Shown here: positions 1 to 64,000 of the stretch, one piece after another | How the letters are laid out: each line of letters starts with the position of its first letter | How positions within the stretch are numbered: position 1 is the stretch's first letter | Assembly: GCF_044324785.1 (NCBI RefSeq) | Contig: NZ_CP172127.1 | Reading direction: 5' to 3' (one strand) | DNA: 64,000 nucleotides | DNA from: Escherichia coli | GTDB taxonomy: Bacteria; Pseudomonadota; Gammaproteobacteria; Enterobacterales; Enterobacteriaceae | Notes under the pieces: model-generated | What the model was told of the DNA's origin: nothing | What the model saw: the letters and a program-made list of their open reading frames with translations, nothing else | The model's database searches: none | Made by a program: the position numbers and the translations under genes

Positions 1-2
1 AA

Positions 3-305
3 ATGACGGTCAGATATTATATCAGTTCTGCTGATTTAACCGCAGAGAAGTTCGCCACAGCAATCCGAAACCACTGGCACGTGGAGAATAAGCTGCACTG
101 GCGTCTGGACGTGGTAATGAATGAAGACGACTGCAAAATAAGAAGAGGAAATGCAGCAGAATTATTTTCAGGGATACGGCACATCGCTATTAATATTTTG
201 ACGAATGATAAGGTATTCAAGGCAGGGTTAAGACGTAAGATGCGAAAAGCAGCCATGGACAGAAACTATCTCGCGTCAGTCCTTGCTGGGAGCGGGCTTT
301 CGTAA
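3..305 (+). mobile_element. ISAs1-family (H-repeat-associated) transposase, C-terminal fragment running off the window start
   Basis: ORF 3..305 translation (…[43 protein letters not shown]…) resembles the conserved C-terminus of ISAs1/H-repeat transposases; N-terminus lies outside the window. Confidence 0.55.
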
Positions 306-502
306 TCTTTCCCTGCGTTAACCGCCCCTCCTTGACACCACGCTTTTGTCTACATTCTACGCAAACGGCAACTTTTATAACCAGTGTAAAAATAACGTGC
401 CGCAATAGTCATACCTATTAATGGTAAAAAGCTGTCACAATTCATAAAAAACCTTAATATACGCCACCCTAAACATAACCAGCGTTAATGTAAGGTTTTT
501 GT

Positions 503-2740
503 GTGGACTGGCTTCTTGATGTTTTTGCTACCTGGCTCTACGGCTTAAAAGTAATCGCGATAACGTTAGCGGTCATCATGTTCATCAGCGGGCTGGACGA
601 TTTTTTTATTGATGTCGTCTACTGGGTACGCCGCATTAAACGCAAGTTGAGTGTTTATCGCCGCTACCCGCGAATGAGTTACCGCGAACTGTATAAACCA
701 GATGAAAAACCGTTAGCGATTATGGTTCCGGCGTGGAATGAAACGGGCGTCATCGGCAATATGGCCGAGCTGGCGGCGACCACGCTCGACTATGAAAACT
801 ATCATATCTTTGTTGGCACCTACCCCAACGACCCCGATACTCAGCGTGATGTTGACGAAGTGTGCGCTCGCTTCCCAAACGTGCATAAGGTAGTCTGCGC
901 GCGTCCTGGCCCCACCAGCAAAGCCGACTGCCTGAACAACGTGCTGGACGCCATCACCCAGTTTGAGCGTAGCGCCAATTTCGCTTTCGCTGGTTTTATT
1001 CTGCATGACGCCGAAGACGTAATTTCACCGATGGAATTGCGTTTGTTCAACTATCTGGTCGAGCGTAAAGATCTGATTCAGATCCCGGTATACCCATTCG
1101 AACGCGAATGGACGCACTTCACCAGCATGACTTACATTGATGAGTTTTCAGAACTGCATGGCAAAGATGTTCCGGTGCGTGAAGCCCTCGCCGGACAGGT
1201 GCCCAGCGCAGGCGTCGGCACCTGTTTCAGCCGCCGCGCCGTGACCGCACTGTTAGCTGACGGTGACGGTATTGCTTTCGACGTGCAGAGTCTTACTGAA
1301 GATTACGACATTGGTTTCCGCCTGAAAGAAAAAGGTATGACGGAAATTTTTGTCCGTTTTCCGGTGGTGGACGAAGCCAAAGAACGCGAGCAGCGTAAAT
1401 TTTTACAGCACGCGCGGACGTCAAACATGATCTGCGTGCGCGAATATTTCCCTGATACCTTTTCGACTGCGGTTCGACAAAAATCTCGCTGGATCATCGG
1501 CATTGTTTTCCAGGGCTTTAAAACCCATAAATGGACCTCCAGCCTGACGCTGAACTACTTTCTCTGGCGCGACCGCAAAGGGGCAATCAGTAACTTTGTC
1601 AGCTTCCTCGCGATGCTGGTGATGATCCAGCTTTTGCTGTTACTGGCGTATGAAAGTTTGTGGCCCGATGCCTGGCATTTCCTTTCTATTTTCAGCGGCA
1701 GCGCATGGTTAATGACCCTGCTGTGGCTAAACTTTGGTTTGATGGTTAACCGCATCGTGCAGCGGGTGATTTTTGTCACTGGCTACTACGGTCTGACGCA
1801 GGGGCTGCTATCTGTCCTGCGTCTTTTCTGGGGCAACCTGATTAACTTCATGGCCAACTGGCGCGCGTTAAAACAGGTACTTCAACACGGCGATCCACGT
1901 CGCGTCGCGTGGGATAAAACAACGCATGACTTCCCCAGCGTGACTGGCGATACCCGCTCGTTGCGCCCGTTAGGCCAAATTCTGCTGGAAAATCAGGTCA
2001 TCACTGAAGAACAACTCGATACAGCACTGCGTAATCGCGTCGAAGGTCTACGCCTGGGCGGTTCAATGCTGATGCAGGGGCTGATTAGCGCCGAACAGCT
2101 GGCACAGGCGCTGGCAGAGCAAAACGGCGTGGCGTGGGAGTCGATCGACGCCTGGCAGATCCCTTCATCACTGATTGCCGAAATGCCGGCCTCCGTGGCG
2201 CTGCATTATGCAGTGCTGCCGCTGCGTCTGGAAAATGATGAGTTAATTGTCGGCAGTGAAGATGGTATTGACCCGGTTTCGCTGGCGGCCCTGACGCGTA
2301 AAGTCGGACGCAAAGTGCGTTACGTCATTGTTCTGCGCGGACAAATTGTCACGGGGTTACGTCACTGGTATGCACGCCGACGCGGTCACGATCCGCGGGC
2401 AATGTTGTACAATGCGGTTCAGCATCAGTGGCTCACGGAACAGCAGGCCGGTGAAATCTGGCGGCAATATGTGCCGCATCAGTTCCTGTTCGCCGAAATA
2501 CTGACCACGCTCGGTCATATTAATCGTTCAGCAATTAACGTGTTGTTATTGCGCCATGAACGCAGTTCTCTGCCGCTCGGCAAGTTTTTGGTCACCGAAG
2601 GCGTTATCAGCCAGGAAACGTTGGATCGCGTCCTGACAATTCAACGCGAATTACAAGTTTCGATGCAATCACTATTACTCAAAGCAGGTTTAAACACAGA
2701 ACAGGTTGCGCAACTGGAGTCCGAAAATGAAGGAGAATAA
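503..2740 (+). CDS. nfrB: Bacteriophage N4 adsorption protein B (family-2 glycosyltransferase, inner membrane)
   Basis: 745-aa ORF with GTG start; sequence and length match recalled E. coli NfrB; followed by nfrA with overlapping stop/start. Confidence 0.9.
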   Translation: MDWLLDVFATWLYGLKVIAITLAVIMFISGLDDFFIDVVYWVRRIKRKLSVYRRYPRMSYRELYKPDEKPLAIMVPAWNETGVIGNMAELAATTLDYENYHIFVGTYPNDPDTQRDVDEVCARFPNVHKVVCARPGPTSKADCLNNVLDAITQFERSANFAFAGFILHDAEDVISPMELRLFNYLVERKDLIQIPVYPFEREWTHFTSMTYIDEFSELHGKDVPVREALAGQVPSAGVGTCFSRRAVTALLADGDGIAFDVQSLTEDYDIGFRLKEKGMTEIFVRFPVVDEAKEREQRKFLQHARTSNMICVREYFPDTFSTAVRQKSRWIIGIVFQGFKTHKWTSSLTLNYFLWRDRKGAISNFVSFLAMLVMIQLLLLLAYESLWPDAWHFLSIFSGSAWLMTLLWLNFGLMVNRIVQRVIFVTGYYGLTQGLLSVLRLFWGNLINFMANWRALKQVLQHGDPRRVAWDKTTHDFPSVTGDTRSLRPLGQILLENQVITEEQLDTALRNRVEGLRLGGSMLMQGLISAEQLAQALAEQNGVAWESIDAWQIPSSLIAEMPASVALHYAVLPLRLENDELIVGSEDGIDPVSLAALTRKVGRKVRYVIVLRGQIVTGLRHWYARRRGHDPRAMLYNAVQHQWLTEQQAGEIWRQYVPHQFLFAEILTTLGHINRSAINVLLLRHERSSLPLGKFLVTEGVISQETLDRVLTIQRELQVSMQSLLLKAGLNTEQVAQLESENEGE

Positions 2741-5699
2741 CCTTAATCGCGTCATCGGATGGTCTGGTTTACTGCTGACGTCTTTATTGAGTACCAGCGC
2801 ACTCGCAGACAATATCGACACCAGCGCAGAAGAGCTGGGGCTGAGCGATTATCGCCATTTTGTTATTTATCCCCGTCTCGATAAGGCGCTGAAGGCACAG
2901 AAAAATAACGACGAAGCAACCGCCATCCGCGAATTTGAATATATACACCAGCAGGTGCCGGATAATATTCCGCTGACTTTATACCTTGCGGAAGCCTATC
3001 GCCATTTTGGTCATGATGCCCGGGCGCGGCTGTTGCTTGAGGATCAACTGAAACGTCATCCAGGAGATGCCCGACTTGAGCGCAGTCTGGCGGCTATTCC
3101 AGTTGAAGTGAAAAGCGTTACGACTGTTGAAGAACTGCTTGCCCAGCAAAAATCGTGCGACGCTGCGCCGACCCTGCGTTGTCGCAGTGAAGTCGGGCAG
3201 AATGCCCTGCGGCTGGCACAATTACCTGTCGCCAGAGCGCAACTGAACGATGCGACGTTTGCTGCATCGCCGGAAGGAAAAACGCTGCGAACCGATCTGC
3301 TGCAACGCGCAATCTACCTGAAACAATGGTCCCAGGCAGATACGCTATACAATGAAGCACGCCAGCAGAACACATTAAGCGCGGCAGAACGCCGTCAGTG
3401 GTTTGACGTGCTTCTTGCCGGGCAGCTGGACGATCGGATCCTGGCGCTGCAATCACAGGGGATCTTCACCGATCCGCAGTCATATATTACTTACGCGACC
3501 GCGCTGGCTTATCGTGGCGAAAAAGCACGCCTCCAGCGTTATCTCATTGAAAATAAGCCGCTGTTTACCACGGACGTACAAGAGAAAAGTTGGCTCTATC
3601 TGTTATCTAAATACAGCGTCAACCCCGTTCAGGCGTTGGCGAATTATACGGTACAGTTTGCCGATAACCGCCAGTATGTTGTTGGCGCGACGCTACCGGT
3701 GCTGTTAAAAGAAGGTCAGTACGACGCAGCGCAAAAACTGCTCGCCACCCTCCCCGCCAATGAAATGCTTGAGGAGCGTTATACCGTTAGCGTAGCGACC
3801 CATAACAAGGCTGAAGCTCTGCGTCTGGCACGATTGCTGTATCAGCAAGAACCGGCAAATCTTACCCGCCTGGATCAACTGACCTGGCAACTGATGCAGA
3901 ACGAGCAGTCACGCGAAGCTGCCGATTTATTGCTGCAACGCTATCCTTTCCAGGGCGATGCGCGTGTCAGCCAGACTTTAATGGCGCGACTGGCGTCTCT
4001 GCTGGAAAGTCATCCTTACCTGGCAACTCCGGCGAAAGTGGCAATTTTATCGAAACCCTTACCGCTGGCAGAGCAACGTCAGTGGCAAAGTCAGTTGCCG
4101 GGTATTGCAGATAATTGCCCGGCAATAGTTCGCTTGCTGGGCGATATGTCGCCTTCCTACGATGCCGCCGCCTGGAACCGTCTGGCAAAGTGTTATCGGG
4201 ACACGCTACCCGGTGTGGCGTTGTATGCATGGCTTCAGGCCGAACAACGACAACCGAACGCCTGGCAACATCGTGCGGTAGCCTATCAGGCGTATCAGGT
4301 TGAAGACTACGCCACCGCACTGGCGGCCTGGCAGAAAATCAGTCTTCACGACATGAGCAATGAGGATCTGCTTGCTGCTGCCAATACCGCCCAGGCGGCA
4401 GGAAATGGTGCGGCTCGCGATCGCTGGCTTCAGCAGGCAGAACAACGTGGGCTGGGAAACAATGCCCTCTACTGGTGGCTGCATGCGCAACGTTACATTC
4501 CTGGTCAGCCGGAACTCGCACTGAACGATCTCACGCGCTCAATCAATATTGCGCCTTCTGCCAACGCTTACGTTGCGCGGGCGACAATTTATCGCCAACG
4601 TCATAATGTCCCGGCGGCGGTGAGTGATTTGCGCGCCGCTCTGGAACTGGAACCGAATAATAGCAACACCCAGGCAGCGCTTGGTTACGCCTTGTGGGAT
4701 AGCGGTGATATCGCACAGTCGCGGGAAATGCTCGAACAGGCGCATAAAGGGCTACCGGACGATCCGGCACTTATCCGACAACTGGCCTACGTGAACCAGC
4801 GTCTGGATGACATGCCTGCGACGCAGCACTACGCCCGGCTGGTGATTGATGACATTGATAATCAGGCGCTGATAACCCCACTGACCCCAGAGCAAAATCA
4901 GCAACGCTTCAATTTCCGCCGTCTGCATGAGGAGGTCGGTCGCCGCTGGACGTTCAGTTTCGATTCTTCTATCGGCTTGCGTTCCGGCGCAATGAGTACC
5001 GCTAACAATAATGTCGGCGGCGCAGCACCAGGGAAAAGCTATCGTAGCTACGGGCAACTGGAAGCCGAGTACCGCATCGGACGCAATATGCTGCTGGAAG
5101 GCGACCTGCTCTCGGTTTACAGCCGCGTATTTGCCGATACCGGAGAAAACGGGGTGATGATGCCGGTGAAAAATCCGATGTCCGGCACCGGTCTGCGCTG
5201 GAAGCCGCTGCGCGATCAGATCTTTTTCCTCGCCGTCGAACAGCAGTTGCCGCTGAACGGGCAAAATGGCGCATCCGATACCATGCTGCGCGCCAGCGCC
5301 TCATTCTTTAATGGCGGCAAATACAGCGACGAATGGCACCCGAACGGTTCAGGCTGGTTTGCCCAAAACCTGTACCTCGATGCGGCGCAATATGTCCGCC
5401 AGGATATTCAGGCGTGGACGGCAGACTATCGCGTAAGCTGGCATCAGAAGGTGGCGAACGGACAGACTATTGAGCCTTACGCTCACGTTCAGGACAACGG
5501 TTATCGTGATAAAGGCACTCAGGGCGCGCAGCTTGGCGGTGTCGGGGTCCGCTGGAATATCTGGACCGGCGAGACGCACTACGACGCCTGGCCGCACAAA
5601 GTCAGTCTCGGCATCGAATATCAACATACCTTTAAGGCGATTAATCAACGTAACGGAGAGCGCAACAACGCGTTTCTCACCATCGGAGTGCACTGGTAA
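2727..5699 (+). CDS. nfrA: Bacteriophage N4 adsorption protein A (outer membrane, TPR-containing)
   Basis: ORF 2706..5699; start placed at internal Met (MKENNLNRVIGW…) giving 990 aa with signal peptide; matches recalled NfrA. Confidence 0.9.
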   Translation: MKENNLNRVIGWSGLLLTSLLSTSALADNIDTSAEELGLSDYRHFVIYPRLDKALKAQKNNDEATAIREFEYIHQQVPDNIPLTLYLAEAYRHFGHDARARLLLEDQLKRHPGDARLERSLAAIPVEVKSVTTVEELLAQQKSCDAAPTLRCRSEVGQNALRLAQLPVARAQLNDATFAASPEGKTLRTDLLQRAIYLKQWSQADTLYNEARQQNTLSAAERRQWFDVLLAGQLDDRILALQSQGIFTDPQSYITYATALAYRGEKARLQRYLIENKPLFTTDVQEKSWLYLLSKYSVNPVQALANYTVQFADNRQYVVGATLPVLLKEGQYDAAQKLLATLPANEMLEERYTVSVATHNKAEALRLARLLYQQEPANLTRLDQLTWQLMQNEQSREAADLLLQRYPFQGDARVSQTLMARLASLLESHPYLATPAKVAILSKPLPLAEQRQWQSQLPGIADNCPAIVRLLGDMSPSYDAAAWNRLAKCYRDTLPGVALYAWLQAEQRQPNAWQHRAVAYQAYQVEDYATALAAWQKISLHDMSNEDLLAAANTAQAAGNGAARDRWLQQAEQRGLGNNALYWWLHAQRYIPGQPELALNDLTRSINIAPSANAYVARATIYRQRHNVPAAVSDLRAALELEPNNSNTQAALGYALWDSGDIAQSREMLEQAHKGLPDDPALIRQLAYVNQRLDDMPATQHYARLVIDDIDNQALITPLTPEQNQQRFNFRRLHEEVGRRWTFSFDSSIGLRSGAMSTANNNVGGAAPGKSYRSYGQLEAEYRIGRNMLLEGDLLSVYSRVFADTGENGVMMPVKNPMSGTGLRWKPLRDQIFFLAVEQQLPLNGQNGASDTMLRASASFFNGGKYSDEWHPNGSGWFAQNLYLDAAQYVRQDIQAWTADYRVSWHQKVANGQTIEPYAHVQDNGYRDKGTQGAQLGGVGVRWNIWTGETHYDAWPHKVSLGIEYQHTFKAINQRNGERNNAFLTIGVHW

Positions 5700-6590
5700 A
5701 TGCGTAAGTTCATTTTCGTATTGCTGACACTGCTTTTGGTCAGCCCTTTTTCCTTTGCGATGAAAGGTATTATCTGGCAACCACAAAACCGTGATAGTCA
5801 GGTTACCGATACCCAGTGGCAGGGGCTGATGAGTCAGTTACGTTTGCAAGGCTTCGATACCCTGGTTTTGCAATGGACCCGTTACGGCGATGCATTCACC
5901 CAGCCAGAACAGCGCGCGTTATTGTTTAAGCGTGCCGCAGCTGCGCAACAGGCTGGCCTGAAGCTGATTGTCGGGCTGAACGCCGATCCGGAATTTTTTA
6001 TACACCAGAAACAGTCATCCGCGGCGCTGGAAAGCTATCTTAATCGCCTGCTGGCTGCCGATCTCCAGCAAGCCAGATTATGGAGCGCCGCGCCTGGCGT
6101 AACGCCGGATGGCTGGTACATCAGCGCGGAAATTGACGACCTGAACTGGCGTAGCGAAGCCGCCCGTCAGCCTTTGCTAACATGGTTAAACAACGCGCAG
6201 CGGCTGATTAGCGATGTTTCAGCAAAACCGGTTTATATCAGTAGTTTTTTCGCCGGAAACATGTCGCCCGATGGCTATCGCCAACTGCTGGAACACGTTA
6301 AAGCAACCGGCGTTAATGTCTGGGTACAGGATGGCAGCGGCGTGGATAAACTTACTGCTGAACAGCGTGAACGTTATCTACAGGCCAGCGCCGATTGCCA
6401 AAGCTCCGCCCCAGCAAGCGGCATTGTTTATGAACTGTTTGTCGCCGGCAAAGGCAAAACCTTTACAGCGAAACCGAAACCGGATGCAGAGATCGCCTCG
6501 CTGTTAGCGAAACGTTCCTCTTGCGGTAAAGACACGCTCTATTTCTCTCTGCGCTATTTGCCCGTCGCACACGGCATTCTCGAGTATTAA
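5700..6590 (+). CDS. ybcH: Uncharacterized exported protein YbcH
   Basis: 296-aa ORF with N-terminal signal peptide, directly after nfrA stop (TAA-ATG); synteny nfrB-nfrA-ybcH-envY. Confidence 0.8.
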   Translation: MRKFIFVLLTLLLVSPFSFAMKGIIWQPQNRDSQVTDTQWQGLMSQLRLQGFDTLVLQWTRYGDAFTQPEQRALLFKRAAAAQQAGLKLIVGLNADPEFFIHQKQSSAALESYLNRLLAADLQQARLWSAAPGVTPDGWYISAEIDDLNWRSEAARQPLLTWLNNAQRLISDVSAKPVYISSFFAGNMSPDGYRQLLEHVKATGVNVWVQDGSGVDKLTAEQRERYLQASADCQSSAPASGIVYELFVAGKGKTFTAKPKPDAEIASLLAKRSSCGKDTLYFSLRYLPVAHGILEY

Positions 6591-6772
6591 ATCCCTTCCA
6601 GGTAAGTCGGGTACGACCTGACTTACCACTTTCGCTCTCGTCAGAATTCCATCAAGATTAATTGCTAAAAAGCATGCTAAAGAAAGAAGATCGTTATCGG
6701 CGAACGGGCCGATCACTCATGCAGGAAGCATAGATCCTTTGAGCGGAGTTTCTGATATCTGAGGAGTGCGAA

Positions 6773-7534
6773 ATGCAATTGAGCAGCAGTGAACCTTGCG
6801 TGGTGATCCTGACCGAAAAAGAGGTAGAGGTAAGCGTTAATAACCATGCCACGTTTACCCTTCCGAAAAATTACCTGGCCGCCTTCGCGTGCAACAATAA
6901 CGTCATTGAACTCTCAACGTTAAATCACGTATTAATCACCCACATCAACCGCAACATCATCAACGATTATCTGTTGTTTTTAAATAAGAACTTAACCTGT
7001 GTAAAGCCCTGGTCGCGGCTGGCTACCCCGGTTATCGCTTGTCATAGCCGTACACCGGAAGTGTTCCGGCTAGCCGCCAACCACAGCAAGCAGCAACCCA
7101 GCAAACCCTGCGAAGCGGAGTTGACGCGCGCATTGCTTTTTACCGTATTGTCTAACTTTCTTGAGCAATCGCGGTTTATTGCCCTACTGATGTATATCTT
7201 ACGCAGCAGCGTCCGCGACAGCGTCTGCCGCATTATTCAAAGCGATATTCAGCATTACTGGAATCTGCGAATTGTCGCCAGTTCGCTATGTTTAAGCCCC
7301 AGCCTGCTCAAAAAGAAATTAAAAAACGAAAATACCAGCTATAGCCAGATTGTCACAGAGTGTCGTATGCGTTACGCCGTACAGATGTTATTGATGGATA
7401 ACAAAAATATCACTCAGGTAGCGCAATTATGTGGCTATAGCAGCACGTCGTACTTTATCTCTGTTTTTAAGGCGTTTTACGGCCTGACACCGTTGAATTA
7501 TCTCGCCAAACAGCGACAAAAAGTGATGTGGTGA
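6773..7534 (+). CDS. envY: AraC-family transcriptional regulator EnvY (porin thermoregulation)
   Basis: 253-aa ORF with C-terminal AraC-type HTH (…ITQVAQLCGYSSTSYFISVFKAFYGLTP…); synteny next to ompT. Confidence 0.85.
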   Translation: MQLSSSEPCVVILTEKEVEVSVNNHATFTLPKNYLAAFACNNNVIELSTLNHVLITHINRNIINDYLLFLNKNLTCVKPWSRLATPVIACHSRTPEVFRLAANHSKQQPSKPCEAELTRALLFTVLSNFLEQSRFIALLMYILRSSVRDSVCRIIQSDIQHYWNLRIVASSLCLSPSLLKKKLKNENTSYSQIVTECRMRYAVQMLLMDNKNITQVAQLCGYSSTSYFISVFKAFYGLTPLNYLAKQRQKVMW

Positions 7535-7577
7535 AGGGCAAAGCGGAAACGGATAAGACGGGCATAAATGAAGAAGA

Positions 7578-7624
7578 AATGGCGCGCCCTGCAGGATTCG
7601 AACCTGCGGCCCACGACTTAGAAG
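7578..7624. repeat. 47-bp direct repeat identical to the 3' part of tRNA-Arg (57505-57551); distal attachment-site copy of the integrated element
   Basis: Exact 47-nt match read by eye (aatggcgcgccctgcaggattcgaacctgcggcccacgacttagaag) at both positions; identity breaks on both sides. Confidence 0.8.
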
Positions 7625-8046
7625 TTCCTAGAACGACATTTTAAGTCAACAACTTACCGCGCCATCTCTGCGCTCACACGTCCCACTACCTCAAAACATG
7701 TAAAGCCTTGCAAGCCATTGTGAGGCCTTATGTGTCTCAGTTTTGTCCCTCTTTTTTGTACCAAAAAACATAGCAATTGAGGATAAACCTCATGCTATTT
7801 TCGCTTATATGCCTCTAAAGGCATGGCGCTTAAATAGATAAAAACACCACAAAAGCATAAAAAACCACACAGTAAAACCGCAACATAAAACAATAACAGA
7901 TAATTAAACCAAAAACAGATAGCGCATTGTGATAATCATTCAATACTAAACAAAATATAAACAGTGGAGCAATATGTAATTGACTCATTAAGTTAGATAT
8001 AAAAAATACATATTCAATCATTAAAACGATTGAATGGAGAACTTTT

Positions 8047-9000
8047 ATGCGGGCGAAACTTCTGGGAATAGTCCTGACAACCCCTATTGCGATCAGCTCT
8101 TTTGCTTCTACCGAGACTATATCGTTTACTCCTGACAACATAAATGCGGACATTAGTCTTGGAACTCTGAGCGGAAAAACAAAAGAGCGCGTTTATCTAG
8201 CTGAAGAAGGAGGCCGAAAAGTCAGTCAACTCGACTGGAAATTCAATAACGCTGCAATTATTAAAGGTGCAATTAATTGGGATTTGATGCCCCAGATATC
8301 TATTGGGGCTGCGGGCTGGACTACTCTCGGCAGCCGGGGTGGCAATATGGTCGATCAGGACTGGATGGATTCCAGTAACCCCGGAACCTGGACAGATGAA
8401 AGTAGGCACCCTGATACACAACTCAATTATGCTAACGAATTTGATCTGAATATCAAAGGCTGGCTCCTCAACGAACCCAATTACCGCCTGGGACTCATGG
8501 CCGGATATCAGGAAAGCCGTTATAGCTTTACAGCCAGAGGTGGTTCCTATATCTACAGTTCTGAGGAGGGATTCAGAGATGATATCGGCTCCTTCCCGAA
8601 TGGAGAAAGAGCAATCGGCTACAAACAACGTTTTAAAATGCCCTACATTGGCTTGACTGGAAGTTATCGTTATGAAGATTTTGAACTCGGTGGCACATTT
8701 AAATACAGCGGCTGGGTGGAATCATCTGATAACGATGAACACTATGACCCGGGAAAAAGAATCACTTATCGCAGTAAGGTCAAAGACCAAAATTACTATT
8801 CTGTTGCAGTCAATGCAGGTTATTACGTAACACCTAACGCAAAAGTTTATGTTGAAGGCGCATGGAATCGGGTTACGAATAAAAAAGGTAATACTTCACT
8901 TTATGATCACAATGATAACACTTCAGACTACAGCAAAAATGGTGCAGGCATAGAAAACTATAACTTCATCACTACTGCTGGTCTTAAGTACACCTTTTAA
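8047..9000 (+). CDS. ompT: Outer membrane protease OmpT (omptin family)
   Basis: 317-aa ORF with signal peptide; sequence matches recalled OmpT (MRAKLLGIVLTTPIAISSFA…). Confidence 0.9.
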   Translation: MRAKLLGIVLTTPIAISSFASTETISFTPDNINADISLGTLSGKTKERVYLAEEGGRKVSQLDWKFNNAAIIKGAINWDLMPQISIGAAGWTTLGSRGGNMVDQDWMDSSNPGTWTDESRHPDTQLNYANEFDLNIKGWLLNEPNYRLGLMAGYQESRYSFTARGGSYIYSSEEGFRDDIGSFPNGERAIGYKQRFKMPYIGLTGSYRYEDFELGGTFKYSGWVESSDNDEHYDPGKRITYRSKVKDQNYYSVAVNAGYYVTPNAKVYVEGAWNRVTNKKGNTSLYDHNDNTSDYSKNGAGIENYNFITTAGLKYTF

Positions 9001-9230
9001 CAACGTTAAATAGATTTTCTCCCCGGTGGTATTGTATCGCCCCGGGGAATTTGTTTACCGTTAAGAGCAACAATATCCCCTAAACTTGTAAGCATTTAAC
9101 CTGCCTCCTAACGTGTAAGCTCTTACCACAACACTAGACTCAATATATTCAAATTCGCTATGCCGTGACATCATTTAACACCTTGTAATTCATCGCCATA
9201 ATTGATTTAATTCACAAATAAAACTATAAC

Positions 9231-9899
9231 ATGGTGAAATTGATGAAAAAAAACACAGATGATGGGGCTAAAATTTACACACCACTTACCCTAAAGCTTT
9301 ATGACTGGTGGGTTTTGGGAGTATCAAATCGGCTTGCATGGGGATGTCCTACAAAGGAACACCTTCTTCCACACTTTCTGGAACATTTAGGTAACAACCA
9401 TCTGGATATTGGTGTTGGAACTGGGTTTTACCTTACTCACGTACCTGAGAGTAGTCTGATATCTTTAATGGATTTGAACGAAGCTAGCCTGAACGCGGCA
9501 TCTACAAGGGCTGGGGAATCAAAAATTAAACATAAAATTAGCCATGATGTTTTTGAACCTTATCCCGCGGCGTTACATGGCCAATTTGATTCCATTTCCA
9601 TGTTTTACCTTCTTCACTGCCTGCCTGGAAATATATCTACAAAAAGCTGTGTAATACGCAATGCGGCGCAGGCCTTAACTGACGATGGAACTCTATACGG
9701 AGCCACAATTCTTGGCGATGGAGTTGTGCACAATAGCTTCGGTCAAAAACTGATGCGCATTTACAATCAGAAAGGCATCTTTTCAAACACAAAAGATTCC
9801 GAAGAAGGCTTAACACATATACTCTCAGAGCATTTCGAGAATGTTAAAACCAAGGTTCAAGGTACTGTAGTAATGTTTTCCGCTTCAGGGAAAAAATAG
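9231..9899 (+). CDS. Class I SAM-dependent methyltransferase (YbcY-like)
   Basis: 222-aa ORF with methyltransferase motif I (LDIGVGTGFYL); AT-rich codon usage compared with flanking phage genes. Confidence 0.65.
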   Translation: MVKLMKKNTDDGAKIYTPLTLKLYDWWVLGVSNRLAWGCPTKEHLLPHFLEHLGNNHLDIGVGTGFYLTHVPESSLISLMDLNEASLNAASTRAGESKIKHKISHDVFEPYPAALHGQFDSISMFYLLHCLPGNISTKSCVIRNAAQALTDDGTLYGATILGDGVVHNSFGQKLMRIYNQKGIFSNTKDSEEGLTHILSEHFENVKTKVQGTVVMFSASGKK

Positions 9900-10403
9900 C
9901 ATCCAACCGCAGCACGTTCTTGCATACGCCGTGTCTGCGGTTTAATTTTCACTCTCAAATATTGTAGTTAAGTACAATCATGATTCTTTGGACTATATAA
10001 ATTTTCTTGTAATTAGTTCTTTAGCCGAAATTTTAAAACAATTATTTATTCAAGGGATGGACTCTATTAGGAACTATCTCAAAAACATGAATAACCACCA
10101 TCTTACGATTGAATTATTTTACAGAGTATTCTTATTGAGAAAAACAACAGCAGGTACACCAAATAATATAGAAATGTAAATTTAGGTTCATTAATCTTTT
10201 GAGTTACAACCTAAACTTTCCGTTAATCACTAAGATATCAATAGATTATACTCACTGAGCGCACGTTTTTTACAATTATTATTTCTCACATCAAAATGCG
10301 CATACCAATCTGTTATTTGACACTTTCTTATTTGTTACTAGAGTTAATTGGGTGCTGACAAGGCACATGTTATTTACAATTTGAAAATCAGAGGAGAAAT
10401 GAT

Positions 10404-10586
10404 ATGACCGAACATCGTGGCGGTGCAGGTAATTTCGCTGAAGATCGACAAAAAGCTTCTGACGCTGGTCGTAAAGGCGGCCAACATAGTGGCGGTAATT
10501 TTAAAAACGATCCACAAAGAGCATCAGAAGCAGGGAAAAAAGGTGGTCAGAATAGCCATGGTGGCGGCCGTAAATCTGACTCTTAA
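10404..10586 (+). CDS. KGG-repeat stress-induced protein (YciG/YmdF family)
   Basis: 60-aa Gly-rich ORF (MTEHRGGAGNFAEDRQKASDAGRKGGQHSGG…) closely resembling YciG; strong GAGGAG RBS upstream. Confidence 0.8.
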   Translation: MTEHRGGAGNFAEDRQKASDAGRKGGQHSGGNFKNDPQRASEAGKKGGQNSHGGGRKSDS

Positions 10587-10658
10587 TTTATTACCCCCTA
10601 CATTCGTGAATAACTGAAGCTAACTGCGAGCCTACGGGCTCGCAGTGAAAACTCTGGA

Positions 10659-11165
10659 GTGATTATGCAAATTAAATCTGTTGAAGATATCTTCATCCAC
10701 TTATTATCGGATACATACAGCGCTGAGAAACAACTAACAAAGGCACTGTCTAAACTTAGTCGCTCTGCATATAGTGATAAATTAACCGCTGCTTTTCAGT
10801 CACATCTTGATGAGACACATGGTCAAATTGAACGCATCGATCAGGTTGTTGATTCTGAAGATGGTCTTAAATTGAAAAGAATTAAGTGTGCCGCAATGGA
10901 AGGACTTATCGAAGAGGCGAATGAGGTAATTGAAAGCACTGATAAAAATGAAGTACGTGATGCAGCATTGATTGCTGCAGCACAAAAAGTAGAGCACTAT
11001 GAAATTGCCAGTTATGGCACTTTGGTAACACTCGCTGAGCAATTAGGATATAAAAAAGCGGCTAAACTCCTGAAAGAAACACTGGAAGAGGAAAAAGCTA
11101 CTGATGTCAAATTAACAGATCTGGCATTTAATAACGTTAATAAAAAAGCTCAGGATAACTCCTGA
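10659..11165 (+). CDS. Ferritin-like DUF892 protein, YciF-like
   Basis: 168-aa ORF highly similar to recalled E. coli YciF (…IEDVFIHLLSDTYSAEKQLT…HYEIASYGTL…). Confidence 0.8.
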   Translation: MIMQIKSVEDIFIHLLSDTYSAEKQLTKALSKLSRSAYSDKLTAAFQSHLDETHGQIERIDQVVDSEDGLKLKRIKCAAMEGLIEEANEVIESTDKNEVRDAALIAAAQKVEHYEIASYGTLVTLAEQLGYKKAAKLLKETLEEEKATDVKLTDLAFNNVNKKAQDNS

Positions 11166-11201
11166 ACTATAGACTTCAATTTCTTTTAGGATAAACAGAT
11201 T

Positions 11202-22943: not shown

Positions 22944-23272
22944 CAGTTCACCACCTGTTCAAACTCTGCGCTGAACTCAACACGCAGCATACTGACCCGC
23001 GACGACCATTTTGCGCAGGTCACCTTTATCTGCCGCCACTCATAAGGCGGCGTCCACAGAAAGGATTTCCAGCCCCCGTGCTCTTCCAGAAACGACTCCA
23101 GTACCGTGGCCTCCTCACGGGGGACAGAAAGCGTCACGCTGTACGTTTTCAGGTTGGCATTCAGCCCGGCAGGCGCTCGCTGAGAATAGCCATCACCAAA
23201 GCGCACCTTTCTTACAGAAGGGACCGAAGCCACATCCATACCGGGTTTCACTTTCCAGCGGAAGGTCTTCAT
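22943..23272 (-). CDS. M: Minor tail protein M
   Basis: 109-aa ORF matching lambda gpM; start overlaps H stop. Confidence 0.9.
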   Translation of the reverse strand: MKTFRWKVKPGMDVASVPSVRKVRFGDGYSQRAPAGLNANLKTYSVTLSVPREEATVLESFLEEHGGWKSFLWTPPYEWRQIKVTCAKWSSRVSMLRVEFSAEFEQVVN

Positions 23273-25830
23273 CGTCCACCTCCGGAGAACAGGCCACCAT
23301 CACGCATCTGTGTCTGAATTTCATCACGGGCACCCTTGCGGGCCATGTCATACACCGCCTTCAGAGCAGCCGGACCTATCTGCCCGTTCGTGCCGTCGTT
23401 GTTAATCACCACATGGTTATTCTGCTCAAACGTCCCGGACGCCTGCGACCGGCTGTCTGCCATGCTGCCAGGTGTACCGACATAACCGCCGGTGGCATAG
23501 CCGCGCATCAGCCGGTAAAGATTCCCCACGCCAATCCGGCTGGTTGCCTCCTTCGTGAAGACAAACTCACCACGGTGAACAATCCCCGCTGGCTCATATT
23601 TGCCGCCGGTTCCCGTAAATCCTCCGGTTGCAAAATGGAATTTCGCCGCAGCGGCCTGAATGGCTGTACCGCCTGACGCGGATGCGCCGCCACCAACAGC
23701 CCCGCCAATGGCGCTGCCGATACTCCCGACAATCCCCACCATTGCCTGCTTAAGCAGAATTTCTGTCATCATGGACAGCACGGAACGGGTGAAGCTGCGC
23801 CAGTTCTGCTCACTGCCGGTCAGCATCGCCGCCATATTCTGTGCAATACCATCAAAGGTCTGCGTGGCTGCACTTTTTACCTGCGACATACTGTCCGTGG
23901 CGCTCTCTTCCCACTCACTCCAGCCGGACTTCAGGCCTGCCATCCAGTTCCCGCGAAGCTGGTCTTCAGCCGCCCAGGTCTTTTTCTGCTCTGACATGAC
24001 GTTATTCAGCGCCAGCGGATTATCGCCATACTGTTCCTTCAGGCGCTGTTCCGTGGCTTCCCGTTCTGCCTGCCGGTCAGTCAGCCCCCGGCTTTTCGCA
24101 TCAATGGCGGCCCGTTTTGCCCGTTGCTGCTGTGCGAATTTATCCGCCTGCTGCGCCAGCGCGTTCAGGCGCTCCTGATACGTAACCTTGTCGCCAAGTG
24201 CAGCCAGCTGGCGTTTGTACTCCAGCGTCTCATCTTTATGCGCCAGCAGGGATTTCTCCTGTGCAGACAGCTGGCGACGTTGCGCCGCCTCCTCCAGTAC
24301 CGCGAACTGACTCTCCGCCTTCCACAAATCCCGGCGCTGCTGGCTGATTTTCTCATTTGCTCCGGCATGCTTCTCCAGCGTCCGGAGTTCTGCCTGAAGC
24401 GTCAGCAGGGCAGCATGAGCACTGTCTTCCTGACGATCGCCCGCAGACACCTTCACGCCGGACTGTTTCGGCTTTTTCAGCGTCGCTTCATAATCCTTTT
24501 TCGCCGCCGCCATCAGCGTGTTGTAATCCGCCTGCAGGATTTTCCCGTCTTTCAGTGCCTTGTTCAGTTCTTCCTGACGGGCGGTATATTTCTCCAGCGG
24601 CGTCTGCAGCCGTTCGTAAGCCTTCTGCGCCTCTTCGGTATATTTCAGCCGTGACGCTTCGGTATCGCTCTGCTGCTGCGCATTTTTGTCCTGTTGAGTC
24701 TGCTGCTCAGCCTTCTTTCGGGCGGCTTCAAGCGCAAGACGGGCCTTTTCACGATCATCCCAGTAACGCGCCCGCGCTTCATCGTTAACAAAATAATCAT
24801 CCTTGCGCAGATTCCAGATGTCGTCTGCTTTCTTATACGCAGCCTCTGCCTTAATCAGCATCTCCTGCGCGGTATCAGGACGACCAATATCCAGCACCGC
24901 ATCCCACATGGATTTGAATGCCCGCGCAGTCCTGTCTGCCCAGGTCTCCAGCGTGCCCATGTTCTCTTTCAGGCGGCGGGTCTGGTCATCAAACCCTTTC
25001 GTTGCGGCCTCGTTCGCCGCCTGCAATGCCCCGGCTTCATCGCCGGAACGCTGCAACTGAGCAACATACGCAATCTGCTCCGCCGTCACGTTATGGAACT
25101 GGCGAGCCATCGCCGTCAGCCCCGACGTCGGGTCTGTGGTCAGCTTCCCGAAGGCTTCAGCGACCTTGTCCACCTCCACGCCGGATGCAGAGGAGAAACG
25201 CGCCACACTCTGGCTGATGGACGCAATCTGAGCCTCACCGCTTACCCCCGCCTTAACCAGTGCGCTGAGTGACTCGCTGGTCTGGTTAAACGTCAGCCCT
25301 GCCGCCTGCCCGGCTCTGGACAGGACCAGCATACGATCTGCCGTCAGTCCCGCCTGATTGCCGGAAAGGACCAGCGTTTTGTTGAAATCGGACAGGGTTG
25401 AGTTGCCCTGATACCAGGCATACGCCAGCGCACCGGTCGCCACCGCCAGCGAGGTGGCCCCCACCATCGGCAGGGTGATCGCACCGGCAAGCCCCCTGAA
25501 CATGGGGATCATCCCGCCGAAGGAGTCCTTCACCTGCCCCCCCTGTTGCAGCAGGATCAGCCACGGACTTTGCCCGCCTGCAAGCTGCGTGGCCACGTCG
25601 GTGAACTGTGCAGGCAGCATACGCATGGCGGCTTTATACTGCCCGACGGAAATCCCCGCTTTCTGTGCAGCCAGCGCCTGTCGGCTCAGCGACTGTTCAA
25701 CGACTGCCGCTGTTTTTTTCGCATCACTTTCCGTACCGGAAAAATGACGCCTGACTCTGGCCATCTGCTCGTCAAATCTGGCCGCATCCAGACTCAAATC
25801 AACGACCAGATCGCCTACCGGTTCAGCCAT
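23269..25830 (-). CDS. H: Tail tape measure protein H
   Basis: 853-aa ORF, same length as lambda gpH; coiled-coil-rich. Confidence 0.9.
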   Translation of the reverse strand: MAEPVGDLVVDLSLDAARFDEQMARVRRHFSGTESDAKKTAAVVEQSLSRQALAAQKAGISVGQYKAAMRMLPAQFTDVATQLAGGQSPWLILLQQGGQVKDSFGGMIPMFRGLAGAITLPMVGATSLAVATGALAYAWYQGNSTLSDFNKTLVLSGNQAGLTADRMLVLSRAGQAAGLTFNQTSESLSALVKAGVSGEAQIASISQSVARFSSASGVEVDKVAEAFGKLTTDPTSGLTAMARQFHNVTAEQIAYVAQLQRSGDEAGALQAANEAATKGFDDQTRRLKENMGTLETWADRTARAFKSMWDAVLDIGRPDTAQEMLIKAEAAYKKADDIWNLRKDDYFVNDEARARYWDDREKARLALEAARKKAEQQTQQDKNAQQQSDTEASRLKYTEEAQKAYERLQTPLEKYTARQEELNKALKDGKILQADYNTLMAAAKKDYEATLKKPKQSGVKVSAGDRQEDSAHAALLTLQAELRTLEKHAGANEKISQQRRDLWKAESQFAVLEEAAQRRQLSAQEKSLLAHKDETLEYKRQLAALGDKVTYQERLNALAQQADKFAQQQRAKRAAIDAKSRGLTDRQAEREATEQRLKEQYGDNPLALNNVMSEQKKTWAAEDQLRGNWMAGLKSGWSEWEESATDSMSQVKSAATQTFDGIAQNMAAMLTGSEQNWRSFTRSVLSMMTEILLKQAMVGIVGSIGSAIGGAVGGGASASGGTAIQAAAAKFHFATGGFTGTGGKYEPAGIVHRGEFVFTKEATSRIGVGNLYRLMRGYATGGYVGTPGSMADSRSQASGTFEQNNHVVINNDGTNGQIGPAALKAVYDMARKGARDEIQTQMRDGGLFSGGGR

Positions 25831-26257
25831 ACCGGACTCCTCCTGCGATCCCTTCTGATACTGTCATCAGCATTACGTCATCCTCCGTCATGTCCGCCAC
25901 ATCCGGGGAAGCGGGGATAACTTCATTCCCGTCCGGGCCAAAGCGGACACCTCCGGCAAGCCCTGCCGCTTTCTGCATCAGCACATCATCTTCAGGCTCT
26001 TCGTCAGCCTCGCGCCGGTTCAGCAGACTGAAATCCAGCGGATGCATATCCGGATCGCTGAAAAACAGGCTGAGCACGGTGTACGTCAGCCCGGAAAAGT
26101 GCATATCCAGCAGAACATCATGAAAATAATGGGTACTGTAAAAGCGGTGCCAGTCGGCATACTCCGTGGATGACATCCCGGCAAGCATGGCACGCCAGTC
26201 GGGTCGCCCCATCTCACGCGCCAGTTTCAGGGCAAAACTCAGCTCACCGTCGAACAC
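25823..26257 (-). CDS. T: T segment of tail assembly chaperone G-T (expressed only as -1 frameshift fusion with G)
   Basis: ORF in -1 frame relative to G, beginning at the slippery heptamer; matches lambda gpT. Confidence 0.8.
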   Translation of the reverse strand: MFDGELSFALKLAREMGRPDWRAMLAGMSSTEYADWHRFYSTHYFHDVLLDMHFSGLTYTVLSLFFSDPDMHPLDFSLLNRREADEEPEDDVLMQKAAGLAGGVRFGPDGNEVIPASPDVADMTEDDVMLMTVSEGIAGGVRYG

Positions 26258-26661
26258 TTTCCCGCAGAAACAGGCTCTGCGGGCCCGGCGTCCTCTGTCT
26301 GTTCAGGGGCATTATTCACCACAAACTCATACATACCAGACAGCCGGTACACCACGTTTTCAGCATGAGAAATTGCCTCCGTGGGCCAGGTGGTAAGCAC
26401 TTCCTGCTCAATCTGTTTAACGGCTTCATTCATGGACGGCATCTGCGTCTTCTGCGGATGGTTATGCCACAGGGACATCGCCACCAGAAACGCGCCGGTT
26501 CTGATGGCGTCTTCCACAGTAAACTTCCGGTTGCTGTCTGACTCCGCCTGTTCTGCCTGCCGTTTCATCAGGGCGAGATGCTCAATGCGCTGCAGGGCTG
26601 ACAGTTCAGAAAGCGTGACGGTCACACCGTTATGTTCAAATGATTCGGTTTTCAGGAACAT
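26239..26661 (-). CDS. G: Tail assembly chaperone G
   Basis: 140-aa ORF matching lambda gpG; slippery site near its 3' end. Confidence 0.85.
   Translation of the reverse strand: MFLKTESFEHNGVTVTLSELSALQRIEHLALMKRQAEQAESDSNRKFTVEDAIRTGAFLVAMSLWHNHPQKTQMPSMNEAVKQIEQEVLTTWPTEAISHAENVVYRLSGMYEFVVNNAPEQTEDAGPAEPVSAGKCSTVS
26257..26263 (-). other. Programmed -1 ribosomal frameshift heptamer GGGAAAG (G to G-T)
   Basis: Plus-strand CTTTCCC at 26257-26263 is GGGAAAG on the coding strand, at the G/T overlap. Confidence 0.75.
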
Positions 26662-26676
26662 CGCTGACTCTCCGGA

Positions 26677-27417
26677 TTAACTGGCGGTGACGGTAATTTC
26701 TGCAACCGCAGCAAACTCACCATTACCGGATACAACCGGAATGTTGACCTTGCCTGCAGCAACGCCGTTCACGGTGATGGTCATACCACTGACCGACACG
26801 GTGGCTTTTGTTTTATCCGCAGACACCGCACGAAAGCTCTTGTCGGTTACGCCCTCCGGCTGGAAGGCCACGGTCAGCGTGGTGCTCTGCCCTTTCACCA
26901 CCGAGGTGCTGGCAGGCGTCACGGTCATGCCGGTTGCCGCTGTTACCGTGCTGCGATCTTCTGCCATCGACGGACGTCCCACATTGGTGACTTTCACCGT
27001 GCGGGTGATCACTTCCTTCGCCGTCACCGCCTTACCGATACTGCTGACCCAGCCACGGAACACATCGACCGTGCCGTTCGGGAAGCGGATTTTATAGGCA
27101 CGGGTATCGCCTTCATTAAACCACGCCAGCAGCGCCTGCTGCCCCTGCTCTCCGGGCATCCACGCCAGCGTGAAGCTGGTATCTCCGGCAGATTTCTGCC
27201 CCTGCCCGGTCGCAGTCCAGTCTGCATCTTCATCATCGAGATAGCTGTCGTCATAGGACTCAGCGGTCAGTTCGCCGGGCGTCAGGTCTTTAACTTTTGC
27301 CAGACGCGACCAGTCAACGTCTGAAAGCGGATTCGCATAAGGGTCACCGCTCCCCTTATAAACCCACAGGGTGGTCCCGGCACCTTTCACCGGCATTGTA
27401 GGATTTGGTACAGGCAT
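26677..27417 (-). CDS. V: Major tail protein V (with C-terminal Ig-like domain)
   Basis: ORF 26677..27447; start placed at [14 protein letters not shown]… as in lambda gpV (246 aa). Confidence 0.9.
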
Positions 27418-27424
27418 AGCGTCC

Positions 27425-27820
27425 TCACATTTCATAGGTAATGACATAAGTCAGATCGGCTGAACTCCACAGGCCCGCATCATCGTCGCGCCGGTAGTCA
27501 TAGCCGCTGGCCACCATACTGGTGATCAAATCTGACAGTGCCGGGATATCGCTCATCACCGGATAAATCCGGGACTCCATCCACGCATCCAGCTCTGAAT
27601 CCGGCACCTGAGCAGGCAGGAAAACTTCGATATGCAGCTCCGCCTGCCAGGTATCGCTGTCCAGCTCTTCGCCCGTGTATTCAGCGCCGGTGAGATAAAC
27701 GGCAACTGCCGGAAAATCCGCCTCATCAAAAACAGCGGGGCGACCATCAAAAAACGTCGCCCCGGTGTCATGCTTCTCCAGTGCATCCAGTACGGCTGCA
27801 CGGAGTTCAGTATGTTTCAT
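27425..27820 (-). CDS. U: Tail terminator protein U
   Basis: 131-aa ORF matching lambda gpU. Confidence 0.9.
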
Positions 27821-28395
27821 CGCTTTATTACCATCCTCAGTTGATGCTGCAGCGCATAGCCCAGCTCTTTCGGAAGACGTTCACGCCGTATCCGCTCAAT
27901 ATTTTGTTTAAACGCCGTGGTCAGCGGCTCCGCCATCGGGATTTTCACCACATCAATGGGGTAACGGTTTTTCCCGGCCACACGCTGCATGACATGCCAC
28001 CGGCCATTTTTCAGTTGCTGAATAAACGCGCCGGGAATACGACGGTTACCCACCACAAGCACGCTGCCGCCACCTTTCAGGGATGAACGCTGCCCCTTTT
28101 TACGACGCCTGCGGCGCGAAAGGACAACCCGCGCATTACCCAGCTTGATTACGGGCAAATCCCCCCGGTTAACTTTGATTCTGGCCTGCGGATTTTTGAC
28201 CGTGGCCCTTTTCAGCCTGGCCCTTTCCTTTACCAGTTTCCGGCGTACCTTTGTCTCACGGGCAACCTGTGACGCCGACTGCGATATCGCGGATGAAGCA
28301 ACGCGGTTAATGGCCATTGCGGCGGCACCAGGCACCGCCGTTTTGCTGATACGGCTGAGGTTTTCAACGGCCTGCTCAAGACCTTTTATGGCCAT
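27817..28395 (-). CDS. Z: Tail completion protein Z
   Basis: 192-aa ORF matching lambda gpZ. Confidence 0.9.
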   Translation of the reverse strand: MAIKGLEQAVENLSRISKTAVPGAAAMAINRVASSAISQSASQVARETKVRRKLVKERARLKRATVKNPQARIKVNRGDLPVIKLGNARVVLSRRRRRKKGQRSSLKGGGSVLVVGNRRIPGAFIQQLKNGRWHVMQRVAGKNRYPIDVVKIPMAEPLTTAFKQNIERIRRERLPKELGYALQHQLRMVIKR

Positions 28396-28406
28396 ACATC
28401 CCCCTT

Positions 28407-28760
28407 TCAGCGGCGACGGTTAACGGCAGGCGGTACGCCCCGTCCAAGCCAGAGATGACAACTTCCGCCATCATCCGGCGAAACCCGATCTACCCAGAAA
28501 TTTTCCTCACCGATGGTCAGCGTGTCTCCACGCCGCAGCTGCCGCACCTCATCAGTCCGGACAAACAGGGACGGGCTGGAGCCTTCAACGCGCACGCCCT
28601 GTCCGGCATAGCTGATATTTTCAGGGTCATCAAAAACACCACGTATCACCGCACCTGACTGCTCACCGGATGTAATGGTGGCTGACGTTCCCATGTACCC
28701 GCGTATCGTTTCATCGGCGCGGGCAATGGCAGCATCGAACAGGTTATCGAAATCAGCCAC
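28407..28760 (-). CDS. FII: Head-tail joining protein FII
   Basis: 117-aa ORF matching lambda gpFII. Confidence 0.9.
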   Translation of the reverse strand: MADFDNLFDAAIARADETIRGYMGTSATITSGEQSGAVIRGVFDDPENISYAGQGVRVEGSSPSLFVRTDEVRQLRRGDTLTIGEENFWVDRVSPDDGGSCHLWLGRGVPPAVNRRR

Positions 28761-28771
28761 AGCGCCTCCCG

Positions 28772-29170
28772 TTATTGCATTCTGGCCAGGCCGCGCTCTG
28801 TCATTTCGGCTGCCACACCGGCAGAGACACGAAACGCCGTTCCCGGCAGCACAAATGCCACAGGTTCATCCCGCGTGGCGTGAAGTGCATCAGTATGCAG
28901 CTTCACCAGTGCCACGACCGTGACCAGTTCAGACGTATCCAGAATCACGGTATCCGGCTGCGCTGATCCCACCTCATTTTCATGTCCGGTCAGCACATTT
29001 TCCCGGCTGAGAGGGGTGTCCTGACCGGCAGTTTCATCCGTGTCATCAAGCTCCTCTTTCAGCTCTGCCACACGGAGCGCCAGTTCTTCTTTCGTCCCCG
29101 TCAGGCTGACATCACGGTTCAGTTGTTCACCCAGCGAGCGGAGACGGGCAATCAGTTCATCTTTCGTCAT
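28772..29170 (-). CDS. FI: DNA packaging protein FI
   Basis: ORF 28772..29209; start placed at internal MTKDELIARLRSLGEQ… as in lambda gpFI. Confidence 0.85.
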   Translation of the reverse strand: MTKDELIARLRSLGEQLNRDVSLTGTKEELALRVAELKEELDDTDETAGQDTPLSRENVLTGHENEVGSAQPDTVILDTSELVTVVALVKLHTDALHATRDEPVAFVLPGTAFRVSAGVAAEMTERGLARMQ

Positions 29171-29211
29171 GGACTCCTCCACAGAGAAACAATGGCCCCG
29201 AAGGGCCATGA

Positions 29212-30237
29212 TTACGCCAGTTGTACGGACACGAACTCATCAGGGTCAGCCAGCAGCATCAGCGGTGCTGACTGAATCATGGTGAACTCACGCGCCGGAT
29301 CGCCGGTGGTCACCCAGTTTTTCGGGTAACGGGCAGAGGCGTTAATGCCTTCGCGCTGTGCGTCCGCATCCTGAATGCAGCCATAGGTGCGCAGACCGCG
29401 TGCCTGAGTGTTCCCCAGCACCATCGTGTTGTCCGGCAGGAAGTTCTTTTTGACGCCGTTTTCCACGTACTGTCCGGAATACACGACGATGGCCACATCG
29501 CCATACATCCCCTTATAGGACACCGCTTTGCCCAGGTCTTTCACCGCTGTCTCCAGCTCGGAATTAGAGCCACGACGGGTATCCAGCTTCTCCTTGACGG
29601 CTTTGAAGGAACGGAACAGCGCCCAGCCTTTCGGATCGAACACGATGATATTCACCACACCGCTGGCGTTCAGCGCGTAGGCTTCGATATCGTCGGTCGG
29701 GTCATACGTGGACTTGTCACGCTTGCTCCACTCCGTGCCGCCGGACTGCGTGATGTTATTCTCCTCACTGCGGCCCATATCCACCTCAACCGGATCGAAG
29801 GCTTCACCGGTCATGGTGTATTTGCCCTTAAGCACGGCAGAAACTGCCTGCATCTCTTCGACCTGAGCAATGGCCAGCTCTTCGTCACGCATGTTCTGCA
29901 TGATGATGCGACGGCGGCGGTAAGCCGGGTCCGCCAGATTCTGCGGATCTTCATCCGGCAGGCGACGCAGGGTCATCTGCGGATTCACTTCATGCTTCGG
30001 CTTGACATATCCCGGCGTAAATTCAGAGGTGGAGCCGCCACGGGAACGGATAACCTCACCGGAAACAATCGGCGAAACGTACAGCGCCATGTTTACCAGT
30101 CCCGGAATTTGTGAGAGATAGACTTTCTCCGTGGTGAAGGGATAGCTCTCACGGAAAAAGAGACGCAGAAACAGCGGATCAAACTTAAATTTCTGCTCAT
30201 TTGCCGCCAGCAGTTGGGCGGTTGTGTACATCGACAT
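29212..30237 (-). CDS. E: Major capsid protein E
   Basis: ORF 29212..30264; start placed at MSMYTTAQLLAANEQ… (341 aa) as in lambda gpE. Confidence 0.9.
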   Translation of the reverse strand: MSMYTTAQLLAANEQKFKFDPLFLRLFFRESYPFTTEKVYLSQIPGLVNMALYVSPIVSGEVIRSRGGSTSEFTPGYVKPKHEVNPQMTLRRLPDEDPQNLADPAYRRRRIIMQNMRDEELAIAQVEEMQAVSAVLKGKYTMTGEAFDPVEVDMGRSEENNITQSGGTEWSKRDKSTYDPTDDIEAYALNASGVVNIIVFDPKGWALFRSFKAVKEKLDTRRGSNSELETAVKDLGKAVSYKGMYGDVAIVVYSGQYVENGVKKNFLPDNTMVLGNTQARGLRTYGCIQDADAQREGINASARYPKNWVTTGDPAREFTMIQSAPLMLLADPDEFVSVQLA

Positions 30238-30292
30238 AAAAAAATCCCGTAAAAAAAGCCGCACAGGCGGCCTTTAGTGATGAAGGGTAAAG

Positions 30293-30625
30293 TTAAACGA
30301 TGCTGATTGCCGTTCCGGCAAACGCGGTCCGTTTTTTCGTCTCGTCGCTGGCAGCCTCCGGCCAGAGCACATCCTCATAACGGAACGTGCCGGACTTGTA
30401 GAACGTCAGCGTGGTGCTGGTCTGGTCAGCAGCAACCGCAAGAATGCCAACGGCAGCACCGTCGGTGGTGCCATCCCACGCAACCAGCTTACGGCTGGAG
30501 GTGTCCAGCATCAGCGGGGTCATTGCAGGCGCTTTCGCACTCAATCCGCCGGGCGCGGTTGCGGTATGAGCCGGGTCACTGTTGCCCTGCGGCTGGTAAT
30601 GGGTAAAGGTTTCTTTGCTCGTCAT
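30293..30625 (-). CDS. D: Head decoration protein D
   Basis: ORF 30293..30631; start at [13 protein letters not shown]… (110 aa) as in lambda gpD. Confidence 0.9.
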
Positions 30626-30634
30626 AAACATCCC

Positions 30635-31934
30635 TTACACTGGTGTGTTCAGCAAATCGTTAACGGCATCAGATGCCGGGTTACCTGCAGCCAGCGGTGC
30701 CGGTGCCCCCTGCATCAGACGATCCAGCGCAGTGTCACTGCGCGCCTGTGCACTCTGTGGTGCTGCGGCCAGAATGCGGCGGGCCGTTTTCACGGTCATA
30801 CCGGGGGTTTCTGCCAGCACGCGTGCCTGTTCTTCGCGTCCGTGAGCCTCCTCACAGTTGAGGATCCCCATAATGCGGCTGTTTTCTGCCGCAACCGCTG
30901 CGGTGATCTGCGCGTTCACGTCCGGCTGCGCCGCGCTGGCGTTCTCGCCCTCCGTCGCTGGCACCACGTCAGTAACGTCAGCCTGCGAAGCAGTGGCTGA
31001 AACAGTTGTTGATTGAGTCTCTTTGGTCATTCGCCCTCCTGAGAGACGGGATTTACGTGCAACCAGTGCATCACGCATGACGGTGATCGCATCGGTGCTG
31101 TTAACAAGTTCATCAGCCAGTCCGGCATCAATGGCCTCCTGACCGCTGTACACTGCAGCCTCGGTATCCAGCACAGCCTGCACGGACAGGCCGGTATATG
31201 CCGACACCTTCTGCGCAAACATCTGGCGGGTTGCGTCCATCCGGGACTGCAGTGTCTCCCGGACGTCATCCGGAAGATGGCTGTAGGGGTTGCCATCCAC
31301 CTTATGGCTGCCGCTGTAAATCAGCGTGATTTCCACACCCTGTTTCTCCAGCGCAGCACCGTAATTACTGTGAGCCATCATGACGCCGATGGAGCCTGTC
31401 CGGGCGGTCTGCGTGACCAGACGCCGGGAGGCGGCACTGGCAAGCAACTGACCTGCACTGCAGTTCATGTCGTTGGCAAGCGCCCATACCGGTTTTATGT
31501 CACGCACACGGGCGATGATGTCAGCGCAGTCAAATGCCCCCGCCACCATCCCGCCGGGCGTGTCCATATCGAGCAGAATGCCGTCCACCATCGGATCGCT
31601 GGCAGCCTGTTGCAGACGGGCGATAATGCCGTTGTAACCGGTCATCCCCGAGTACGGCTGCAGCGCCCGCGTCCGGCTGACCAGCGTGCCGGACACCGGC
31701 AGCACGGCGATGCCGTTCATGACCTGATAACTGCGGGCCTGTCGTGGTCCGTCATCATCACCGGATAATGCCAGCGTCGCGAGTGCCTCCTGGGCAGTCA
31801 GGCTGTCGCCGGACACCGCATCCGTCAGGCTGCTGATCCCAAGCTGGCCTGCAAGCGCACAAAAGAAAACCCGCGCATAGGCGGGTTCAAGCATCAGCGG
31901 CTCATTAAAGGCCATGCTGGCAATATGCGGGAGA

Positions 31935-31954
<20 letters not shown>
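30635..31954 (-). CDS. C: Head maturation protease / scaffold C (Nu3 scaffold nested in-frame in its 3' part)
   Basis: Open frame 30635..32089; lambda gpC-like protein begins at VTAELRNLPHIASMAF… (alternative start about 31954, overlapping B stop). Confidence 0.85.
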
Positions 31955-35635
<3,681 letters not shown>

Positions 35636-35661
<26 letters not shown>

Positions 35662-36181
35662 TCAGCAACCCCGGTATCAGTTCATCCAGCGCGGCTGCTT
35701 TGTTCATGGCTTTGATGATATCCCGTTTCAGGAAATCAACATGTCGGTTTTCCAGTTCCGGAAAACGCCGCTGCACCGACAGGGGGAGCCCGTCGAGAAT
35801 ACTGGCAATTTCACCTGCGATCCGCGACAACACGAAAGTACAGAATGCGGTTTCCACCACTTCAGCGGAGTCTCTGGCATTCTTCAGTTCCTGTGCGTCG
35901 GCCTGCGCACGCGTAAGTCGATGGCGTTCGTACTCAATAGTTCCTGGCTGGAGATCTGCCTCGCTGGCCTGCCGCAGTTCTTCAACCTCCCGGCGCAGCT
36001 TTTCGTTCTCAATTTCAGCATCCCTTTCGGCATACCATTTTATGACGGCGGCAGAGTCATAAAGCACCTCATTACCCTTGCCACCGCCTCGCAGAACGGG
36101 CATTCCCTGTTCCTGCCAGTTCTGAATGGTACGGATACTCGCACCGAAAATGTCAGCCAGCTGCTTTTTGTTGACTTCCAT
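35636..36181 (-). CDS. Nu1: Terminase small subunit Nu1
   Basis: 181-aa ORF matching lambda Nu1 (MEVNKKQLADIFGASIRTIQNWQEQG…). Confidence 0.9.
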
Positions 36182-36348
36182 TGTTCATTCCACGGACAAA
36201 AACAGAGAAAGGAAACGACAGAGGCCAAAAAGCTCGCTTTCAGCACCTGTCGTTTCCTTTCTTTTCAGAGGGTATTTTAAATAAAAACATTAAGTTATGA
36301 CGAAGAAGAACGGAAACGCCTTAAACCGGAAAATTTTCATAAATAGCG

Positions 36349-36372
36349 AAAACCCGCGAGGTCGCCGCCCCG
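36349..36372. other. cos site (cosN; 12-nt cohesive end GGGCGGCGACCT on the minus strand)
   Basis: Plus strand reads gaaaacccgcgaggtcgccgccc, the reverse complement of the lambda left end GGGCGGCGACCTCGCGGGTTTTC; lambda right-end sequence (cgtaacctgtcggatcgccggaaaggacccgcaaaatgataat) follows. Confidence 0.85.
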
Positions 36373-36569
36373 TAACCTGTCGGATCGCCGGAAAGGACCC
36401 GCAAAATGATAATAATTATCATCTACATGTCACAACGTGCATCTACGCCATCAAACCACGTCAAATAATCAATTATGACGCAGGTATCGTATTAATTGAT
36501 CTGCATCAACTTAACGTAAAAACAACTTCAGACAATACAAATCAGCGACACTGAATACGGGGCAACCTC

Positions 36570-36764
36570 ATGTCAACTAAGAACAGAACCCGCAGAACAA
36601 CAACCCGCAACATCCGCTTTCCTAACCAAATGATTGAACAAATTAACATCGCTCTTGAGAAAAAAGGGTCTGGGAATTTCTCAGCCTGGGTCATTGAAGC
36701 CTGCCGTCGGAGACTAACGTCAGAAAAGAGAGCATATACATCAATCCAAAGTGATGATGAATAA
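36570..36764 (+). CDS. Small DUF3950-like protein (YlcI-like)
   Basis: 64-aa ORF between cos and bor; resemblance to recalled DLP12 YlcI is tentative. Confidence 0.45.
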   Translation: MSTKNRTRRTTTRNIRFPNQMIEQINIALEKKGSGNFSAWVIEACRRRLTSEKRAYTSIQSDDE

Positions 36765-37123
36765 ACATCCCGGTTTCTTCCACCATCGCACCGGAAAAGC
36801 GACTATGAGGGTAACCCTGCGTCTGTCAGCACAGTAAAACCCGGTGTGCATCGTTTTTGATTATTCCCGCACACTCACGCAGAAGGAATTCCCCGTCGGG
36901 CTACGGTCATGGTTAATGCGGGAATACGGCGACGATACAGCGCAGCTAAAAGGGTAATAGACGGATAGACCGGTTTATTTCATTCCACAGGATTCTGAGT
37001 GCCCCCCTCCTCCAATAGGCTGAGCATCCACCTATATAGTTTTAATTTTCATCAATCCATTTAACTATCGTTTAATTGTTGTCACATAGGATTCTGCCGT
37101 TTTTAACAATGCAGGATAATAAG

Positions 37124-37417
37124 ATGAAAAAAATGTTGTTTTCTGCCGCTCTGGCAATGCTTATTACAGGATGTGCTCAACAGACGTTTACTGTTGGAAA
37201 CAAACCGACAGCAGTAACACCAAAGGAAACCATCACCCATCACTTCTTCGTTTCGGGAATTGGACAGGAGAAAACTGTTGATGCAGCCAAAATTTGTGGC
37301 GGCGCAGAAAATGTTGTTAAAACAGAAACCCAGCAAACATTCGTAAATGGATTGCTCGGTTTTATTACTTTAGGCATTTATACTCCGCTGGAAGCGCGTG
37401 TGTATTGCTCACAATAA
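37124..37417 (+). CDS. bor: Bor lipoprotein (serum-resistance-associated)
   Basis: ORF 37076..37417; start at MKKMLFSAALAMLITGCAQQ… (lipobox LITGC) as in lambda Bor; opposite orientation to the lysis genes as in lambda. Confidence 0.85.
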   Translation: MKKMLFSAALAMLITGCAQQTFTVGNKPTAVTPKETITHHFFVSGIGQEKTVDAAKICGGAENVVKTETQQTFVNGLLGFITLGIYTPLEARVYCSQ

Positions 37418-37448
37418 TTGCATGAGTTGCCCATCGATATGGGCAGCT

Positions 37449-37910
37449 CTATCTGCACTGCTCATTAATATACTTCTGGGTTCCTTCCAGTTGTTTTTGC
37501 ATAGTGATCAGCCTCTCTCTGAGGGTGAAATAATCCCGTTCAGCGGTGTCTGCCAGTCGGGGGGAGGCTGCATTATCCACGCCGGAGGCGGTGGTGGCTT
37601 CACGCACTGACTGACAGACTGCTTTGATGTGCAACCGACGACGACCAGCGGCAACATCATCACGCAGAGCATCATTTTCAGCTTTCGCATTAGCTAACTC
37701 CTTCGTGTATTTTTCATCCAGTGCAGCAACATCACGCTGGCGCATCTGCATGCCAGTAATTGCCGCGTTCGCCAGCTTCAGTTCTCTGGCATTTTTGTCG
37801 CGCTGGGCTTTGTAGGTAATGGCGTTATCACGGTAATGATTAACAGCCCATGACAGGCAGACGATGATGCAGATAACCAGAGCGGAGATAATCGCGGTTA
37901 CTCTGTTCAT
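37449..37910 (-). CDS. Rz: Spanin inner-membrane subunit Rz
   Basis: ORF 37449..37922; from [29 protein letters not shown]… near-identical to lambda Rz. Confidence 0.85.
37508..37690 (-). CDS. Rz1: Spanin outer-membrane lipoprotein Rz1 (embedded in Rz, +1 frame)
   Basis: 60-aa ORF wholly inside Rz; lipobox VVGC and PPPPP motif, near-identical to lambda Rz1. Confidence 0.85.
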
Positions 37911-38404
37911 TGCTGGCCCCACAAACAGATTTCACGCTCAATCTCACGACGAGTCATGAGACCTTTCCATTGCTTACCGCCAGCATATGTCCAGCGACGT
38001 AGTTGATCACATGCGCCTTTGATATCGCCCTGGTTTATTTTGCGAAGAAGCGTCGATGTTCTGAAATTGCCAGCACCCACGTTGTAAACGAATGAGTAAA
38101 GAGCGCCGCGCGTTGTTTCCGGTATATCGACTTTGATGTACGGGTTAATTTGTCTGGCGACAGTGGCAAGGTCTTTATTCAAGAGTGCTTTGCATTCTGC
38201 TTTGGTATACGTTTTACCGAGCATGATGTCTTTTCCTGTATGCCCGTGACATACAGTCCATACACCAACAATATCTTTGTATGGTATGTAGCTGACACCT
38301 TCCAGACCATCGTTACCACTTGGGCCAGTGATTAACACTGATGCTATAGCAATTGCTCCGCCACCAATAGCAGCAGCAACGGCTTTTCGTAATGATGGAG
38401 GCAT
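37907..38404 (-). CDS. R: Endolysin with N-terminal signal-anchor-release domain (T4-lysozyme-like, phage 21 R / RrrD type)
   Basis: 165-aa ORF; Gly/Ala-rich hydrophobic N-terminus ([20 protein letters not shown]) then lysozyme fold; matches recalled DLP12 RrrD. Confidence 0.85.
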
Positions 38405-38619
38405 TATTCACCTCTCGCAGCCTTGCGCTTATCTTCTTTAATCTTGAAATAAAGGTTTGTCAGGTACGTCAGCAGGCCAAATACCAGGCTACCCAGCACA
38501 CCTATTGCTGCCCACTGTGAGGGCGTGACTTTATCGAGCAGCTGTAAAAACCAGTAGCCAGCACTGCCTGCGGAGGTGCCGTAGGCAATGCCCGTTGTTA
38601 ACTTATCCATGGATTTCAT
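38404..38619 (-). CDS. S: Pinholin (S21 / EssD type)
   Basis: 71-aa ORF with two TM segments directly upstream of the endolysin; stop/start overlap with R. Confidence 0.8.
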
Positions 38620-38807
38620 AGCCTCACCTCCGCAAATAACGGATGGTGTACACGGTTCGGAACGAAGAGGAAAGGTATAGAAGTTACATTAGCGTAAGGC
38701 TTGAACATCTATTCAAAAAGAAAAACGCCAGCGATTATTCTGGCGTAGCTGAAAGCATCATACAATTATCAAATACGAAAAATACAAAATCATTAAAACG
38801 CATCACG

Positions 38808-39537
38808 TTACATCATGTCTTTTTCTAAAAAAAATCTTGATAAATATTGATGGGGAGGAACACCAAAATATCTTCTGAAAACACTTACAAAATATGACGT
38901 GTTTTCATAACCGCATATCTCAGCAACTTTTCCAACAGAATATAAATTGTAGCTTAATAACCTTTCCGCCATCACCATTCGCTCTTCAAGAATTAATTTA
39001 CTAAATGATAAGCCTTCGTGCTTTAATTTTCTTTTTAACAGACTTTCACTCAGATACAGTCTTGAAGATATATCACAAAGTCTCCATGCTGCAGATATAT
39101 CCGTGTGAATAATAGCCTTAACTTTACTTCCTAAACTATTAAGACATCCAAATAAAAACTTTGCACTATTTTCTCTGAAGATAAGATAGCAAGACATGCA
39201 AGTGATATTTGATTTCTAACAAAATCCACAGTTCTGCCATCACAATTCAAGCATGCAATCAAGTTCTTTAACAATGAAAAATCTTCACATTCCACCATCA
39301 AGTATGCCGGATAAAACCTTCTTACAGAAAAAGGTGAGAGTGTGTTGCTTTTAAAGAAATCATTAACTGTTTTCTCTTCAACATCTACGATCATTACATG
39401 ATCTATATTTGATGAAAAAAATCTTTTAAATTGTAATCAATGAGAACAGCACTTCCTTTTTTAAACAAAATATCTTCTTTACCAATTCGGACATCAAACG
39501 AGTTCAACACCAAAATGATAGAACATATGTATGGCAT
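38808..39537 (-). pseudogene. AraC/XylS-family regulator disrupted by frameshifts (three consecutive ORF pieces)
   Basis: Fragments 39537-39400 (MPYICSIILVLNSFDVRIGKEDILF…, read manually), 39394-39131 and 39197-38808 (C-terminal AraC HTH …CGYENTSYFVSVFRRYFGVPP…) lie in different frames in collinear order; AT-rich. Confidence 0.55.
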
Positions 39538-39888
39538 ATTATCCACCTGATATCATTGGGGTTACACCAGGTAAGTATAGGTGGAAAATCAATATTCGCC
39601 AGTTCAACAATAAGGAAAATCTCATTGCATCACAAGTATAAAATTATGTATTTAACTCACAAAGACAAATTATTAAACCAATCTGTTATATTATATATAG
39701 CTGCGTGGAATCATAATATTATATATTTTGACTGGCATGTTTACCAACTTTAAGTTGCATCTCAATGGTTTCTTCAGCGTAAACAGAGTTTTTATACAAA
39801 CTGACACTCTGGGTATCATAGTGTAGTTTTTACGATTGTAAATATCCTGCATGCAGGAACTCATCCTTTTGGATGATATCGCATACAA

Positions 39889-40848
39889 TTAATTTACCAT
39901 CAGTCTTAGAGCCAGTTCGTCCGGATAGGGATCGAAGTAATTCTGTGTAAGCAAGTAGTCATTAGGATACTCACCCAGATAATGCTTCAGCAGAGTCAAC
40001 GGCGCAAGAAGAGGTAATGTGCCAGAACGATAGTTAAGTATAACCTCGCTCAACTCTTTACGCTGGCGTGTACTTAAGTAGTTACTAAAATACCCCTGTA
40101 TATGCATCAGCACATTCGTGTGATTTTTACGTGATGCAGGTTTTCTGAGAATCGCCATCAGCTTATCACGATACACCTCAAAGTATGATTCAAGGTCCGC
40201 CCACTCGTGTATTGCAGCCACAAATGGTCCCATATCTTTATAGCCTGCCTGACTATGCGCCAACAACTGAAGCTTATAACGACTATGAAAAGCTAATAAC
40301 TCTCTTCTTGATAATTTCTCCTTGTAAAGGTGATTGAGCTCATGCAAAGCAAAAACTCTTTCAACAAAATTCTCACGAAGCACTGGATCATGTAATCGCC
40401 CATCCTCTTCAACCGGTAGCCAGGAAAACTTTTCCATCAAAGTGCTCGTAAATAGTCCCACTCCATCTTTACGACCTCGATTACCATTTTCATCATAGAC
40501 ACGCACGCGCTCCATGCCACAGCTGGGAGATTTAGCACAAACCACAAACCCCGATACATCCTTTAATTTGTCCATATAAGAACGACTAAACTCTGTCATT
40601 CTCTCTGTCACATCCTCATTCTGGTCGTGGCTGAAACACATCCGTATATTTCCTTGCGTCGAGCGCACAAGACGTAGAGCAGGACGCGGAACTGGCAGCC
40701 CTATAGCCATTTCCGGACATACTGGTCTGAATGTTACCCATTCCACTAATTTGTCCATTAAAAAGTCAGCTCTTTTGTGACCACCATCAAAACGAACAGC
40801 AGAACCGGCCAAACAACCGCTGATTCCAATCACAGGTTTTTTTATCAT
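39889..40848 (-). CDS. DUF523/DUF1722-type protein (possible 2-thiouracil desulfurase-like family), phage cargo
   Basis: 319-aa ORF; N-terminal PVIGISGCLAG… region and C-terminal YbgA-like region; family assignment from memory only. Confidence 0.45.
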   Translation of the reverse strand: MIKKPVIGISGCLAGSAVRFDGGHKRADFLMDKLVEWVTFRPVCPEMAIGLPVPRPALRLVRSTQGNIRMCFSHDQNEDVTERMTEFSRSYMDKLKDVSGFVVCAKSPSCGMERVRVYDENGNRGRKDGVGLFTSTLMEKFSWLPVEEDGRLHDPVLRENFVERVFALHELNHLYKEKLSRRELLAFHSRYKLQLLAHSQAGYKDMGPFVAAIHEWADLESYFEVYRDKLMAILRKPASRKNHTNVLMHIQGYFSNYLSTRQRKELSEVILNYRSGTLPLLAPLTLLKHYLGEYPNDYLLTQNYFDPYPDELALRLMVN

Positions 40849-41040
40849 ATTCTCCCCCTTGACTAATTCATTAACACATAAACTGTGTAGTGCACGGAAT
40901 AAATTGCCTTTCTGGCGTCATCACTGACAATTTTTCTGTTATGGACTATTCCTAATATAGTATGAAAGTTCTTTAAGTGATCGGTCGTAATCATCTATCT
41001 TTCATACTTACTCTCAACTATCAAAAGTACAGGATTTATT

Positions 41041-41565
41041 ATGAAGTTATGGCCTGTGTTGACTGGCATTGCACTCTCTTTCACTCTTATAGCATGTAAG
41101 GCCCCGACACCACCTAAAGGTGTGCAGCCGATTACAAATTTTGACGCCAACCGCTACCTCGGAAAATGGTATGAAATAGCTCGCCTCGAGAACCGGTTCG
41201 AACGTGGTCTGGAACAGGTCAGCGCTACTTATGGAAAACGGAACGACGGAGGGATTCGTGTACTTAACCGTGGATACGATCCAACGAAAAATAAATGGAG
41301 CGAGAGCGAAGGTAAAGCATACTTTACTGGAGATACTAAAACTGCAGCGTTGAAGGTTTCGTTTTTTGGCCCCTTCTATGGTGGCTATAATGTAATCAAA
41401 CTGGATGATGAGTATAAGTATGCTCTTGTCAGTGGCCCGAACAGAGAATACCTATGGATTCTGGCAAGGACCCCAACTATTCCAGATAAAGTAAAAGCAG
41501 ACTATGTGCGAACCGCTCAAAAGTTGGGATTCAATGTCAATGAATTATTATGGGTTAAACAATAA
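41041..41565 (+). CDS. Outer-membrane lipocalin (Blc-like lipoprotein)
   Basis: 174-aa ORF with lipobox (LIAC) and lipocalin motifs (…NRYLGKWYEIARL…SFFGPFYGGYNVI…); paralog-level similarity to E. coli Blc. Confidence 0.8.
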   Translation: MKLWPVLTGIALSFTLIACKAPTPPKGVQPITNFDANRYLGKWYEIARLENRFERGLEQVSATYGKRNDGGIRVLNRGYDPTKNKWSESEGKAYFTGDTKTAALKVSFFGPFYGGYNVIKLDDEYKYALVSGPNREYLWILARTPTIPDKVKADYVRTAQKLGFNVNELLWVKQ

Positions 41566-41593
41566 AATCCCTACCCGAAATAATACTTATTAG

Positions 41594-41620
41594 AAAAAAA
41601 CCAGCCTTTGGGGAGGCTGG
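41594..41620 (-). terminator. Candidate late terminator tR' (intrinsic, minus strand)
   Basis: Hairpin ccagcc-(8 nt)-ggctgg followed on the minus strand by a 7-T run, about 65 nt downstream of the putative pR'. Confidence 0.45.
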
Positions 41621-41679
41621 CTAAATCAGGAAACAAGCTGTTATATGATAATAACTACGTTGCGATTCTAACATTTAAA

Positions 41680-41708
41680 ATGTTAGACTAATGAGAATCA
41701 GACAGCAA
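41680..41708 (-). promoter_or_regulatory. Candidate late promoter pR' (Q-utilization region)
   Basis: Minus strand TTGCTG-17 nt-TAACAT directly downstream of the Q stop. Confidence 0.35.
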
Positions 41709-41720
41709 CTTTTCCTTTAA

Positions 41721-42113
41721 TTATTTCGAACAATCAGCATCCATCTCCAATCGGAGATCCAACACCATCAGCATACCCTCCACTACGCCCTCAGCTTTCT
41801 GGAGCATCCTGCCAACCCAACAATCAGATCGCCCATGCTTACGTGCAAGCGCCATAAAAGTCATGCCGCCGACATAATAGTCCACCAATAAATCATGCAA
41901 ATCGCTGTTGTTCTTTTTCAGACGGGCCATGCACCCGCAAATGATCATCGCGTCATCGTCACAACATTGCGGGCGAGATTTTACTTTTGAAGGAATTAAT
42001 CCCTTAAAACCGGCGGCAATGGACGACCAGGTCACATCTTCATGATTATTAGCCGCCCACGCTCCCCAACGCTCAAGAACCATCTGAATATCACGCATCA
42101 ACTTACTCCACAA
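41721..42113 (-). CDS. Q: Late-gene antiterminator Q (QuuD / phage 82-type)
   Basis: 130-aa ORF (start may be internal MRDIQM… at 42098) with Cys cluster ([16 protein letters not shown]) in the canonical position upstream of pR' and lysis genes. Confidence 0.7.
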
Positions 42114-42183
42114 AAATCAGACCAGAACGCCAATTACAAGCAAAAATCAACAAAACAGTATTAGTTGATTGTTATCTCTGACT

Positions 42184-42306
42184 TCATACTCCTGCTCCTG
42201 TCAGGGTTTTGGCGTAATTCTTCAGTATTCGGTAATCGGTCAAAACAGAACCGGGGAAACGATATAAGCGCAGACGCCCCCAGCGGTGGCGAAGAAGTTC
42301 TGCCAT
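42184..42306 (-). CDS. Small protein YlcG-like
   Basis: Manually translated 40-aa ORF (MAELLRHRWGRLRLYRFPGSVL…) between rusA and Q; not in the supplied ORF track. Confidence 0.35.
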   Translation of the reverse strand: MAELLRHRWGRLRLYRFPGSVLTDYRILKNYAKTLTGAGV

Positions 42307-42320
42307 ATTAAACTCAAACA

Positions 42321-42683
42321 TCATTCATTCCCCATTTCGGTGATGGTCAGTTCCAGCCTCCCACCTTTGGTAACAGGCATCTTCACAACGCGGTAATCAA
42401 CGACCTGAGCATCATCCAGCCAGAAACCTGCTTTAGTGAGTGCGTCAAAAGCGGCTTTTTGCAGATTATCCAGGTCACGGCGACGGCGATCCGGCATGTG
42501 GCACTCAATGCGGATTTTCACAGGCATAGCCAGGCCGATATCCAGCATTGCGTTTTTAATGATTCGGGCGACGTTATCGCGGTATGCCTGCCCCTCTGCA
42601 CTGACGTGCGTGCGCCCGCGATTATGGCGGTAATAGCGATTATTGCTCGGAGGCCAGGGTAATGTGATACTGTAGGTATTCAC
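42321..42683 (-). CDS. rusA: Holliday junction resolvase RusA
   Basis: 120-aa ORF matching RusA ([18 protein letters not shown]…). Confidence 0.9.
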
Positions 42684-42970
42684 GCCTTAATAACCCCCTC
42701 TTTCAGCCAGATAACCTGTGTTCTCGCCATACCTTCCAGCGCGCATTCTTTTGCATATGCAGCATCGACAAAATGTGTGCGGCGGTCGATTTCGTCGTGG
42801 CAGGCAGAACATGCAATGGTGGCAATCAGGTCTGGCGGTTTGATACCGGTACCGCACAATCCAGCCAGCCGGATATGTGCCAGTACAGACGTTTCAGAAT
42901 TGCCATTACATACGCCAGGGATTCTTACCTGGCATTCCCGACCACGCGCTGCTTTTCTCAAATCAGCCAT
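42680..42970 (-). CDS. ybcO: DUF1364 protein YbcO (putative nuclease)
   Basis: ORF 42680..43009; start placed at [24 protein letters not shown]… (Cys-rich); nin-region synteny. Confidence 0.7.
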
Positions 42971-43133
42971 GATTCCTCCTTGCTGCCAGTCGCAACCATT
43001 TTTTATCAACCAGGCTAGCGGTATATCCGAGCAGTGTTGGTATTTCGGATGGCTTCAGCTCAGGCTTACGCTTACGACGATTTGATACTCTGTAGATGTG
43101 TCCGTTCATGACACGAATAAGCGGTGTAGCCAT
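42963..43133 (-). CDS. ninE: NinE protein
   Basis: Manually translated 56-aa ORF ([56 protein letters not shown]); start overlaps ybcN stop (TAATG), stop overlaps ybcO start. Confidence 0.7.
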   Translation of the reverse strand: MATPLIRVMNGHIYRVSNRRKRKPELKPSEIPTLLGYTASLVDKKWLRLAARRNHG

Positions 43134-43588
43134 TACGCCTCCTGCTTGTCGCGGAGCAGCTGGAACTCGCAGCTCTGCGGAATAGTCAGGTGGCAGCCAA
43201 TATTCACCGCCCAGGCTTCAACCTTACACAGGAAGACATACATCTCTCCGGTATCAAGATCGGAGGTATGGCGTAACGACTGGATAGTGGTGATATCACC
43301 GGTTACGACATCAACCAGGTCTTTGGTTTCATAACCGAGATATGTGTGTTTGAGAGCATCTTTTACCCAAGCTGGAGTGGCGAACGTTTTACCCCTGCTG
43401 ATGAGGTATTCACTGATTTCGCTGTACCACATGTGGCTGAGTGCATTCTGGGAAAGACTGCGTTTCTCACGCCACGGTTTAAGCACCATGCGAAAGCATT
43501 TGCCCTCCTCCAGATAAGGCTGGATCTGCCGACCGATAGCGGTGAAGTTGCCGCGATGTAATTTGATGCCGTCTTGTGAGAGGTTCAC
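43133..43588 (-). CDS. ybcN: NinB/YbcN-family protein (recombination / DNA base-flipping)
   Basis: 151-aa ORF in the nin region upstream of ninE. Confidence 0.75.
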
Positions 43589-43802
43589 GCTTCACCTCCG
43601 CAGAGGTCAAACGCTAGATGCAAAGAATTGCAGGTGCATTTCTGCATCTGTGAAGGGAGAAGAGAGTTTGGATTGTATGTGCGCATAAACGTCCCCGTTT
43701 AGCGCAGAAGTCACCGGAGTTGTTCAGGCTCCGGTGACATAATTATGCCGTGTTGATTTCCCAAAATCAAAATCGATAGAATTGCTCCTTCTTAAAACAC
43801 TT

Positions 43803-44600
43803 TTACTCTCTGGAAGCTTTTCTTATCTCTCTTGGTGTTATATTAAAACGATTATGAAATCTTTCAGTAAAACGAGAAGGACACTTATAACCATTTTCTC
43901 TGGCAATCTCGCTTATAGGTTTTACCGTCGTTTGTATAGCAGACAACGCATTATTTAACCTCACATCGTCCAGTATACTTTGGAAACTTACCCCCTCGCT
44001 TGCTAGACGGCGATGTAATGTAGAAACAGAAATGTAGAGATATCGAGCAACCTTGTTTGCTGTCCATTTTGTGCCGGGTTCGGATAGCAGCAGGTTATAA
44101 CAACGACTTATCAATGATTGTTTACTATATGATAAAAGTAAATGATTAACATGATTCACTCCTAACGAAAGTAGAACGCCCATTGCTAAGTGCTCCTGAA
44201 TTTTAGTTGAGAAGCCTCGGGAAACAGATGTTTTTAGTTGCTCCCAACAATATATTAACTCAGGATTCTGAGGTAAAAAGAAACTTGTTTTGTTACGTAT
44301 TTGATCAGTTACCGTATAAAGTTTTTGGAAACTCTCAATTAAATCAATGGGTAAGTAAAGCATTTCTGCAAGATAAAGCCCTGCTTCAGGATAATTCTCA
44401 ATATAAAATTCATAACCACAAGGAAATAATATTATTTGATTATTATCAACAGTTAAAGTATGCGTCTCCCAATTGATAACTTTCTTTCCCTGACGGATAC
44501 GACACAAAGCTGGCATAAGAGGCTTAACCCTATGAATCTCATGATGTTTATGCATCCGTATTTCTTCGATCTTTAAGTTAGTCTTACCTCTTGCCAGCAT
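43803..44600 (-). CDS. ybcM: AraC-family transcriptional regulator YbcM
   Basis: 265-aa ORF with C-terminal AraC HTH; matches recalled DLP12 YbcM. Confidence 0.8.
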
Positions 44601-44609
44601 ACTCTCACC

Positions 44610-45161
44610 CTACTTTATCTCATAAACTGGTGTTATCTCAGCGGTTGCGATTTTATTAGCATTAAGCATATAACCAACTAACGCTCCGCTGGAGTTAGAA
44701 TCTACAGGAATCTTTTCAGTTTTTAGAGCCCATACTTTAAACTGGTAATGATGTGGTTTATCTCCTTTAGGAGGACATGCGCCACCAAACCCAGCATAGC
44801 CAAAATCATTTCGGCCTTGAACAGCACCAGTCGGCAGTTTTGTTCCATCACGTCTCCCTGCATCAACGGGCAAATATGTTACTGTTGCTGGAATATTAAC
44901 AACAGTCCAATGCCACCAACCACTGCCTGTAGGTGCATCTGGATCATATACAGTTACGGCAAAGCTTTTGGTACCTTCAGGAACACCAGACCAGGTTAAT
45001 GAGGGCGATGTATTACCACCTTCACACCCAAATCCAGAAAAGACATGAGACGTTGTAAGTTGCTCTCCTGTTTTTATTTCATTACTAGTGACCTGAAATG
45101 CCGCAGCCTGCGCAGAAAATGTTATGAATGCCAATACAGTTGAAACGATAAGTGTTTTCAT
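44610..45161 (-). CDS. ybcL: Periplasmic PEBP/Raf-kinase-inhibitor-like protein YbcL
   Basis: 183-aa ORF with signal peptide; matches recalled YbcL. Confidence 0.8.
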   Translation of the reverse strand: MKTLIVSTVLAFITFSAQAAAFQVTSNEIKTGEQLTTSHVFSGFGCEGGNTSPSLTWSGVPEGTKSFAVTVYDPDAPTGSGWWHWTVVNIPATVTYLPVDAGRRDGTKLPTGAVQGRNDFGYAGFGGACPPKGDKPHHYQFKVWALKTEKIPVDSNSSGALVGYMLNANKIATAEITPVYEIK

Positions 45162-45625
45162 AAAAACCTCTTTGTTATGACCTATCGTTATTTTATTTGA
45201 TATTCCTTTATCTCATTATGCATAAAGGCGCAATGTTCATGCAAAAGCAATCACAATTGTACCCCCAACCCAATTATTTGCCACAATATACACAAAGCAC
45301 ATTGATACTATCTAAAAACTCTGCTTTATTATTAGTAATACCTACGAAAGTCGGTGTTATTTTTTAACCTACCATTCAAAATACGTGACATACACCATTT
45401 TGCTCATAATAATTTGTCACGTATTTTCAGTATTTGAATCTGCGACCAAGAGTTCTCACCTAACAAATGATTAAGATTGTATAGCTCATTTACTACCCCA
45501 ATACAGCCGTACAAAACTCGCTTGTGGGAGCAAACAAAGTAATTACCCATTAAGTTTCGTCAAAGATAATTAATTCTATCTTGCACTTTATCACCATAGC
45601 ATAACTTAAAATCCGAGATCATTAT

Positions 45626-47152
45626 TTAGAAATAAATCTCACCATCAACCATATATTTGAGAGCACTTATCGCCTGCTGGGCGGATATTACTTTCATTAA
45701 AGGATAGTGTTTAAAAACAATGCCATTCATAAAATAGATATCACAGGTTTTATTATCCGTATTAATTATGATTTTTTCGAATGTTTTATAGGCAAGTGTA
45801 CGGCATAACTCTCGTCCATTTTTACTGGTTAAGTCAATAGCATAAAAATCACTGAATGAATTTACACCTTTACTCTTCAAAGTTTTCAATGATACCGAAG
45901 CCCTTCGTAATTCCTTATCTAATAGTCTTATTTTCTCTGCTATAGCGGTAACTTCAGGCGCGACAGACAATGCAACGATTAAATTATTAATTTTCATCTG
46001 AAGCTCAATAATTTTTAACTCTAAAGTTTCATTAGCATCTTTCTTGTTTTCAACTGGTTGAATTTTGCTACAATTAAAAAGCAATTCATTAATGATATTA
46101 TAATCAACCAAATCTCTTTTTATTGATGGCCTGTCACATCGATGTAATCTTCTCATCGGACAAACATAATAGCCATGCAAACTTCCAGATACCGCATGAA
46201 CAATCATGGTATTACCACAAGCCTCACACTTCATAACTGTTCGAAGTAGATTTATTAGCATAGGATTCTTGCTACTATTGCTAATACCAAAAGGTGCCAA
46301 CCGAATTTCCTGTACAGCGTAAAACAAATCATCTGATATGACTCTGGGATAATAGCCAGCGATTTCACTTATCCCTTTCCCTCTTGCACGATATGAAGGT
46401 ACGCATATACCTATCAGAGCTTTATTCGCTAATAATTTTTCAATTACAGAAGGTCCCCATGCACTTTCTTTTCCTGAGAAATTCTTTACAGCATGATCAT
46501 TTAAATACTTGGCTATTGCATTCAATGAGCGCCTTTCCATCCTGAGTTTAAAAATTAGCTCAATAGTTTTCACCCTGTCGGGGTCTGGAACAAAAGCCGT
46601 TCTTTTGTCATCTAAGGAGAGCCATCTCGGACAAGACGCCGTCATAATCGTACCTGATTCCAGTGCATCCTGCCGTTTTTTCTTCCATGATAATTTAACC
46701 CGACTTGACTTTATCTCGCTTTCTTCATTTGCCCTTTGTGCTATAAGTATGGCTTTTATTAATGAATATGGCTCATTCAAAGAGTCAATATTATAGACTG
46801 TATTGTCGCAAAGAGTTATAACATCAATACCGTGATTCAAAATCAATTTCAGACGTTCAATCGCTTCACCGACTTTTTCTCTTGAAAGTCTGTCCAGACT
46901 TTCAACTAACAATGTAGTTCCTGGCAATATATAACCATGCTCTATAGCATCTAAAAATTCCGAAAAAGCTCCTGATTGTGCATGCTTTCCTTTGAATGCA
47001 CTTAATCCTAAATCTTCATATGTTATGGTATCAAGATAATAATCACTATTTACCTTTAACCATTCAGCAATAAGTCTTCTCTGTCGGTTTAATGAGTCAC
47101 CAGACATCTGACCTGGTGATGAAAATCGCATATATGCTATGGCTTTTTTCAT
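45626..47152 (-). CDS. ybcK: Large serine recombinase (YbcK-like)
   Basis: 508-aa ORF; N-terminal resolvase domain with catalytic Ser context (AIAYMRFSSPGQ), C-terminal Cys-rich zinc ribbon (CEACGN…CPMRRLHRCD). Confidence 0.8.
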   Translation of the reverse strand: MKKAIAYMRFSSPGQMSGDSLNRQRRLIAEWLKVNSDYYLDTITYEDLGLSAFKGKHAQSGAFSEFLDAIEHGYILPGTTLLVESLDRLSREKVGEAIERLKLILNHGIDVITLCDNTVYNIDSLNEPYSLIKAILIAQRANEESEIKSSRVKLSWKKKRQDALESGTIMTASCPRWLSLDDKRTAFVPDPDRVKTIELIFKLRMERRSLNAIAKYLNDHAVKNFSGKESAWGPSVIEKLLANKALIGICVPSYRARGKGISEIAGYYPRVISDDLFYAVQEIRLAPFGISNSSKNPMLINLLRTVMKCEACGNTMIVHAVSGSLHGYYVCPMRRLHRCDRPSIKRDLVDYNIINELLFNCSKIQPVENKKDANETLELKIIELQMKINNLIVALSVAPEVTAIAEKIRLLDKELRRASVSLKTLKSKGVNSFSDFYAIDLTSKNGRELCRTLAYKTFEKIIINTDNKTCDIYFMNGIVFKHYPLMKVISAQQAISALKYMVDGEIYF

Positions 47153-47406
47153 GGTGACACCTGCTAACGTATGCTTTTATAAACCTTAGTGGTGGGATAT
47201 AATTTTTGTTTAATTTTTATTTAAAAAGACAATTAAGGTCACATTATCTTGAATATACAACAATAATCGTATTGCAATTTTCTTACGCCATAATCTTGAA
47301 AGCACAAAAGAATACATAAAAAATAAAGATATTAACAAAAAGCATAAAACGAGGCTCATATAAATATAAGAGCCTCCATATTTTAGTCGTTTAGAAACAA
47401 ATTATT

Positions 47407-64000: not shown

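Follow-up and report, generated by a model that had tools for sequence, protein, structure and literature searches.

The window analysed here, a stretch of 64,000 nucleotides of Escherichia coli DNA (contig NZ_CP172127.1), opens inside a reading frame that extends beyond its first base and stops shortly before nfrB. An earlier note, made from the letters of this stretch, read the frame as the remnant of an insertion sequence (IS) and proposed that an IS end so close upstream could influence nfrB expression and hence the levels of the phage N4 receptor. The locus therefore raises two questions: (i) what the element is, and whether it is in fact a remnant; and (ii) whether its presence beside nfrB is a peculiarity of this strain with consequences for transcription of the nfr genes.

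The open frame at the window start (positions 1 to 305, + strand, in frame from base 3, stop codon TAA at 303-305) is the 3′ end of an H-rpt/ISEc1 (ISAs1-family) transposase ORF. Its visible part, at 3-305, specifies the C-terminal 100 amino acids of the protein and takes in the conserved C-terminal segment of the DDE domain. This segment alone suffices for the NCBIfam model NF033564, 'ISAs1 family transposase', which it matches over profile positions 250-314 of 314 (E=1e-27) with 97.2 bits, the curated cut-off being 70 bits. The same residues match Pfam DDE_Tnp_1 in its C-terminal third (profile positions 140-200 of 200; E=1.4e-8), and they are 100% identical to residues 279-378 of YhhI, the H-repeat transposase in RhsB of K-12. 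On these three grounds the ISAs1-type transposase 3′ end recognized in the earlier note is borne out. We also considered whether the frame might be a chance open frame or belong to a gene that does not encode a transposase, a reading that draws on the fact that only 100 codons are visible. The family match above the curated cut-off, the identity to the YhhI C-terminus and the annotation of full-length homologues in thousands of genomes all argue against it, and its probability is negligible.

Positions 1-315 are the right-hand quarter of a 1291-bp H-repeat (H-rpt/ISEc1), an ISAs1-family element with one DDE-transposase ORF and inverted repeats tipped by CAGGG. The right end was placed by aligning the window with H-rpt copies from K-12 (yhhI and ydcC), strain 120899 and strain N3: the likeness among copies at different loci breaks off exactly after ...TAATCTT(T/G)CCCTG, which is window base 315, the last base of the element. 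The right terminal inverted repeat (IRR) occupies 297-315 (reverse complement CAGGGAAAGATTACGAAAG); it overlaps the transposase stop codon, and 10 bp of the IS lie beyond that codon. The earlier note had recommended a search for a terminal inverted repeat within 306-502, and such a repeat was found, although it straddles the stop codon rather than lying deep in that interval. The left end, which is situated outside the window, was read only in N3 and other genomes, where the H-rpt copies start to agree at CAGGGAAAGATCA. Compared with the left end of the K-12 copies, the IRR is identical over its first 11 nt (CAGGGAAAGAT) and matches at 15 of the first 18, so that terminal inverted repeats are present at both ends of the element. 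The distance from CAGGG to CCCTG is 1291 bp in all six copies compared (N3, 120899, K-12 yhhI, K-12 ydcC, STO_Bone2 and 2012C-4502), and it is these copies, all outside the window, that place the element within the expected range of about 1.2-1.5 kb and give it one transposase ORF. A target-site duplication of 8-10 bp was also sought, and the 12-bp flanks were unrelated on the two sides in six of six copies. H-rpt copies that sit within Rhs loci usually lack such a duplication; as all six copies examined lack it, they give no evidence for transposition of H-rpt into the nfrB-side locus. H-rpt transposition has in fact never been observed (PMC3032704).

Of the ORF, only the last 305 bp fall inside the window, and the intactness of the element and its context were taken from N3 and other genomes. 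E. coli N3 (NZ_CP031609.1) is the nearest complete genome, with 2 mismatches in window positions 1-7624 and 3 in 57505-64000 (6,496 bases), which makes 5 mismatches over roughly 14 kb of flanks common to both; between these two blocks the window carries an extra 49.9 kb. Since only 2 of 7,624 and 3 of 6,496 bases differ on the two sides of this insertion, N3 is a valid proxy. A search with 9 kb had given the impression that there is no close relative (best match 98.9%), which was misleading owing to the prophage at argU, N3 being nearly identical on both sides of it. The block absent from N3, of about 49.9 kb at window 7625-57504, is inserted beside tRNA-Arg(tct) at 57507-57583 (argU, the DLP12 site) and is a lambdoid prophage; its first 24 kb, including tail and head genes, share 96-97% identity with lambdoid phages of Escherichia (Kati, PhiR26_1), and an ompT-like ORF is located within it at 8047-9000.

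The element in N3 is present at its full length of 1291 bp with both ends, so that the truncation implied by the word 'remnant' is that of the window edge only. The upstream extension called for in the earlier note, carried out by proxy in N3, accordingly gives an element that is full length though probably defective. PGAP labels it 'ISAs1-like element ISEc1 family transposase'. Its codon 2 is TAA, and PGAP places the start at Met7, giving a product of 372 aa with 98% identity to YhhI; its Shine-Dalgarno sequence is AAGGAT, as against AAGGAG in other copies, and its left tip is TAGGA, as against CAGGG. Because of the TAA at codon 2, the weakened Shine-Dalgarno sequence and the mutated left tip, the N3 element is probably non-functional, and the H-rpt copy beside nfrB is most likely an inert passenger. 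In N3 the nfrB-proximal H-rpt is also preceded immediately by a second, tandem copy of its left 109 bp, 83% identical to the first (N3 positions 4916-5024 and 5026-5134); the distal left-end copy has retained CAGGG and, at 81% complementarity across 27 nt, is a better match to the right end than the proximal one.

The gene order in N3 places the element at the edge of a larger structure. From cusA-cusB-cusF-cusC / cusR-cusS the order continues with vgrG, a DcrB-related gene, a frameshifted rhs gene and orphan toxin/immunity tips, and then with one ISAs1 copy and further tips, which are followed by the H-rpt and nfrB-nfrA-ybcH. The island of strain 120899 is organized in the same way; it has a single rhs gene and a single H-rpt, which contains an internal stop. 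The island genes, the H-rpt ORF and nfrBA-ybcH are all co-oriented. Judging from these two proxies, the island comprises an rhs core gene followed by orphan C-terminal tips, in the interval from cusS to nfrB. A Rhs locus between nfrB and cusS is listed in Table 3 of Jackson et al. 2009 (PMC2935791), and rhsW3 of E. coli W lies at b0570-b0569, a locus absent from K-12 and B (PMC3032704). We conclude that the H-rpt is very probably the last module of this vgrG-rhs toxin island ('Rhs locus 4') between cusS and nfrB, and not an independent insertion by nfrB. Within the locus it would act as a repeated block of homology on the border of an Rhs element that undergoes recombination.

The H-rpt adjoins nfrB in 2,472 of 5,426 complete genomes (the median genome has 4 matches to the 520-bp query), and the island edge is present in about 2,660 of the 5,426, compared with about 2,314 that have the K-12-type empty junction. 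The island arrangement is thus an old polymorphism shared by approximately half of E. coli rather than an insertion peculiar to one strain.

Between the IS and nfrB, the distance from the transposase stop codon (305) to the GTG start (503) is 197 bp, in keeping with the figure of about 200 bp in the earlier note, and that from the IS end (315) to the GTG is 187 bp. The proximal 142 bp of this interval (361-502, + strand) are the nfrB upstream region and are 100% identical to the cusS-nfrB intergenic region of K-12, where the segment starts 7 bp past the cusS stop codon. The remaining 45 bp (316-360) are an island-specific spacer, defined by comparison with K-12, from which it is absent, and with long-form genomes. 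Most genomes have 116 bp at the spacer position; the missing 71 bp would fall directly against the IS end, between 315 and 316. As a single-copy segment, the 116 bp are found in 2,664 of the 5,426 complete genomes; 2,453 of these have the full length, with 92-100% identity. The short, 45-bp junction occurs in about 118 genomes, 5 with T at base 310 and 113 with G; a 40-mer query returned the 5, and the 113 were added by a second, 54-mer query, the 28-base megablast word and the SNP having hidden them from the 40-mer. The 71-bp segment of the long form is without promoter or terminator consensus, and its folding is unremarkable (z=-0.26). SNPs at window positions 310 and 324 flank the deletion junction, and all four of their combinations occur among short- and long-form genomes, suggesting that the island edge has undergone recombination or recurrent mutation.

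There is more than one scenario for the origin of the short spacer. The 45 bp could be the scar of an adjacent deletion mediated by the H-rpt transposase, in which case the element was once active at this site. The 71-bp loss starts at the IS terminus to within 1 nt, with a microhomology of a single C (1 nt); in STO_Bone2, the one short-form genome checked, the 71 bp are found nowhere else; and the long form exceeds the short form by far in number and is also more diverse (2,453 genomes at 92-100% identity versus about 118). An ordinary illegitimate deletion that ended by chance at the IS tip is an alternative, however, and the failure ever to observe H-rpt transposition (PMC3032704) also weighs against a transposase-mediated event, as do the four SNP combinations, which blur the history of the junction through recombination. 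We consider the transposase-mediated deletion unlikely. A further candidate, an independent H-rpt insertion 71 bp closer to nfrB, was rejected, because the 71 bp are absent from STO_Bone2, the sole short-form genome checked, rather than relocated in it.

Downstream of the junction, nfrB (503..2740, + strand) encodes a c-di-GMP-activated glycosyltransferase (NF008411, 1332.7 bits) and is followed on the same strand by nfrA (2727-5699) and ybcH (5700-6590). Its GTG at 503 is the start used by RefSeq in both N3 and K-12. In STO_Bone2, an island-bearing strain with the short spacer, nfrB (4188-6425) is annotated as a pseudogene with an internal stop.

Scans for sigma-70 consensus promoters and terminators found none in window positions 1-800, which take in the whole interval from the IS end to nfrB, and none in the long-form spacer; with relaxed criteria, searches for sigma-70 and sigma-28 promoters reached only 8-10 matches, the level of shuffled sequence, and an Rfam search of window positions 1-800 at E<=1 returned no family. 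Simple consensus scans of this kind miss many promoters. A perfect TTGACA is present at 332-337, in the island spacer and outside the IS, without a usable -10. An nfrB::lacZ fusion showed weak, post-exponential, FliA-activated expression (Junkermeier and Hengge, PMC8669469); as this sole published nfrB reporter spans -1499 to +0, with all of cusS included, the nfrB promoter is not located more finely than that fragment. In K-12, cusS contains a perfect sigma-28 -10 octamer, GCCGATAA, about 620 bp upstream of nfrB, with a poor -35 and a total of 12/16; with 17% of shuffles scoring as well, it may serve as a lead only. The octamer falls inside the FliA-dependent reporter fragment, and in island-bearing strains it is more than 10 kb from nfrB.

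Closer to the gene, an RNA hairpin is predicted at about 442-503, in which AAAACCUUAAUAU pairs with GUUAAUGUAAGGUUUU just before the nfrB GTG, over the likely Shine-Dalgarno sequence AAGG. The folding of 286-505 gives z=-2.1, and the hairpin lies within the leader that is identical to that of K-12. By this folding prediction, the hairpin might contribute to low nfrB expression.

Could the IS nevertheless be a recent, strain-specific insertion or remnant that changes nfrBA expression and phage N4 receptor levels, through an outward promoter or through polarity? The IS end is 187 bp from the GTG and co-oriented with nfrB, no terminator was found between them, and the promoter is mapped no more finely than to the -1499 to +0 fragment, all of which would suit such an effect. 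The same junction, however, is found in 2,472 of 5,426 genomes and is catalogued as a conserved Rhs locus; the 10 bp of IS past the stop codon contain neither a -35 nor a -10 consensus; the 142 bp adjoining nfrB are the same as in K-12; and there is no target-site duplication. A recent insertion of this kind is highly improbable.

With the H-rpt taken as the terminal module of the Rhs island, nfrB would be expressed from its own proximal region, with at most some unterminated read-through from the island in place of the cusS read-through that is possible in K-12. The proximal 142 bp are intact, but the island takes the place of the K-12 sequence farther upstream, and it may thus influence nfr transcription. 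The regulatory effect proposed in the earlier note finds no backing in the sequence; an effect of the IS or the island on nfrB is a speculative possibility, and 'no effect' would in turn be deduced from missing consensus motifs. Any island effect on nfr transcription would concern about half of the species rather than the source strain alone.

An H-repeat at the edge of a known Rhs locus, itself a known polymorphic site, is an already catalogued arrangement. The useful result is therefore a negative one, namely that the nfrB leader is untouched and that the appearance of a remnant is due to the window edge. A more far-reaching proposal would combine two ideas: that the island and its terminal H-rpt part nfrBA-ybcH from cusS sequences that aid nfr transcription in K-12, and that the 71-bp deletion is a fossil of H-rpt transposase activity. 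Taken jointly, we regard these as quite improbable. If they were true, the island-bearing strains, about 49% of E. coli, would express the N4 receptor glycan pathway differently, for example via read-through of the H-rpt ORF.

Finally, the element and its locus can be compared with known systems. The 1291-bp length, the CAGGG...CCCTG ends and the single 378-aa ORF are shared with the H-rpt copies of K-12 (yhhI in RhsB and ydcC in RhsE), as is a co-oriented position downstream of an rhs core and orphan tips; this size and these ends match the description of H-rpt/ISEc1 by C. W. Hill's laboratory. In contrast to the K-12 copies, the element resides in another Rhs locus (cusS-nfrB), which is empty in K-12, and in the copy of the N3 lineage codon 2 is TAA and the left tip is degenerate. 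Base 310, within the IRR, is T in the window and G in K-12 yhhI and ydcC, 120899 and STO_Bone2. Terminal inverted repeats of the ISAs1 family begin with CAGGG, and the element resembles family members such as ISAs1 of Aeromonas salmonicida and IS1358 of Vibrio cholerae in its size of about 1.3 kb and in a DDE transposase that fits the family model. It differs from ISAs1 and IS1358 in that no transposition of H-rpt has been observed (PMC3032704), and the nfrB-side copy has no target-site duplication. The locus as a whole is like Rhs locus 4 of Jackson et al. 2009 and rhsW3 of E. coli W, having the same flanking genes and the same combination of vgrG, rhs and C-terminal tips. Relative to these, the content of orphan toxin/immunity tips varies by strain, and the source lineage is distinguished by two ISAs1 copies in the island and by a spacer before nfrB that is 71 bp shorter.

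What the first reader, a model, noticed from the sequence alone, without database searches (positions are those of the whole stretch)
26239..26263. Conserved -1 programmed frameshift site for the G-T tail chaperone
The canonical slippery heptamer GGGAAAG is present at the G/T overlap in the correct frame relationship (T in -1 relative to G), so the GT fusion should be made at low frequency as in lambda.
Basis: seen in the sequence. Interest (0 to 1): 0.3.

Follow-up and report, generated by a model that had tools for sequence, protein, structure and literature searches.

The report
Lambda G/T tail-chaperone frameshift site
This is the textbook phage lambda G/T ribosomal frameshift signal, carried base-for-base unchanged in a lambda-like prophage of an E. 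coli chromosome; it is real and correctly read, but long known and ordinary.

Summary
The observation and the interpretation are both correct. GGGAAAG lies at window 26263..26257 on the minus strand and is read in gene G (26661..26239) as G GGA AAG. A -1 slip there gives a continuous 279-aa G-T fusion that ends at 25823. The 839-nt G-T segment is 100% identical to phage lambda and sits in a 1,598-nt run of perfect identity. Lambda is where this frameshift was first demonstrated (Levin et al. 1993; gpG:gpGT about 30:1). The fusion carries the lambda G chaperone and T domains, lies between the major tail gene V and tape-measure gene H, and T has no usable ribosome-binding site of its own. In 160 related viral contigs plus 10 phage records, a shift-prone heptamer always occupies the same junction. 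Its letters vary (GGGAAAG, GGAAAAG, AAAAAAG, AGAAAAG, GGCAAAA, GGAAAAA); only the A AAR lysine codon is invariant. A downstream RNA helix that looked promising in 10 sequences did not survive testing on 64. The host element is a roughly 50-kb mosaic lambdoid prophage at the argU/DLP12 site. Verdict: confirmed, already known, low interest.

The parts
26257..26263 (-). Slippery heptamer GGGAAAG, read as G GGA AAG in the G frame and GGG AAA G in the -1 (T) frame
   Evidence: corresponds to lambda 10109-10115; listed as the lambda G/GT slippery sequence in PMC3296357 Table 1 and as G_GGA_AAG in PMC7618472
26239..26661 (-). Gene G, tail assembly chaperone gpG (140 aa), the zero-frame product; stop codon at 26241..26239
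   Evidence: 100% identical to lambda G 9711-10133; PF06894 E=5.7e-61; TIGR01674 phage_lambda_G equivalog, 219 bits; phrog_42
25823..26263 (-). T reading frame (-1 relative to G) from the heptamer to its stop at 25825..25823; it encodes the T domain that exists only as the C-terminal part of gpGT
   Evidence: GKVFDGELSF...GVRYG*; PF06223; TIGR01715 phage_lam_T, 189 bits; identical to lambda T 10115-10549
25823..26661 (-). Complete G-T frameshift cassette encoding the 279-aa gpGT fusion (junction ...PVSAGK/VFDGEL...)
   Evidence: fusion built both ways gives the identical product; phrog_32165, a 290-position family, matches G at positions 1-142 and T at 140-285
26239..26302 (-). Shift window: the 64 nt in which both the zero and -1 frames are open (upstream -1-frame TGA at 26305..26303; G stop at 26241..26239). 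It contains a single X XXY YYZ heptamer
26677..27417 (-). Gene V, major tail tube protein, immediately upstream of G (defining synteny)
   Evidence: lambda V 8955-9695 maps here
23269..25830 (-). Gene H, tape measure protein (853 aa), immediately downstream; its ATG overlaps the end of T by 8 nt and has a strong Shine-Dalgarno
   Evidence: Shine-Dalgarno duplex -10.3 kcal/mol at 7-nt spacing

Best explanation
This is the phage lambda G/T programmed -1 ribosomal frameshift site, carried by a lambda-type prophage. Ribosomes translating G usually read through G GGA AAG and stop five codons later, which makes the abundant chaperone gpG (140 aa). A few percent of ribosomes slip back one base on the heptamer. 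The single E. coli tRNA-Lys (anticodon mnm5s2UUU) re-pairs from AAG to AAA, and tRNA-Gly re-pairs from GGA to GGG. Those ribosomes continue in the T frame and make gpGT (279 aa). gpG and the G part of gpGT coat the tape-measure protein gpH. The T part recruits the tail-tube protein gpV. Both chaperones then leave, so neither is in the finished tail. The frameshift fixes the gpG:gpGT ratio at about 30:1. Shown here: the sequence, frames, fusion product, domains, synteny, identity to lambda, lack of an independent T start, and conservation. Taken from the literature: the frameshift frequency, the tRNA mechanism and the chaperone roles. Inferred: that this prophage copy behaves like lambda, because the cassette and 1.6 kb around it are identical and the host is E. 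coli.
For: Heptamer in the G frame as X XXY YYZ, with a continuous 279-aa fusion. The G-T segment is 839/839 nt identical to lambda NC_001416 and lies in a 1,598-nt identical run. G and T domains are found on the fusion. Gene order is V-G-T-H. T-frame start codons have no usable Shine-Dalgarno: best -4.3 kcal/mol at 1-nt spacing, against -6.6 for G and -10.3 for H at 7 nt. It is the only one of 14 GGGAAAG copies in the window with the required ORF architecture. A shift-prone heptamer sits at the same aligned junction in all 12 phage-record sequences and all 160 IMG/VR loci, even where the T domain is only about 36-50% identical. N15 and LLS records explicitly annotate the homologous site as a -1 frameshift. 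Literature: lambda gpG/gpGT made by -1 frameshifting at GGGAAAG, zero frame kept about 96% of the time, sensitive to tRNA-Lys U34 thiolation (PMC3296357); 30:1 ratio and chaperone mechanism (PMC5009743); G_GGA_AAG (PMC7618472); shiftiness of A_AAG with the sole E. coli tRNA-Lys (PMC5009743).
Against: Nothing in the sequence argues against it. No expression data exist for this particular prophage. The RefSeq records for lambda and for the closest E. coli genome annotate T as a stand-alone CDS without a slippage join, which I read as an annotation convention rather than as evidence. No stimulatory RNA element could be demonstrated, so the efficiency rests on the heptamer alone, which fits the low rate.
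Confidence: 0.97

Rival explanations
1. T is an independent gene translated from its own start (the GTG at 26257 or an internal ATG), as RefSeq annotates it, and the heptamer is incidental.
For: The ORF finder and the RefSeq/GenBank records list T as a separate 144-aa CDS starting at the GTG. Some phage records start T at a later ATG.
Against: The GTG begins with the last base of the heptamer, and its best anti-Shine-Dalgarno pairing is -4.3 kcal/mol at only 1-nt spacing. The internal ATGs score -1.9 to -2.3. The T frame stays open upstream of the heptamer and the junction Gly/Lys-Lys aligns in all relatives. PHROGs holds a full-length G-T fusion family. The literature describes gpGT, not free gpT, as the product.
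Confidence: 0.015
2. The fusion arises from transcriptional slippage of RNA polymerase on the A run, not from ribosomal slippage.
For: Some relatives have longer A runs (AAAAAAG, GGAAAAA). Transcriptional slippage is a known alternative route to frameshift products (PMC5009743).
Against: Here the run is only three A's, which from general knowledge is far below the lengths that support polymerase slippage. The conserved feature is codon phase (A AAR in the zero frame), which matters to ribosomes and not to polymerase. Frameshift frequency responds to tRNA-Lys modification (PMC3296357).
Confidence: 0.01
3. The site is a relic in a decayed prophage and no longer functions.
For: The element is integrated at argU, the site of the defective prophage DLP12 in E. 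coli K-12 (K-12 detail from my own knowledge), and it carries homologues of DLP12 cargo genes.
Against: Lambda 1-18474 (nu1 to J) is present at 99.3% identity, with intact ORFs across the tail region examined (window 22000-31000) and 0-4 differences per gene up to J. Both 47-bp att repeats and an integrase gene are present. The nearest relatives are phage genome records (PhiR34_1, PhiR68_2, IdasGreatGrand).
Confidence: 0.01

Closest known systems
Bacteriophage lambda genes G and T (gpG/gpGT), -1 frameshift at G GGA AAG (Levin, Hendrix & Casjens 1993)
   Same: Everything. All 839 nt of G-T are identical, as are 1,598 nt around the heptamer. The flanking genes V and H are the same, and the host species is the same.
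   Different: Only the vehicle. This is a mosaic prophage of about 50 kb integrated at tRNA-Arg(TCT)/argU with a different integrase, immunity region and cargo, not lambda at attB.
G/GT-type tail assembly chaperone frameshifts of other long-tailed phages (Xu, Hendrix & Duda 2004), e.g. N15 genes 14/15 and phage LLS genes 11/12
   Same: Two overlapping ORFs between the major tail and tape-measure genes, a -1 shift near the end of the first ORF, and the same G and T protein families.
   Different: Those phages use G GAA AAG, where the P-site codon cannot re-pair cleanly. More distant relatives use G GCA AAA or G GAA AAA followed directly by a TAG stop. The window has the canonical tandem-slip heptamer.
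E. coli dnaX -1 frameshift (A AAA AAG)
   Same: Same host ribosome and the same slippage-prone tRNA-Lys on an A AAG A-site codon (PMC5009743).
   Different: dnaX shifts at about 50% and depends on an upstream Shine-Dalgarno-like element and a downstream stem-loop, and its shifted product is the shorter one. Here there is no Shine-Dalgarno-like motif in the 30 nt upstream, no conserved downstream structure, the efficiency is about 3-4%, and the shifted product is the longer one.
Retroviral gag/gag-pol frameshifting
   Same: Same logic: one mRNA, with a fixed low ratio of extended to short product that is needed for assembly (PMC3296357, PMC7618472).
   Different: Eukaryotic ribosomes, different heptamers, and dependence on a strong downstream stem-loop or pseudoknot. 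The extended product there is an enzyme, not an assembly chaperone.

Membership tests
Lambda-type G/GT tail assembly chaperone frameshift | Two overlapping ORFs located between the major tail protein gene and the tape measure gene | tested here: met
   V 27417..26677, G 26661..26239, T frame 26263..25823 and H 25830..23269, all on the minus strand
Lambda-type G/GT tail assembly chaperone frameshift | The second ORF is in the -1 frame relative to the first and is open across the end of the first | tested here: met
   The -1 frame is open from 26302 to 25826, and the overlap with G is 64 nt
Lambda-type G/GT tail assembly chaperone frameshift | Slippery heptamer X XXY YYZ in the zero frame inside the overlap | tested here: met
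   G GGA AAG at 26263..26257; it is the only such heptamer in the overlap
Lambda-type G/GT tail assembly chaperone frameshift | The downstream ORF lacks its own translation initiation signals | tested here: met
   T-frame starts pair with the anti-Shine-Dalgarno at -1.9 to -4.3 kcal/mol with unusable spacing, against -6.6 for G and -10.3 for H
Lambda-type G/GT tail assembly chaperone frameshift | Protein homology to gpG and gpT | tested here: met
   PF06894 and PF06223; TIGR01674 and TIGR01715 equivalogs above their cut-offs; phrog_42, phrog_39 and phrog_32165
Lambda-type G/GT tail assembly chaperone frameshift | The shift site is conserved in position among homologues | tested here: met
   12 of 12 phage-record sequences and 160 of 160 IMG/VR loci have an A AAR-containing heptamer at the aligned junction
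Lambda-type G/GT tail assembly chaperone frameshift | The fusion protein is actually made at a low, fixed frequency and is required for tail assembly | not testable with these tools
   Established for the identical lambda sequence in the literature; no expression data exist for this locus
Phage lambda itself (Lambdavirus lambda) | Genome-wide identity to lambda | tested here: not met
   Only lambda 1-18474 is matched at 99.3%. The rest is patchy at 80-97% or absent, and integration is at argU with a different integrase. The cassette is lambda's; the prophage is a mosaic relative.
Stimulator-dependent bacterial -1 frameshift (dnaX / IS911 type) | A conserved downstream stem-loop or pseudoknot 5-9 nt after the heptamer | tested here: not met
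   The single-sequence fold has z = -1.55. The helix predicted from 10 sequences fails on 64: pairs with double changes 10 against 8.8 shuffled, reached by 120 of 500 shuffles, and core pairs are broken in about half the sequences. RNAalifold on the 64 sequences finds -1.5 kcal/mol. There is no Rfam hit at the site.
Stimulator-dependent bacterial -1 frameshift (dnaX / IS911 type) | An upstream Shine-Dalgarno-like element about 10-14 nt 5' of the heptamer | tested here: not met
   The 30 nt upstream (GGACGCCGGGCCCGCAGAGCCTGTTTCTGC) contain no GGAG, GAGG or AGGA at that distance, and the region is not conserved among relatives

The most novel reading that the evidence does not exclude
The same prophage carries, in the Q-to-holin slot of its late operon, a RudS-type tRNA thiouridine desulfidase (39889-40848, minus strand). 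It is 93.4% identical to the RudS_vir of phage 1H12, one of the variants studied in the RudS paper (PMC11417400). The G:GT ratio is known to depend on 2-thiolation of tRNA-Lys U34 (PMC3296357), and that paper could not detect 2-thiouridine in its samples, so an effect on s2U34 is untested. The evidence therefore does not exclude that the phage tunes its own G/T frameshift frequency, or translation fidelity more widely, by altering host tRNA thiolation during late gene expression.
Probability: 0.03. Interest if true: 0.5.

Novelty: already known. Interest (0 to 1): 0.07.

Why it matters
It matters mainly as a correct annotation. gpGT should be annotated as a ribosomal-slippage join rather than as a free-standing T protein, which is how RefSeq lists it for lambda and for the closest E. 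coli genome. An intact cassette, together with a near-lambda head and tail gene block, suggests this prophage can probably build functional tails. Nothing here changes the understanding of frameshifting. The census of 160 relatives is a modest by-product. It shows that selection preserves the position and the lysine A AAR codon while the P-site codon is free to vary. It also shows that lineages with the weakest P-site re-pairing place the zero-frame stop directly after the heptamer.

Tried and rejected
1. Downstream stimulatory RNA structure. RNAalifold on 10 relatives predicted a helix (alignment columns 16-22 paired with 78-84, window 26248-26242 with 26186-26180) that starts 8 nt after the heptamer and encloses a hairpin. 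It beat all 500 shuffles and all slid controls. I then collected 160 more loci and re-tested the fixed structure on 64 distinct gap-free sequences. The measures that are robust to relatedness were at chance and core pairs were broken in 30-50% of sequences. An independent consensus fold found almost nothing. I rejected it as a family feature. It remains untestable within the lambda clade, where the protein sequence is nearly invariant.

2. Upstream Shine-Dalgarno-like stimulator: none at the right distance, and the region is not conserved.

3. Independent translation of T: no usable ribosome-binding site.

4. The heptamer count alone as evidence: GGGAAAG is not significantly enriched in the window, so I used ORF context instead.

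5. Rfam: no family matches at the site.

6. PDB sequence search with gpGT: no solved relative.

7. Xu et al. 2013 (PMC3762263) is not held in the library. Levin et al. 1993 is cited only through secondary sources. My recollection that they found no simple downstream structure could not be verified.

8. One text passage of PMC3296357 prints the heptamer as GGGTTTG, while its Table 1 gives GGGAAAG. I treated the former as a typographical slip.

Full report
**The observation**

The finding points to window 26239-26263. On the minus strand this stretch reads TCT GCG GGA AAG TGT TCG ACG GTG AGC TGA.
- GGGAAAG occupies 26263..26257.
- Gene G runs 26661..26239 (140 aa).
- The heptamer starts at offset 398 from the G ATG.
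- The G stop (26241..26239) follows five codons later.

The stated interval therefore spans exactly from the first base of the heptamer to the last base of the G stop.

**The fusion product**

The -1 frame read from the heptamer gives GKVFDGELSFALKLAREMGRPDW... and stays open for 146 codons, to the stop at 25825..25823. It is also open for 13 codons upstream, back to a TGA at 26305..26303. Joining G to this frame at the heptamer gives one continuous 279-aa protein, whichever way the slip is modelled.

**Is it more than chance?**

The heptamer alone is not. The window holds 14 copies against 7.9 expected, and 5 of 100 shuffles reach 14. The setting is what is unique.
- Only this copy combines 138 open zero-frame codons upstream, a zero-frame stop within 7 codons and a long -1 continuation.
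- It is the only X XXY YYZ heptamer in the 64-nt stretch where both frames are open.

**What it is**

- **Identity to lambda.** The 1,101 nt around the site match phage lambda at 99.9%. The 839 nt from the G start to the T stop are 100% identical to lambda 9711-10549, and the nearest differences lie 1,598 nt apart.
- **Gene order.** It is lambda's V-G-T-H.
- **Protein families.** The fusion carries Pfam PF06894 (lambda tail assembly chaperone G, residues 1-125, E = 5.7e-61) and PF06223 (minor tail protein T, residues 164-239). It also matches the NCBIfam equivalogs phage_lambda_G and phage_lam_T well above their cut-offs. PHROGs contains a 290-position family that G matches at positions 1-142 and T at 140-285, so full-length G-T fusions are already annotated in other phages.
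- **No solved structure.** No relative is found by sequence in the PDB.

**Literature**

- Lambda G/T is the founding case of this kind of frameshift. PMC3296357 lists GGGAAAG as the lambda G/GT slippery sequence. It states that the zero frame is kept about 96% of the time. It also shows that hypomodification of tRNA-Lys(UUU) at U34 raises frameshifting and lowers phage yield.
- PMC5009743 gives the 30:1 gpG:gpGT ratio and the mechanism. gpG and the G part of gpGT bind the tape measure gpH, the T part binds the tube protein gpV, and neither chaperone is in the virion.
- PMC7618472 writes the site as G_GGA_AAG.
- PMC5009743 explains why A_AAG is shift-prone in E. coli, which has a single tRNA-Lys that pairs better with AAA.
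- All of these cite Levin, Hendrix & Casjens 1993, which I could not read directly. Xu et al. 2013 is not held.

**Rivals**

- **Independent translation of T.** RefSeq annotates T as a separate CDS starting at the GTG whose first base is the last base of the heptamer. That GTG has only a -4.3 kcal/mol anti-Shine-Dalgarno match at 1-nt spacing. The internal ATGs score -1.9 to -2.3, against -6.6 for G and -10.3 for H at 7 nt.
- **Transcriptional slippage.** It is implausible on a run of three A's. It also does not explain why codon phase is what is conserved.
- **A decayed relic.** Lambda 1-18474 is present at 99.3%, with 0-4 differences per gene up to J, and both att repeats and an integrase are present.

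**Conservation**

I examined ten phage records whose GT protein is 90% down to 36% identical, and 160 IMG/VR loci retrieved with T-domain alignments. Every one has a shift-prone heptamer at the same aligned Gly/Arg/Lys-Lys junction, a zero-frame stop 0-5 codons later and a -1 frame of 111-154 codons. The heptamer counts in the 160 loci are:

| Heptamer | Loci |
|---|---|
| GGGAAAG | 78 |
| GGAAAAG | 64 |
| GGCAAAA | 11 |
| AGAAAAG | 3 |
| AAAAAAG | 2 |
| GGAAAAA | 2 |

The only invariant is an A AAR lysine codon that can re-pair as AAA. In the G GCA AAA and G GAA AAA lineages the zero-frame TAG follows the heptamer directly. N15 and LLS explicitly annotate their site as a -1 frameshift. 'Conserved' is therefore right, with the refinement that position and the lysine codon are conserved rather than the exact letters.

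**Stimulatory elements**

- The 100 nt downstream fold no better than shuffles (z = -1.55).
- A consensus fold of 10 relatives suggested a helix starting 8 nt after the heptamer, with apparent compensatory changes. It beat all the controls.
- That structure was derived from the same small alignment, so I fixed it and re-tested it on 64 distinct gap-free sequences.
- On the larger set, pairs with changes on both sides numbered 10 against 8.8 in shuffles (120 of 500 shuffles reach this). Further pair types numbered 26 against 25.2 (217 of 500). Several core pairs were broken in 30-50% of sequences.
- RNAalifold on the larger set found only four invariant pairs at -1.5 kcal/mol.
- No Shine-Dalgarno-like element lies in the 30 nt upstream, and Rfam has no match at the site.

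The site therefore appears to work through the heptamer alone, which is consistent with its low efficiency. A stimulator specific to the lambda clade cannot be excluded, because that clade is too uniform to test.

**Context**

The window is an E. coli chromosome.
- A 47-bp direct repeat at 7578-7624 and 57505-57551 overlaps the 3' end of tRNA-Arg(TCT) at 57507-57583. It bounds a prophage of about 50 kb.
- The prophage occupies the argU site, where K-12 carries the defective prophage DLP12 (K-12 detail from my own knowledge).
- Its head and tail block is lambda's. Its integrase, immunity region and cargo genes are not, and they resemble those of phages such as PhiR34_1 and IdasGreatGrand.

**Verdict**

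This is the lambda G/T frameshift site itself, already known in every respect, so interest is low.

Noticed in passing
window 39889-40848 (minus strand): A 319-aa ORF with a 2-thiouracil desulfurase (TudS) domain fused to DUF1722, i.e. a RudS-type tRNA 4-thiouridine desulfidase. It is 93.4% identical to the phage 1H12 protein studied as RudS_vir in PMC11417400. It sits between Q and the holin, where close relatives carry an OmpD porin, and is co-oriented with the late genes. That paper could not detect 2-thiouridine in its samples, so an effect on tRNA-Lys s2U34, which controls the G:GT ratio, is untested.
   Followed up: partly
window 7578-7624 and 57505-57551; tRNA-Arg(TCT) at 57507-57583 (minus strand): A 47-bp direct repeat that overlaps the 3' end of tRNA-Arg bounds a prophage of about 50 kb at the argU site (the DLP12 site of K-12, from my own knowledge). 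A tyrosine integrase gene lies at 56328-57491. The left repeat falls between the ompT and envY homologues.
   Followed up: partly
window 8047-12617: Cargo genes lie inside the att-bounded element beyond the tail-fibre genes: a homologue of ompT (named by position against strain A17), a SAM methyltransferase (9231-9899), two ORFs at the positions of A17's ferritin-like genes (10659-11708) and a manganese catalase (11727-12617). The same set is present in E. coli strain A17.
   Followed up: partly
window 12777-12975 (minus strand): A strong Rfam hit to the family IS009 (RF02111, 227.9 bits against a gathering score of 117). It lies inside the tail-fibre assembly ORF 12737-13318.
   Followed up: no
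window 17453-20866 (gene J, minus strand): Gene J carries 112 of the 128 differences from lambda in the head-tail block (3.3% against 0.35% or less in the other genes). Nucleotide similarity to lambda stops at lambda 18474, so the last 430 nt or so, which encode the receptor-binding C-terminal domain, are divergent. This suggests a different receptor specificity.
   Followed up: partly
window 43803-47152 (minus strand): Homologues of the DLP12 cargo genes lie in the nin region: a large serine recombinase (YbcK-like, 45626-47152), a PEBP-family protein (YbcL-like, 44610-45161) and an AraC-type regulator (YbcM-like, 43803-44600). A lipocalin gene lies at 41041-41565 on the plus strand.
   Followed up: partly
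L001 (lambda NC_001416) 2044-2478; L013 (E. coli A17) 37987-38421: RefSeq annotates T as a stand-alone CDS that starts at the GTG overlapping the heptamer, with no ribosomal-slippage join. Other phage records start T at a later ATG or call G 'hypothetical protein'. Only N15, LLS and HK630 mark the fusion or the shift site.
   Followed up: yes
L140-L145, L167 (GGCAAAA) and L139, L173 (GGAAAAA), heptamer at locus position 701-707: In distant relatives the shift site is G GCA AAA or G GAA AAA with the zero-frame stop TAG directly after it. P-site re-pairing is poor in these, so an adjacent stop codon may serve as the stimulator.
   Followed up: partly
L046 701-1093; L038 and L039 around 640-700: L046 encodes a T domain that lacks 15 residues (RAMLAGMSSTEYADW) after the conserved PDW motif. 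L038 has a zero-frame stop only 19 codons upstream of the heptamer, which suggests a disrupted G gene; L039 shares L038's 107-nt segment at the shift site.
   Followed up: no

Follow-up and report, generated by a model that had tools for sequence, protein, structure and literature searches.

The lysis genes of a prophage in an Escherichia coli chromosome seem to combine parts of two well-studied phages, with a holin and an endolysin like those of phage 21 followed by spanin genes like those of lambda. The first-pass annotation of this locus took the arrangement for a mosaic produced by recombination at the boundary between R and Rz. The question is therefore whether two lysis modules were joined in this lineage, or whether the switch in similarity was inherited together with the genes. 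We addressed it in the window, i.e. the whole 64,000-nucleotide stretch of DNA that was analysed, by comparing the cassette with lambda, phage 21 and their relatives.

Four lysis genes and their predicted products

The cassette (37449-38619) comprises S, R, Rz and the embedded Rz1, all four intact and on the minus strand, and is directly followed by a convergent gene, bor/iss.

38404-38619, minus strand: S (essD), 71 aa; PF04971 "Bacteriophage P21 holin S", E=2.2e-35
37907-38404, minus strand: R (rrrD), 165 aa; PF00959 phage lysozyme (GH24), E=1.3e-45
37907-37910, minus strand: ATGA overlap of the R stop and the Rz start, where homology to lambda begins
37449-37910, minus strand: Rz (rzpD), 153 aa i-spanin; PF03245, E=1.1e-53
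37508-37690, minus strand: Rz1 (rzoD), 60 aa o-spanin; PF06085, E=2.9e-20
37124-37417, plus strand: bor/iss, serum-resistance lipoprotein gene; PF06291, E=6e-31

The Pfam matches and sequence motifs agree with the identities and coordinates first proposed for these genes (pinholin-type S, SAR-type R, nested Rz and Rz1). PHROGs likewise places the four lysis genes in holin, endolysin and Rz-like spanin families (phrog_13 for Rz). NCBIfam offered an equivalog for none of S, Rz, Rz1 and Bor, and for R it gave only sub-threshold matches to lysozyme families. The cassette is the canonical four-gene lysis unit of phage 21 and of the DLP12 prophage family of E. coli, and as such is already known. We put at about 95% the probability that it is a pinholin/SAR-endolysin/two-component-spanin cassette within a full-length lambdoid prophage at argU, in which the switch to lambda similarity is an inherited, ancient boundary.

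S falls in the S21-type class II holin family, scoring 120.9 bits with PF04971 against a cut-off of 26. It begins with the dual-start motif MKSM, with ATGs at 38619 (Met1) and 38610 (Met4) and GGAGG upstream; these two starts match the S21-71/S21-68 annotation of phage 21, where S71 is the antiholin and S68 the holin. The first TMD of the protein (residues 8-26) is weakly hydrophobic, with 63% Gly/Ala/Ser/Thr and a Kyte-Doolittle value never reaching 1.2, the second (residues ~35-55) is strongly hydrophobic (up to 2.1), and a basic C-terminal tail of 13 residues follows. S is identical to the protein of an E. coli prophage (71/71), and matches DLP12 EssD at 70/71 and S21 at 62/71 residues (87%). 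S21 is known to form small pinholes, which cause depolarisation without passage of folded protein (PMC6139136), and at 87% identity to S21 the S protein probably does the same.

R is nearly invariant among its relatives, with 164/165 residues identical to phage 21 R (99%), to DLP12 R and to the RrrD structure (PDB 4ZPU), and the R21 structure (PDB 3HDE) matches it over the full length (E=2.6e-111). The Glu-Asp-Thr triad is complete (E35, D44 and T50). The N-terminus carries a Gly/Ala/Ser-rich signal-anchor-release (SAR) helix without a cleavage site; this 20-residue segment (residues 8-27) is 60% Gly/Ala/Ser and identical to that of RrrD (4ZPU). Sec-dependent export and activation upon loss of the proton-motive force are established for R21 (PMC6139136), and the near-identity of the two proteins makes export and depolarisation-triggered activation likely for R as well.

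We place the start of Rz at the ATG at 37910, as in lambda, phage 21 and DLP12, while the program-made list of open reading frames gives a GTG at 37922. The start of Rz1 lies 220 nt downstream of that of Rz, which puts it in the +1 frame, and 59 nt separate its end from the Rz stop, so that it is fully embedded. Rz has an N-terminal TMD at residues ~4-24 and cysteines at positions 14, 18, 99 and 152. Rz1, preceded by GGAG, has a VVGC lipobox with Cys20, Thr-Ser at +2/+3, Cys29 and 11 prolines. At the sequence level the pair has features of the lambda-family embedded two-component spanins: an i-spanin with a periplasmic domain of the Rz family, a lipoprotein o-spanin with outer-membrane sorting residues and a proline-rich mature part, and +1 nesting. 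Formation of a periplasm-spanning Rz-Rz1 complex and disruption of the outer membrane have been shown for lambda and are required in phage 21 (PMC6139136); the proteins encoded here would be expected to act in the same way. The automatic label of Rz, "endopeptidase RzpD", in fact denotes a spanin subunit.

S, R and Rz1 each have a Shine-Dalgarno sequence, and all four lysis reading frames are full length, with starts, catalytic residues, lipobox and cysteines intact. This state of preservation bears on whether the cassette could be a decaying, non-functional remnant. Although the neighbouring AraC-family gene carries two 1-bp deletions, due to either decay or sequencing error, the lysis genes themselves are undamaged and their exact proteins recur in public collections, S, R and Rz1 on at least 1000 contigs each and Rz on 15; we consider a remnant scarcely credible. 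Bor/Iss, too, was recovered in this exact look-up on at least 1000 contigs, so that all five proteins are represented; public records name the exact Bor protein "increased serum survival lipoprotein Iss", and the exact Rz allele is WP_434005868.1 ("prophage endopeptidase RzpD").

Counts over whole genomes gave a similar picture. With a 1.5-kb query comprising the cassette and its flanks, 5211 of 5426 complete E. coli genomes had some match, and 1923 of the 5426 (about a third) covered at least 80% of the query; the genes in the matching genomes are annotated essD, rrrD, rzpD and iss. The phage collection yielded 549 matching records, 35 of them covering at least 80%. The cassette is a textbook system, carried almost unchanged by a large share of E. 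coli genomes, and matters little as a discovery.

The boundary between R and Rz

To locate any breakpoint, sliding-window and per-gene identities were computed against lambda, phage 21, 434B, ev207, DLP12 and a near-identical E. coli prophage. Lambda (NC_001416) gave a BLAST HSP over 37910-37070 only, i.e. Rz, Rz1 and bor, at 94.2% identity. Similarity sets in precisely at the start codon of Rz, and the matches of lambda to Rz and Rz1 are far beyond chance. No BLAST alignment was obtained between the S and R genes of lambda and those of the window, and forced global alignments gave ~22% identity. In contrast, phage 21 (OL657228) aligned as one unbroken HSP (38650-36900, 94.7%) across S, R, Rz, Rz1 and bor, and in a 141-nt aligned stretch at the R/Rz junction it differs from the window by one base. 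Nucleotide identities per gene were as follows.

Phage 21: S 77.8%, R 98.0%, Rz 98.1%, bor 97.3%
Lambda: S and R no alignment, Rz 98.1%, bor 93.5%

The description of Rz and Rz1 as nearly identical to lambda thus holds, with 149/153 identical residues in Rz (97%; 98.1% at the nucleotide level) and 59/60 in Rz1 (98%). Rz matches ev207 at 150/153, phage 21 at 147/153 (96%) and DLP12 at 144/153 residues; Rz1 is identical to that of phage 21 (60/60) and matches DLP12 at 59/60. Bor matches phage 21 at 96/97 (99%), lambda at 89/97 and DLP12 at 88/97 residues. The "lambda-type" spanins of this cassette are equally the native spanins of phage 21. Rz and Rz1 genes are present in both phages and needed for lysis in both pathways (PMC6139136), and bor/iss belongs to an Rz-Rz1-bor block that lambda and phage 21 have in common.

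These comparisons speak to the proposal that an S-R pair of the phage 21 type and Rz/Rz1 of the lambda type were brought together by recombination recently in this lineage, in which case the junction between R and Rz would be fresh. The exact start of lambda homology at 37910 fits such an event, as does the marginally higher identity of Rz to lambda (149 residues) than to phage 21 (147). Against it, the same junction sequence and gene order are found in phage 21, 434B, DLP12, ev207 and ~1900 E. coli genomes, and the identity to phage 21 is equal on either side of the boundary (R 98.0%, Rz 98.1%) and complete in Rz1. Both sides are also matched by ev207 (R 98.8%, Rz 98.7%) and by an E. coli prophage (100% and 97.2%). 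We regard a recent joining as very improbable.

Of the recombination junction placed at R/Rz in the first-pass annotation, the position is borne out, as similarity to lambda does start exactly at 37907-37910, but a new joining is not, as phage 21 matches both sides. Nor does the wider claim of a phage 21 module joined to a lambda module survive, given that phage 21 carries the same Rz/Rz1/bor block with a 100% identical Rz1. Across the whole cassette, identity was 98.3% to ev207, 97.0% to 434B and 99.1% to E. coli prophages, which is the uniform match to single known phages that had itself been named as evidence against a mosaic. A novel 21/lambda recombinant is rejected on these even matches across the R/Rz boundary. 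Judged from the alignments, the junction is an old, inherited and published lambdoid module boundary, common to phage 21, 434B and DLP12, and not an event specific to this sequence. Its sharpness illustrates the long-known modular mosaicism of lambdoid phages.

The relatives differ in how much of the cassette they reproduce. Phage 21 has the same gene order, protein lengths (71/165/153/60/97 aa), dual-start S, SAR endolysin, +1 Rz1 and convergent bor. Lambda Rz and Rz1 have the same +1 embedding, TMD, Cys99/Cys152, lipobox, Cys29 and proline-rich stretch, but in lambda these spanins are paired with a class I three-TMD holin (S105/S107) and a cytoplasmic transglycosylase R, both unrelated to the proteins encoded here. 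The closest sequenced free phages are ev207, 2G7b, PhiR11_1 and others (Jouyvirus and relatives), with 98.2-98.3% identity from S through bor; proteins of the ev207 group match at 70/71 (S), 164/165 (R), 150/153 (Rz) and 60/60 (Rz1) residues. Upstream of S they carry an ompC/nmpC-type porin where this prophage has its AraC-like gene, and divergence is higher in the first ~60 nt of S. K-12 DLP12 carries the same cassette (essD-rrrD-rzpD/rzoD-borD), yet for Rz (144/153) and Bor (88/97) the phage 21 or ev207 proteins are the closer match. The lysis region of 434B is a captured DLP12 segment, and 434B still forms plaques (PMC9119081).

Variation among the references within Rz is confined to its 5′ part, outside the Rz1 overlap. 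Positions 37501-37680, most of the stretch in which Rz1 is embedded, are 100% identical in every reference, apart from one 60-nt window that is 98% identical in DLP12 and 434B. Such invariance is as expected, because this stretch codes in two frames.

The holin allele and a proposed lysis pathway

The one gene of the cassette in which phage 21 departs markedly from the window is S, with 77.8% nucleotide identity versus 97-98% in R, Rz and bor. Identity to phage 21 rises from 76% to 98% near 38424, ~20 nt inside the 3′ end of S (max-chi-square 197), and the allele is of the EssD/DLP12 type rather than that of S21. This break suggests that the holin gene has been exchanged separately from R-Rz-bor among lambdoid prophages. 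We lean, with some reserve, towards a broader reading, in which holin alleles, as the lysis clock, are swapped independently and this prophage is an intact, inducible relative of DLP12 with an EssD-type clock. Besides the boundary at R/Rz, a second module boundary lies just upstream of S, where homology among the lambdoid references resumes ~10-30 nt before the S start. Lysis timing could differ from that of phage 21, because 9 of the 71 residues of S are not those of S21.

The genes present, their motifs and their identities come directly from the sequence, and the mechanism is modelled on the experimentally studied proteins of phage 21 and lambda, to which those of the cassette are nearly identical; the pinholin/SAR-endolysin/spanin pathway is described in PMC6139136. 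The upstream Q antiterminator would activate late transcription and thereby expression of the cassette. R would then be exported by Sec and, tethered to the inner membrane through the weakly hydrophobic SAR helix at its N-terminus, stay inactive, while S71 (antiholin) and S68 (pinholin) would build up in the same membrane. At a programmed time the S products are predicted to form ~2-nm heptameric pinholes, collapsing the proton-motive force. Depolarisation would free the SAR helix from the bilayer, allowing R to refold into an active lysozyme (E35/D44/T50) that degrades the murein. Rz, with its inner-membrane anchor and coiled-coil periplasmic domain, and Rz1, an outer-membrane lipoprotein, would be joined by their C-termini across the periplasm; removal of the murein would free the Rz-Rz1 complex to fuse the two membranes and thereby disrupt the outer one.

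Prophage setting and late expression

The cassette belongs to a prophage of ~45 kb (roughly 12737-57491) that occupies the argU/DLP12 site of K-12. It is flanked by nfrA-ybcH-envY-ompT on one side and by tRNA-Arg(tct) (57507-57583) and the sfm fimbrial genes on the other, with the int gene adjoining the tRNA. Full-length reading frames are present for the integrase, an S24-type repressor, replication, Q, terminase, portal, capsid, tape measure, J and a side tail fibre. The cassette is of use for annotation as a marker of the late-gene end of the full-length lambdoid prophage at this site.

The location also bears on a possible role outside the phage cycle, as a domesticated host module such as has been suggested for DLP12 of K-12, with functions in cell-wall maintenance, biofilm and the production of outer-membrane vesicles. 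The prophage sits at the DLP12 locus at argU, its lysis genes bear the same annotations as those of K-12 (essD/rrrD/rzpD), and the DLP12 lysis module modulates vesicle production (PMC7918800). K-12 DLP12 has its cassette at the same locus (argU/intD to the ompT side) but is a deleted 21-kb remnant, in which an IS5-disrupted nmpC lies between quuD and essD; the ~45-kb prophage with its full-length phage genes is unlike it in this respect. Since the prophage genes are full length, phage release is the simplest role of the cassette, and we consider domestication unlikely, though a host role and a role in phage release are not mutually exclusive. The homologous cassette of K-12 DLP12 resides in a defective prophage, which implies that not every copy serves to release virions.

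Between the antiterminator gene and S lie three cargo genes and two candidate hairpins, the latter found by consensus scan only.

41721-42098, minus strand: Q-family late antiterminator (QuuD-like); phrog_79 anti-termination protein Q-like, E=3e-51
41622-41599: candidate terminator-like hairpin, ~100 nt downstream of the Q gene
41041-41565, plus strand: Blc-type lipocalin, cargo
39889-40848: YbgA-like gene, cargo
38808-39546: AraC-family gene, cargo, broken by the two 1-bp deletions
38725-38746, minus strand: candidate terminator-like hairpin with a T-run, between the AraC-family gene and S, ~100 nt upstream of the latter

Q is labelled "antiterminator Q family protein" in near-identical prophages and, going by lambdoid synteny, is the presumed activator of late transcription reading through to S-R-Rz. 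The late promoter pR′ and a Q-binding element were not located, the region downstream of Q having aligned too weakly with DLP12 and phage 21. Consensus scanning for promoters and terminators found no more sites than in shuffled sequence, and the six terminator-like sites against 4.2 expected are not above chance. With ~3 kb of cargo genes and a candidate hairpin between Q and S, expression of the cassette would depend on antitermination. The relatives are built differently at this position: DLP12 has the nmpC porin where this prophage has its three cargo genes, and in phage 21 pR′ is directly followed by two tRNA genes, upstream of S.

Allelic variation along the lysis cassette

Identity to phage 21 rises from ~76% in S, the pinholin-type holin gene, to ~98% in R (the SAR endolysin), Rz (a spanin subunit) and bor, with the step near position 38424, in the 3′ end of S (38404-38460). 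When ev207 is the reference, the break is instead found near 38556, the initial ~60 nt of S being more diverged. Both of these identity breaks fall within S, which suggests that holin alleles may be exchanged by recombination separately from, and independently of, the other genes of the cassette.

Within Rz, variation was distributed according to the overlap with the second spanin gene, Rz1. The segment 37501-37680, which makes up most of the Rz stretch that also codes for Rz1, does not vary among lambda, phage 21, ev207 and the E. coli prophage compared, and is 98-100% identical to the window in DLP12 and 434B. In contrast, the non-overlapped 5′ part of Rz (compared over 37681-37920) is variable, at 88-100% per 60-nt window. 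All amino-acid differences from lambda Rz (S2N, D53G, A66E and D73N) precede the Rz1 start.

The region between the Q antiterminator gene and S

The following features were found on the late-transcript strand upstream of S:

38725-38746, minus strand: terminator-like hairpin with a T-run, ~100 nt before S and past the AraC-like gene
38808-39546, minus strand: AraC-family regulator gene immediately upstream of S, disrupted by two single-base deletions
41599-41622, minus strand: terminator-like hairpin with a T-run, ~100 nt after Q, in a tR′-like position

The deletions in the AraC-family gene lie near 39422 and 39159, as judged against the intact 243-aa allele of E. coli HCM-24C-3, and the counterpart gene in strain BEC1-S17-ESBL-07 is annotated as 'frameshifted'. 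The frameshifts could be either true pseudogenisation or homopolymer sequencing error. As for the two hairpins, the terminator scan returned no more sites than the shuffled expectation; if they are real, expression of S-R-Rz would depend on Q-mediated read-through.

A cargo ('moron') block (39889-41565) also lies between Q and S:

39889-40848, minus strand: YbgA-like protein, 319 aa
41041-41565, plus strand: Blc-type outer-membrane lipocalin (NCBIfam NF007786, E=5e-95)

In place of this lipocalin/YbgA-like cargo, K-12 DLP12, 434B and ev207 have an nmpC/ompC-type porin, whereas phage 21 has two tRNA genes.

The prophage, its chromosomal site and its variable intervals

The cassette is part of a lambda-like prophage of ~45 kb (window ~12737-57583), which looks complete. 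Its integration adjoins tRNA-Arg(tct) (57507-57583), a site that in K-12 holds the 21-kb cryptic DLP12, and it is flanked on one side by ompT/envY/nfrA and at the opposite end by the sfm fimbrial genes. The prophage carries a recombinase gene:

45626-47152: ybcK, large serine recombinase

Homology with an aligned prophage of 99.1% identity also points to putative emrE, ybcL and ybcM genes.

The interval from bor to the small terminase gene (36781-37070) is without ybcV and ybcW, both present there in K-12 DLP12 and strain A17, and shares the shorter arrangement of phage 21, 434B and ev207. The sole ORF in this shorter arrangement is:

36570-36764, plus strand: YlcI/YnfO-like DUF3950 ORF

A further ~850 bp (51486-52333) is absent from the otherwise 99%-identical HCM-24C-3 prophage, which has a DUF3800 gene at this position. 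The features concerned are:

50698-51453: S24-type repressor gene, adjoining the stretch
51812-52255, plus strand: 147-aa ORF within the stretch

A Pfam search with the 147-aa ORF gave no significant match, and the aligned region of BEC1-S17-ESBL-07 encodes a hypothetical protein of equal length (147 aa). Lying next to the immunity region, the stretch is typical of variable positions for cargo or defence.

Follow-up and report, generated by a model that had tools for sequence, protein, structure and literature searches.

The window analysed here, a stretch of 64,000 nucleotides of Escherichia coli DNA, carries an argU-integrated lambdoid prophage of the DLP12 type, in which the interval between the antiterminator gene Q and the holin gene S spans 3.1 kb. 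Three genes fill this slot, namely rudS, a blc-like lipocalin gene and a frameshifted araC-like pseudogene, and together they form a fixed cargo cassette that is common in E. coli. The cassette is flanked by Q and its leader terminator on one side and by the holin-endolysin-spanin genes on the other, and its parts, from Q to the holin, are as follows.

41721..42098, minus strand: antiterminator Q (QuuD type), upstream border of the slot (PHROG phrog_79, Q-like, E 1e-51)
41590..41720, minus strand: Q-proximal leader with promoter-like sequence and a strong intrinsic terminator, at the position of lambda pR'-tR'
41041..41565, plus strand: blc-like gene (174 aa), outer-membrane lipoprotein lipocalin, antisense to the late operon
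40849..41040, no strand assigned: blc/rudS divergent intergenic region (192 nt) with weak promoter-like matches
39889..40848, minus strand: rudS (319 aa), TudS-DUF1722 fusion, in sense orientation within the late operon
39538..39888, minus strand: AT-rich spacer (~30% GC) upstream of the araC-like gene, with the two best sigma-70-like matches in the region
38808..39537, minus strand: araC-like pseudogene (intact form 243 aa) with two frameshifts
38725..38746, minus strand: cargo-closing intrinsic terminator, 62 nt past the stop codon of the araC-like gene and ~105 nt ahead of the start codon (ATG) of the holin gene
38404..38619, minus strand: holin essD (PHROG holin), first gene of the lysis cassette and downstream border of the slot

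Borders and gene content of the Q-to-S slot

A preliminary description of this DNA had recognized a cargo slot between Q and S, and comparison with the DLP12 prophage of K-12 confirms it by setting the cassette borders around Q and the holin, at ~41738/41739 and ~38630/38631. The three genes are all present within the coordinates given in that description. The Q DNA is 98% identical to K-12 quuD up to position 41739, and homology with K-12 resumes at 38630; in identical DNA, RefSeq names the Q product 'antiterminator Q family protein' (WP_001204777.1). The K-12 DLP12 allele of the same slot is nmpC (nmpC::IS5), which is replaced here by the cassette, and in Stx phages the slot between Q/pR'-tR' and the holin is occupied by stx. 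The window cargo combines a predicted tRNA-modification eraser with a lipocalin, in contrast to a toxin or a porin. The rudS gene lies on the strand of Q and of essD, while the blc-like gene is divergent from it and convergent with Q. The description of the segment as an AT-rich insert holds for the cassette overall but not evenly, since GC content is 32% in the araC-like gene and 44% in both rudS and blc (flanks ~45-53%). A mobile-element origin was rejected: the segment contains no transposase or integrase gene and its borders carry no direct or inverted repeats, which disposes of the recent insertion with its own mobility genes that had been raised as an alternative. An Rfam search of the spacers (E <= 0.1) gave only one sub-threshold match, the tR' hairpin itself, and non-coding RNAs were rejected on this basis. 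Membership in a defence system was likewise rejected, as none of the three proteins matches PADLOC models.

The divergent gene had been described as a Blc-like outer-membrane lipocalin, and its product indeed passes the cut-off of the NCBIfam model 'outer membrane lipoprotein Blc' (NF007786; 316.1 bits, cut-off 267) and matches Pfam Lipocalin_2 (PF08212, E 8e-44). Its N-terminus as read from the translation, MKLWPVLTGIALSFTLIAC, includes the lipobox LIAC at residues 16-19, which aligns with the K-12 Blc lipobox. The window protein shares the lipoprotein signal, the lipobox and the Lipocalin_2 domain with E. coli Blc (b4149) and is 60% identical to it, compared with 79% for the rudS-linked Blc of Enterobacter cloacae. 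The host blc is ampC-linked, whereas the window gene is antisense inside a phage late operon and probably has a promoter of its own that is active in the lysogen.

The araC-like gene is spread over three frames, as described previously, by the loss of one T from each of two T runs on the coding strand (T8 to T7 at 39415-39421 and T6 to T5 at 39154-39158), with the intact 243-aa gene of phage IdasGreatGrand as reference. Addition of one T at each site restores the reading frame, and RefSeq flags the gene in identical DNA as a 'frameshifted' pseudogene. The broken form is the less common one: the free phages and the majority of E. coli copies keep the regulator intact (243 aa; WP_001146309.1). 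The window fragment 38808-39197 matches AraC-family models, and the intact relative contains Pfam HTH_18 at residues 158-234 (E 1.9e-14). The best match of the regulator is to the YdeO model, which it follows end to end at 127.5 bits, below the cut-off of 348; it falls below every equivalog cut-off, and equivalog-level identity to YdeO, GadX or HilD is not reached. The family (PHROG phrog_1450) is related to YdeO but distinct from it. Over 235 of its 243 residues, the intact regulator shares 54% identity with ECs_0287 of the Sakai prophage Sp1, the sole annotated regulator in the prophage corresponding to the patE island OI-8 and presumably PatE. Its gene is AT-rich and prophage-borne, in common with PatE, PsrA and PsrB, which are AraC-like regulators of acid resistance carried by EHEC prophages, but unlike these the window copy is inactivated. 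We propose that the regulator was gained separately from blc-rudS; in the window it is dead. Origin as a duplicate of the neighbouring AraC-like gene ybcM was rejected, because the identity with YbcM is just 22% and is limited to the HTH region.

RudS identity and predicted chemistry

The 319-aa product, annotated before as DUF523/DUF1722-like and transcribed in the late-operon direction, matches both domains strongly: Pfam 2-thiour_desulf (PF04463, formerly DUF523) at residues 7-149 (E 1.6e-39) and DUF1722 (PF08349) at residues 192-309 (E 2.2e-40). It also matches PHROG phrog_3275 end to end (755 bits). The open reading frame 39889-40848 has the RudS architecture and encodes a predicted [4Fe-4S] tRNA 4-thiouridine desulfidase. 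The cassette is therefore real but largely known, since RudS enzymes, among them a phage copy, RudS_vir (phage 1H12 gp66, NC_049947), have been described in detail (Jamontas et al. 2024, NAR; PMC11417400). The window protein is identical to RudS_vir at 299 of 319 positions (94%), with 20 amino-acid differences, the same length and the same Cys12, Cys44 and Cys110, and phage 1H12 has the same cassette (Q, blc, rudS, a 243-aa regulator and the holin). The window copy differs in that it belongs to an integrated prophage at the argU/DLP12 locus and adjoins a frameshifted regulator. Consequently, the earlier statement that the role of the 319-aa protein is unknown no longer applies to its biochemistry, the 94%-identical 1H12 copy having been assayed (PMC11417400). 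The genomic position, expression and phage role of RudS_vir are not discussed in PMC11417400, which states that E. coli is without RudS. Our literature search turned up neither papers in which prophage, lipocalin and YbgA occur together nor any that cite the RefSeq accessions of the proteins.

Residues C12, C44, E46, R55, S107, S109 and C110 of the window RudS are invariant across 59 distinct homologues. The predicted [4Fe-4S] ligands C12, C44 and C110 occupy the same positions as in RudS_vir and RudS_ST (Table 1 of PMC11417400), and C12 and C44 align with C10 and C43 of TudS. The catalytic residues E51, R60, S111 and S113 of Pseudomonas putida RudS_KT all have counterparts (E46, R55, S107 and S109), as mapped through the conserved motifs CPE, PRP and KSPSCG plus an offset rather than by aligning the RudS_KT sequence. 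The RudS_KT positions R24, Y25 and G27 are retained as R19, F20 and G22, and N26 corresponds to D21, which is invariant in this clade. The AF2 model of RudS has a pLDDT of 66.7 and a pTM of 0.69; in a Foldseek search of the PDB only the TudS entries 6z92/93/96/zw9 were significant (probability 1.00, target TM 0.62-0.68). The C-terminal half scores 191 bits against the YbgA model, below its equivalog cut-off of 237, so that the RefSeq name 'YbgA family protein' understates the protein.

The N-terminal half thus shares fold and cluster ligands with TudS (DUF523, PDB 6Z92), but TudS and E. coli YbgA (a stand-alone DUF1722 protein) have one domain each, unlike the window fusion, and neither of them alone lowered tRNA s4U (PMC11417400). 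The chromosomal enzymes (RudS_KT, RudS_ST/ORF319 of Salmonella SPI-2 and the Enterobacter cloacae protein) have the same two domains and catalytic residues as the window protein, the enterobacterial homologues being 66-76% identical to it. The setting of their genes differs: chromosomal rudS is usually accompanied by a MerR/LitR-type (CarH-like) light-linked regulator and often also by a hydroxyisourate-hydrolase-like gene, both absent from the phage cassette, whereas phage rudS sits in an operon of the Q-controlled type. The GC content also differs, at 44% for the phage gene versus 54-58% in the four chromosomal copies measured.

Overexpression of RudS_vir in E. coli lowered tRNA s4U (PMC11417400). 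However, the activity of RudS_vir on tRNA seemed lower than that of other RudS enzymes although its protein level was high, and on 4-thiouracil its lag was the shortest of the RudS proteins (PMC11417400), so a free base or nucleotide may be a substrate. On this account phage RudS, whose catalytic domain is a TudS domain, would mainly desulfurise free 4-thiouracil or 4-thio-UMP from degraded tRNA, like stand-alone TudS, and would thereby supply phage replication with uracil nucleotides or detoxify thiolated bases. We consider such a salvage function improbable. All RudS variants lowered tRNA s4U and none of them allowed TudS-like growth on thiouracils (PMC11417400); in addition, the tRNA-binding DUF1722 domain is kept under purifying selection, and the positions R19, F20 and G22 are conserved, with D21 in place of N26.

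Distribution, origin and selection

Of 5426 complete E. coli genomes, 1135 have rudS, and in every case it occupies the prophage late-operon slot, where Q is followed by antisense blc, then rudS, the araC-like gene and S. E. coli HS is one strain that carries the cassette. The comparison of Q-S cargo across related prophages suggested in the preliminary description showed that 36 IMG/VR contigs and 12 phage records agree in both order and orientation (Q, terminator, blc(-), rudS(+), araC-like(+), terminator, S, R). In 42 viral loci rudS is intact with a single exception, and the regulator is broken repeatedly; here and in several relatives the latter gene is decaying through frameshifts and IS insertions.

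On the chromosomes of Enterobacter and Citrobacter relatives, blc and rudS form a divergent pair, and a divergent blc partner stands beside chromosomal rudS in 22 of 41 species loci. We propose that blc arrived jointly with rudS from such an enterobacterial chromosomal pair. No close chromosomal donor was found among 100,044 species representatives, the best chromosomal RudS proteins (Citrobacter braakii, C. werkmanii and Raoultella) being 76% identical. Lambdoid prophages of Citrobacter carry rudS in the nin region in sense orientation, with a terminator of its own and then dinI downstream; the perfect LexA box in this lineage is that of dinI, beyond the rudS terminator. The sequences suggest that the Citrobacter prophage gene was captured independently of the E. 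coli cassette, which would bring the number of captures to at least two.

The decay of one gene out of three, together with the fact that K-12 manages with nmpC in place of the cassette, could be explained if the cassette had no role for phage or host and were merely linked to a successful Q/lysis module. This explanation is very doubtful in view of the purifying selection on the two other genes (dN/dS 0.10-0.19 for rudS and 0.06-0.19 for blc) and the intactness of rudS in nearly all copies across DNA identity classes of 90-100%. It is also opposed by the second, apparently independent capture and by the fact that plaque-forming or induced phages have kept the cassette despite their limited genome space.

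Transcription and proposed role of rudS

The leader terminator downstream of Q consists of a stem at 41599-41622 followed by a T run, as detected by a terminator scan, and its RNA fold is stable relative to shuffled sequences (z = -4.9). This tR'-like hairpin is kept in phages 1H12 and IdasGreatGrand, and the leader shares only short blocks with the region downstream of K-12 quuD, from which the -35/-10 elements of pR' and the Q-binding element are not assignable with confidence. Upstream of rudS, the minus strand holds a single promoter-like match, scoring 9/12 (41017-40990), and the rudS ATG is preceded by a strong Shine-Dalgarno sequence, AAGGGGGAGA. The spacer upstream of the araC-like gene contains two 10/12 matches, TTTACA-16-TATGAT at 39842-39815 and TTGGTA-18-TATAAT at 39747-39718; over the whole region the count of promoter-like matches is at chance level. 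SOS control of rudS was rejected, as LexA-box matches in the window are at chance level with none upstream of rudS. Conserved regulatory sites in the blc/rudS spacer were rejected as well, the phage spacer being unalignable with the Citrobacter chromosomal spacers.

The cargo-closing hairpin is kept in all phage variants, including one with diverged flanks, and comparison of these variants identified no conserved promoter between the cargo and the holin. Phage 1H12, which is functional, is without 23 nt between the cargo terminator and S and has thereby lost the sole promoter-like site in this interval, so S must be transcribed through the cargo. Since rudS is in sense orientation downstream of the Q/pR'-tR'-like leader and a conserved cargo-holin promoter is lacking, Q-dependent read-through into S-R-Rz is expected, and Q-dependence of rudS itself can reasonably be inferred from the architecture.

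A competing explanation treats rudS, together with blc, as a moron that the uninduced lysogen expresses under a promoter of its own; less s4U in tRNA would let the host recover faster from near-UV or sunlight, and the phage would gain solely through the fitness of its host. It accounts well for the conserved terminator ahead of the lysis genes, which is expected of lysogen-expressed morons, and for the persistence of intact rudS in many E. coli genomes. The chromosomal blc-rudS pair of the Enterobacter and Citrobacter relatives is also a stress-type locus, usually with a MerR/CarH-like regulator, and RudS overexpression shortened the UVA growth delay. However, the promoter-like match at rudS is just 9/12 in a region where such matches are at chance level, the phage cassette lacks the MerR regulator and its spacer bears no relation to the chromosomal one. 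Moreover, prolonged RudS overexpression slowed growth after 3 h, and rudS is invariably in sense orientation in lytic operons, in what appear to be two independent captures. On balance we regard expression for the benefit of the lysogen as unlikely, though less so than the other alternatives considered here.

Most likely, rudS belongs to the Q-antiterminated late transcript and s4U8 would be erased from host tRNA at induction. In this model, Q-modified RNA polymerase would pass tR' and cross the antisense blc gene, rudS, the araC-like gene and the cargo terminator into S-R-Rz, so that RudS would be produced upon induction. Its TudS domain would bind a [4Fe-4S] cluster via C12, C44 and C110, the DUF1722 domain would hold the tRNA anticodon arm, and E46, R55, S107 and S109 would act with the cluster in replacing the sulfur of 4-thiouridine at tRNA position 8 by oxygen. 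The resulting loss of s4U8 from host tRNA would take away the target of near-UV crosslinking, which otherwise stalls aminoacylation and sets off the stringent response, and late phage protein synthesis could continue under the sunlight or UV that induces the prophage. We infer both this timing and the benefit to the phage.

The model of a late-operon eraser is favoured by the conserved gene order and orientation, the strong tR'-like hairpin, the 1H12 deletion and the independent Citrobacter capture, as well as by the RudS identity of the protein, the low dN/dS of rudS and its intactness while the regulator is repeatedly broken. It is also favoured by the reduction of the UVA growth delay from ~105 to ~60 min upon overexpression of RudS_KT. 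Against it count the weak promoter-like site at rudS, the cargo terminator and the chromosomal origin, which fit expression in the lysogen equally well, and the absence of a LexA box upstream of rudS. Further points against it are the lower apparent tRNA activity of RudS_vir and the source of the UVA phenotype, which was observed with the Pseudomonas enzyme, not the phage one. Taken as a whole, from production of RudS at induction through erasure of s4U8 to capture as cargo, we find the model somewhat more probable than otherwise.

Erasure of s4U could also alter tRNA stability or recognition by a tRNA-targeting defence or toxin in a way that favours the phage, given that two tRNA species were halved by RudS_KT overexpression and that certain tRNAs of Vibrio cholerae become unstable when s4U is lacking. 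Such a counter-defence or translational reprogramming seems very unlikely, as PADLOC gave no defence-related model match and the cassette has no defence or anti-defence neighbour. We know of no defence that uses s4U8 as a determinant.

The eraser model can be extended, tentatively and with more doubt than confidence, to temperate enterobacterial phages in general, which would use RudS from lytic operons to erase s4U8, the near-UV sensor of the cell, at induction so that UVA crosslinking and the stringent response could not brake late synthesis. This reading includes at least two rudS captures (the Q-to-S slot in E. coli and the nin region in Citrobacter) and takes blc and rudS as an undescribed photo- or envelope-stress pair that is conserved in Enterobacteriaceae and was acquired as a unit. 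If it is correct, a prophage would set about one-fifth of complete E. coli genomes apart from K-12 in their near-UV physiology. Given the presence of rudS in a prophage slot of so many E. coli genomes, strain differences in UVA growth delay or s4U level may be prophage-determined. RudS is among the few known bacterial tRNA-modification erasers, and its phage-borne copies imply that phages tune a host tRNA modification; the fixed architecture of the cassette offers a simple system in which to study when and why a phage strips s4U from host tRNA. In other respects, the cassette is an ordinary lambdoid mosaic cargo made up of three genes from described families. The PHROG families 3275, 2809 and 1450 could now receive names.

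The late region and the borders of the cassette

The window covers the argU/DLP12 locus, where tRNA-Arg(tct) (57507-57583) adjoins a 387-aa integrase ORF (56328-57583 region) and the region of ybcL, ybcM, ybcN, ninE, ybcO and rusA shares 98% identity with K-12; ORFs at the opposite end (503-9899) are sized like nfrB, nfrA, ybcH, envY, ompT and appY. Whereas DLP12 of K-12 is a remnant, the prophage of the window is near-complete and lambda-like and, like that of strain FFFEB2, includes genes for head, tail and replication. Its lambdoid late region occupies the minus strand in the order rusA, Q, a 3.1-kb interval, holin gene essD (S), endolysin and spanin, and this interval contains all three features named in the preliminary description.

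Features of the late region (window coordinates)
42321-42683, minus: rusA, intact 120-aa ORF
41721-42098, minus: Q
41041-41565, plus: blc, 174-aa ORF
39889-40848, minus: rudS, 319-aa ORF
38808-39546, minus: three small ORFs, fragments of one AraC-type gene
38404-38619, minus: holin gene essD
37907-38404, minus: endolysin gene

Homology to K-12 DLP12 ends at 41739, within the last Q codons, and restarts at 38630, 11 nt ahead of the essD ATG, which makes the interval an allelic cassette in the position of K-12 nmpC::IS5. The earlier proviso that the segment might be an unrelated insertion with its own mobility genes was not borne out, as neither transposase, integrase nor bordering repeats were found in the Q-to-S interval of the window. 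The GC content is 32% in the araC-like gene, 44% in rudS and blc, and about 45-53% in the flanks.

Several minor features of the locus were recorded. In close relatives of this prophage, found in strains FFFEB2 and 20A24, RefSeq gives rusA as frameshifted, unlike the intact copy in the window. Just beyond the spanin lies a Bor/Iss-type outer-membrane lipoprotein gene (37076-37417, plus strand), named 'increased serum survival lipoprotein Iss' by RefSeq in related strains, which is a second envelope lipoprotein gene carried by the prophage alongside blc. An Rfam IS009 RNA family match (12777-12975, minus strand; 228 bits against a gathering score of 117) is located near the tail-fibre assembly end.

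Identity and chromosomal relatives of the cassette genes

The identity of the cassette genes is near certain. The 319-aa protein, described beforehand as DUF523/DUF1722-like, contains Pfam domains 2-thiour_desulf (PF04463, formerly DUF523; residues 7-149) and DUF1722 (residues 192-309), each with E about 1e-40. According to Jamontas et al. 2024 (PMC11417400), this fusion defines the RudS family of [4Fe-4S] desulfidases that remove 4-thiouridine (s4U) from tRNA, with the TudS domain providing catalysis and DUF1722 binding to the anticodon region. Its biochemical function can no longer be called unknown, since the family was characterised in 2024 and the tested members include an orthologue from the same cassette, RudS_vir (gp66 of Escherichia phage 1H12; PMC11417400). 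The window protein is identical to gp66 at 299 of 319 residues, and 1H12 shares the cassette, with DNA that is 89.5% identical. The cysteines C12, C44 and C110, at the positions given for RudS_vir, and residues E46, R55, S107 and S109 are all present and invariant in 59 distinct homologues; mutation of the counterparts of the latter four in RudS_KT of Pseudomonas putida abolished activity (PMC11417400). An AlphaFold model (pLDDT 66.7) gave significant PDB matches to TudS structures only. The RefSeq name 'YbgA family protein' covers just the C-terminal half (191 bits, under the YbgA cut-off of 237), and in PHROGs the family, phrog_3275, has no assigned function.

All RudS variants tested, including RudS_vir, lowered tRNA s4U in E. 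coli; RudS_vir was apparently weaker than the others despite good expression, and showed the shortest lag on 4-thiouracil (PMC11417400). In our judgement it is rather unlikely that the phage enzyme serves to salvage free thiolated bases or nucleotides, and very improbable that it acts in counter-defence or in reprogramming of the tRNA pool.

The lipocalin assignment holds as well: the 174-aa product passes the NCBI Blc cut-off (316 bits against 267) and has a Lipocalin_2 domain and a lipobox (LIAC). The regulator is broken into three frames, as had been noticed. Compared with the gene of phage IdasGreatGrand, which is intact and encodes 243 aa, one T is missing from a T8 run (39415-39421) and one from a T6 run (39154-39158), and restoring both returns the full ORF; identical DNA in strain PM22 is annotated by RefSeq as a frameshifted pseudogene. 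The intact form matches the YdeO model end to end, under its cut-off. Over 235 of the 243 residues it shares 54% identity with ECs_0287 from the Sakai prophage Sp1, presumably the island holding patE (z0321, OI-8). Other AT-rich AraC-type genes at the locus are ybcM (43803-44600, minus strand; 265 aa) and an appY-sized ORF (9231-9899, plus strand). Kinship of ybcM with the cassette regulator was rejected, as 22% identity confined to the HTH region points to separate acquisitions.

When each species was represented by a single genome, the closest chromosomal RudS proteins (66-76% identity) came from Citrobacter, Raoultella, Kluyvera, Enterobacter, Leclercia and Lelliottia. In 22 of 41 chromosomal loci, rudS is preceded by a divergently oriented Blc paralogue, and the phage Blc is about 80% identical to these rudS-linked proteins but only 60% to E. 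coli's own Blc. In the commonest order a MerR-family gene (MlrA/CarH-like) and a hydroxyisourate-hydrolase/transthyretin-like gene separate blc from rudS (L015, a genome locus, at 4019-6960, and 21 others in Enterobacter, Leclercia, Lelliottia and Citrobacter), whereas in C. sedlakii and one other Citrobacter the two divergent genes are directly adjacent, as in the phage. This pairing suggests that the phage took the blc-rudS pair without its MerR regulator. The phage and chromosomal blc-rudS spacers are unrelated, and the araC-like gene is absent from every chromosomal rudS locus compared. The RudS paper (PMC11417400) nowhere uses the word 'lipocalin' in its main text.

Distribution of rudS and its second capture

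The statement that E. coli lacks RudS (PMC11417400) holds for K-12 but not for the species at large: rudS was found in 1135 of 5426 complete E. coli genomes, with at least 80% of the gene in 1063 of them. Strain HS is included, with a full copy at 98% identity. In BL21, the strain of the published UVA experiment, all that is left of the gene is a remnant of 147 nt (NZ_CP053601.1, 1558651-1558797), annotated '2-thiouracil desulfurase family protein'.

Comparison of the Q-S cargo across related phages and prophages, as proposed earlier, revealed an unchanging order and orientation of Q, blc (antisense), rudS, araC-like gene and S in 36 E. coli-type IMG/VR contigs and 12 phage records. Of 42 viral loci, a single one has a broken rudS. 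The araC-like gene is less stably kept: four viral loci carry it frameshifted, one of them with both window frameshifts, others have a truncated copy or none, and in strain 20A24 an IS interrupts it. Most top E. coli matches and the free phages nevertheless have it intact. In pairwise comparisons rudS has a dN/dS of 0.10-0.19, blc one of 0.06-0.19 and the regulator one of 0.23-0.25; that the cassette is a neutral hitch-hiker seems highly unlikely.

A rudS gene of 73% amino acid identity was also found in the nin region of six viral contigs (L084-L089) and a Citrobacter sp. MGH106 prophage (L018). The one-strand order there is primosomal protein, DnaC-like, activator, DNA-binding protein, rudS, terminator, LexA-boxed dinI, rusA, HNH and Q.

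Features of viral contig L084 (own coordinates)
5001-6423: rudS region
6003-6020: intrinsic terminator, followed by a dinI homologue
6153-6168: perfect LexA box of dinI, CTGTATGAATGTACAG

The sense orientation of rudS in lytic operons at two unrelated positions favours a role in lytic growth, as judged from gene arrangement. As far as could be found, the prevalence of rudS in E. coli, the fixed late-operon architecture, the chromosomal blc-rudS synteny and the second phage capture are new; they constitute a testable hypothesis rather than a surprise.

The proposed transcription of the cargo and function of RudS

The leader directly 3' of Q closes with a strong intrinsic terminator (hairpin stem at 41599-41622, then a run of T; fold z-score -4.9), kept in phages 1H12 and IdasGreatGrand. 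We take leader and terminator to be the positional counterpart of lambda pR'-tR'; promoter hexamers downstream of Q could not be confidently assigned from the window sequence. A second terminator (38725-38746), 3' of the araC-like gene, is kept in all variants compared. In 1H12, 23 nt are missing between this terminator and S, and with them the sole promoter-like site there, so transcription of the lysis genes must pass through the cargo. We infer from this that rudS is expressed by Q-dependent read-through. The earlier observation of the cargo is confirmed, and its interpretation is supported overall.

On balance, our best reading, in which mode of expression and benefit are inferred, is that RudS is produced from the Q-antiterminated late transcript and strips s4U8 from host tRNA. 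Without s4U8, near-UV light would lose the crosslinking target through which it brings about growth delay and the stringent response, and late translation could go on under inducing sunlight. There is some chance that rudS is instead expressed in the lysogen and confers UVA tolerance. Under late read-through, the transcript would cross blc antisense; apart from this, it is in the lysogen that blc is probably expressed.

The stretch from the Q stop codon to the tR'-like terminator contains a perfect 21-nt palindrome, TCTAACATTTTAAATGTTAGA (41667-41687), which folds into a 9-bp hairpin; its significance appears doubtful because it is only partially conserved in 1H12.

Follow-up and report, generated by a model that had tools for sequence, protein, structure and literature searches.

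The AraC-type regulators AppY, PatE and PsrB are prophage-encoded activators of gadE and hdeAB and of glutamate-dependent acid resistance (AR2; PMC10057817, PMC10877973). AppY directly activates gadE and AR2 genes (PMC10057817), PatE activates gadE, gadBC and hdeAB (PMC10877973), and overexpression of a 'PatE' gene of strain Nissle 1917 (CIW80_12240) raised acid tolerance (bioRxiv 10.1101/2025.08.01.668021). The RefSeq tag CIW80_RS12240 designates bcsZ and does not correspond to this Nissle tag. The genes of these regulators differ in location: appY lies at the far end of DLP12, the prophage at the argU site of E. coli K-12, beside ompT; PatE is encoded by z0321 in the prophage CP-933H (OI-8) of EHEC O157:H7; and the related YdeO is part of the chromosomal EvgAS-YdeO-GadE circuit.

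A 64,000-nt stretch of an E. coli genome (contig NZ_CP172127.1; hereafter the window), corresponding to the argU/DLP12 region, contained a disrupted member of this group on its minus strand, at 38808-39537. Very probably, this region represents a genuine, inherited pseudogene of a cargo ('moron') gene for an AppY/YdeO/PatE-like AraC/XylS activator, located between the antiterminator gene Q and the holin gene of a lambda-like prophage inserted at argU. It is an ordinary pseudogene, already flagged in RefSeq by PGAP, and the AppY/YdeO/PatE-like family is already known; the sole point that goes beyond routine, and a mildly interesting one, is that the gene has been inactivated repeatedly and in parallel, through the same tracts, in different E. 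coli lineages.

The pseudogene spans 730 nt, compared with 732 nt and 243 aa for the intact allele, and the ORF list showed three collinear minus-strand ORFs across it, each in another frame (start positions 39537, 39394 and 39197, equal to 0, 1 and 2 modulo 3). Fragment 1 (ORF 39403-39546; coding part 39403-39537) begins at the native ATG at 39537, 5 nt downstream of a strong Shine-Dalgarno sequence read from the DNA (AGGTGG; 39543-39548, minus strand), and runs for 44 codons to a premature stop at 39403-39405, its residues 1-41 being 100% identical to the intact protein. Fragment 2 (39131-39394), an ORF of 87 aa, corresponds to the central part of the N-terminal domain; the native reading between both frameshifts extends over about 39159-39414. 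Fragment 3 (38808-39197) is a 129-aa ORF encoding the whole C-terminal double helix-turn-helix DNA-binding domain, with Pfam matches to HTH_18 (E 2e-15; about 38838-39068) and HTH_AraC (E 7e-13); the AraC/XylS C-terminal domain of ~100 aa with its two helix-turn-helix motifs was thus present. Its first 13 codons are out-of-frame sequence, and no Shine-Dalgarno sequence was present before its ATG at 39197, where the upstream sequence, read directly, is AAATCAAATATCACTTGC. Searching the window with the intact 243-aa protein (tblastn) returned residues 1-41 at 39537-39415, residues 36-133 at 39433-39140 and residues 128-243 at 39158-38811. The N-terminal and DNA-binding domains were not joined by an uninterrupted frame, but were distributed over three frames separated by two 1-nt deletions. 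On the identical sequence in NZ_AP027217, PGAP annotated the equivalent of 38808-39537, with exactly these boundaries, as "helix-turn-helix domain-containing protein, frameshifted".

Both lesions were placed by pairwise alignment with the intact allele of E. coli CE10 (WP_001146309.1; 732 nt, 243 aa), from which the pseudogene differs, besides the two deletions, by 3 SNPs inside the gene. Site 1 (39415-39421, minus strand; codons 39-42) is a coding-strand T7 (plus-strand A7) where the intact allele has T8, the longest run in the intact gene according to a homopolymer census. Site 2 (39154-39158, minus strand; codons 127-129) is a coding-strand T5 (plus-strand A5) instead of T6. As the two deletions sum to -2, the frame is never restored. 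No deletion was seen in the same alignment in the other homopolymers of the gene in the window (A6, and T8 at 38827-38834). The latter run results from one of the substitutions, at 38834 (A in the window, G in CE10), which makes a T8 of a coding-strand T7 beyond the DNA-binding domain, close to the pseudogene's 3' end. Both lesions arose by replication slippage in the lineage, with one T lost from T8 and one from T6. Translation from the native start therefore ends after 44 codons, leaving the DNA-binding domain in a third frame behind an ATG that lacks a ribosome-binding site, and a functional regulator would not be expected from the window allele, judging from its sequence.

A preliminary description made from the DNA letters alone had proposed three collinear fragments of one regulator at these coordinates, which the ORF list, the tblastn matches and the coordinates of the PGAP pseudogene bore out. 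Its assignment to the small EnvY/AppY/Rns-like class of AraC/XylS regulators agreed with the HTH_18 and HTH_AraC domains and with matches to AppY, YdeO and EnvY, and the two frameshifts that it had suspected in AT-rich homopolymers were identified as T8 to T7 and T6 to T5 by the alignment to an intact homologue that it had called for. Two details required correction: the intact protein has 243 aa rather than roughly 260, and the upstream frameshift lies at 39415-39421 rather than at 39395-39400, which is the region of the fragment 1 stop and of the next ATG.

The intact protein showed full-length collinear homology with AppY/YdeO/PatE-like activators, including over the N-terminal domain. With BLASTP, it was 31% identical to AppY (2e-41; residues 1-236 versus 1-237), 32% to YdeO (7e-38; 1-233 versus 1-231) and 30% to EnvY. 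The best NCBIfam model was that of YdeO (NF007407), which aligned from end to end (residues 1-234 against profile positions 1-232 of 253; 126.8 bits, E 1e-36). Identity as YdeO was nonetheless rejected, as this score is far below the 348-bit equivalog cut-off and indicates a paralogue; the genomic context differs as well. AppY is likewise a full-length collinear AraC/XylS activator belonging to a prophage at the same argU site, but it is a distant paralogue encoded outside the slot between Q and the holin gene. The best solved relative was the DNA-binding domain of GadX (3mkl; residues 136-235, E 2.6e-20), followed by CsvR, Rns and ToxT. Two other AraC-family genes were observed in the window: envY (6773-7534, plus strand), whose product is the EnvY compared above, and ybcM (43803-44600, minus strand).

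The closest named relative found was ECs_0287 of O157 Sakai (54% identity over 235 ungapped residues, E 2e-88). It is the only AraC-type regulator in the Sakai prophage Sp1 and, given this position, is presumably PatE (z0321, OI-8). Like the intact protein, it is a prophage-borne AraC/XylS regulator of ~245 aa, collinear from the first residue; the two share the motif M-x-x-x-C-S-[VI]-I-L at the N-terminus, and their DNA-binding domains are almost identical. It differs in that the identity to PatE, through the presumed equivalence with ECs_0287, is only 54%, and in that its gene is located in a degenerate thrW prophage, at the right end, whereas the window copy occupies the slot between Q and the holin gene and is frameshifted. 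At the level of phage protein families, the intact protein matched PHROG 1450 (annotated 'unknown function') over its full length (9e-107). The gene was also found uninterrupted in the isolated phages IdasGreatGrand (98.8%) and Lambda_ev203/1H12 (82%), both of which carry the same Q-lipocalin-YbgA-AraC-holin cassette. The CE10 allele, in the same cassette, is 99.4% identical to the window at the nucleotide level over 1 kb; it and the phage alleles are intact, with T8 and T6, whereas the window is one base short in each run. The dN/dS ratio between the CE10 and ev203 (82%) alleles was 0.27; this value and the uninterrupted phage copies indicate that the intact form is functional and subject to purifying selection. 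The 243-aa protein of CE10 in its exact form (WP_001146309.1), although a RefSeq protein, had no entry in a 15-billion-protein collection. By analogy with homologues that are 31-54% identical, the intact protein probably activates host acid-resistance genes; expressed from its own promoter in a lysogen, it would activate gadE and hdeAB as AppY, YdeO, PatE and PsrB do.

Along the window, nfrB, nfrA, ybcH, envY and ompT precede a lambda-like prophage of ~45 kb, which is followed by its integrase, a tRNA gene and sfm-type fimbrial genes. The prophage extends over 12700-57583 and occupies the argU (DLP12) attachment site, which in K-12 is taken by the defective DLP12; the integrase of the window prophage (56328-57491) adjoins tRNA-Arg(UCU) at 57507-57583. 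Prophage integrity was assessed by tblastn of 61 CDS from a related region in NZ_OZ001728 against the window. Matches were obtained for 55 of them, and all 54 besides the AraC gene gave a single HSP, full-length save for a diverged tail-fibre N-terminal protein; rusA was intact. The lambda-like prophage looks complete apart from the AraC gene. At the ompT side, appY, which adjoins ompT in K-12, was not found in the window; an ORF at 9231-9899 (plus strand; PHROG 2132) follows ompT instead. Two further observations concern the same side of the prophage. An ORF between ompT and the tail-fibre genes (11727-12617, plus strand) showed partial similarity to the NCBIfam manganese catalase model ManCatBAC (167 bits, below the 350-bit cut-off), and a strong Rfam IS009 match (RF02111; 227.9 bits; 12777-12975, minus strand) lies within a 193-aa ORF (12737-13318) adjoining the tail-fibre gene.

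Around the pseudogene, the order of genes, on the minus strand unless stated otherwise, is Q (41721-42098), an intact, divergently oriented gene for a Blc-like lipocalin (PHROG 2809; 41041-41565, plus strand), an intact YbgA-family gene with a 2-thiouracil desulfurase-like domain and DUF1722 (PHROG 3275; 39889-40848), the AraC pseudogene and the lysis cassette (37449-38619), comprising the holin gene essD (38404-38619), the lysozyme gene rrrD (37907-38404) and the spanin gene rzpD (37449-37922), then iss/bor. The gene therefore stands at the start of the late region, as cargo between Q and the holin gene of a lambdoid prophage, in keeping with the late-region cargo position initially proposed. 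Its moron nature is indicated by two features. The slot is bounded by conserved phage genes and holds other cargo in relatives, with nmpC occupying it in K-12 DLP12, and the base composition deviates, with a GC content of 31.5% for the AraC gene against 44-49% for ybgA, the lipocalin gene, Q, essD and rrrD and 50.5% for the prophage overall. The 351-nt spacer upstream of the gene has a GC content of 32.5%. A literature search on the lipocalin-YbgA-AraC cassette gave no match, and an Rfam search of the region returned no RNA family.

Consensus matching gave a candidate sigma-70 promoter at 39718-39747 (minus strand; TTGGTA-18-TATAAT, 10 of 12) and a second candidate at 39842-39815 (minus strand; 10 of 12), such matches not being in excess of those in shuffled controls (14 versus 11.5 ± 3.5). 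An intrinsic-terminator-like hairpin (38715-38746, minus strand; ACGCCAG...CTGGCGT followed by TTTTCTTTTT) lies 62 nt past the pseudogene stop, before the holin gene. Another terminator-like hairpin (41599-41622, minus strand; a stem of 9 bp and then a T run) follows Q at a distance of ~100 nt, where the lambda late-operon terminator tR' would be expected. In the consensus scan, the number of terminator-like hairpins was no higher than in shuffled controls. Before reaching the lysis genes, late transcription would have to pass the hairpin at 41599-41622, cross the lipocalin gene in antisense and pass the hairpin that follows the pseudogene.

To investigate the distribution of the lesions, 38600-39900 was compared by megablast with 5,426 complete E. 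coli genomes, of which 1,508 had a match. Three genomes were 100% and two 99.9% identical over 1,301 nt, and many were 99.5% identical over 1,303 nt, i.e. 2 bases longer. Alleles were counted with exact-match queries of 81/82 nt and 91 nt. At site 1, among 533 genomes with a match, T7 had 231 exact matches and T8 had 242; at site 2, T5 had 9 and T6 had 564 among 894 genomes with a match. Both deletions on the window haplotype were present in six complete genomes (BEC1-S17-ESBL-07, Ec40743, JNE170426, PM22, LR-51 and 23-AB02114), which stem from several countries and from humans, pigs, cattle or an unstated source, and whose flanking IS rearrangements differ. The exact 129-aa product of fragment 3 was found on 230 public contigs from several sources, and the exact 44-aa product on at least 1000. 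The double-frameshift allele was observed in two rearranged prophage remnants: in NZ_AP027217, ybgA is cut short by ISEc52 and a P27-family terminase small subunit gene is among the neighbouring head genes, and in NZ_CP041919, ISEc52 stands in place of the holin side. As these remnants carry the identical allele, the dead allele must have outlasted later rearrangements or module exchange.

Alignment of 22 sequences over 38700-39700 placed T7 on three SNP backgrounds, namely the window type, the WCHEC020031/UK_Dog_Liverpool/504838 type, which differs from it at 39374, 39502 and 39627, and the ECCTRSRTH03/EC1515/AH01 type. T5 occurred on the window type and, separately, in the ETEC O6:H16 strains B2C, TW10598 and 2014EL-1346-6, which retain T8; M9682-C1 and 2011EL-1370-2, sister strains that are likewise O6:H16, share their haplotype but are fully intact. 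Strains H6 and ET151 combined T7 with a 1-nt deletion in a third tract, a coding-strand A6 (plus-strand T6, 39457-39462) that is unaffected in the window. Among intact alleles with the window-type 3' haplotype, the 14EC033-like one (11 genomes) came nearest, and no genome was found with the window haplotype and just one of the two deletions. In diverged alleles, the T8 tract was not conserved, being T4CT4 in ev203 (82%) and T6 in ECs_0287. Read from these haplotypes, the pattern points to at least four independent slippage events, part of which could be explained by prophage recombination.

Shifted frames at homopolymers may also arise from miscalled bases, or may hide a product that is still made. 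Under the reading of a sequencing or assembly artefact, the cell would have an intact gene and the absence of two bases would reflect homopolymer miscalls in the assembly, and both lesions are indeed single-base deletions in A/T homopolymers, the typical error mode on some platforms. This was the sequencing-error hotspot considered initially alongside a recently inactivated cargo regulator. It is very unlikely, because the double-frameshift allele recurs, with the same SNP haplotype, in six independently sequenced complete genomes and the exact 129-aa shifted-frame and 44-aa products are widespread on public contigs; in addition, the single-frameshift T7 allele occurs in at least 231 of 533 carrier genomes, and the remaining homopolymers of the gene (A6, T8) show no deletion in the window. 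The recurrence of the same double-frameshift allele supports, instead, the inactivated cargo regulator. A full-length protein could in principle still be obtained from the shifted gene through transcriptional slippage or ribosomal frameshifting at the T runs. The Shigella gene mxiE offers a superficial likeness, as an AraC-family gene with a frame change at a T homopolymer. The functional, conserved form of mxiE is the out-of-frame one, which transcriptional slippage at T9 decodes. Here, in contrast, the in-frame allele is ancestral and is found in phages and hundreds of genomes, so that the shifted configuration is not the conserved state; two independent lesions would need two separate corrections, and the runs have just 7 and 5 T, short of the 9 nt or more of programmed slippage of the mxiE type. 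The probability of such recoding is negligible. Survival of the 129-aa C-terminal ORF as a stand-alone MarA/SoxS-like protein is hardly more credible, and we consider it extremely improbable. Fragment 3 does comprise the whole double helix-turn-helix domain at about the size of MarA, and isolated AraC-family DNA-binding domains can activate transcription if overproduced, but its ATG at 39197 lacks a Shine-Dalgarno sequence, its 13 leading codons are out of frame, and it starts 340 nt within a transcript whose upstream frames terminate.

The near 1:1 ratio of T7 to T8 among carriers raises the question of a contingency (phase-variable) locus, in which slippage at T8 would reversibly toggle the regulator and the window would represent the OFF state. 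Tract length is polymorphic among near-identical alleles (T8/T7, 242 versus 231; T6 versus T5 in O6:H16), T7 occurs on at least two to three SNP backgrounds, distinguished by differences within 40-90 nt to either side of the run, T6 was shortened to T5 inside ETEC O6:H16 whose sisters are identical yet intact, and the third tract (A6) was struck in H6 and ET151. However, the OFF state is not reversible through the tract alone, since the window has a second frameshift, and other strains a different one, that reversion of T7 would not repair. A large part of the T7 count probably stems from clonal expansion of heavily sequenced lineages, and recombination among prophages could shift alleles between backgrounds. 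An 8-base tract is also short for an efficient slippage switch. Taken with the second-site frameshifts, the lack of conservation of T8 in the 82% allele and in ECs_0287 makes one-way decay at mutational hotspots more plausible than a selected ON/OFF switch, which is distinctly improbable. The broader proposition that the tracts (T8, affected in about 43% of carriers, T6 and A6) are a recurrent target of adaptive loss or ON/OFF switching, rather than of neutral decay, is unlikely too, albeit less so; if true, lysogens would time and again switch off, or toggle, an activator of the acid-resistance network that the phage supplies. Under the preferred reading of an inherited cargo pseudogene, loss of the regulator would be tolerated or favoured in many lineages, so that its AT-rich homopolymers could be struck repeatedly.

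With the regulator dead and appY absent, the argU prophage of this strain would give no AppY/PatE-like input to the host acid-resistance network. More broadly, the intact PHROG 1450 family is a widespread cargo of the slot between Q and the holin gene in E. coli lambdoid phages, repeatedly inactivated at the same homopolymers, which makes it a handy natural experiment on the costs and advantages of regulators encoded by prophages.

Follow-up and report, generated by a model that had tools for sequence, protein, structure and literature searches.

The 64-kb window (the whole stretch of Escherichia coli DNA analysed here) holds a complete-looking lambda-like prophage on the minus strand, apparently intact and related to DLP12. 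From its early end the order is integrase, a cI-like repressor, O, P and then a DLP12-like nin region that contains emrE, a serine recombinase, ybcK, ybcL, ybcM, ybcN, ninE, ybcO, rusA and ylcG; the Q antiterminator gene and the interval 41594-41708 follow. Past the interval comes cargo, namely a convergent lipocalin gene, a YbgA-family gene and a frameshifted (broken) AraC-family gene, and 3' of these, on the minus strand, are the late genes holin, lysozyme, Rz, Nu1, terminase A, portal and on to J. An interval of the same kind between Q and the lysis genes is also found in the sequenced phages IdasGreatGrand, Lambda_2E9, 1H12 and the ev series. The Blc-like lipocalin gene, being on the plus strand with the late genes on the minus strand, is antisense to the late transcript, as the original prediction had it. 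The coordinates of all features are collected in Table 1.

Table 1. Genes and sequence features of the late regulatory region, in the direction of late transcription (positions are those of the window).
Feature	Position	Strand	Basis or comment
Q antiterminator gene, 125 aa, Q21/Q933W family	41721-42098	-	PF06530 and PDB Q21 matches
Candidate -35, TTGCTG	41703-41708	-	Invariant in 16/16 module sequence variants; belongs to the best-scoring promoter
Perfect 21-bp palindrome TCTAACATTT-T-AAATGTTAGA	41667-41687	.	Covers the candidate -10 and the -10-like element
Candidate -10, TAACAT	41680-41685	-	17-nt spacer after TTGCTG; TAACAT in lineage 1, TAATGT in the Lambda_2E9 lineage, always TAnnnT
Predicted transcription start (A41674, T41673 or G41672)	41672-41674	-	Inferred, 6-8 nt past the -10
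TGtTAGAAT-CGC, extended -10-like element with G+C triplet; candidate sigma-dependent pause (Q-loading) element or extended -10 promoter	41662-41673	-	
TATTATCAT, two overlapping -10-like hexamers, alternative pause element	41645-41653	-	At least one TAnnnT (TATTAT, TATGAT or TACCAT) in every variant
Segment homologous to the StxS RNA 3' end (TAACAGC ... hairpin ... T run)	41594-41643	-	Local alignment, MAFFT
Putative tR' intrinsic terminator: hairpin 41622-41599 and U tract 41600-41594	41594-41622	-	Scan, fold, conservation
Blc-like lipocalin gene	41041-41565	+	Lipocalin_2 (Pfam) E 7e-44; annotated as lipocalin in phages and genomes; convergent with pR'
Second intrinsic terminator, just 5' of the holin gene	38725-38746	-	7 pairs, 5 G-C, then TTTTTCTTTTT
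Holin gene (phage 21 S family), with which the lysis genes of the late operon begin	38404-38619	-	PF04971 E 2e-35; 96% identity to K-12 essD

Much of the surrounding gene content is shared with the K-12 prophage DLP12, where ybcN, ninE, ybcO, rusA, ylcG and the first ~120 codons of Q align at 89% DNA identity, essD, rrrD and rzpD at 96%, and the nin region likewise carries emrE, ybcK, ybcL and ybcM. The homology ends at 41739, about codon 120 of Q, and starts again at 38630, which is 11 nt short of the start codon of the holin. With this break inside Q and the resumption just ahead of the holin, the Q tail, pR' and the cargo make up one exchangeable cassette. The cassette differs in K-12, consisting there of the quuD tail, IS5 and nmpC, and only short islands (ATATAACAG and TTAG...TTCTAA) can be aligned; the K-12 hairpin is without a U tract. 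The regulatory region of the lysis cassette that has been studied in K-12 DLP12 is the one upstream of essD, not beside quuD.

The gene upstream of the interval is Q, in line with the original prediction. The PF06530 profile matches its residues 1-118 over 118/118 profile positions (173 bits, E 2e-51), and the Q21 chains of PDB entries 6P18 and 6JNX are matched over residues 8-87, with an E value of 2e-8 for the single sequence and 1e-11 for a profile. PF06530 is named the Q21/Q933W family by Yin, Kaelber and Ebright, with the Q82 family having no sequence relation to Q21 and the three Q families being mutually unrelated (bioRxiv 10.1101/651190). A Pfam scan of Q gave PF06530 alone and no membership of the Q82 family was found, and by these profile matches Q is classed with Q21/Q933W and not with phage 82. 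Of the phage-82/21-type unit that had been proposed, the 21 part stands, on the Q family and on the compact form of the module, and the 82 part does not. Identity to the 933W/VT2-Sakai Q and to K-12 QuuD is 78-84% over residues 1-120, and the divergence from them clusters in a predicted helix-turn-helix at residues 84-98, where the predicted recognition helix reads CWVGRM here as against TCIGKR in 933W and GYIGKR in QuuD. The Q protein is closely related to the Q that governs Shiga toxin release, yet the promoter region next to it is a different and uncharacterised cassette.

At the far end of the interval a G+C-rich hairpin of 7-9 bp, AGCCAGCCT-CCCCAA-AGGCTGGTT, leads into a run of seven T. 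Its core is the 7-bp CCAGCCT/AGGCTGG with a 6-nt loop (-11.3 kcal/mol). In a terminator scan of 5 kb this site was the best of 4 (9 pairs, 5 G-C), with no enrichment in the scan overall (4 sites against 3.7 expected in shuffles); the patterns found by scanning do not by themselves go beyond chance, and so their meaning is taken from conservation, homology and context. The hairpin sequence is invariant across 47 viral contigs, 12 phage genomes and every variant examined, the T run varying from 6 to 9, and no phage record resembling the interval was found beyond those 12 relatives. The whole predicted 85-nt RNA folds with a z of -3.6, better than 200/200 shuffles.

The hairpin with the preceding 25 nt aligns to the second terminator after pR' of VT2-Sakai with a score of 43, shuffled sequences giving 17.9 +/- 2.5 (n=500), and that terminator lies 258 nt from the start implied by TTTACG-16-TATCAT. 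A pR'-tR' distance of 258 nt is also given for the Stx phage by Sy et al., where tR' is by experiment the 3' end of the StxS RNA (PMC7547250). Homology to the StxS terminator of VT2-Sakai/933W is the strongest single evidence that the hairpin and T7 act as tR', which is what they had been taken for. A bidirectional terminator that also serves the lipocalin gene was ruled out: the hairpin folds on the plus strand too (-13.3 kcal/mol), and what follows it there is CTAAATCAGG, without a U tract.

The candidate -35 begins 12 nt past the Q stop codon (TAA, 41723-41721). TTGCTG-17-TAACAT had been called a sigma70-like promoter, and these hexamers, like the hairpin and T7, are read on the minus strand exactly where the original prediction had put them. 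With a sigma-70 matrix this is the top minus-strand candidate from Q to the hairpin, its 9.65 bits standing at the 99.92th percentile when every position of the window is scored on either strand; the matrix is information-weighted and approximate, and its scores are for ranking only. The same matrix puts the mapped or annotated pR' first in lambda (15.1), in the phage-21 type (10.7) and in VT2-Sakai/933W, where the mapped TTTACG-16-TATCAT scores 9.65, equal to the candidate here. TTGCTG-17-TAAYRT is kept in every relative. Against the pR' reading the two hexamers agree with consensus at 7/12 positions, and a promoter scan with a 9/12 cut-off did not list them. From the predicted start to the foot of the hairpin is 52-54 nt, and from the -10 it is 58-60 nt, so that the terminated RNA would be about 80 nt long (79-81). 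That the module is compact, as proposed, is in keeping with the Q21-type Stx2 phage, in which the T run ends ~46 nt past +1; the ~65 nt to the terminator that went with that proposal is only a rough figure. Taken together it is very probable that pR' and tR' both lie within 41594-41708.

Between the two is a near-consensus -10-like element, TGtTAGAAT-CGC, the TAGAAT of which starts 15 bp past the -10. This element was absent from the original account of the interval. With its hexamer, its extended -10 TG and the G+C triplet that comes directly behind, it has the make-up of a classic sigma-dependent pause element, and it lies where such a pause and the loading of Q would be expected. Hexamer and triplet pairs of the pause type occur in relatives as TAAGCT-GCC (phage-21 type, 13 bp past the -10) and TACATT-GCC (VT2-Sakai, 18 bp past it). 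The triplet after the pause element is GGG in lambda and GCC in phage 82, which also has an extended -10 TG (Bird et al., PMC5001585). Together with the -10 the element lies under the perfect palindrome of Table 1, which has one mismatch in relatives carrying TGGAAT and is lost in the Lambda_2E9 lineage; that loss rules out the palindrome as a required operator.

In phage 21 there are two TGAGCA Q-binding subsites (Shi et al., PMC6606751), and in the phage-21 type they sit just upstream of TAAGCT. Within the interval here no TGAGCA-like repeat and no other Q-binding site was found, the sole candidate being a weak TTNRAAT present twice. Applying the phage 21 geometry to TAGAAT leads to TCTCAT and GTCTAA, which are not repeats of one another, and one of them includes a position at which all four bases occur. 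A comparison was made of at least nine different cassettes behind Q proteins with the helix DCWVGR(M/L)LQKAEG. Among these nine, k-mer enrichment for a Q site gave nothing above the A+T-rich background, TAGAAT recurred in 2 of the 8 other cassettes (P = 0.11, not significant), and no significant common promoter-pause grammar emerged. Neither did a common grammar appear among the more distant Q relatives phiP27, APSE-2, 716R3, WGPS2 and Stx1_14744. In phiP27 a TGCAAT-GGG sits in a hairpin loop.

On balance we rather favour reading 41594-41708 as the late module (pR', Q-loading region and tR') of a DLP12-related lambda-like prophage with the following working, which we infer from the sequence elements and from their likeness to known systems. 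Sigma-70 RNA polymerase would use TTGCTG-17-TAACAT to initiate on the minus strand near 41672-41674. Sigma region 2 would then, in this window, re-bind at TGtTAGAAT-CGC 15 bp on, giving a pause at about +20. In the absence of Q the polymerase would stop at the hairpin and U7 and release the ~80-nt RNA; once Q has accumulated it would bind DNA beside the paused complex and join the polymerase, which would thereby become resistant to terminators. Read-through of tR' would carry transcription antisense over the lipocalin gene, through the YbgA-family and broken AraC-family genes and the terminator at 38746-38725, to the lysis genes and to the head and tail genes, which extend over about 20 kb. 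The position of this second terminator, directly 5' of the holin, implies that terminator-resistant polymerase must come from further upstream. The module would so be the switch for expression of ~24 kb of prophage lysis and virion genes. The detailed anatomy, with TAACAT as -10 and TAGAAT as pause element, is an even call in our estimation. Either way the module is an uncharacterised version of the well-known lambdoid late switch and not a new kind of device.

Comparison with known systems brings out both sides of this. The phage 21 cassette (6P18, 6P19, 6JNX) has a Q of the same PF06530 family, and is alike in that the promoter (here the candidate pR') comes a few bases past the Q stop, a -10-like element with a G+C triplet follows 13-15 bp on, and the terminator is less than 100 nt away. 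It differs in that Q here is only 28% identical overall and has a plain helix-turn-helix, the two helices of Q21 being separated by a long loop, in having clear TGAGCA repeats where no clear direct repeat is present here, in its -35 (TTGACA there, a weak TTGCTG here) and in its terminated RNA of ~46 nt against ~80 nt. The description of phage 82 pR' also recalls the element here, TGtTAGAAT-CGC, in its near-TATAAT pause element with extended -10 TG and GCC triplet (PMC5001585). The phage 82 element, however, lies at +9 to +14 with a pause at +25, as against a predicted ~+4 to +10 here, and belongs with a Q of the unrelated Q82 family.

In 933W/VT2-Sakai, besides the close Q and the equal promoter scores, the terminator with its 25 nt is homologous. 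The differences are that pR' there lies across the end of Q, which is longer (144 aa), that another hairpin lies between pR' and the distant tR', and that the rpoS seed of StxS is absent here as is the TCIGKR helix; the promoter here comes directly before the StxS-like 3' part. The cargo is also different, tRNAs and stx in the Stx phages against lipocalin, YbgA- and AraC-family genes here. The lambda pR'/6S/tR' system is alike in plan, with a constitutive promoter, a promoter-proximal sigma pause, a terminator and Q read-through to S, R, Rz and the structural genes, and differs in its unrelated Q family (PF03589). Lambda has its pause element from +1 onwards and a 6S RNA of 194 nt. Lambda also needs a -35-like element, whereas other lambdoid late promoters are without one (PMC6606751). 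To define the start, the pause and the Q site at the module described here would give a third worked example for the Q21 family.

An argument against TAGAAT as the pause element comes from natural alleles. About 750 complete E. coli genomes carry the backbone of the window (with TAACAT), but the exact allele of the window is in 3 of them, and about 746 of the 750 differ from it at one position. The differing base gives TGGAAT in every lineage-1 viral contig and in phage IdasGreatGrand, so A41669 of TAGAAT is a rare allele; that the ~746 (~99%) genomes have TGGAAT is read from these sequenced relatives, the genome counts themselves giving the one-position difference. TGGAAT is without the essential A needed by sigma region 2. 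A second lineage, TAATGT ... TAGAAT, comprises Lambda_2E9, 1H12 and the ev phages together with 110 genomes, the latter all identical over the 57 nt tested. Since carriers of TGGAAT include contigs of 41-47 kb and a sequenced phage genome, either this Q can do without TAGAAT, or the pause element that it needs lies somewhere else.

The second of these options is taken up by a possible but less likely working, in which the promoter is the same TAACAT, Q binds the direct repeats TTNRAAT at 41679-41673 and 41671-41665, and the sigma pause occurs at TATTAT(CAT), 41653-41645, at about +37 just before tR'. TAGAAT/TGGAAT would then belong to the Q site instead of being an element for sigma. All elements so used are intact in all lineages, the majority TGGAAT phages included. 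The two repeats begin 26 and 18 bp upstream of TATTAT, which is exactly the geometry of TGAGCA to TAAGCT in the phage 21 type (PMC6606751); they read TTTAAAT and TTAGAAT, have a period of 8 bp and match at 5/7 positions (estimated p ~0.03 in this register), and the two lineage-specific SNPs are both at the third repeat position, where the copies do not match. This must be set against a repeat that is weak and is not found in the other cassettes behind the same Q helix, and against the lack of a G+C triplet such as the other compared pause elements have, CAT following TATTAT and ATA following TATCAT. The timing also seems late: a pause at +37 is beyond those of lambda (+16) and phage 82 (+25) (PMC5001585), and with 82Q, NusA becomes inhibitory once the RNA exceeds about 30 nt (PMC4914094).

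It is unlikely, though conceivable, that the module departs further from precedent, in that this Q subfamily loads without a canonical pause element or at a distal one (+21 to +30), or that the A/G change tunes the prophage lysis switch, with the ~80-nt RNA in addition being StxS-like with targets other than rpoS. The natural TAGAAT and TGGAAT alleles offer in any case a test of how far a pause element and a Q site can drift.

Compatible with the preferred reading, in which TAACAT is the -10 of pR' and the hairpin is tR', is the rather improbable idea that the ~80-nt RNA, made constitutively in lysogens, also acts in trans as an Hfq-binding small RNA like StxS. Its 3' 50 nt are homologous to StxS, itself a precedent for a pR'-tR' by-product turned regulator (PMC7547250). 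The order of a 5' stem-loop, a U-rich linker and a terminator with U7 would also suit such an RNA, as would its stable fold (the z of -3.6 given above), and the block GAATCGCAACGTAGTTAT is almost invariant among variants. But the similarity to StxS upstream of TAACAGC is not significant, and no target has been proposed. At the rpoS leader site a duplex of -5.8 kcal/mol is predicted, where StxS gives -23.4 and DsrA -26.4, and pairing of the whole RNA to the rpoS leader is no better than that of shuffled sequences; with the activating seed not kept and pairing at shuffle level, StxS-like control of rpoS is rejected. No Rfam family scored above threshold, the sub-threshold hit being RF02278 only (28.6 bits against 50) over the terminator, in a collection without an StxS family and in which the true StxS region itself gives only a weak RprA match. 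IpeX was considered as a DLP12 pR' RNA analogue and rejected, a review placing it in the porin (nmpC) transcript.

The TGtTAGAAT element could alternatively be the late promoter itself in this window, as an extended -10 with a start near G41658 and a pause at TATTAT/TATCAT (+6 to +14) in the manner of 933W, which we regard as improbable. TGnTAGAAT is near the extended -10 consensus and reaches 7.3 bits with no -35 counted. TAGAAT and TATTAT are spaced 17 bp apart, against 18 bp between -10 and pause element in VT2-Sakai. Cassette L139, one of the others that follow the same Q helix, has a strong promoter TTGAAA-16-TAGAAT (13.6 bits) with TAGAAT as its -10, although the recurrence of TAGAAT in the other cassettes is the non-significant one given above, and the terminated RNA would be ~65 nt, the very figure of the original prediction. 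The score is nevertheless below that of TAACAT, the -35 is missing, and in the form TGGAAT the promoter is destroyed in ~99% of the backbone genomes and in IdasGreatGrand, and hence is not the general late promoter of the module.

Least probable is a Q-responsive promoter outside the interval, either over the Q stop (TGGAGA-18-AATAAT, 41749-41720, the only 9/12 scan match near the end of Q, where the Lambda_2E9 lineage reads TGaGATAAT and where pR' of 933W would have its counterpart in overlapping the Q end) or further down as in K-12 DLP12 (the lysis-operon reporter fragment there being from upstream of essD), with the hairpin, which folds on the plus strand as well, as a 3'-end structure shared with lipocalin: AATAAT scores 6.9 against 9.65 bits for TAACAT and its start would put every -10-like element at least 29 nt away, the plus-strand hairpin lacks its U tract, the homologous hairpin of the Stx phage is a proven tR' with no lipocalin gene there, the extra terminator directly 5' of the holin demands terminator-resistant polymerase from upstream, and the K-12 cassette has no homology between 41739 and 38630.

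Versions of the module are present in about one sixth of complete E. coli genomes (about 750 and 110 of 5426). For annotation it may be of use that lipocalin and the genes next to it are late-operon cargo, and that lipocalin would be read antisense in lytic growth.

The Q tail, pR' and the cargo genes (lipocalin, YbgA-family and AraC-family) lying between pR' and the holin behave, on sequence comparison, as a single exchangeable cassette. Homology to DLP12, the E. coli K-12 prophage, stops in Q near codon 120 and restarts 11 nt upstream of the holin start codon, and amongst viral contigs the same Q N-terminal part precedes at least nine different cassettes. The surrounding prophage looks intact, with integrase, a cI-like repressor, O and P, a nin region holding emrE, ybcK, ybcL and ybcM, and lambda-type morphogenesis genes from Nu1, A and portal on to J. 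It is a full-length relative of DLP12, which is defective in K-12.

Features of the late regulatory region, cassette and prophage (window coordinates)
Feature	Position	Strand	Basis
Prophage	about 17000-57500		
Cassette without K-12 DLP12 homology	38630-41739		
Second intrinsic terminator, ACGCCAG...CTGGCGT then TTTTTCTTTTT	38725-38746	minus	
AraC-family gene, disrupted	38808-39546	minus	compared with phage Lambda_2E9 gene
Candidate promoter TTGCGA-18-TGtTAGACT	41660-41689	+	matrix score
Perfect 21-bp palindrome	41667-41687		
A/G polymorphism, second base of TAGAAT	41669	minus	comparison with complete E. coli genomes and phages
Four-base variable site between TTGCTG and TAACAT	41695		nearly identical relatives compared

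Close to pR' the relatives differ at single bases. Among complete E. coli genomes about 750 share this backbone; only 3 of these carry the exact window allele of the −10-like TAGAAT, and nearly all of the others read TGGAAT, as does phage IdasGreatGrand; TAGAAT together with TAATGT is found in a second lineage, that of Lambda_2E9 and its relatives (110 genomes). At the variable spacer position the window has C and the IdasGreatGrand lineage G or T; Lambda_2E9 and its relatives have A, which creates a TATCAT identical to the 933W −10 hexamer.

The palindrome also creates TTGCGA-18-TGtTAGACT on the + strand, a candidate promoter that would be directed antisense into Q, recalling paQ of lambda. 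It scores 10.6 bits (99.97th percentile over both strands of the window) with an approximate sigma-70 matrix, and is present in the IdasGreatGrand lineage and lost in that of Lambda_2E9.

At the distal end of the cassette the AraC-family gene has suffered two single-base deletions, both in T runs, relative to the intact 243-codon Lambda_2E9 gene; its counterpart in strain BEC1-S17-ESBL-07 is flagged as frameshifted by RefSeq. Between this gene and the holin lies the second terminator, and so two terminators shield the lysis genes.

[quoted passage not shown] Rfam 15 holds no StxS family; the genuine StxS region (L084 2102-2218) gives a weak RprA match there (28 bits, E 0.54), which fits the rpoS seed common to both RNAs.

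Follow-up and report, generated by a model that had tools for sequence, protein, structure and literature searches.

A 56-codon open reading frame on the minus strand of our window (the whole 64,000-nucleotide (nt) stretch of DNA analysed here), at positions 42963-43133, is the gene ninE. It is a nin-region gene of a lambdoid prophage that resembles DLP12 and resides in the Escherichia coli chromosome. Six genes of this region, all encoded on the minus strand from ylcH to ylcG, interlock as a chain to which ninE belongs; we consider this account, in which the translation of neighbouring genes would be linked as well, highly probable. Successive genes of the chain are spaced by -4, -1, -8, -4 and -4 nt, such that every stop codon overlaps the next start codon (Table 1).

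The initial annotation of this locus had placed the ninE start in a TAATG overlap with the ybcN stop codon and the ninE stop in an overlap with the ybcO ATG. Both overlaps are present, the first at 43135-43131 and the second at 42970-42963 of the minus strand, where the 8 nt of ATGGCTGA hold the ybcO ATG 5 nt upstream of the ninE TGA, as read directly from the sequence; the interval that had been assigned, 42963-43135, corresponds exactly to ninE plus the ybcN stop codon. The same annotation had described ninE as shorter than 60 amino acids (aa) and absent from the supplied track of open reading frames, and the gene is indeed missing from that track because its 56 aa fall under the 60-aa default of the program that listed the frames. 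The strand had been left unstated, and the chain of overlaps extends beyond the three genes that had been named. A 60-aa cut-off thus hides a real, conserved 56-aa prophage gene, which matters little beyond correct annotation.

Table 1 Features of the interlinked chain around ninE, listed in the direction of translation; positions are those of the window
Feature	Position	Strand	Description
ylcH	43585..43686	-	33 aa; first gene of the overlapped chain; from the open reading frame list and translation
ylcH/ybcN junction	43588-43585	-	GTGA; ylcH TGA overlaps ybcN GTG by 4 nt (spacing -4)
ybcN	43133..43588	-	151 aa; GTG start, TAA stop at 43135-43133; annotated 'DNA base-flipping protein'
ninE Shine-Dalgarno AGGAGG	43138..43143	-	In the last ybcN codons, 4 nt upstream of the ATG
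ybcN/ninE junction	43131..43135	-	TAATG; TAA (43135-43133) and ATG (43133-43131) share one base (spacing -1)
ninE	42963..43133	-	56 aa; ATG at 43133-43131, TGA at 42965-42963; basic protein
ybcO Shine-Dalgarno AAGGAGG	42975..42981	-	From NinE codons Ala51-Arg52-Arg53 (GCA AGG AGG)
ninE/ybcO junction	42963..42970	-	ATGGCTGA; ybcO ATG at 42970-42968, ninE TGA at 42965-42963; 8-nt overlap (spacing -8)
ybcO	42680..42970	-	96 aa; DUF1364; His-Me finger (HNH-like) putative nuclease
ybcO/rusA junction	42683-42680	-	GTGA; rusA GTG overlaps ybcO TGA by 4 nt
rusA	42321..42683	-	120 aa; GTG start; Holliday-junction resolvase
rusA/ylcG junction	42324-42321	-	ATGA; ylcG ATG overlaps rusA TGA by 4 nt
ylcG	42184..42324	-	46 aa; end of the chain; also in the K-12 and GF131 annotations
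antiterminator Q gene	41721..42098	-	85 nt from ylcG; distal end of the nin region; Pfam PF06530, 173 bits

Genomic setting of the chain

The window is part of the E. coli chromosome, with nfrA/nfrB-ompT on one side and fimZ and adjacent fimbrial genes on the other, and the lambdoid prophage that it carries is of the DLP12 type, is far more complete and adjoins tRNA-Arg. The best-matching strain, GF131 (99.9% identity), is collinear with the window. The nin region of lambdoid phages is bounded by the replication genes on one side and by the antiterminator Q gene on the other. In the GF131 annotation the gene order reads O-P-ren ... ybcN-ninE-ybcO-rusA-ylcG-Q, which places ninE between the replication genes and Q and hence within the nin region.

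The arrangement of overlaps around ninE is already known, is typical of lambda-like phages and is ordinary. RefSeq annotates the layout ylcH-ybcN-ninE-ybcO-rusA-ylcG, with overlaps of 4, 1, 8, 4 and 4 nt, in both the DLP12 prophage of K-12 MG1655 and GF131, and at least 80% of the chain segment is held by 2,897 of the 5,426 complete E. coli genomes. Across the homologous, annotated 33 kb of GF131, 17 of the 42 co-directional neighbour pairs overlap, 14 of these by -1, -4 or -8; a single overlap at ninE is therefore unremarkable, because overlaps are common across the prophage. The nin region of the window prophage keeps the classic interlinked layout.

ninE is a diverged member of a recognized family

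Profile searches place the 56-aa product in the NinE family over its full length, residues 1-56 of 56 being covered both by the NCBIfam model NF007245 'NinE family protein' (141.4 bits, cut-off 88) and by PHROG 288 (E = 6.6e-35). The Pfam NinE model PF05322 gives 23.8 bits, just below its gathering score of 25 (E = 4.1e-5), and aligns to residues 18-53 only; a precomputed PF05322 match is present in 98 of the 100 NinE homologues found. This model was built around lambda-type sequences. The sub-threshold score is a marginal miss by a diverged subfamily and does not contradict the NinE identity. Alignment to known NinE proteins, which had been suggested as a check, returned clear similarity: the K-12 DLP12 protein differs at 2 of 56 residues, and lambda NinE is identical at 17 of 35 residues (49%, BLASTP E = 9e-7). 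A YTA-L-D-W-R-AR motif is common to the window, lambda and P22 proteins, and tblastn matches to the window NinE fall on the annotated ninE of P22, HK97 and many Stx phages. The homologues number 100 across Enterobacterales and mostly share the 56-aa length; a 34-sequence alignment with lambda and P22 NinE among its members has 6 invariant columns and 14 more that are at least 90% conserved. To judge from these alignments, the window NinE belongs to a diverged NinE subfamily and is not an unrelated open reading frame. NinE is also among the most widespread small lambdoid genes.

The pattern of substitution points the same way. Values of dN/dS lie between 0.12 and 0.37, and changes at codon positions 1, 2 and 3 number about 16, 12 and 34, a predominance of third-position changes that indicates a protein-coding gene under purifying selection. 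Could the frame nevertheless be a chance open reading frame, or non-coding sequence that links ybcN to ybcO? The frame is short, its Pfam score misses the gathering cut-off narrowly, and it is overlapped by longer antisense frames of 102 aa (42777-43085) and 81 aa (42773-43018). Against this stand the NCBIfam and PHROG matches, the homology to lambda NinE, the retention of the frame and its length in homologues and the low dN/dS, and the antisense frames match no phage protein family. A ninE frame broken by frameshifts or interruptions in the majority of homologues was looked for, and the opposite was seen. A chance origin of the frame, refuted by the selection and homology tests, is barely credible. 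The opposite-strand frames of 102 and 81 aa, and a further one of 78 aa, were rejected as genes for want of a phage protein family match.

Structure prediction adds little to the picture of the protein. An AlphaFold2 model based on the 34-sequence alignment has a mean pLDDT of 68 and a pTM of 0.28; at this low confidence it places a short N-terminal helix at residues 4-9 and one basic C-terminal helix at residues 34-55, with the basic N-terminal part mostly unstructured. The model is too weak and too simple to inform a fold search, and a search of PDB sequences with the NinE profile yielded a chance-level match only (E = 0.12). It is a matter of speculation from the sequence and this model that NinE may serve as an accessory factor that binds nucleic acid or protein. 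Our literature search found no functional study of NinE, the full-text results being swamped by the English word 'nine'. In lambda, the nin genes lie within the pR transcriptional unit, are non-essential and are dispensable for plaque formation (PMC10695390).

Neighbouring genes and the start of ybcO

The names ybcN and ybcO, which the initial annotation had given to the genes on either side of ninE, were likewise borne out. NCBIfam NF007281 matches ybcN with 277 bits over residues 1-151 of 151, and PHROG 72 (NinB/Orf) matches it with E = 6e-52; the Pfam NinB model PF05772 scores 22.3 bits, under its cut-off of 23.8. A pairwise BLASTP comparison of YbcN with lambda Orf was not significant (E = 0.3), and a search of the PDB with YbcN gave no match. 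Membership of YbcN in the Orf family has been established biochemically (PMC4118853), and on these profile matches and the literature YbcN is a recombination mediator of the NinB/Orf family. Further downstream, rusA is identified by Pfam PF05866 (82 bits) and NCBIfam NF007305 (279 bits), and ylcG by PHROG 2705 (E = 2.4e-21). At the head of the chain, ylcH corresponds to b4588 in the K-12 annotation and to a hypothetical protein in GF131; it has no match in PHROG.

For ybcO, Pfam PF07102 scores 138.7 bits and PHROG 131 (HNH endonuclease) also matches; the family has been classed as His-Me finger (PMC5714182). The start codon of this gene sets the length of its overlap with ninE, and the program that listed open reading frames extends the ybcO frame upstream to a TTG at 43009, which would give a 109-aa protein and a 47-nt overlap instead of 8 nt. 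This TTG is without a Shine-Dalgarno sequence, at -3.3 kcal/mol versus -11.4 kcal/mol for the ATG, and RefSeq uses the ATG. The Pfam model begins at residue 3 of the 96-aa form, and the chain in PDB entry 3g27 corresponds to that form, aligning over its full length (1-96 to 1-96, E = 2.3e-60). In homologues in which ninG or another nuclease follows ninE, the downstream gene still begins at an ATG in the same place. The upstream start was rejected on the missing Shine-Dalgarno sequence and the 3g27 alignment, and we regard it as highly improbable; the ATG within the 8-nt overlap is the start used here.

Both junctions are kept in diverged phages

We aligned six loci, namely the window and those of Escherichia phage HK639, Enterobacter phage CobraSix and the Klebsiella phages 2b LV-2017, Chronis and RCIP0098. 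By tblastn, the five phage NinE proteins are 56 aa long and 58-68% identical to that of the window, and at the nucleotide level the saturation of synonymous sites between the window and the five phage loci is heavy or complete (pS 0.69-0.78). The two junctions are nonetheless retained. The upstream one is a -1 or -4 overlap in all six loci, reading TGATG in CobraSix and the three Klebsiella phages and ATGA in HK639, and a GGAGG or GGGAGG core precedes ninE in every one of them. The downstream one is ATG-NN-stop, with a spacing of -8, in six of six loci, whether the stop is TGA, TAG or TAA. It persists through changes of the gene that follows: the window and RCIP0098 have ybcO there; CobraSix, 2b LV-2017 and Chronis have ninG; and HK639 has a different HNH gene. 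The NinE genes of lambda and P22 are also overlapped at both ends. Because both junctions are kept despite saturated synonymous sites, and because homology at the family level is strong, the junction architecture is maintained, and the ninE feature is more than chance.

Recombination could also leave such a record. The junction sequences might chiefly be short homology 'linkers' for the exchange of lambdoid modules, their conservation reflecting recombination history, and this reading is compatible with coupling. It fits the observation that the changeover from one downstream gene to another, be it ybcO, ninG or a different HNH gene, falls exactly on the junction ATG, and that in the 34-sequence alignment the NinE of RCIP0098 and P0094 is chimeric, its N-terminal half being of the DLP12 type and its C-terminal half of the lambda type. 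However, the shared stretch at the junction (GGAGG, a short spacer and CATG) amounts to only about 10-15 nt, a short length for exchange by homology, and the function of a ribosome-binding site together with the C-terminal residues of NinE accounts for it fully. We therefore consider linkers an unlikely account of the conserved junctions.

Embedded ribosome-binding sites and probable translational coupling

The four main starts of the chain have strong Shine-Dalgarno sequences, each located inside the preceding gene. Duplexes with the 3' end of 16S rRNA reach -13.8 kcal/mol for ybcN, -10.3 for ninE, -11.4 for ybcO and -12.3 for rusA, at or beyond the 5th percentile (-10.0 kcal/mol) of a local background with a mean of -3.3 kcal/mol; that of ylcH, the first gene, is weak (-5.7 kcal/mol). 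The site for ybcO is formed by ninE codons that are unusual within that gene. Across homologues, Arg52-Arg53 of NinE is encoded by AGG or CGG followed by AGG (AGG AGA in CobraSix), and the other NinE arginine codons are nearly all CGN. This fixation of NGG-AGG is a clear sign of dual coding and of a constraint from ribosome binding.

The spacing and the embedded ribosome-binding motif expected of a coupled pair are found together at ybcN/ninE (-1) and at ninE/ybcO (-8). Spacings of -4, -1 and -8 are enriched among coupled genes (PMC12548453), and 13 of the 14 overlapping gene pairs tested experimentally were strictly coupled, with one uncoupled (PMC6728339). Because the spacings here belong to these enriched classes and nearly all tested overlapping pairs were coupled, translational coupling of ybcN, ninE and ybcO is a reasonable inference. 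Reporter data indicate that overlaps of more than 4 nt couple less efficiently, with -8 below -4 (PMC12548453).

The overlaps may instead be incidental, each gene being initiated de novo at its own Shine-Dalgarno sequence and the overlaps arising from genome compaction and the abutment of phage genes. De novo initiation is also possible because each main start has a strong Shine-Dalgarno sequence of its own, with duplex energies of -10 to -14 kcal/mol, and because there is no significant occluding fold: of the 80-nt RNA folds around the five starts, none exceeds shuffled sequence significantly in stability (z from +0.9 to -1.9). The Shine-Dalgarno sites are thus not clearly sequestered, and the form of coupling that depends on 'unfolding' has no support. 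The frequency of overlaps across the prophage and the one uncoupled pair among the 14 tested are in keeping with incidental overlap as well. Against it, the spacings fall only in the coupling-enriched classes -1, -4 and -8, they persist even where synonymous divergence is saturating and where another downstream gene has taken over, and the other 13 tested pairs were coupled. On balance, incidental overlap is possible but doubtful, and linked translation is the reading that we prefer.

On this reading, induction of the prophage would lead to transcription of the chain within the delayed-early rightward transcript. Ribosomes that end ybcN would re-initiate at the adjacent ninE ATG, and those that end ninE would step back 5 nt to the ybcO ATG, the embedded AGGAGG motifs helping both re-initiation steps. 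A single message would in this way yield linked amounts of NinE, the Orf-like mediator, the HNH-like nuclease and the RusA resolvase. The embedded ribosome-binding sites and the overlaps also bear on attempts to engineer or express rusA, ybcO or ybcN from this locus, since edits to a gene end will affect the neighbour.

Transcription of the chain

A crude scan for consensus promoters and terminators returned nothing at either ninE junction, with overall counts near the expectation from shuffled sequence. The K-12 DLP12 operon has low native expression without insertion of an upstream promoter (PMC4118853). For the host regulator HusR, activation of rusA-ylcG has been reported (PMC12844172, 2026); it acts at a site inside ybcO, upstream of rusA, where the published HusR-dependent promoter region lies. 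The window carries the two published HusR boxes without change, one at 42916-42931 in ybcO and the other at 42565-42580 in rusA. Given the HusR site inside ybcO, the chain is not necessarily a single transcription unit in the lysogen.

A candidate partner role for NinE

NinE might be a stoichiometric partner of an adjacent recombination protein, either the Orf-like YbcN or the downstream nuclease. In this proposal the fixed, rare AGG-AGG pair at the C-terminus of NinE would have two roles, binding the ribosome for the nuclease gene and pausing it so as to set the ratio of hand-over from ninE. Its backing goes no further than the adjacency of the genes, their conservation and a tendency, known from published work, for coupled pairs to encode subunits of a complex. 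The neighbours of ninE vary, being ninD and ninF in lambda and ninX in P22, which speaks against a fixed partner. We rate a partner role as quite improbable; if true, it would link NinE, long uncharacterised, to phage recombination.

Comparison with known systems

The closest relative of the chain is the DLP12 prophage of K-12, where ninE is b0548 and the six genes, their order, their lengths and the five overlaps (-4, -1, -8, -4 and -4) are the same. The window chain is 98.5% identical to it over 1,503 nt, with 22 differences and no insertions or deletions. At the protein level, NinE differs at two of its 56 residues (P17S and S54N), YbcO at four and YbcN at one; RusA is identical, as is the ylcG DNA. 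The two prophages differ around the chain. That of the window is the more complete, with O, P and ren upstream and lysis, head and tail genes downstream, and after Q it carries a lipocalin gene and a DUF523/DUF1722 gene, whereas K-12 has an IS5-disrupted nmpC.

The same principle of organization is seen in the ninR region of lambda, described as a 'chain of interlinked genes' (Kroger & Hobom 1982, as cited in PMC10695390). There too, small genes between the replication genes and Q are chained by stop/start overlaps, which occur at P/ren and at every pair from ninB to Q (4, 4, 4, 34, 4, 11, 4, 23 and 4 nt), and the region encodes homologues of NinE and of Orf/NinB as well as a junction-resolving nuclease. 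The gene content differs: lambda NinE is 60 aa long, and its match is confined to the C-terminal 35 residues; lambda ninE lies between ninD (34-nt overlap) and ninF (4-nt overlap) rather than ybcN and ybcO; and ninG/rap stands in place of ybcO and rusA. Synteny of ninD, ninE and ninF has been reported as conserved (PMC4118853), and in P22 the neighbour of ninE is ninX.

HK639, CobraSix, 2b LV-2017, Chronis and RCIP0098 share with the window an Orf-like gene followed by NinE, an embedded GGAGG and overlaps on both sides. They depart from it in their stop codons, which are TAG or TAA, in the ninG gene downstream in three of them, and in the ATGA of HK639 at the first junction. Beyond phages, the ninE junctions resemble coupled pairs of the trpB-trpA type (Huber et al. 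2019; reviewed by Brown & Wade 2025) in being co-directional, in their -1, -4 or -8 spacing and in a Shine-Dalgarno sequence within the upstream open reading frame. Taken with K-12 and lambda, the arrangement in the window is the DLP12 and phage-82 type of the interlinked chain of lambda ninR.

Overlapping signals in ninE and probable recombination in two homologues

Arg52-Arg53 of NinE is encoded by AGG AGG, a rare codon pair that is also the Shine-Dalgarno sequence for whatever gene comes after ninE. NinE homologues carry CGG AGG or AGG AGG at this position (AGG AGA in Enterobacter phage CobraSix), and the other NinE Arg codons are CGN in nearly every case. Two homologues, that of Klebsiella phage RCIP0098 (L007 1501-1671) and the protein P0094, are chimeric, joining an N-terminal half of the DLP12/Klebsiella type to a lambda-type C-terminal half (FHYTAHLADVRWLRR). 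The two-type halves of these proteins indicate, as judged from their sequences, recombination within a gene of 170 nt.

Putative regulatory elements of the overlapped chain

Both boxes published for HusR (YnfL) under the K-12 ybcO>rusA gSELEX peak (PMC12844172) are found in the window with 0 mismatches; the one within ybcO, CAGGTAAGAATCCCTG, comes ~30 nt after the stop codon of ninE. These intact boxes suggest that rusA-ylcG may have an internal promoter under host control within the overlapped chain (PMC12844172).

A GC-rich hairpin with a perfect 10-bp stem (GUCACCGGAG...CUCCGGUGAC) lies on the transcribed strand directly upstream of ylcH, and a weak promoter-like match immediately precedes it. 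The 71-nt window containing the hairpin folds at -22.2 kcal/mol (z = -3.9 versus shuffles), and there is no U-tract at the hairpin. It may mark where the ybcL-ybcM insert ends, or be a tR2-like element.

Window coordinates and strands of the features discussed
Feature	Position	Strand	Location
AGG AGG pair	42975-42980	-	ninE
HusR box CAGGTAAGAATCCCTG	42916-42931	-	inside ybcO
HusR box CGGGCGACGTTATCGC	42565-42580	+	inside rusA
Hairpin	43710-43738	-	between ybcM and ylcH
Promoter-like match	43770-43742		upstream of hairpin
Site of GF131 insert	29993-30008		major capsid gene
Unaligned to GF131	50360-51001		
Unaligned to GF131	36401-36758		near iss/bor-nohD interval
emrE, ylcJ, ybcK, ybcL, ybcM	~43800-47900	-	between ren and ylcH
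Lipocalin gene	41041-41565	+	between Q and lysis genes
DUF523/DUF1722 and helix-turn-helix genes	within 39000-41600		between Q and lysis genes

Differences from GF131 and K-12

In E. coli GF131, the closest among the genomes listed, the prophage major capsid gene is interrupted by an insert of ~11 kb (L011, the GF131 sequence, 398-11308) that the window lacks. This insert looks like a phage satellite from its gene content, which comprises genes for an integrase, AlpA, a primase-like protein and SSB as well as for major capsid and decoration proteins of its own. Two short window stretches gave no megablast alignment to GF131, and the prophage around them is 97–99% identical to it. The larger may be an immunity-region variant, since it is located where the helix-turn-helix regulator genes of GF131 meet.

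The early-right region also holds non-phage cargo genes in two intervals, ~43800-47900 (-) and 39000-41600. The first includes genes for a recombinase (ybcK, frameshifted in GF131), a PEBP family protein (ybcL) and an AraC family protein (ybcM). Where the window has the lipocalin, DUF523/DUF1722 and helix-turn-helix genes, K-12 instead carries an IS5-disrupted nmpC.

What the first reader, a model, noticed from the sequence alone, without database searches (positions are those of the whole stretch)
43711..43737. Perfect 9-bp stem-loop between ybcM and ybcN without a T-tract
tcaccggag-(9 nt)-ctccggtga lies in the intergenic region between cargo gene ybcM and the nin genes. It is not followed by a U-run on either strand, so it is more likely a protein-binding site or RNA stability element than an intrinsic terminator.
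Basis: seen in the sequence. Interest (0 to 1): 0.2.

Follow-up and report, generated by a model that had tools for sequence, protein, structure and literature searches.

The report
Conserved leader RNA hairpin before nin genes
The stem-loop is real and is a strongly conserved RNA hairpin sitting right after a conserved promoter at the head of the prophage's nin-Q operon, where short RNAs are known to end in E. coli K-12, so it most likely gates how much transcription enters the genes that lead to phage late-gene activation.

Summary
The palindrome exists; it is a perfect 10-bp stem (43738-43729 / 43719-43710, minus strand) with a 9-nt loop and no U-run on either strand. It is not a stray intergenic palindrome. 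Homology to other prophages and phages (HK639, phi80, Enterobacter and Klebsiella phages) starts at a sigma-70-type promoter (TTGATT-17-CATAAT) and runs through the hairpin, while the upstream cargo differs. About half of complete E. coli genomes carry the block. Across 61 hairpin variants the stem covaries (9 of 10 pairs). G.U pairs outnumber A.C mismatches 95 to 9 on the nin-sense strand. The loop core UGARC never changes. This indicates an RNA element, not a DNA operator. Published Term-seq data for MG1655 place RNA 3' ends 5-6 nt after the stem. Best reading: a U-tract-less, promoter-proximal attenuator or 3'-end-defining hairpin, at the position where lambda has tR2. The conserved loop is unexplained. 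No Rfam family matches.

The parts
43710..43738 (-). Hairpin b (the finding): 5' arm GUCACCGGAG (43738-43729), 9-nt loop CCUGAACAA (43728-43720), 3' arm CUCCGGUGAC (43719-43710).
   Evidence: Covariation: 8-9 of 10 pairs have changes on both sides, and 90% of cells are paired against 18-42% when the partner is slid. 61 distinct variants.
43765..43770 (-). -35-like hexamer TTGATT. It is also the left edge of the block shared with other phages; upstream sequence is unrelated between loci.
   Evidence: promoter scan. TTGATT in 83 of 98 unique sequences, 17-bp spacer in 94 of 98. Searches show where homology starts.
43742..43747 (-). -10-like hexamer CATAAT, always 3-4 nt before the first stem base.
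   Evidence: CATAAT 76, CATACT 9, TATAAT 7, AATAAT 5 of 98. Every variant with a poor -35 has a perfect extended -10 (TGnTATAAT), which is a compensatory pattern.
43735..43735 (-). Predicted transcription start: the 7th nt after the -10 and the 4th nt of the 5' arm. This is inferred, not mapped.
   Evidence: this position is a purine in 98 of 98 sequences, and the preceding base is a pyrimidine in 93 of 98. Indirect support: the Adams et al. filter requires a mapped TSS more than 20 and at most 200 nt upstream of the 3' end.
43753..43770 (-). Inverted repeat a: TTGATTT-TGGG-AAATCAA, overlapping the -35 and the spacer. phi80 has the compensated form TTGATA..TATCAA. Its role is unknown.
43704..43705 (-). 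Positions equivalent to the RNA 3' ends mapped in E. coli K-12 MG1655 at 572349 and 572350 (...GGUGACUUCUG / C).
   Evidence: Adams et al. 2021, PMC7815308, supplementary files 1 and 3. Coordinates transferred through; the K-12 sequence is identical over this stretch.
43681..43705 (-). Hairpin c: GCGCUAAACG-GGGA-CGUUUAUGCGC. The Shine-Dalgarno-like GGGGA sits in the loop and the ylcH AUG in the 3' arm. It is homologous to the repeat annotated 'IR4' in phage phi80.
   Evidence: phi80 annotation; the helix is 95-99% paired, with AU/UA/CG/GC swaps at 3-5 pairs.
43585..43686 (-). ylcH, a 33-codon upstream ORF. Its stop overlaps the ybcN start (GTGA). The ORF is kept in four sequence classes with different N-terminal halves and a conserved C-terminal LHxAFxLxGGEA.
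   Evidence: (annotated b4588 in MG1655).
43618..43647 (-). Inverted repeat d inside ylcH: AUGCAGAAA-N12-13-UUUCUGCAU. An alternative is a 5-bp hairpin UGCAG/CUGCA followed by a U-rich tail.
   Evidence: terminator-like hit at 43646..43629; conserved pairs. Covariation is weak here because this stretch was used as the search anchor.
43650..43682 (-). G-free, C-rich stretch of about 33 nt at the start of ylcH; a possible Rho loading site.
   Evidence: C:G of 14:3 in 40-nt windows.
43133..43588 (-). ybcN (NinB/Orf family), the first long gene of the operon that the leader heads.

Best explanation
The palindrome is the first stem-loop of a conserved, structured leader RNA on the minus (nin-sense) strand, and it works as RNA. 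The leader begins at a conserved sigma-70-type promoter whose predicted start lies inside the 5' arm. It continues through a second hairpin that holds the ribosome-binding site and AUG of the small ORF ylcH, which is translationally coupled to ybcN/ninB. In E. coli K-12, stable RNA 3' ends lie 5-6 nt after the hairpin. I therefore read it as a promoter-proximal, U-tract-less attenuator or 3'-end-defining hairpin. Transcripts entering the nin-Q operon, whether from this promoter or from upstream, mostly stop at it or are trimmed back to it. It thus limits expression of the nin genes and of the late-gene activator Q unless the block is overcome. It sits where lambda has terminator tR2. Shown: the hairpin, its conservation, RNA-level selection on the sense strand, its fixed spacing to promoter-like elements, and the 3' ends in K-12. 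Inferred: that the promoter fires at 43735, that the 3' ends reflect attenuation, and how they form. My preferred route is Rho-dependent termination on the untranslated, G-free start of ylcH followed by exonuclease trimming back to this hairpin, rather than true intrinsic termination. The invariant loop (CCUGAACA, core UGARC) implies an additional sequence-specific partner that I could not identify.
For: Module membership: homology with prophages that lack ybcM runs through the hairpin and stops at the -35. Upstream cargo varies: SIR2, HEPN, theta, P22AR-C and others. RNA-level selection: in 70-72 distinct sequences, 90% of cells are paired against 18-42% in slid controls, 8-9 of 10 pairs change on both sides, and 0 of 500 shuffles reach the observed score. 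G.U outnumbers A.C 96 to 20, or 95 to 9 without two alignment-ambiguous pairs. The loop is conserved even in Klebsiella phages whose stem is only 5 bp. Promoter: both hexamers, the 17-bp spacer, the compensatory extended -10 and an R at the predicted +1 in 98 of 98 sequences. RNA ends: MG1655 Term-seq 3' ends at 572349 and 572350, seen in two of three conditions, are the only curated ends in 572100-572699. They are retained in the paper's 5'-UTR table, which requires a TSS 21-200 nt upstream. The operon is poorly expressed in K-12 unless an insertion supplies a promoter (Curtis et al. 2014, PMC4118853). Lambda tR2 occupies the same slot directly before ninB. A G-free C-rich stretch follows the ylcH start.
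Against: None of the roughly 100 variants has a U-tract, so classical intrinsic termination is unlikely. Adams et al. list no Rho-termination region here, although expression is low. The Term-seq read counts are near the low end of that table. I could not see the TSS directly because the Thomason 2015 table is not held. An exonuclease-stop or terminator role does not explain why the loop sequence is invariant. The three outer stem pairs lie upstream of the predicted start yet still covary, so the full hairpin can only form in RNA arriving from upstream. This means the promoter-derived and read-through RNAs see different hairpins. The sequences were retrieved with an exact 21-mer anchor in ylcH and are related to one another, so cell counts overstate the number of independent events.
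Confidence: 0.5

Rival explanations
1. 5'-terminal stabilising or translation-tuning hairpin. The promoter starts transcription at the 4th stem base, so nin mRNA begins with a flush 7-8-bp stem-loop. This protects it from 5'-end-dependent decay (as with the ompA 5' hairpin) or tunes ylcH translation. The mapped 3' ends would be decay intermediates.
For: The spacing between the -10 and the stem is fixed at 3-4 nt, with no indels in 98 sequences. The predicted +1 is always a purine, and its base pair (columns 16-42) is intact in 70 of 70 sequences.
Against: The three pairs upstream of the predicted start also covary, which a 5'-end cap would not need. Loop invariance is not required for end protection. 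K-12 shows a discrete 3' end right after the hairpin and poor operon expression.
Confidence: 0.2
2. Recognition hairpin for a sequence-specific factor, a protein or RNA encoded by the phage or the host, that switches RNA polymerase or the ribosome. This would be an antitermination-type or translational operator site analogous in logic to nut/boxB, put, or the PR'-qut switch.
For: A variable stem with an invariant 9-nt loop (core UGARC) across E. coli, Enterobacter and Klebsiella phages is the usual signature of a loop-recognised hairpin. A covarying inverted repeat also lies between the -35 and -10.
Against: No candidate factor was found. There is only one copy per phage early region. There is no boxA, and the loop differs from the annotated phi80 nutL core CACGUAAACGUG. 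The model does not match the HK639 putL-like RNA. No Rfam family matches.
Confidence: 0.2
3. DNA-level site: an operator for a dimeric repressor centred about +13 of the promoter, or a conserved linker kept only because it serves as a homologous-recombination junction for swapping cargo modules.
For: A perfect palindrome overlaps the start region of a promoter. The whole promoter-leader-ylcH segment is duplicated on both sides of cargo genes in three loci. The block edge coincides with a mosaic boundary.
Against: The arms diverge to unrelated sequences while pairing is kept. The mismatch spectrum is strongly strand-asymmetric, G.U 95 against A.C 9. The centre (loop) is the conserved part, the opposite of a typical operator. 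A recombination linker would not select for compensatory changes.
Confidence: 0.07
4. Weak, non-canonical intrinsic terminator: the functional tR2 of this phage group. Termination would occur at CUUCUG/C, 8-9 nt after the conserved core of the stem.
For: A strong GC-rich stem of -18 kcal/mol. The 3' ends lie 5-6 nt after the full stem, which is 8-9 nt after the part of the stem present in promoter-derived RNA. Same position as lambda tR2.
Against: The tail has only 3 U in 8 nt, and no variant has a U-run. By established knowledge of E. coli RNA polymerase, such hairpins terminate poorly in vitro.
Confidence: 0.1

Closest known systems
Phage lambda terminator tR2 (between ren and ninB)
   Same: Same slot in the genome map: directly upstream of the NinB/Orf gene at the entry to the nin region. 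An RNA hairpin on the rightward early transcript. RNA ends form just downstream.
   Different: tR2 is a canonical intrinsic terminator (GGCCUGC...GCAGGCC followed by UUUUUAUUU). This hairpin has no U-tract, no sequence similarity to tR2, a conserved 9-nt loop, and a promoter abutting it.
Stem-loops that mark trimmed 3' ends of Rho-dependent transcripts in E. coli (Dar and Sorek 2018, PMC6061677)
   Same: A stable hairpin without a U-tract, with the RNA 3' end a few nt after the stem. A C-rich, G-poor stretch lies downstream.
   Different: Rho dependence is not shown here, and no Rho region is listed. The hairpin belongs to the downstream module and has an invariant loop, which a simple exonuclease block does not need.
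Lambdoid late promoter PR' with its short terminated transcript (6S RNA/tR') and the Q-binding element between -35 and -10
   Same: A constitutive-looking sigma-70 promoter followed by early RNA 3'-end formation. A covarying inverted repeat lies between the -35 and -10.
   Different: It sits upstream of Q, not downstream. I could find no sigma-dependent pause element. The short RNA would be about 31 nt. No antiterminator is known to act here.
HK022/HK639 put antiterminator RNAs and lambda nut (boxA/boxB)
   Same: Cis-acting stem-loops in early phage transcripts. The two adjacent hairpins here (b and c) span about 60 nt.
   Different: The model does not match the HK639 putL-like element. There is no boxA. 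The loop is 9 nt, not a GNRA-like pentaloop. The phi80 nutL core is a different hairpin. The second hairpin carries an SD and AUG.
phi80 'IR4' repeat annotation (JX871397)
   Same: IR4 is the homologue of hairpin c, 5 nt downstream of the finding.
   Different: The finding itself (hairpin b) is not annotated in phi80, and no function is given for IR4.
ompA-type 5'-terminal stabiliser hairpin
   Same: The predicted transcript would start flush with a stable stem.
   Different: The stem extends 3 bp upstream of the predicted start. No stability data exist.

Membership tests
Intrinsic (Rho-independent) terminator | GC-rich stem-loop | tested here: met
   10-bp stem with 7 G-C pairs, -18.3 kcal/mol.
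Intrinsic (Rho-independent) terminator | Run of U (at least 4-5 in 8 nt) immediately 3' of the stem | tested here: not met
   The tail is CUUCUGCG. The scan does not call it. No U-run appears in any of 61 variants.
Intrinsic (Rho-independent) terminator | RNA 3' end 7-9 nt after the stem, formed by polymerase release | tested here: inconclusive
   The 3' ends lie 5-6 nt after the full stem, which is 8-9 nt after the part downstream of the predicted TSS. Release versus trimming cannot be told apart from these data.
Exonuclease-protective hairpin at a Rho-dependent 3' end | Stable hairpin lacking a U-tract, with the 3' end just downstream | tested here: met
Exonuclease-protective hairpin at a Rho-dependent 3' end | Read-through when Rho is inhibited | tested here: inconclusive
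   No ybcM-rusA region appears in the Adams et al. Rho table. Expression is low, and the Rho score was computed only for LB OD 0.4, where no 3' end was called.
Sigma-70 promoter | -35 and -10 hexamers with 16-18 bp spacing, conserved as such | tested here: met
   TTGATT-17-CATAAT. Conserved in 98 unique sequences, with a compensatory TGnTATAAT wherever the -35 is poor.
Sigma-70 promoter | Mapped transcription start | tested here: inconclusive
   Evidence is indirect only, from the TSS-dependent filter of Adams et al.. Nothing was found in the held Cappable-seq supplements. The Thomason 2015 paper is not held.
Lambda-type nut site (boxA + boxB) | boxA consensus (YGCUCUUUA) upstream of a short hairpin with a GNRA-like pentaloop | tested here: not met
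   There is no boxA in the conserved flanks, and the loop is 9 nt. The annotated phi80 nutL is a different hairpin.
put antiterminator RNA (HK022/HK639) | Sequence and structure similarity to put | tested here: not met
   Model R1 finds only the nin leader in HK639, not the annotated putL-like RNA.
Any Rfam 15 family | Covariance-model match at or near the gathering score | tested here: not met
   The best hits are noise: 24 bits against a gathering score of 291, and 16 against 51. A whole-window gathering scan gives only IS009 and a tRNA.
DNA operator for a dimeric protein | Sequence-conserved, symmetric half-sites with a tolerant centre | tested here: not met
   The half-sites vary and covary, the centre is invariant, and the mismatch spectrum is strand-asymmetric.
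Structured RNA element under selection (generic) | Compensatory base changes exceeding controls | tested here: met
   0 of 500 shuffles reach the observed covariation, and slid controls reach 18-42% paired against 90-95%.

The most novel reading that the evidence does not exclude
The conserved promoter, the hairpin with its invariant CCUGARCA loop, and the uORF together form a self-contained switch at the head of the nin-Q operon. In this reading, RNA polymerase starting there (or arriving from pR) is stopped about 31 nt in unless an unidentified factor recognises the loop, or the repeat inside the promoter. That would give this large group of lambdoid phages an extra checkpoint on Q expression, independent of N and Q, and therefore on lysis timing and prophage induction.
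Probability: 0.15. Interest if true: 0.7.

Novelty: new member of a known kind. Interest (0 to 1): 0.45.

Why it matters
The nin-Q segment decides when a lambdoid phage turns on its late genes, which in Shiga-toxin phages include the toxin. In lambda this entry point is guarded by terminator tR2 and depends on N. This work shows that a different, widespread phage group carries a distinct device at the same point: a conserved promoter followed at once by a covarying RNA hairpin with an invariant loop, then a structured ribosome-binding site and a coupled upstream ORF. The group is present in about half of complete E. coli genomes and also in Klebsiella and Enterobacter phages. The element is absent from Rfam and unannotated, yet it coincides with the only curated RNA 3' end in that part of the DLP12 prophage. 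It is a compact, testable candidate for a new leader or attenuator RNA family. It is also a fixed landmark beside a hotspot where accessory and defence genes are inserted.

Tried and rejected
- **Rfam:** an E-value scan of the region and a gathering scan of the whole window gave only noise.
- **Literature search for the sequence:** no paper prints it. Searches for ylcH/ybcN found nothing useful. The phi80 genome paper is not held.
- **Direct TSS evidence:**
  - The Cappable-seq and SMRT-Cappable-seq supplements held as text have no entry near the site; the held text is short, so I cannot tell whether the full tables are there.
  - Thomason 2015 is not held.
  - Dar and Sorek 2018 has no held supplements.
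  - The TERMITe tables hold nothing relevant.
- **Known prophage anti-sRNAs (AgvB/AsxR):** these lie 3' of PR', not here.
- **put-like RNA:** HK639 putL is unrelated.
- **N-utilisation site:** the phi80 nutL boxA and core differ, and no second copy of the loop motif exists in the early regions of phi80, HK639 or this prophage.
- **FNR box:** TTGAT-N4-ATCAA is the consensus from memory; the spacing here is N8, so I rejected it.
- **boxB-like pentaloop (U-A closing pair with GAACA):** not consistent between the A-ending and C-ending loop classes, so I rejected it.
- **Long-range pairing from RNAalifold:** it paired the 5' arm with the ninB Shine-Dalgarno. This pairing shows only one-sided changes and is lost in stem classes with other sequences. 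I treat it as an artefact of MAFFT misaligning the 10-bp and 11-bp stem classes.
- **Plus-strand RNA:** it folds slightly better, but the wobble asymmetry argues against the plus strand.

Full report
**Observation.** The window reads gtcaccggag-ttgttcagg-ctccggtgac at 43710-43738. Neither strand has a T-run after it, and the terminator scan does not call it. It folds at -18.3 kcal/mol on the minus strand (z -6.2) and -22.1 on the plus strand (z -7.4). Perfect hairpins of this size occur 3 times in the window against 0.55 expected from shuffles, so the palindrome alone is only mildly unusual.

**Context.** All genes here are on the minus strand: ybcK, ybcL, ybcM (43803-44600), then the hairpin, then a 33-codon ORF (43686-43585). 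This ORF is annotated ylcH (b4588) in MG1655 and its stop overlaps the GTG start of ybcN/ninB. After it come ninE, ybcO, rusA, ylcG and a Q antiterminator. The prophage sits at tRNA-Arg(tct). Unlike K-12 DLP12, it still has cI, cro, O, P and ren upstream, and its late genes are missing.

**Which module owns the hairpin.**
- A 271-nt query hits 2,827 of 5,426 complete E. coli genomes. Only 675 of these also match the ybcM side; the others stop matching about 35 nt beyond the hairpin.
- In those genomes the gene upstream is something else: hypothetical proteins, SIR2, HEPN, P22AR-C. In phages it is the theta subunit or an N15 gp45-like gene.
- Alignments show identity starting at TTGAT (43770) and running through the hairpin into ylcH.
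- A 92-nt query covering only the promoter-like element and hairpins b and c is found in 2,781 genomes, and at 80% coverage or more in 2,550.
- The hairpin therefore belongs to the nin module, and its left edge is a cargo-insertion boundary.
- In three loci the whole promoter-leader-ylcH segment occurs twice, flanking cargo.

**RNA or DNA.** I retrieved more than 120 viral contigs with an invariant 21-mer from ylcH. They contain 61 distinct versions of the hairpin.
- On a plain MAFFT alignment of 72 distinct leader sequences, the hairpin helix is 89.7% paired, against 25-41% for the whole two-helix structure when partners are slid. Eight of its 10 pairs change on both sides, and no shuffle of 500 reaches the observed covariation.
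- After realignment to a covariance model, 9 of 10 pairs show double changes. That alignment leans towards the structure.
- Stems as different as GUCACCGGAG, GUCGCAGUCGG, CCAUCGUCGG, GGUGUUGUCGG and UCUGCCAG (phi80) all pair.
- Non-Watson-Crick cells are overwhelmingly G.U on the gene-sense strand: 96 against 20 A.C or C.A, or 95 against 9 when two alignment-ambiguous columns are dropped. A DNA palindrome bound by a dimer would show no such bias, and the plus-strand RNA would carry those as A.C mismatches.
- The 9-nt loop is CCUGAACA(A/C) with an invariant UGARC core. It survives in Klebsiella phages whose stem is only 5 bp.
- Caveat: the sequences are related and were collected with an exact anchor, so counts of cells are not counts of events.

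**The neighbours of the hairpin.**
- Promoter. Immediately upstream is TTGATT-17 bp-CATAAT. Among 98 unique sequences the -35 is TTGATT in 83, the spacer is 17 bp in 94, and the -10 is CATAAT, CATACT, TATAAT or AATAAT in 97. Every sequence with a poor -35 has a perfect extended -10, TGnTATAAT. That compensatory pattern is what a real sigma-70 promoter would show.
- Predicted start. The -10 is always 3-4 nt from the stem. The seventh base after it, the usual start position, is a purine in 98 of 98 and is the fourth base of the 5' arm (window 43735). The three outer pairs of the stem lie upstream of that position yet still covary. The complete hairpin can therefore form only in RNA arriving from upstream (pR or cargo read-through), while promoter-derived RNA would begin flush with a 7-8-bp version.
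- Hairpin c. Five nt downstream lies a second covarying hairpin (43705-43681). Its loop is GGGA/GGGGA, the Shine-Dalgarno sequence, and its 3' arm contains the ylcH AUG. phi80 annotates this one as IR4.
- ylcH. The ORF is maintained in four divergent classes, and its stop always overlaps the ninB start as GTGA or ATGA. Its first 33 nt are G-free and C-rich. A further conserved inverted repeat lies inside it.

**Transcript evidence.**
- Adams et al. 2021 (PMC7815308) list curated Term-seq 3' ends in MG1655 at 572349(+) and 572350(+), in two of the three growth conditions. From their position in the file, these are probably LB OD 2.0 and M63. The flanking sequence they print is this hairpin.
- The ends fall at ...GGUGACUUCUG and ...UUCUGC, 5 and 6 nt after the stem.
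- They are the only curated ends between 572100 and 572699.
- The first is kept in the paper's table of 5'-UTR ends ('-19 ylcH, -117 ybcN'). By their Methods, that table requires a mapped TSS within 200 nt and more than 20 nt upstream. This is consistent with, but does not prove, a start near 572319.
- No Rho-termination region is listed for these genes.
- Independently, Curtis et al. 2014 (PMC4118853) note that rusA experiments suggest insertions supplying an active promoter upstream are needed for adequate expression at this locus.

**Interpretation.**
- The element is a cis-acting RNA hairpin at the very start of the nin-Q leader.
- Its position matches lambda tR2, which sits directly before ninB, but it is not a canonical terminator.
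- The simplest reading that covers the promoter, the 3' ends and the silence of the operon is a promoter-proximal attenuator: most RNA ends at, or is trimmed back to, this hairpin.
- I favour Rho termination on the untranslated, G-free start of ylcH, whose ribosome-binding site is locked in hairpin c, followed by exonuclease trimming. This class of U-less hairpin 3' ends is described by Dar and Sorek 2018. I favour it over true intrinsic termination, but the data do not separate the two.
- A pure 5'-end-stabiliser role is possible. It does not explain the outer pairs or the 3' ends.
- None of these readings explains the invariant loop, which points to a sequence-specific partner. I found none:
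  - The motif occurs once per early region.
  - It is unlike the HK639 putL-like RNA.
  - It is unlike the phi80 nutL.
  - It is not one of the known prophage anti-sRNAs.
  - It has no Rfam match.
  - It is not printed in any held paper.

**Verdict.** The thing is a member of a previously undescribed but conventional kind: a conserved phage leader RNA hairpin with an attenuator-like signature. Its exact mechanism and loop partner remain open.

Noticed in passing
It is kept as an ORF in four divergent sequence classes with a conserved C-terminal LHxAFxLxGGEA. Its stop always overlaps the ninB start (GTGA or ATGA), which suggests translational coupling.
   Followed up: partly
window 43681-43705 (-): A second covarying hairpin has the Shine-Dalgarno sequence (GGGGA) in its loop and the ylcH AUG in its 3' arm. 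It is homologous to the unexplained 'IR4' repeat annotated in phage phi80.
   Followed up: partly
window 43618-43647 (-): A conserved inverted repeat lies inside ylcH (AUGCAGAAA...UUUCUGCAU). It can alternatively form a 5-bp hairpin followed by a U-rich tail, which looks like an antiterminator/terminator pair. No Term-seq 3' end is listed there.
   Followed up: partly
window 43753-43770 (-): The inverted repeat TTGATTT-N4-AAATCAA overlaps the -35 and spacer of the conserved promoter. phi80 has the compensated form TTGATA..TATCAA. It may be a regulator site or an RNA hairpin in read-through transcripts.
   Followed up: no
L003:5443-5511, L016:6838-6907, L069:4584-4653: In three prophages or phage contigs the whole promoter-leader-ylcH segment is present twice, bracketing inserted cargo genes (for example P22AR-C, HEPN and a hypothetical gene in L003). 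Cargo seems to be swapped by recombination within this leader.
   Followed up: partly
L001-L004, L006-L008 (upstream of the leader): The slot between the replication genes or ren and the leader holds very different accessory genes in different strains: ybcKLM plus emrE here, and SIR2, HEPN, DNA pol III theta, P22AR-C and hypotheticals elsewhere. It looks like a cargo and defence hotspot with a fixed right border at the -35.
   Followed up: partly
L134:1730-1790 (-) (Klebsiella phage vB_Kpn_Chronis): A textbook intrinsic terminator (AAACCCGCC...GGCGGGTTTTTGC) sits about 75-80 nt upstream of the leader's promoter-like -35. In that phage the nin leader therefore lies behind a strong terminator and would need its own promoter or antitermination.
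   Followed up: no
window 43602 against MG1655 572452: The only difference from K-12 in the 271-nt region is GGAGGTG (window) against GGAGGGG (K-12). It lies in the Shine-Dalgarno sequence of ybcN and is synonymous in ylcH, so K-12 has the weaker ninB ribosome-binding site.
   Followed up: no
window 41041-41565 (+) and below: Directly after the Q gene, the prophage late region is replaced by a lipocalin-family gene and a YbgA-family gene. This prophage is therefore truncated on the late side but keeps cI, cro, O, P and ren, unlike K-12 DLP12.
   Followed up: partly
window 10623-10646 and 46882-46905: These are the two other perfect 10-bp hairpins in the window: ACTGCGAGCC-TACG-GGCTCGCAGT, and TTGAAAGTCT-GTCC-AGACTTTCAA, the latter inside ybcK.
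   Followed up: no
window 12777-12975 (-): Rfam IS009 RNA match at 228 bits.
   Followed up: no
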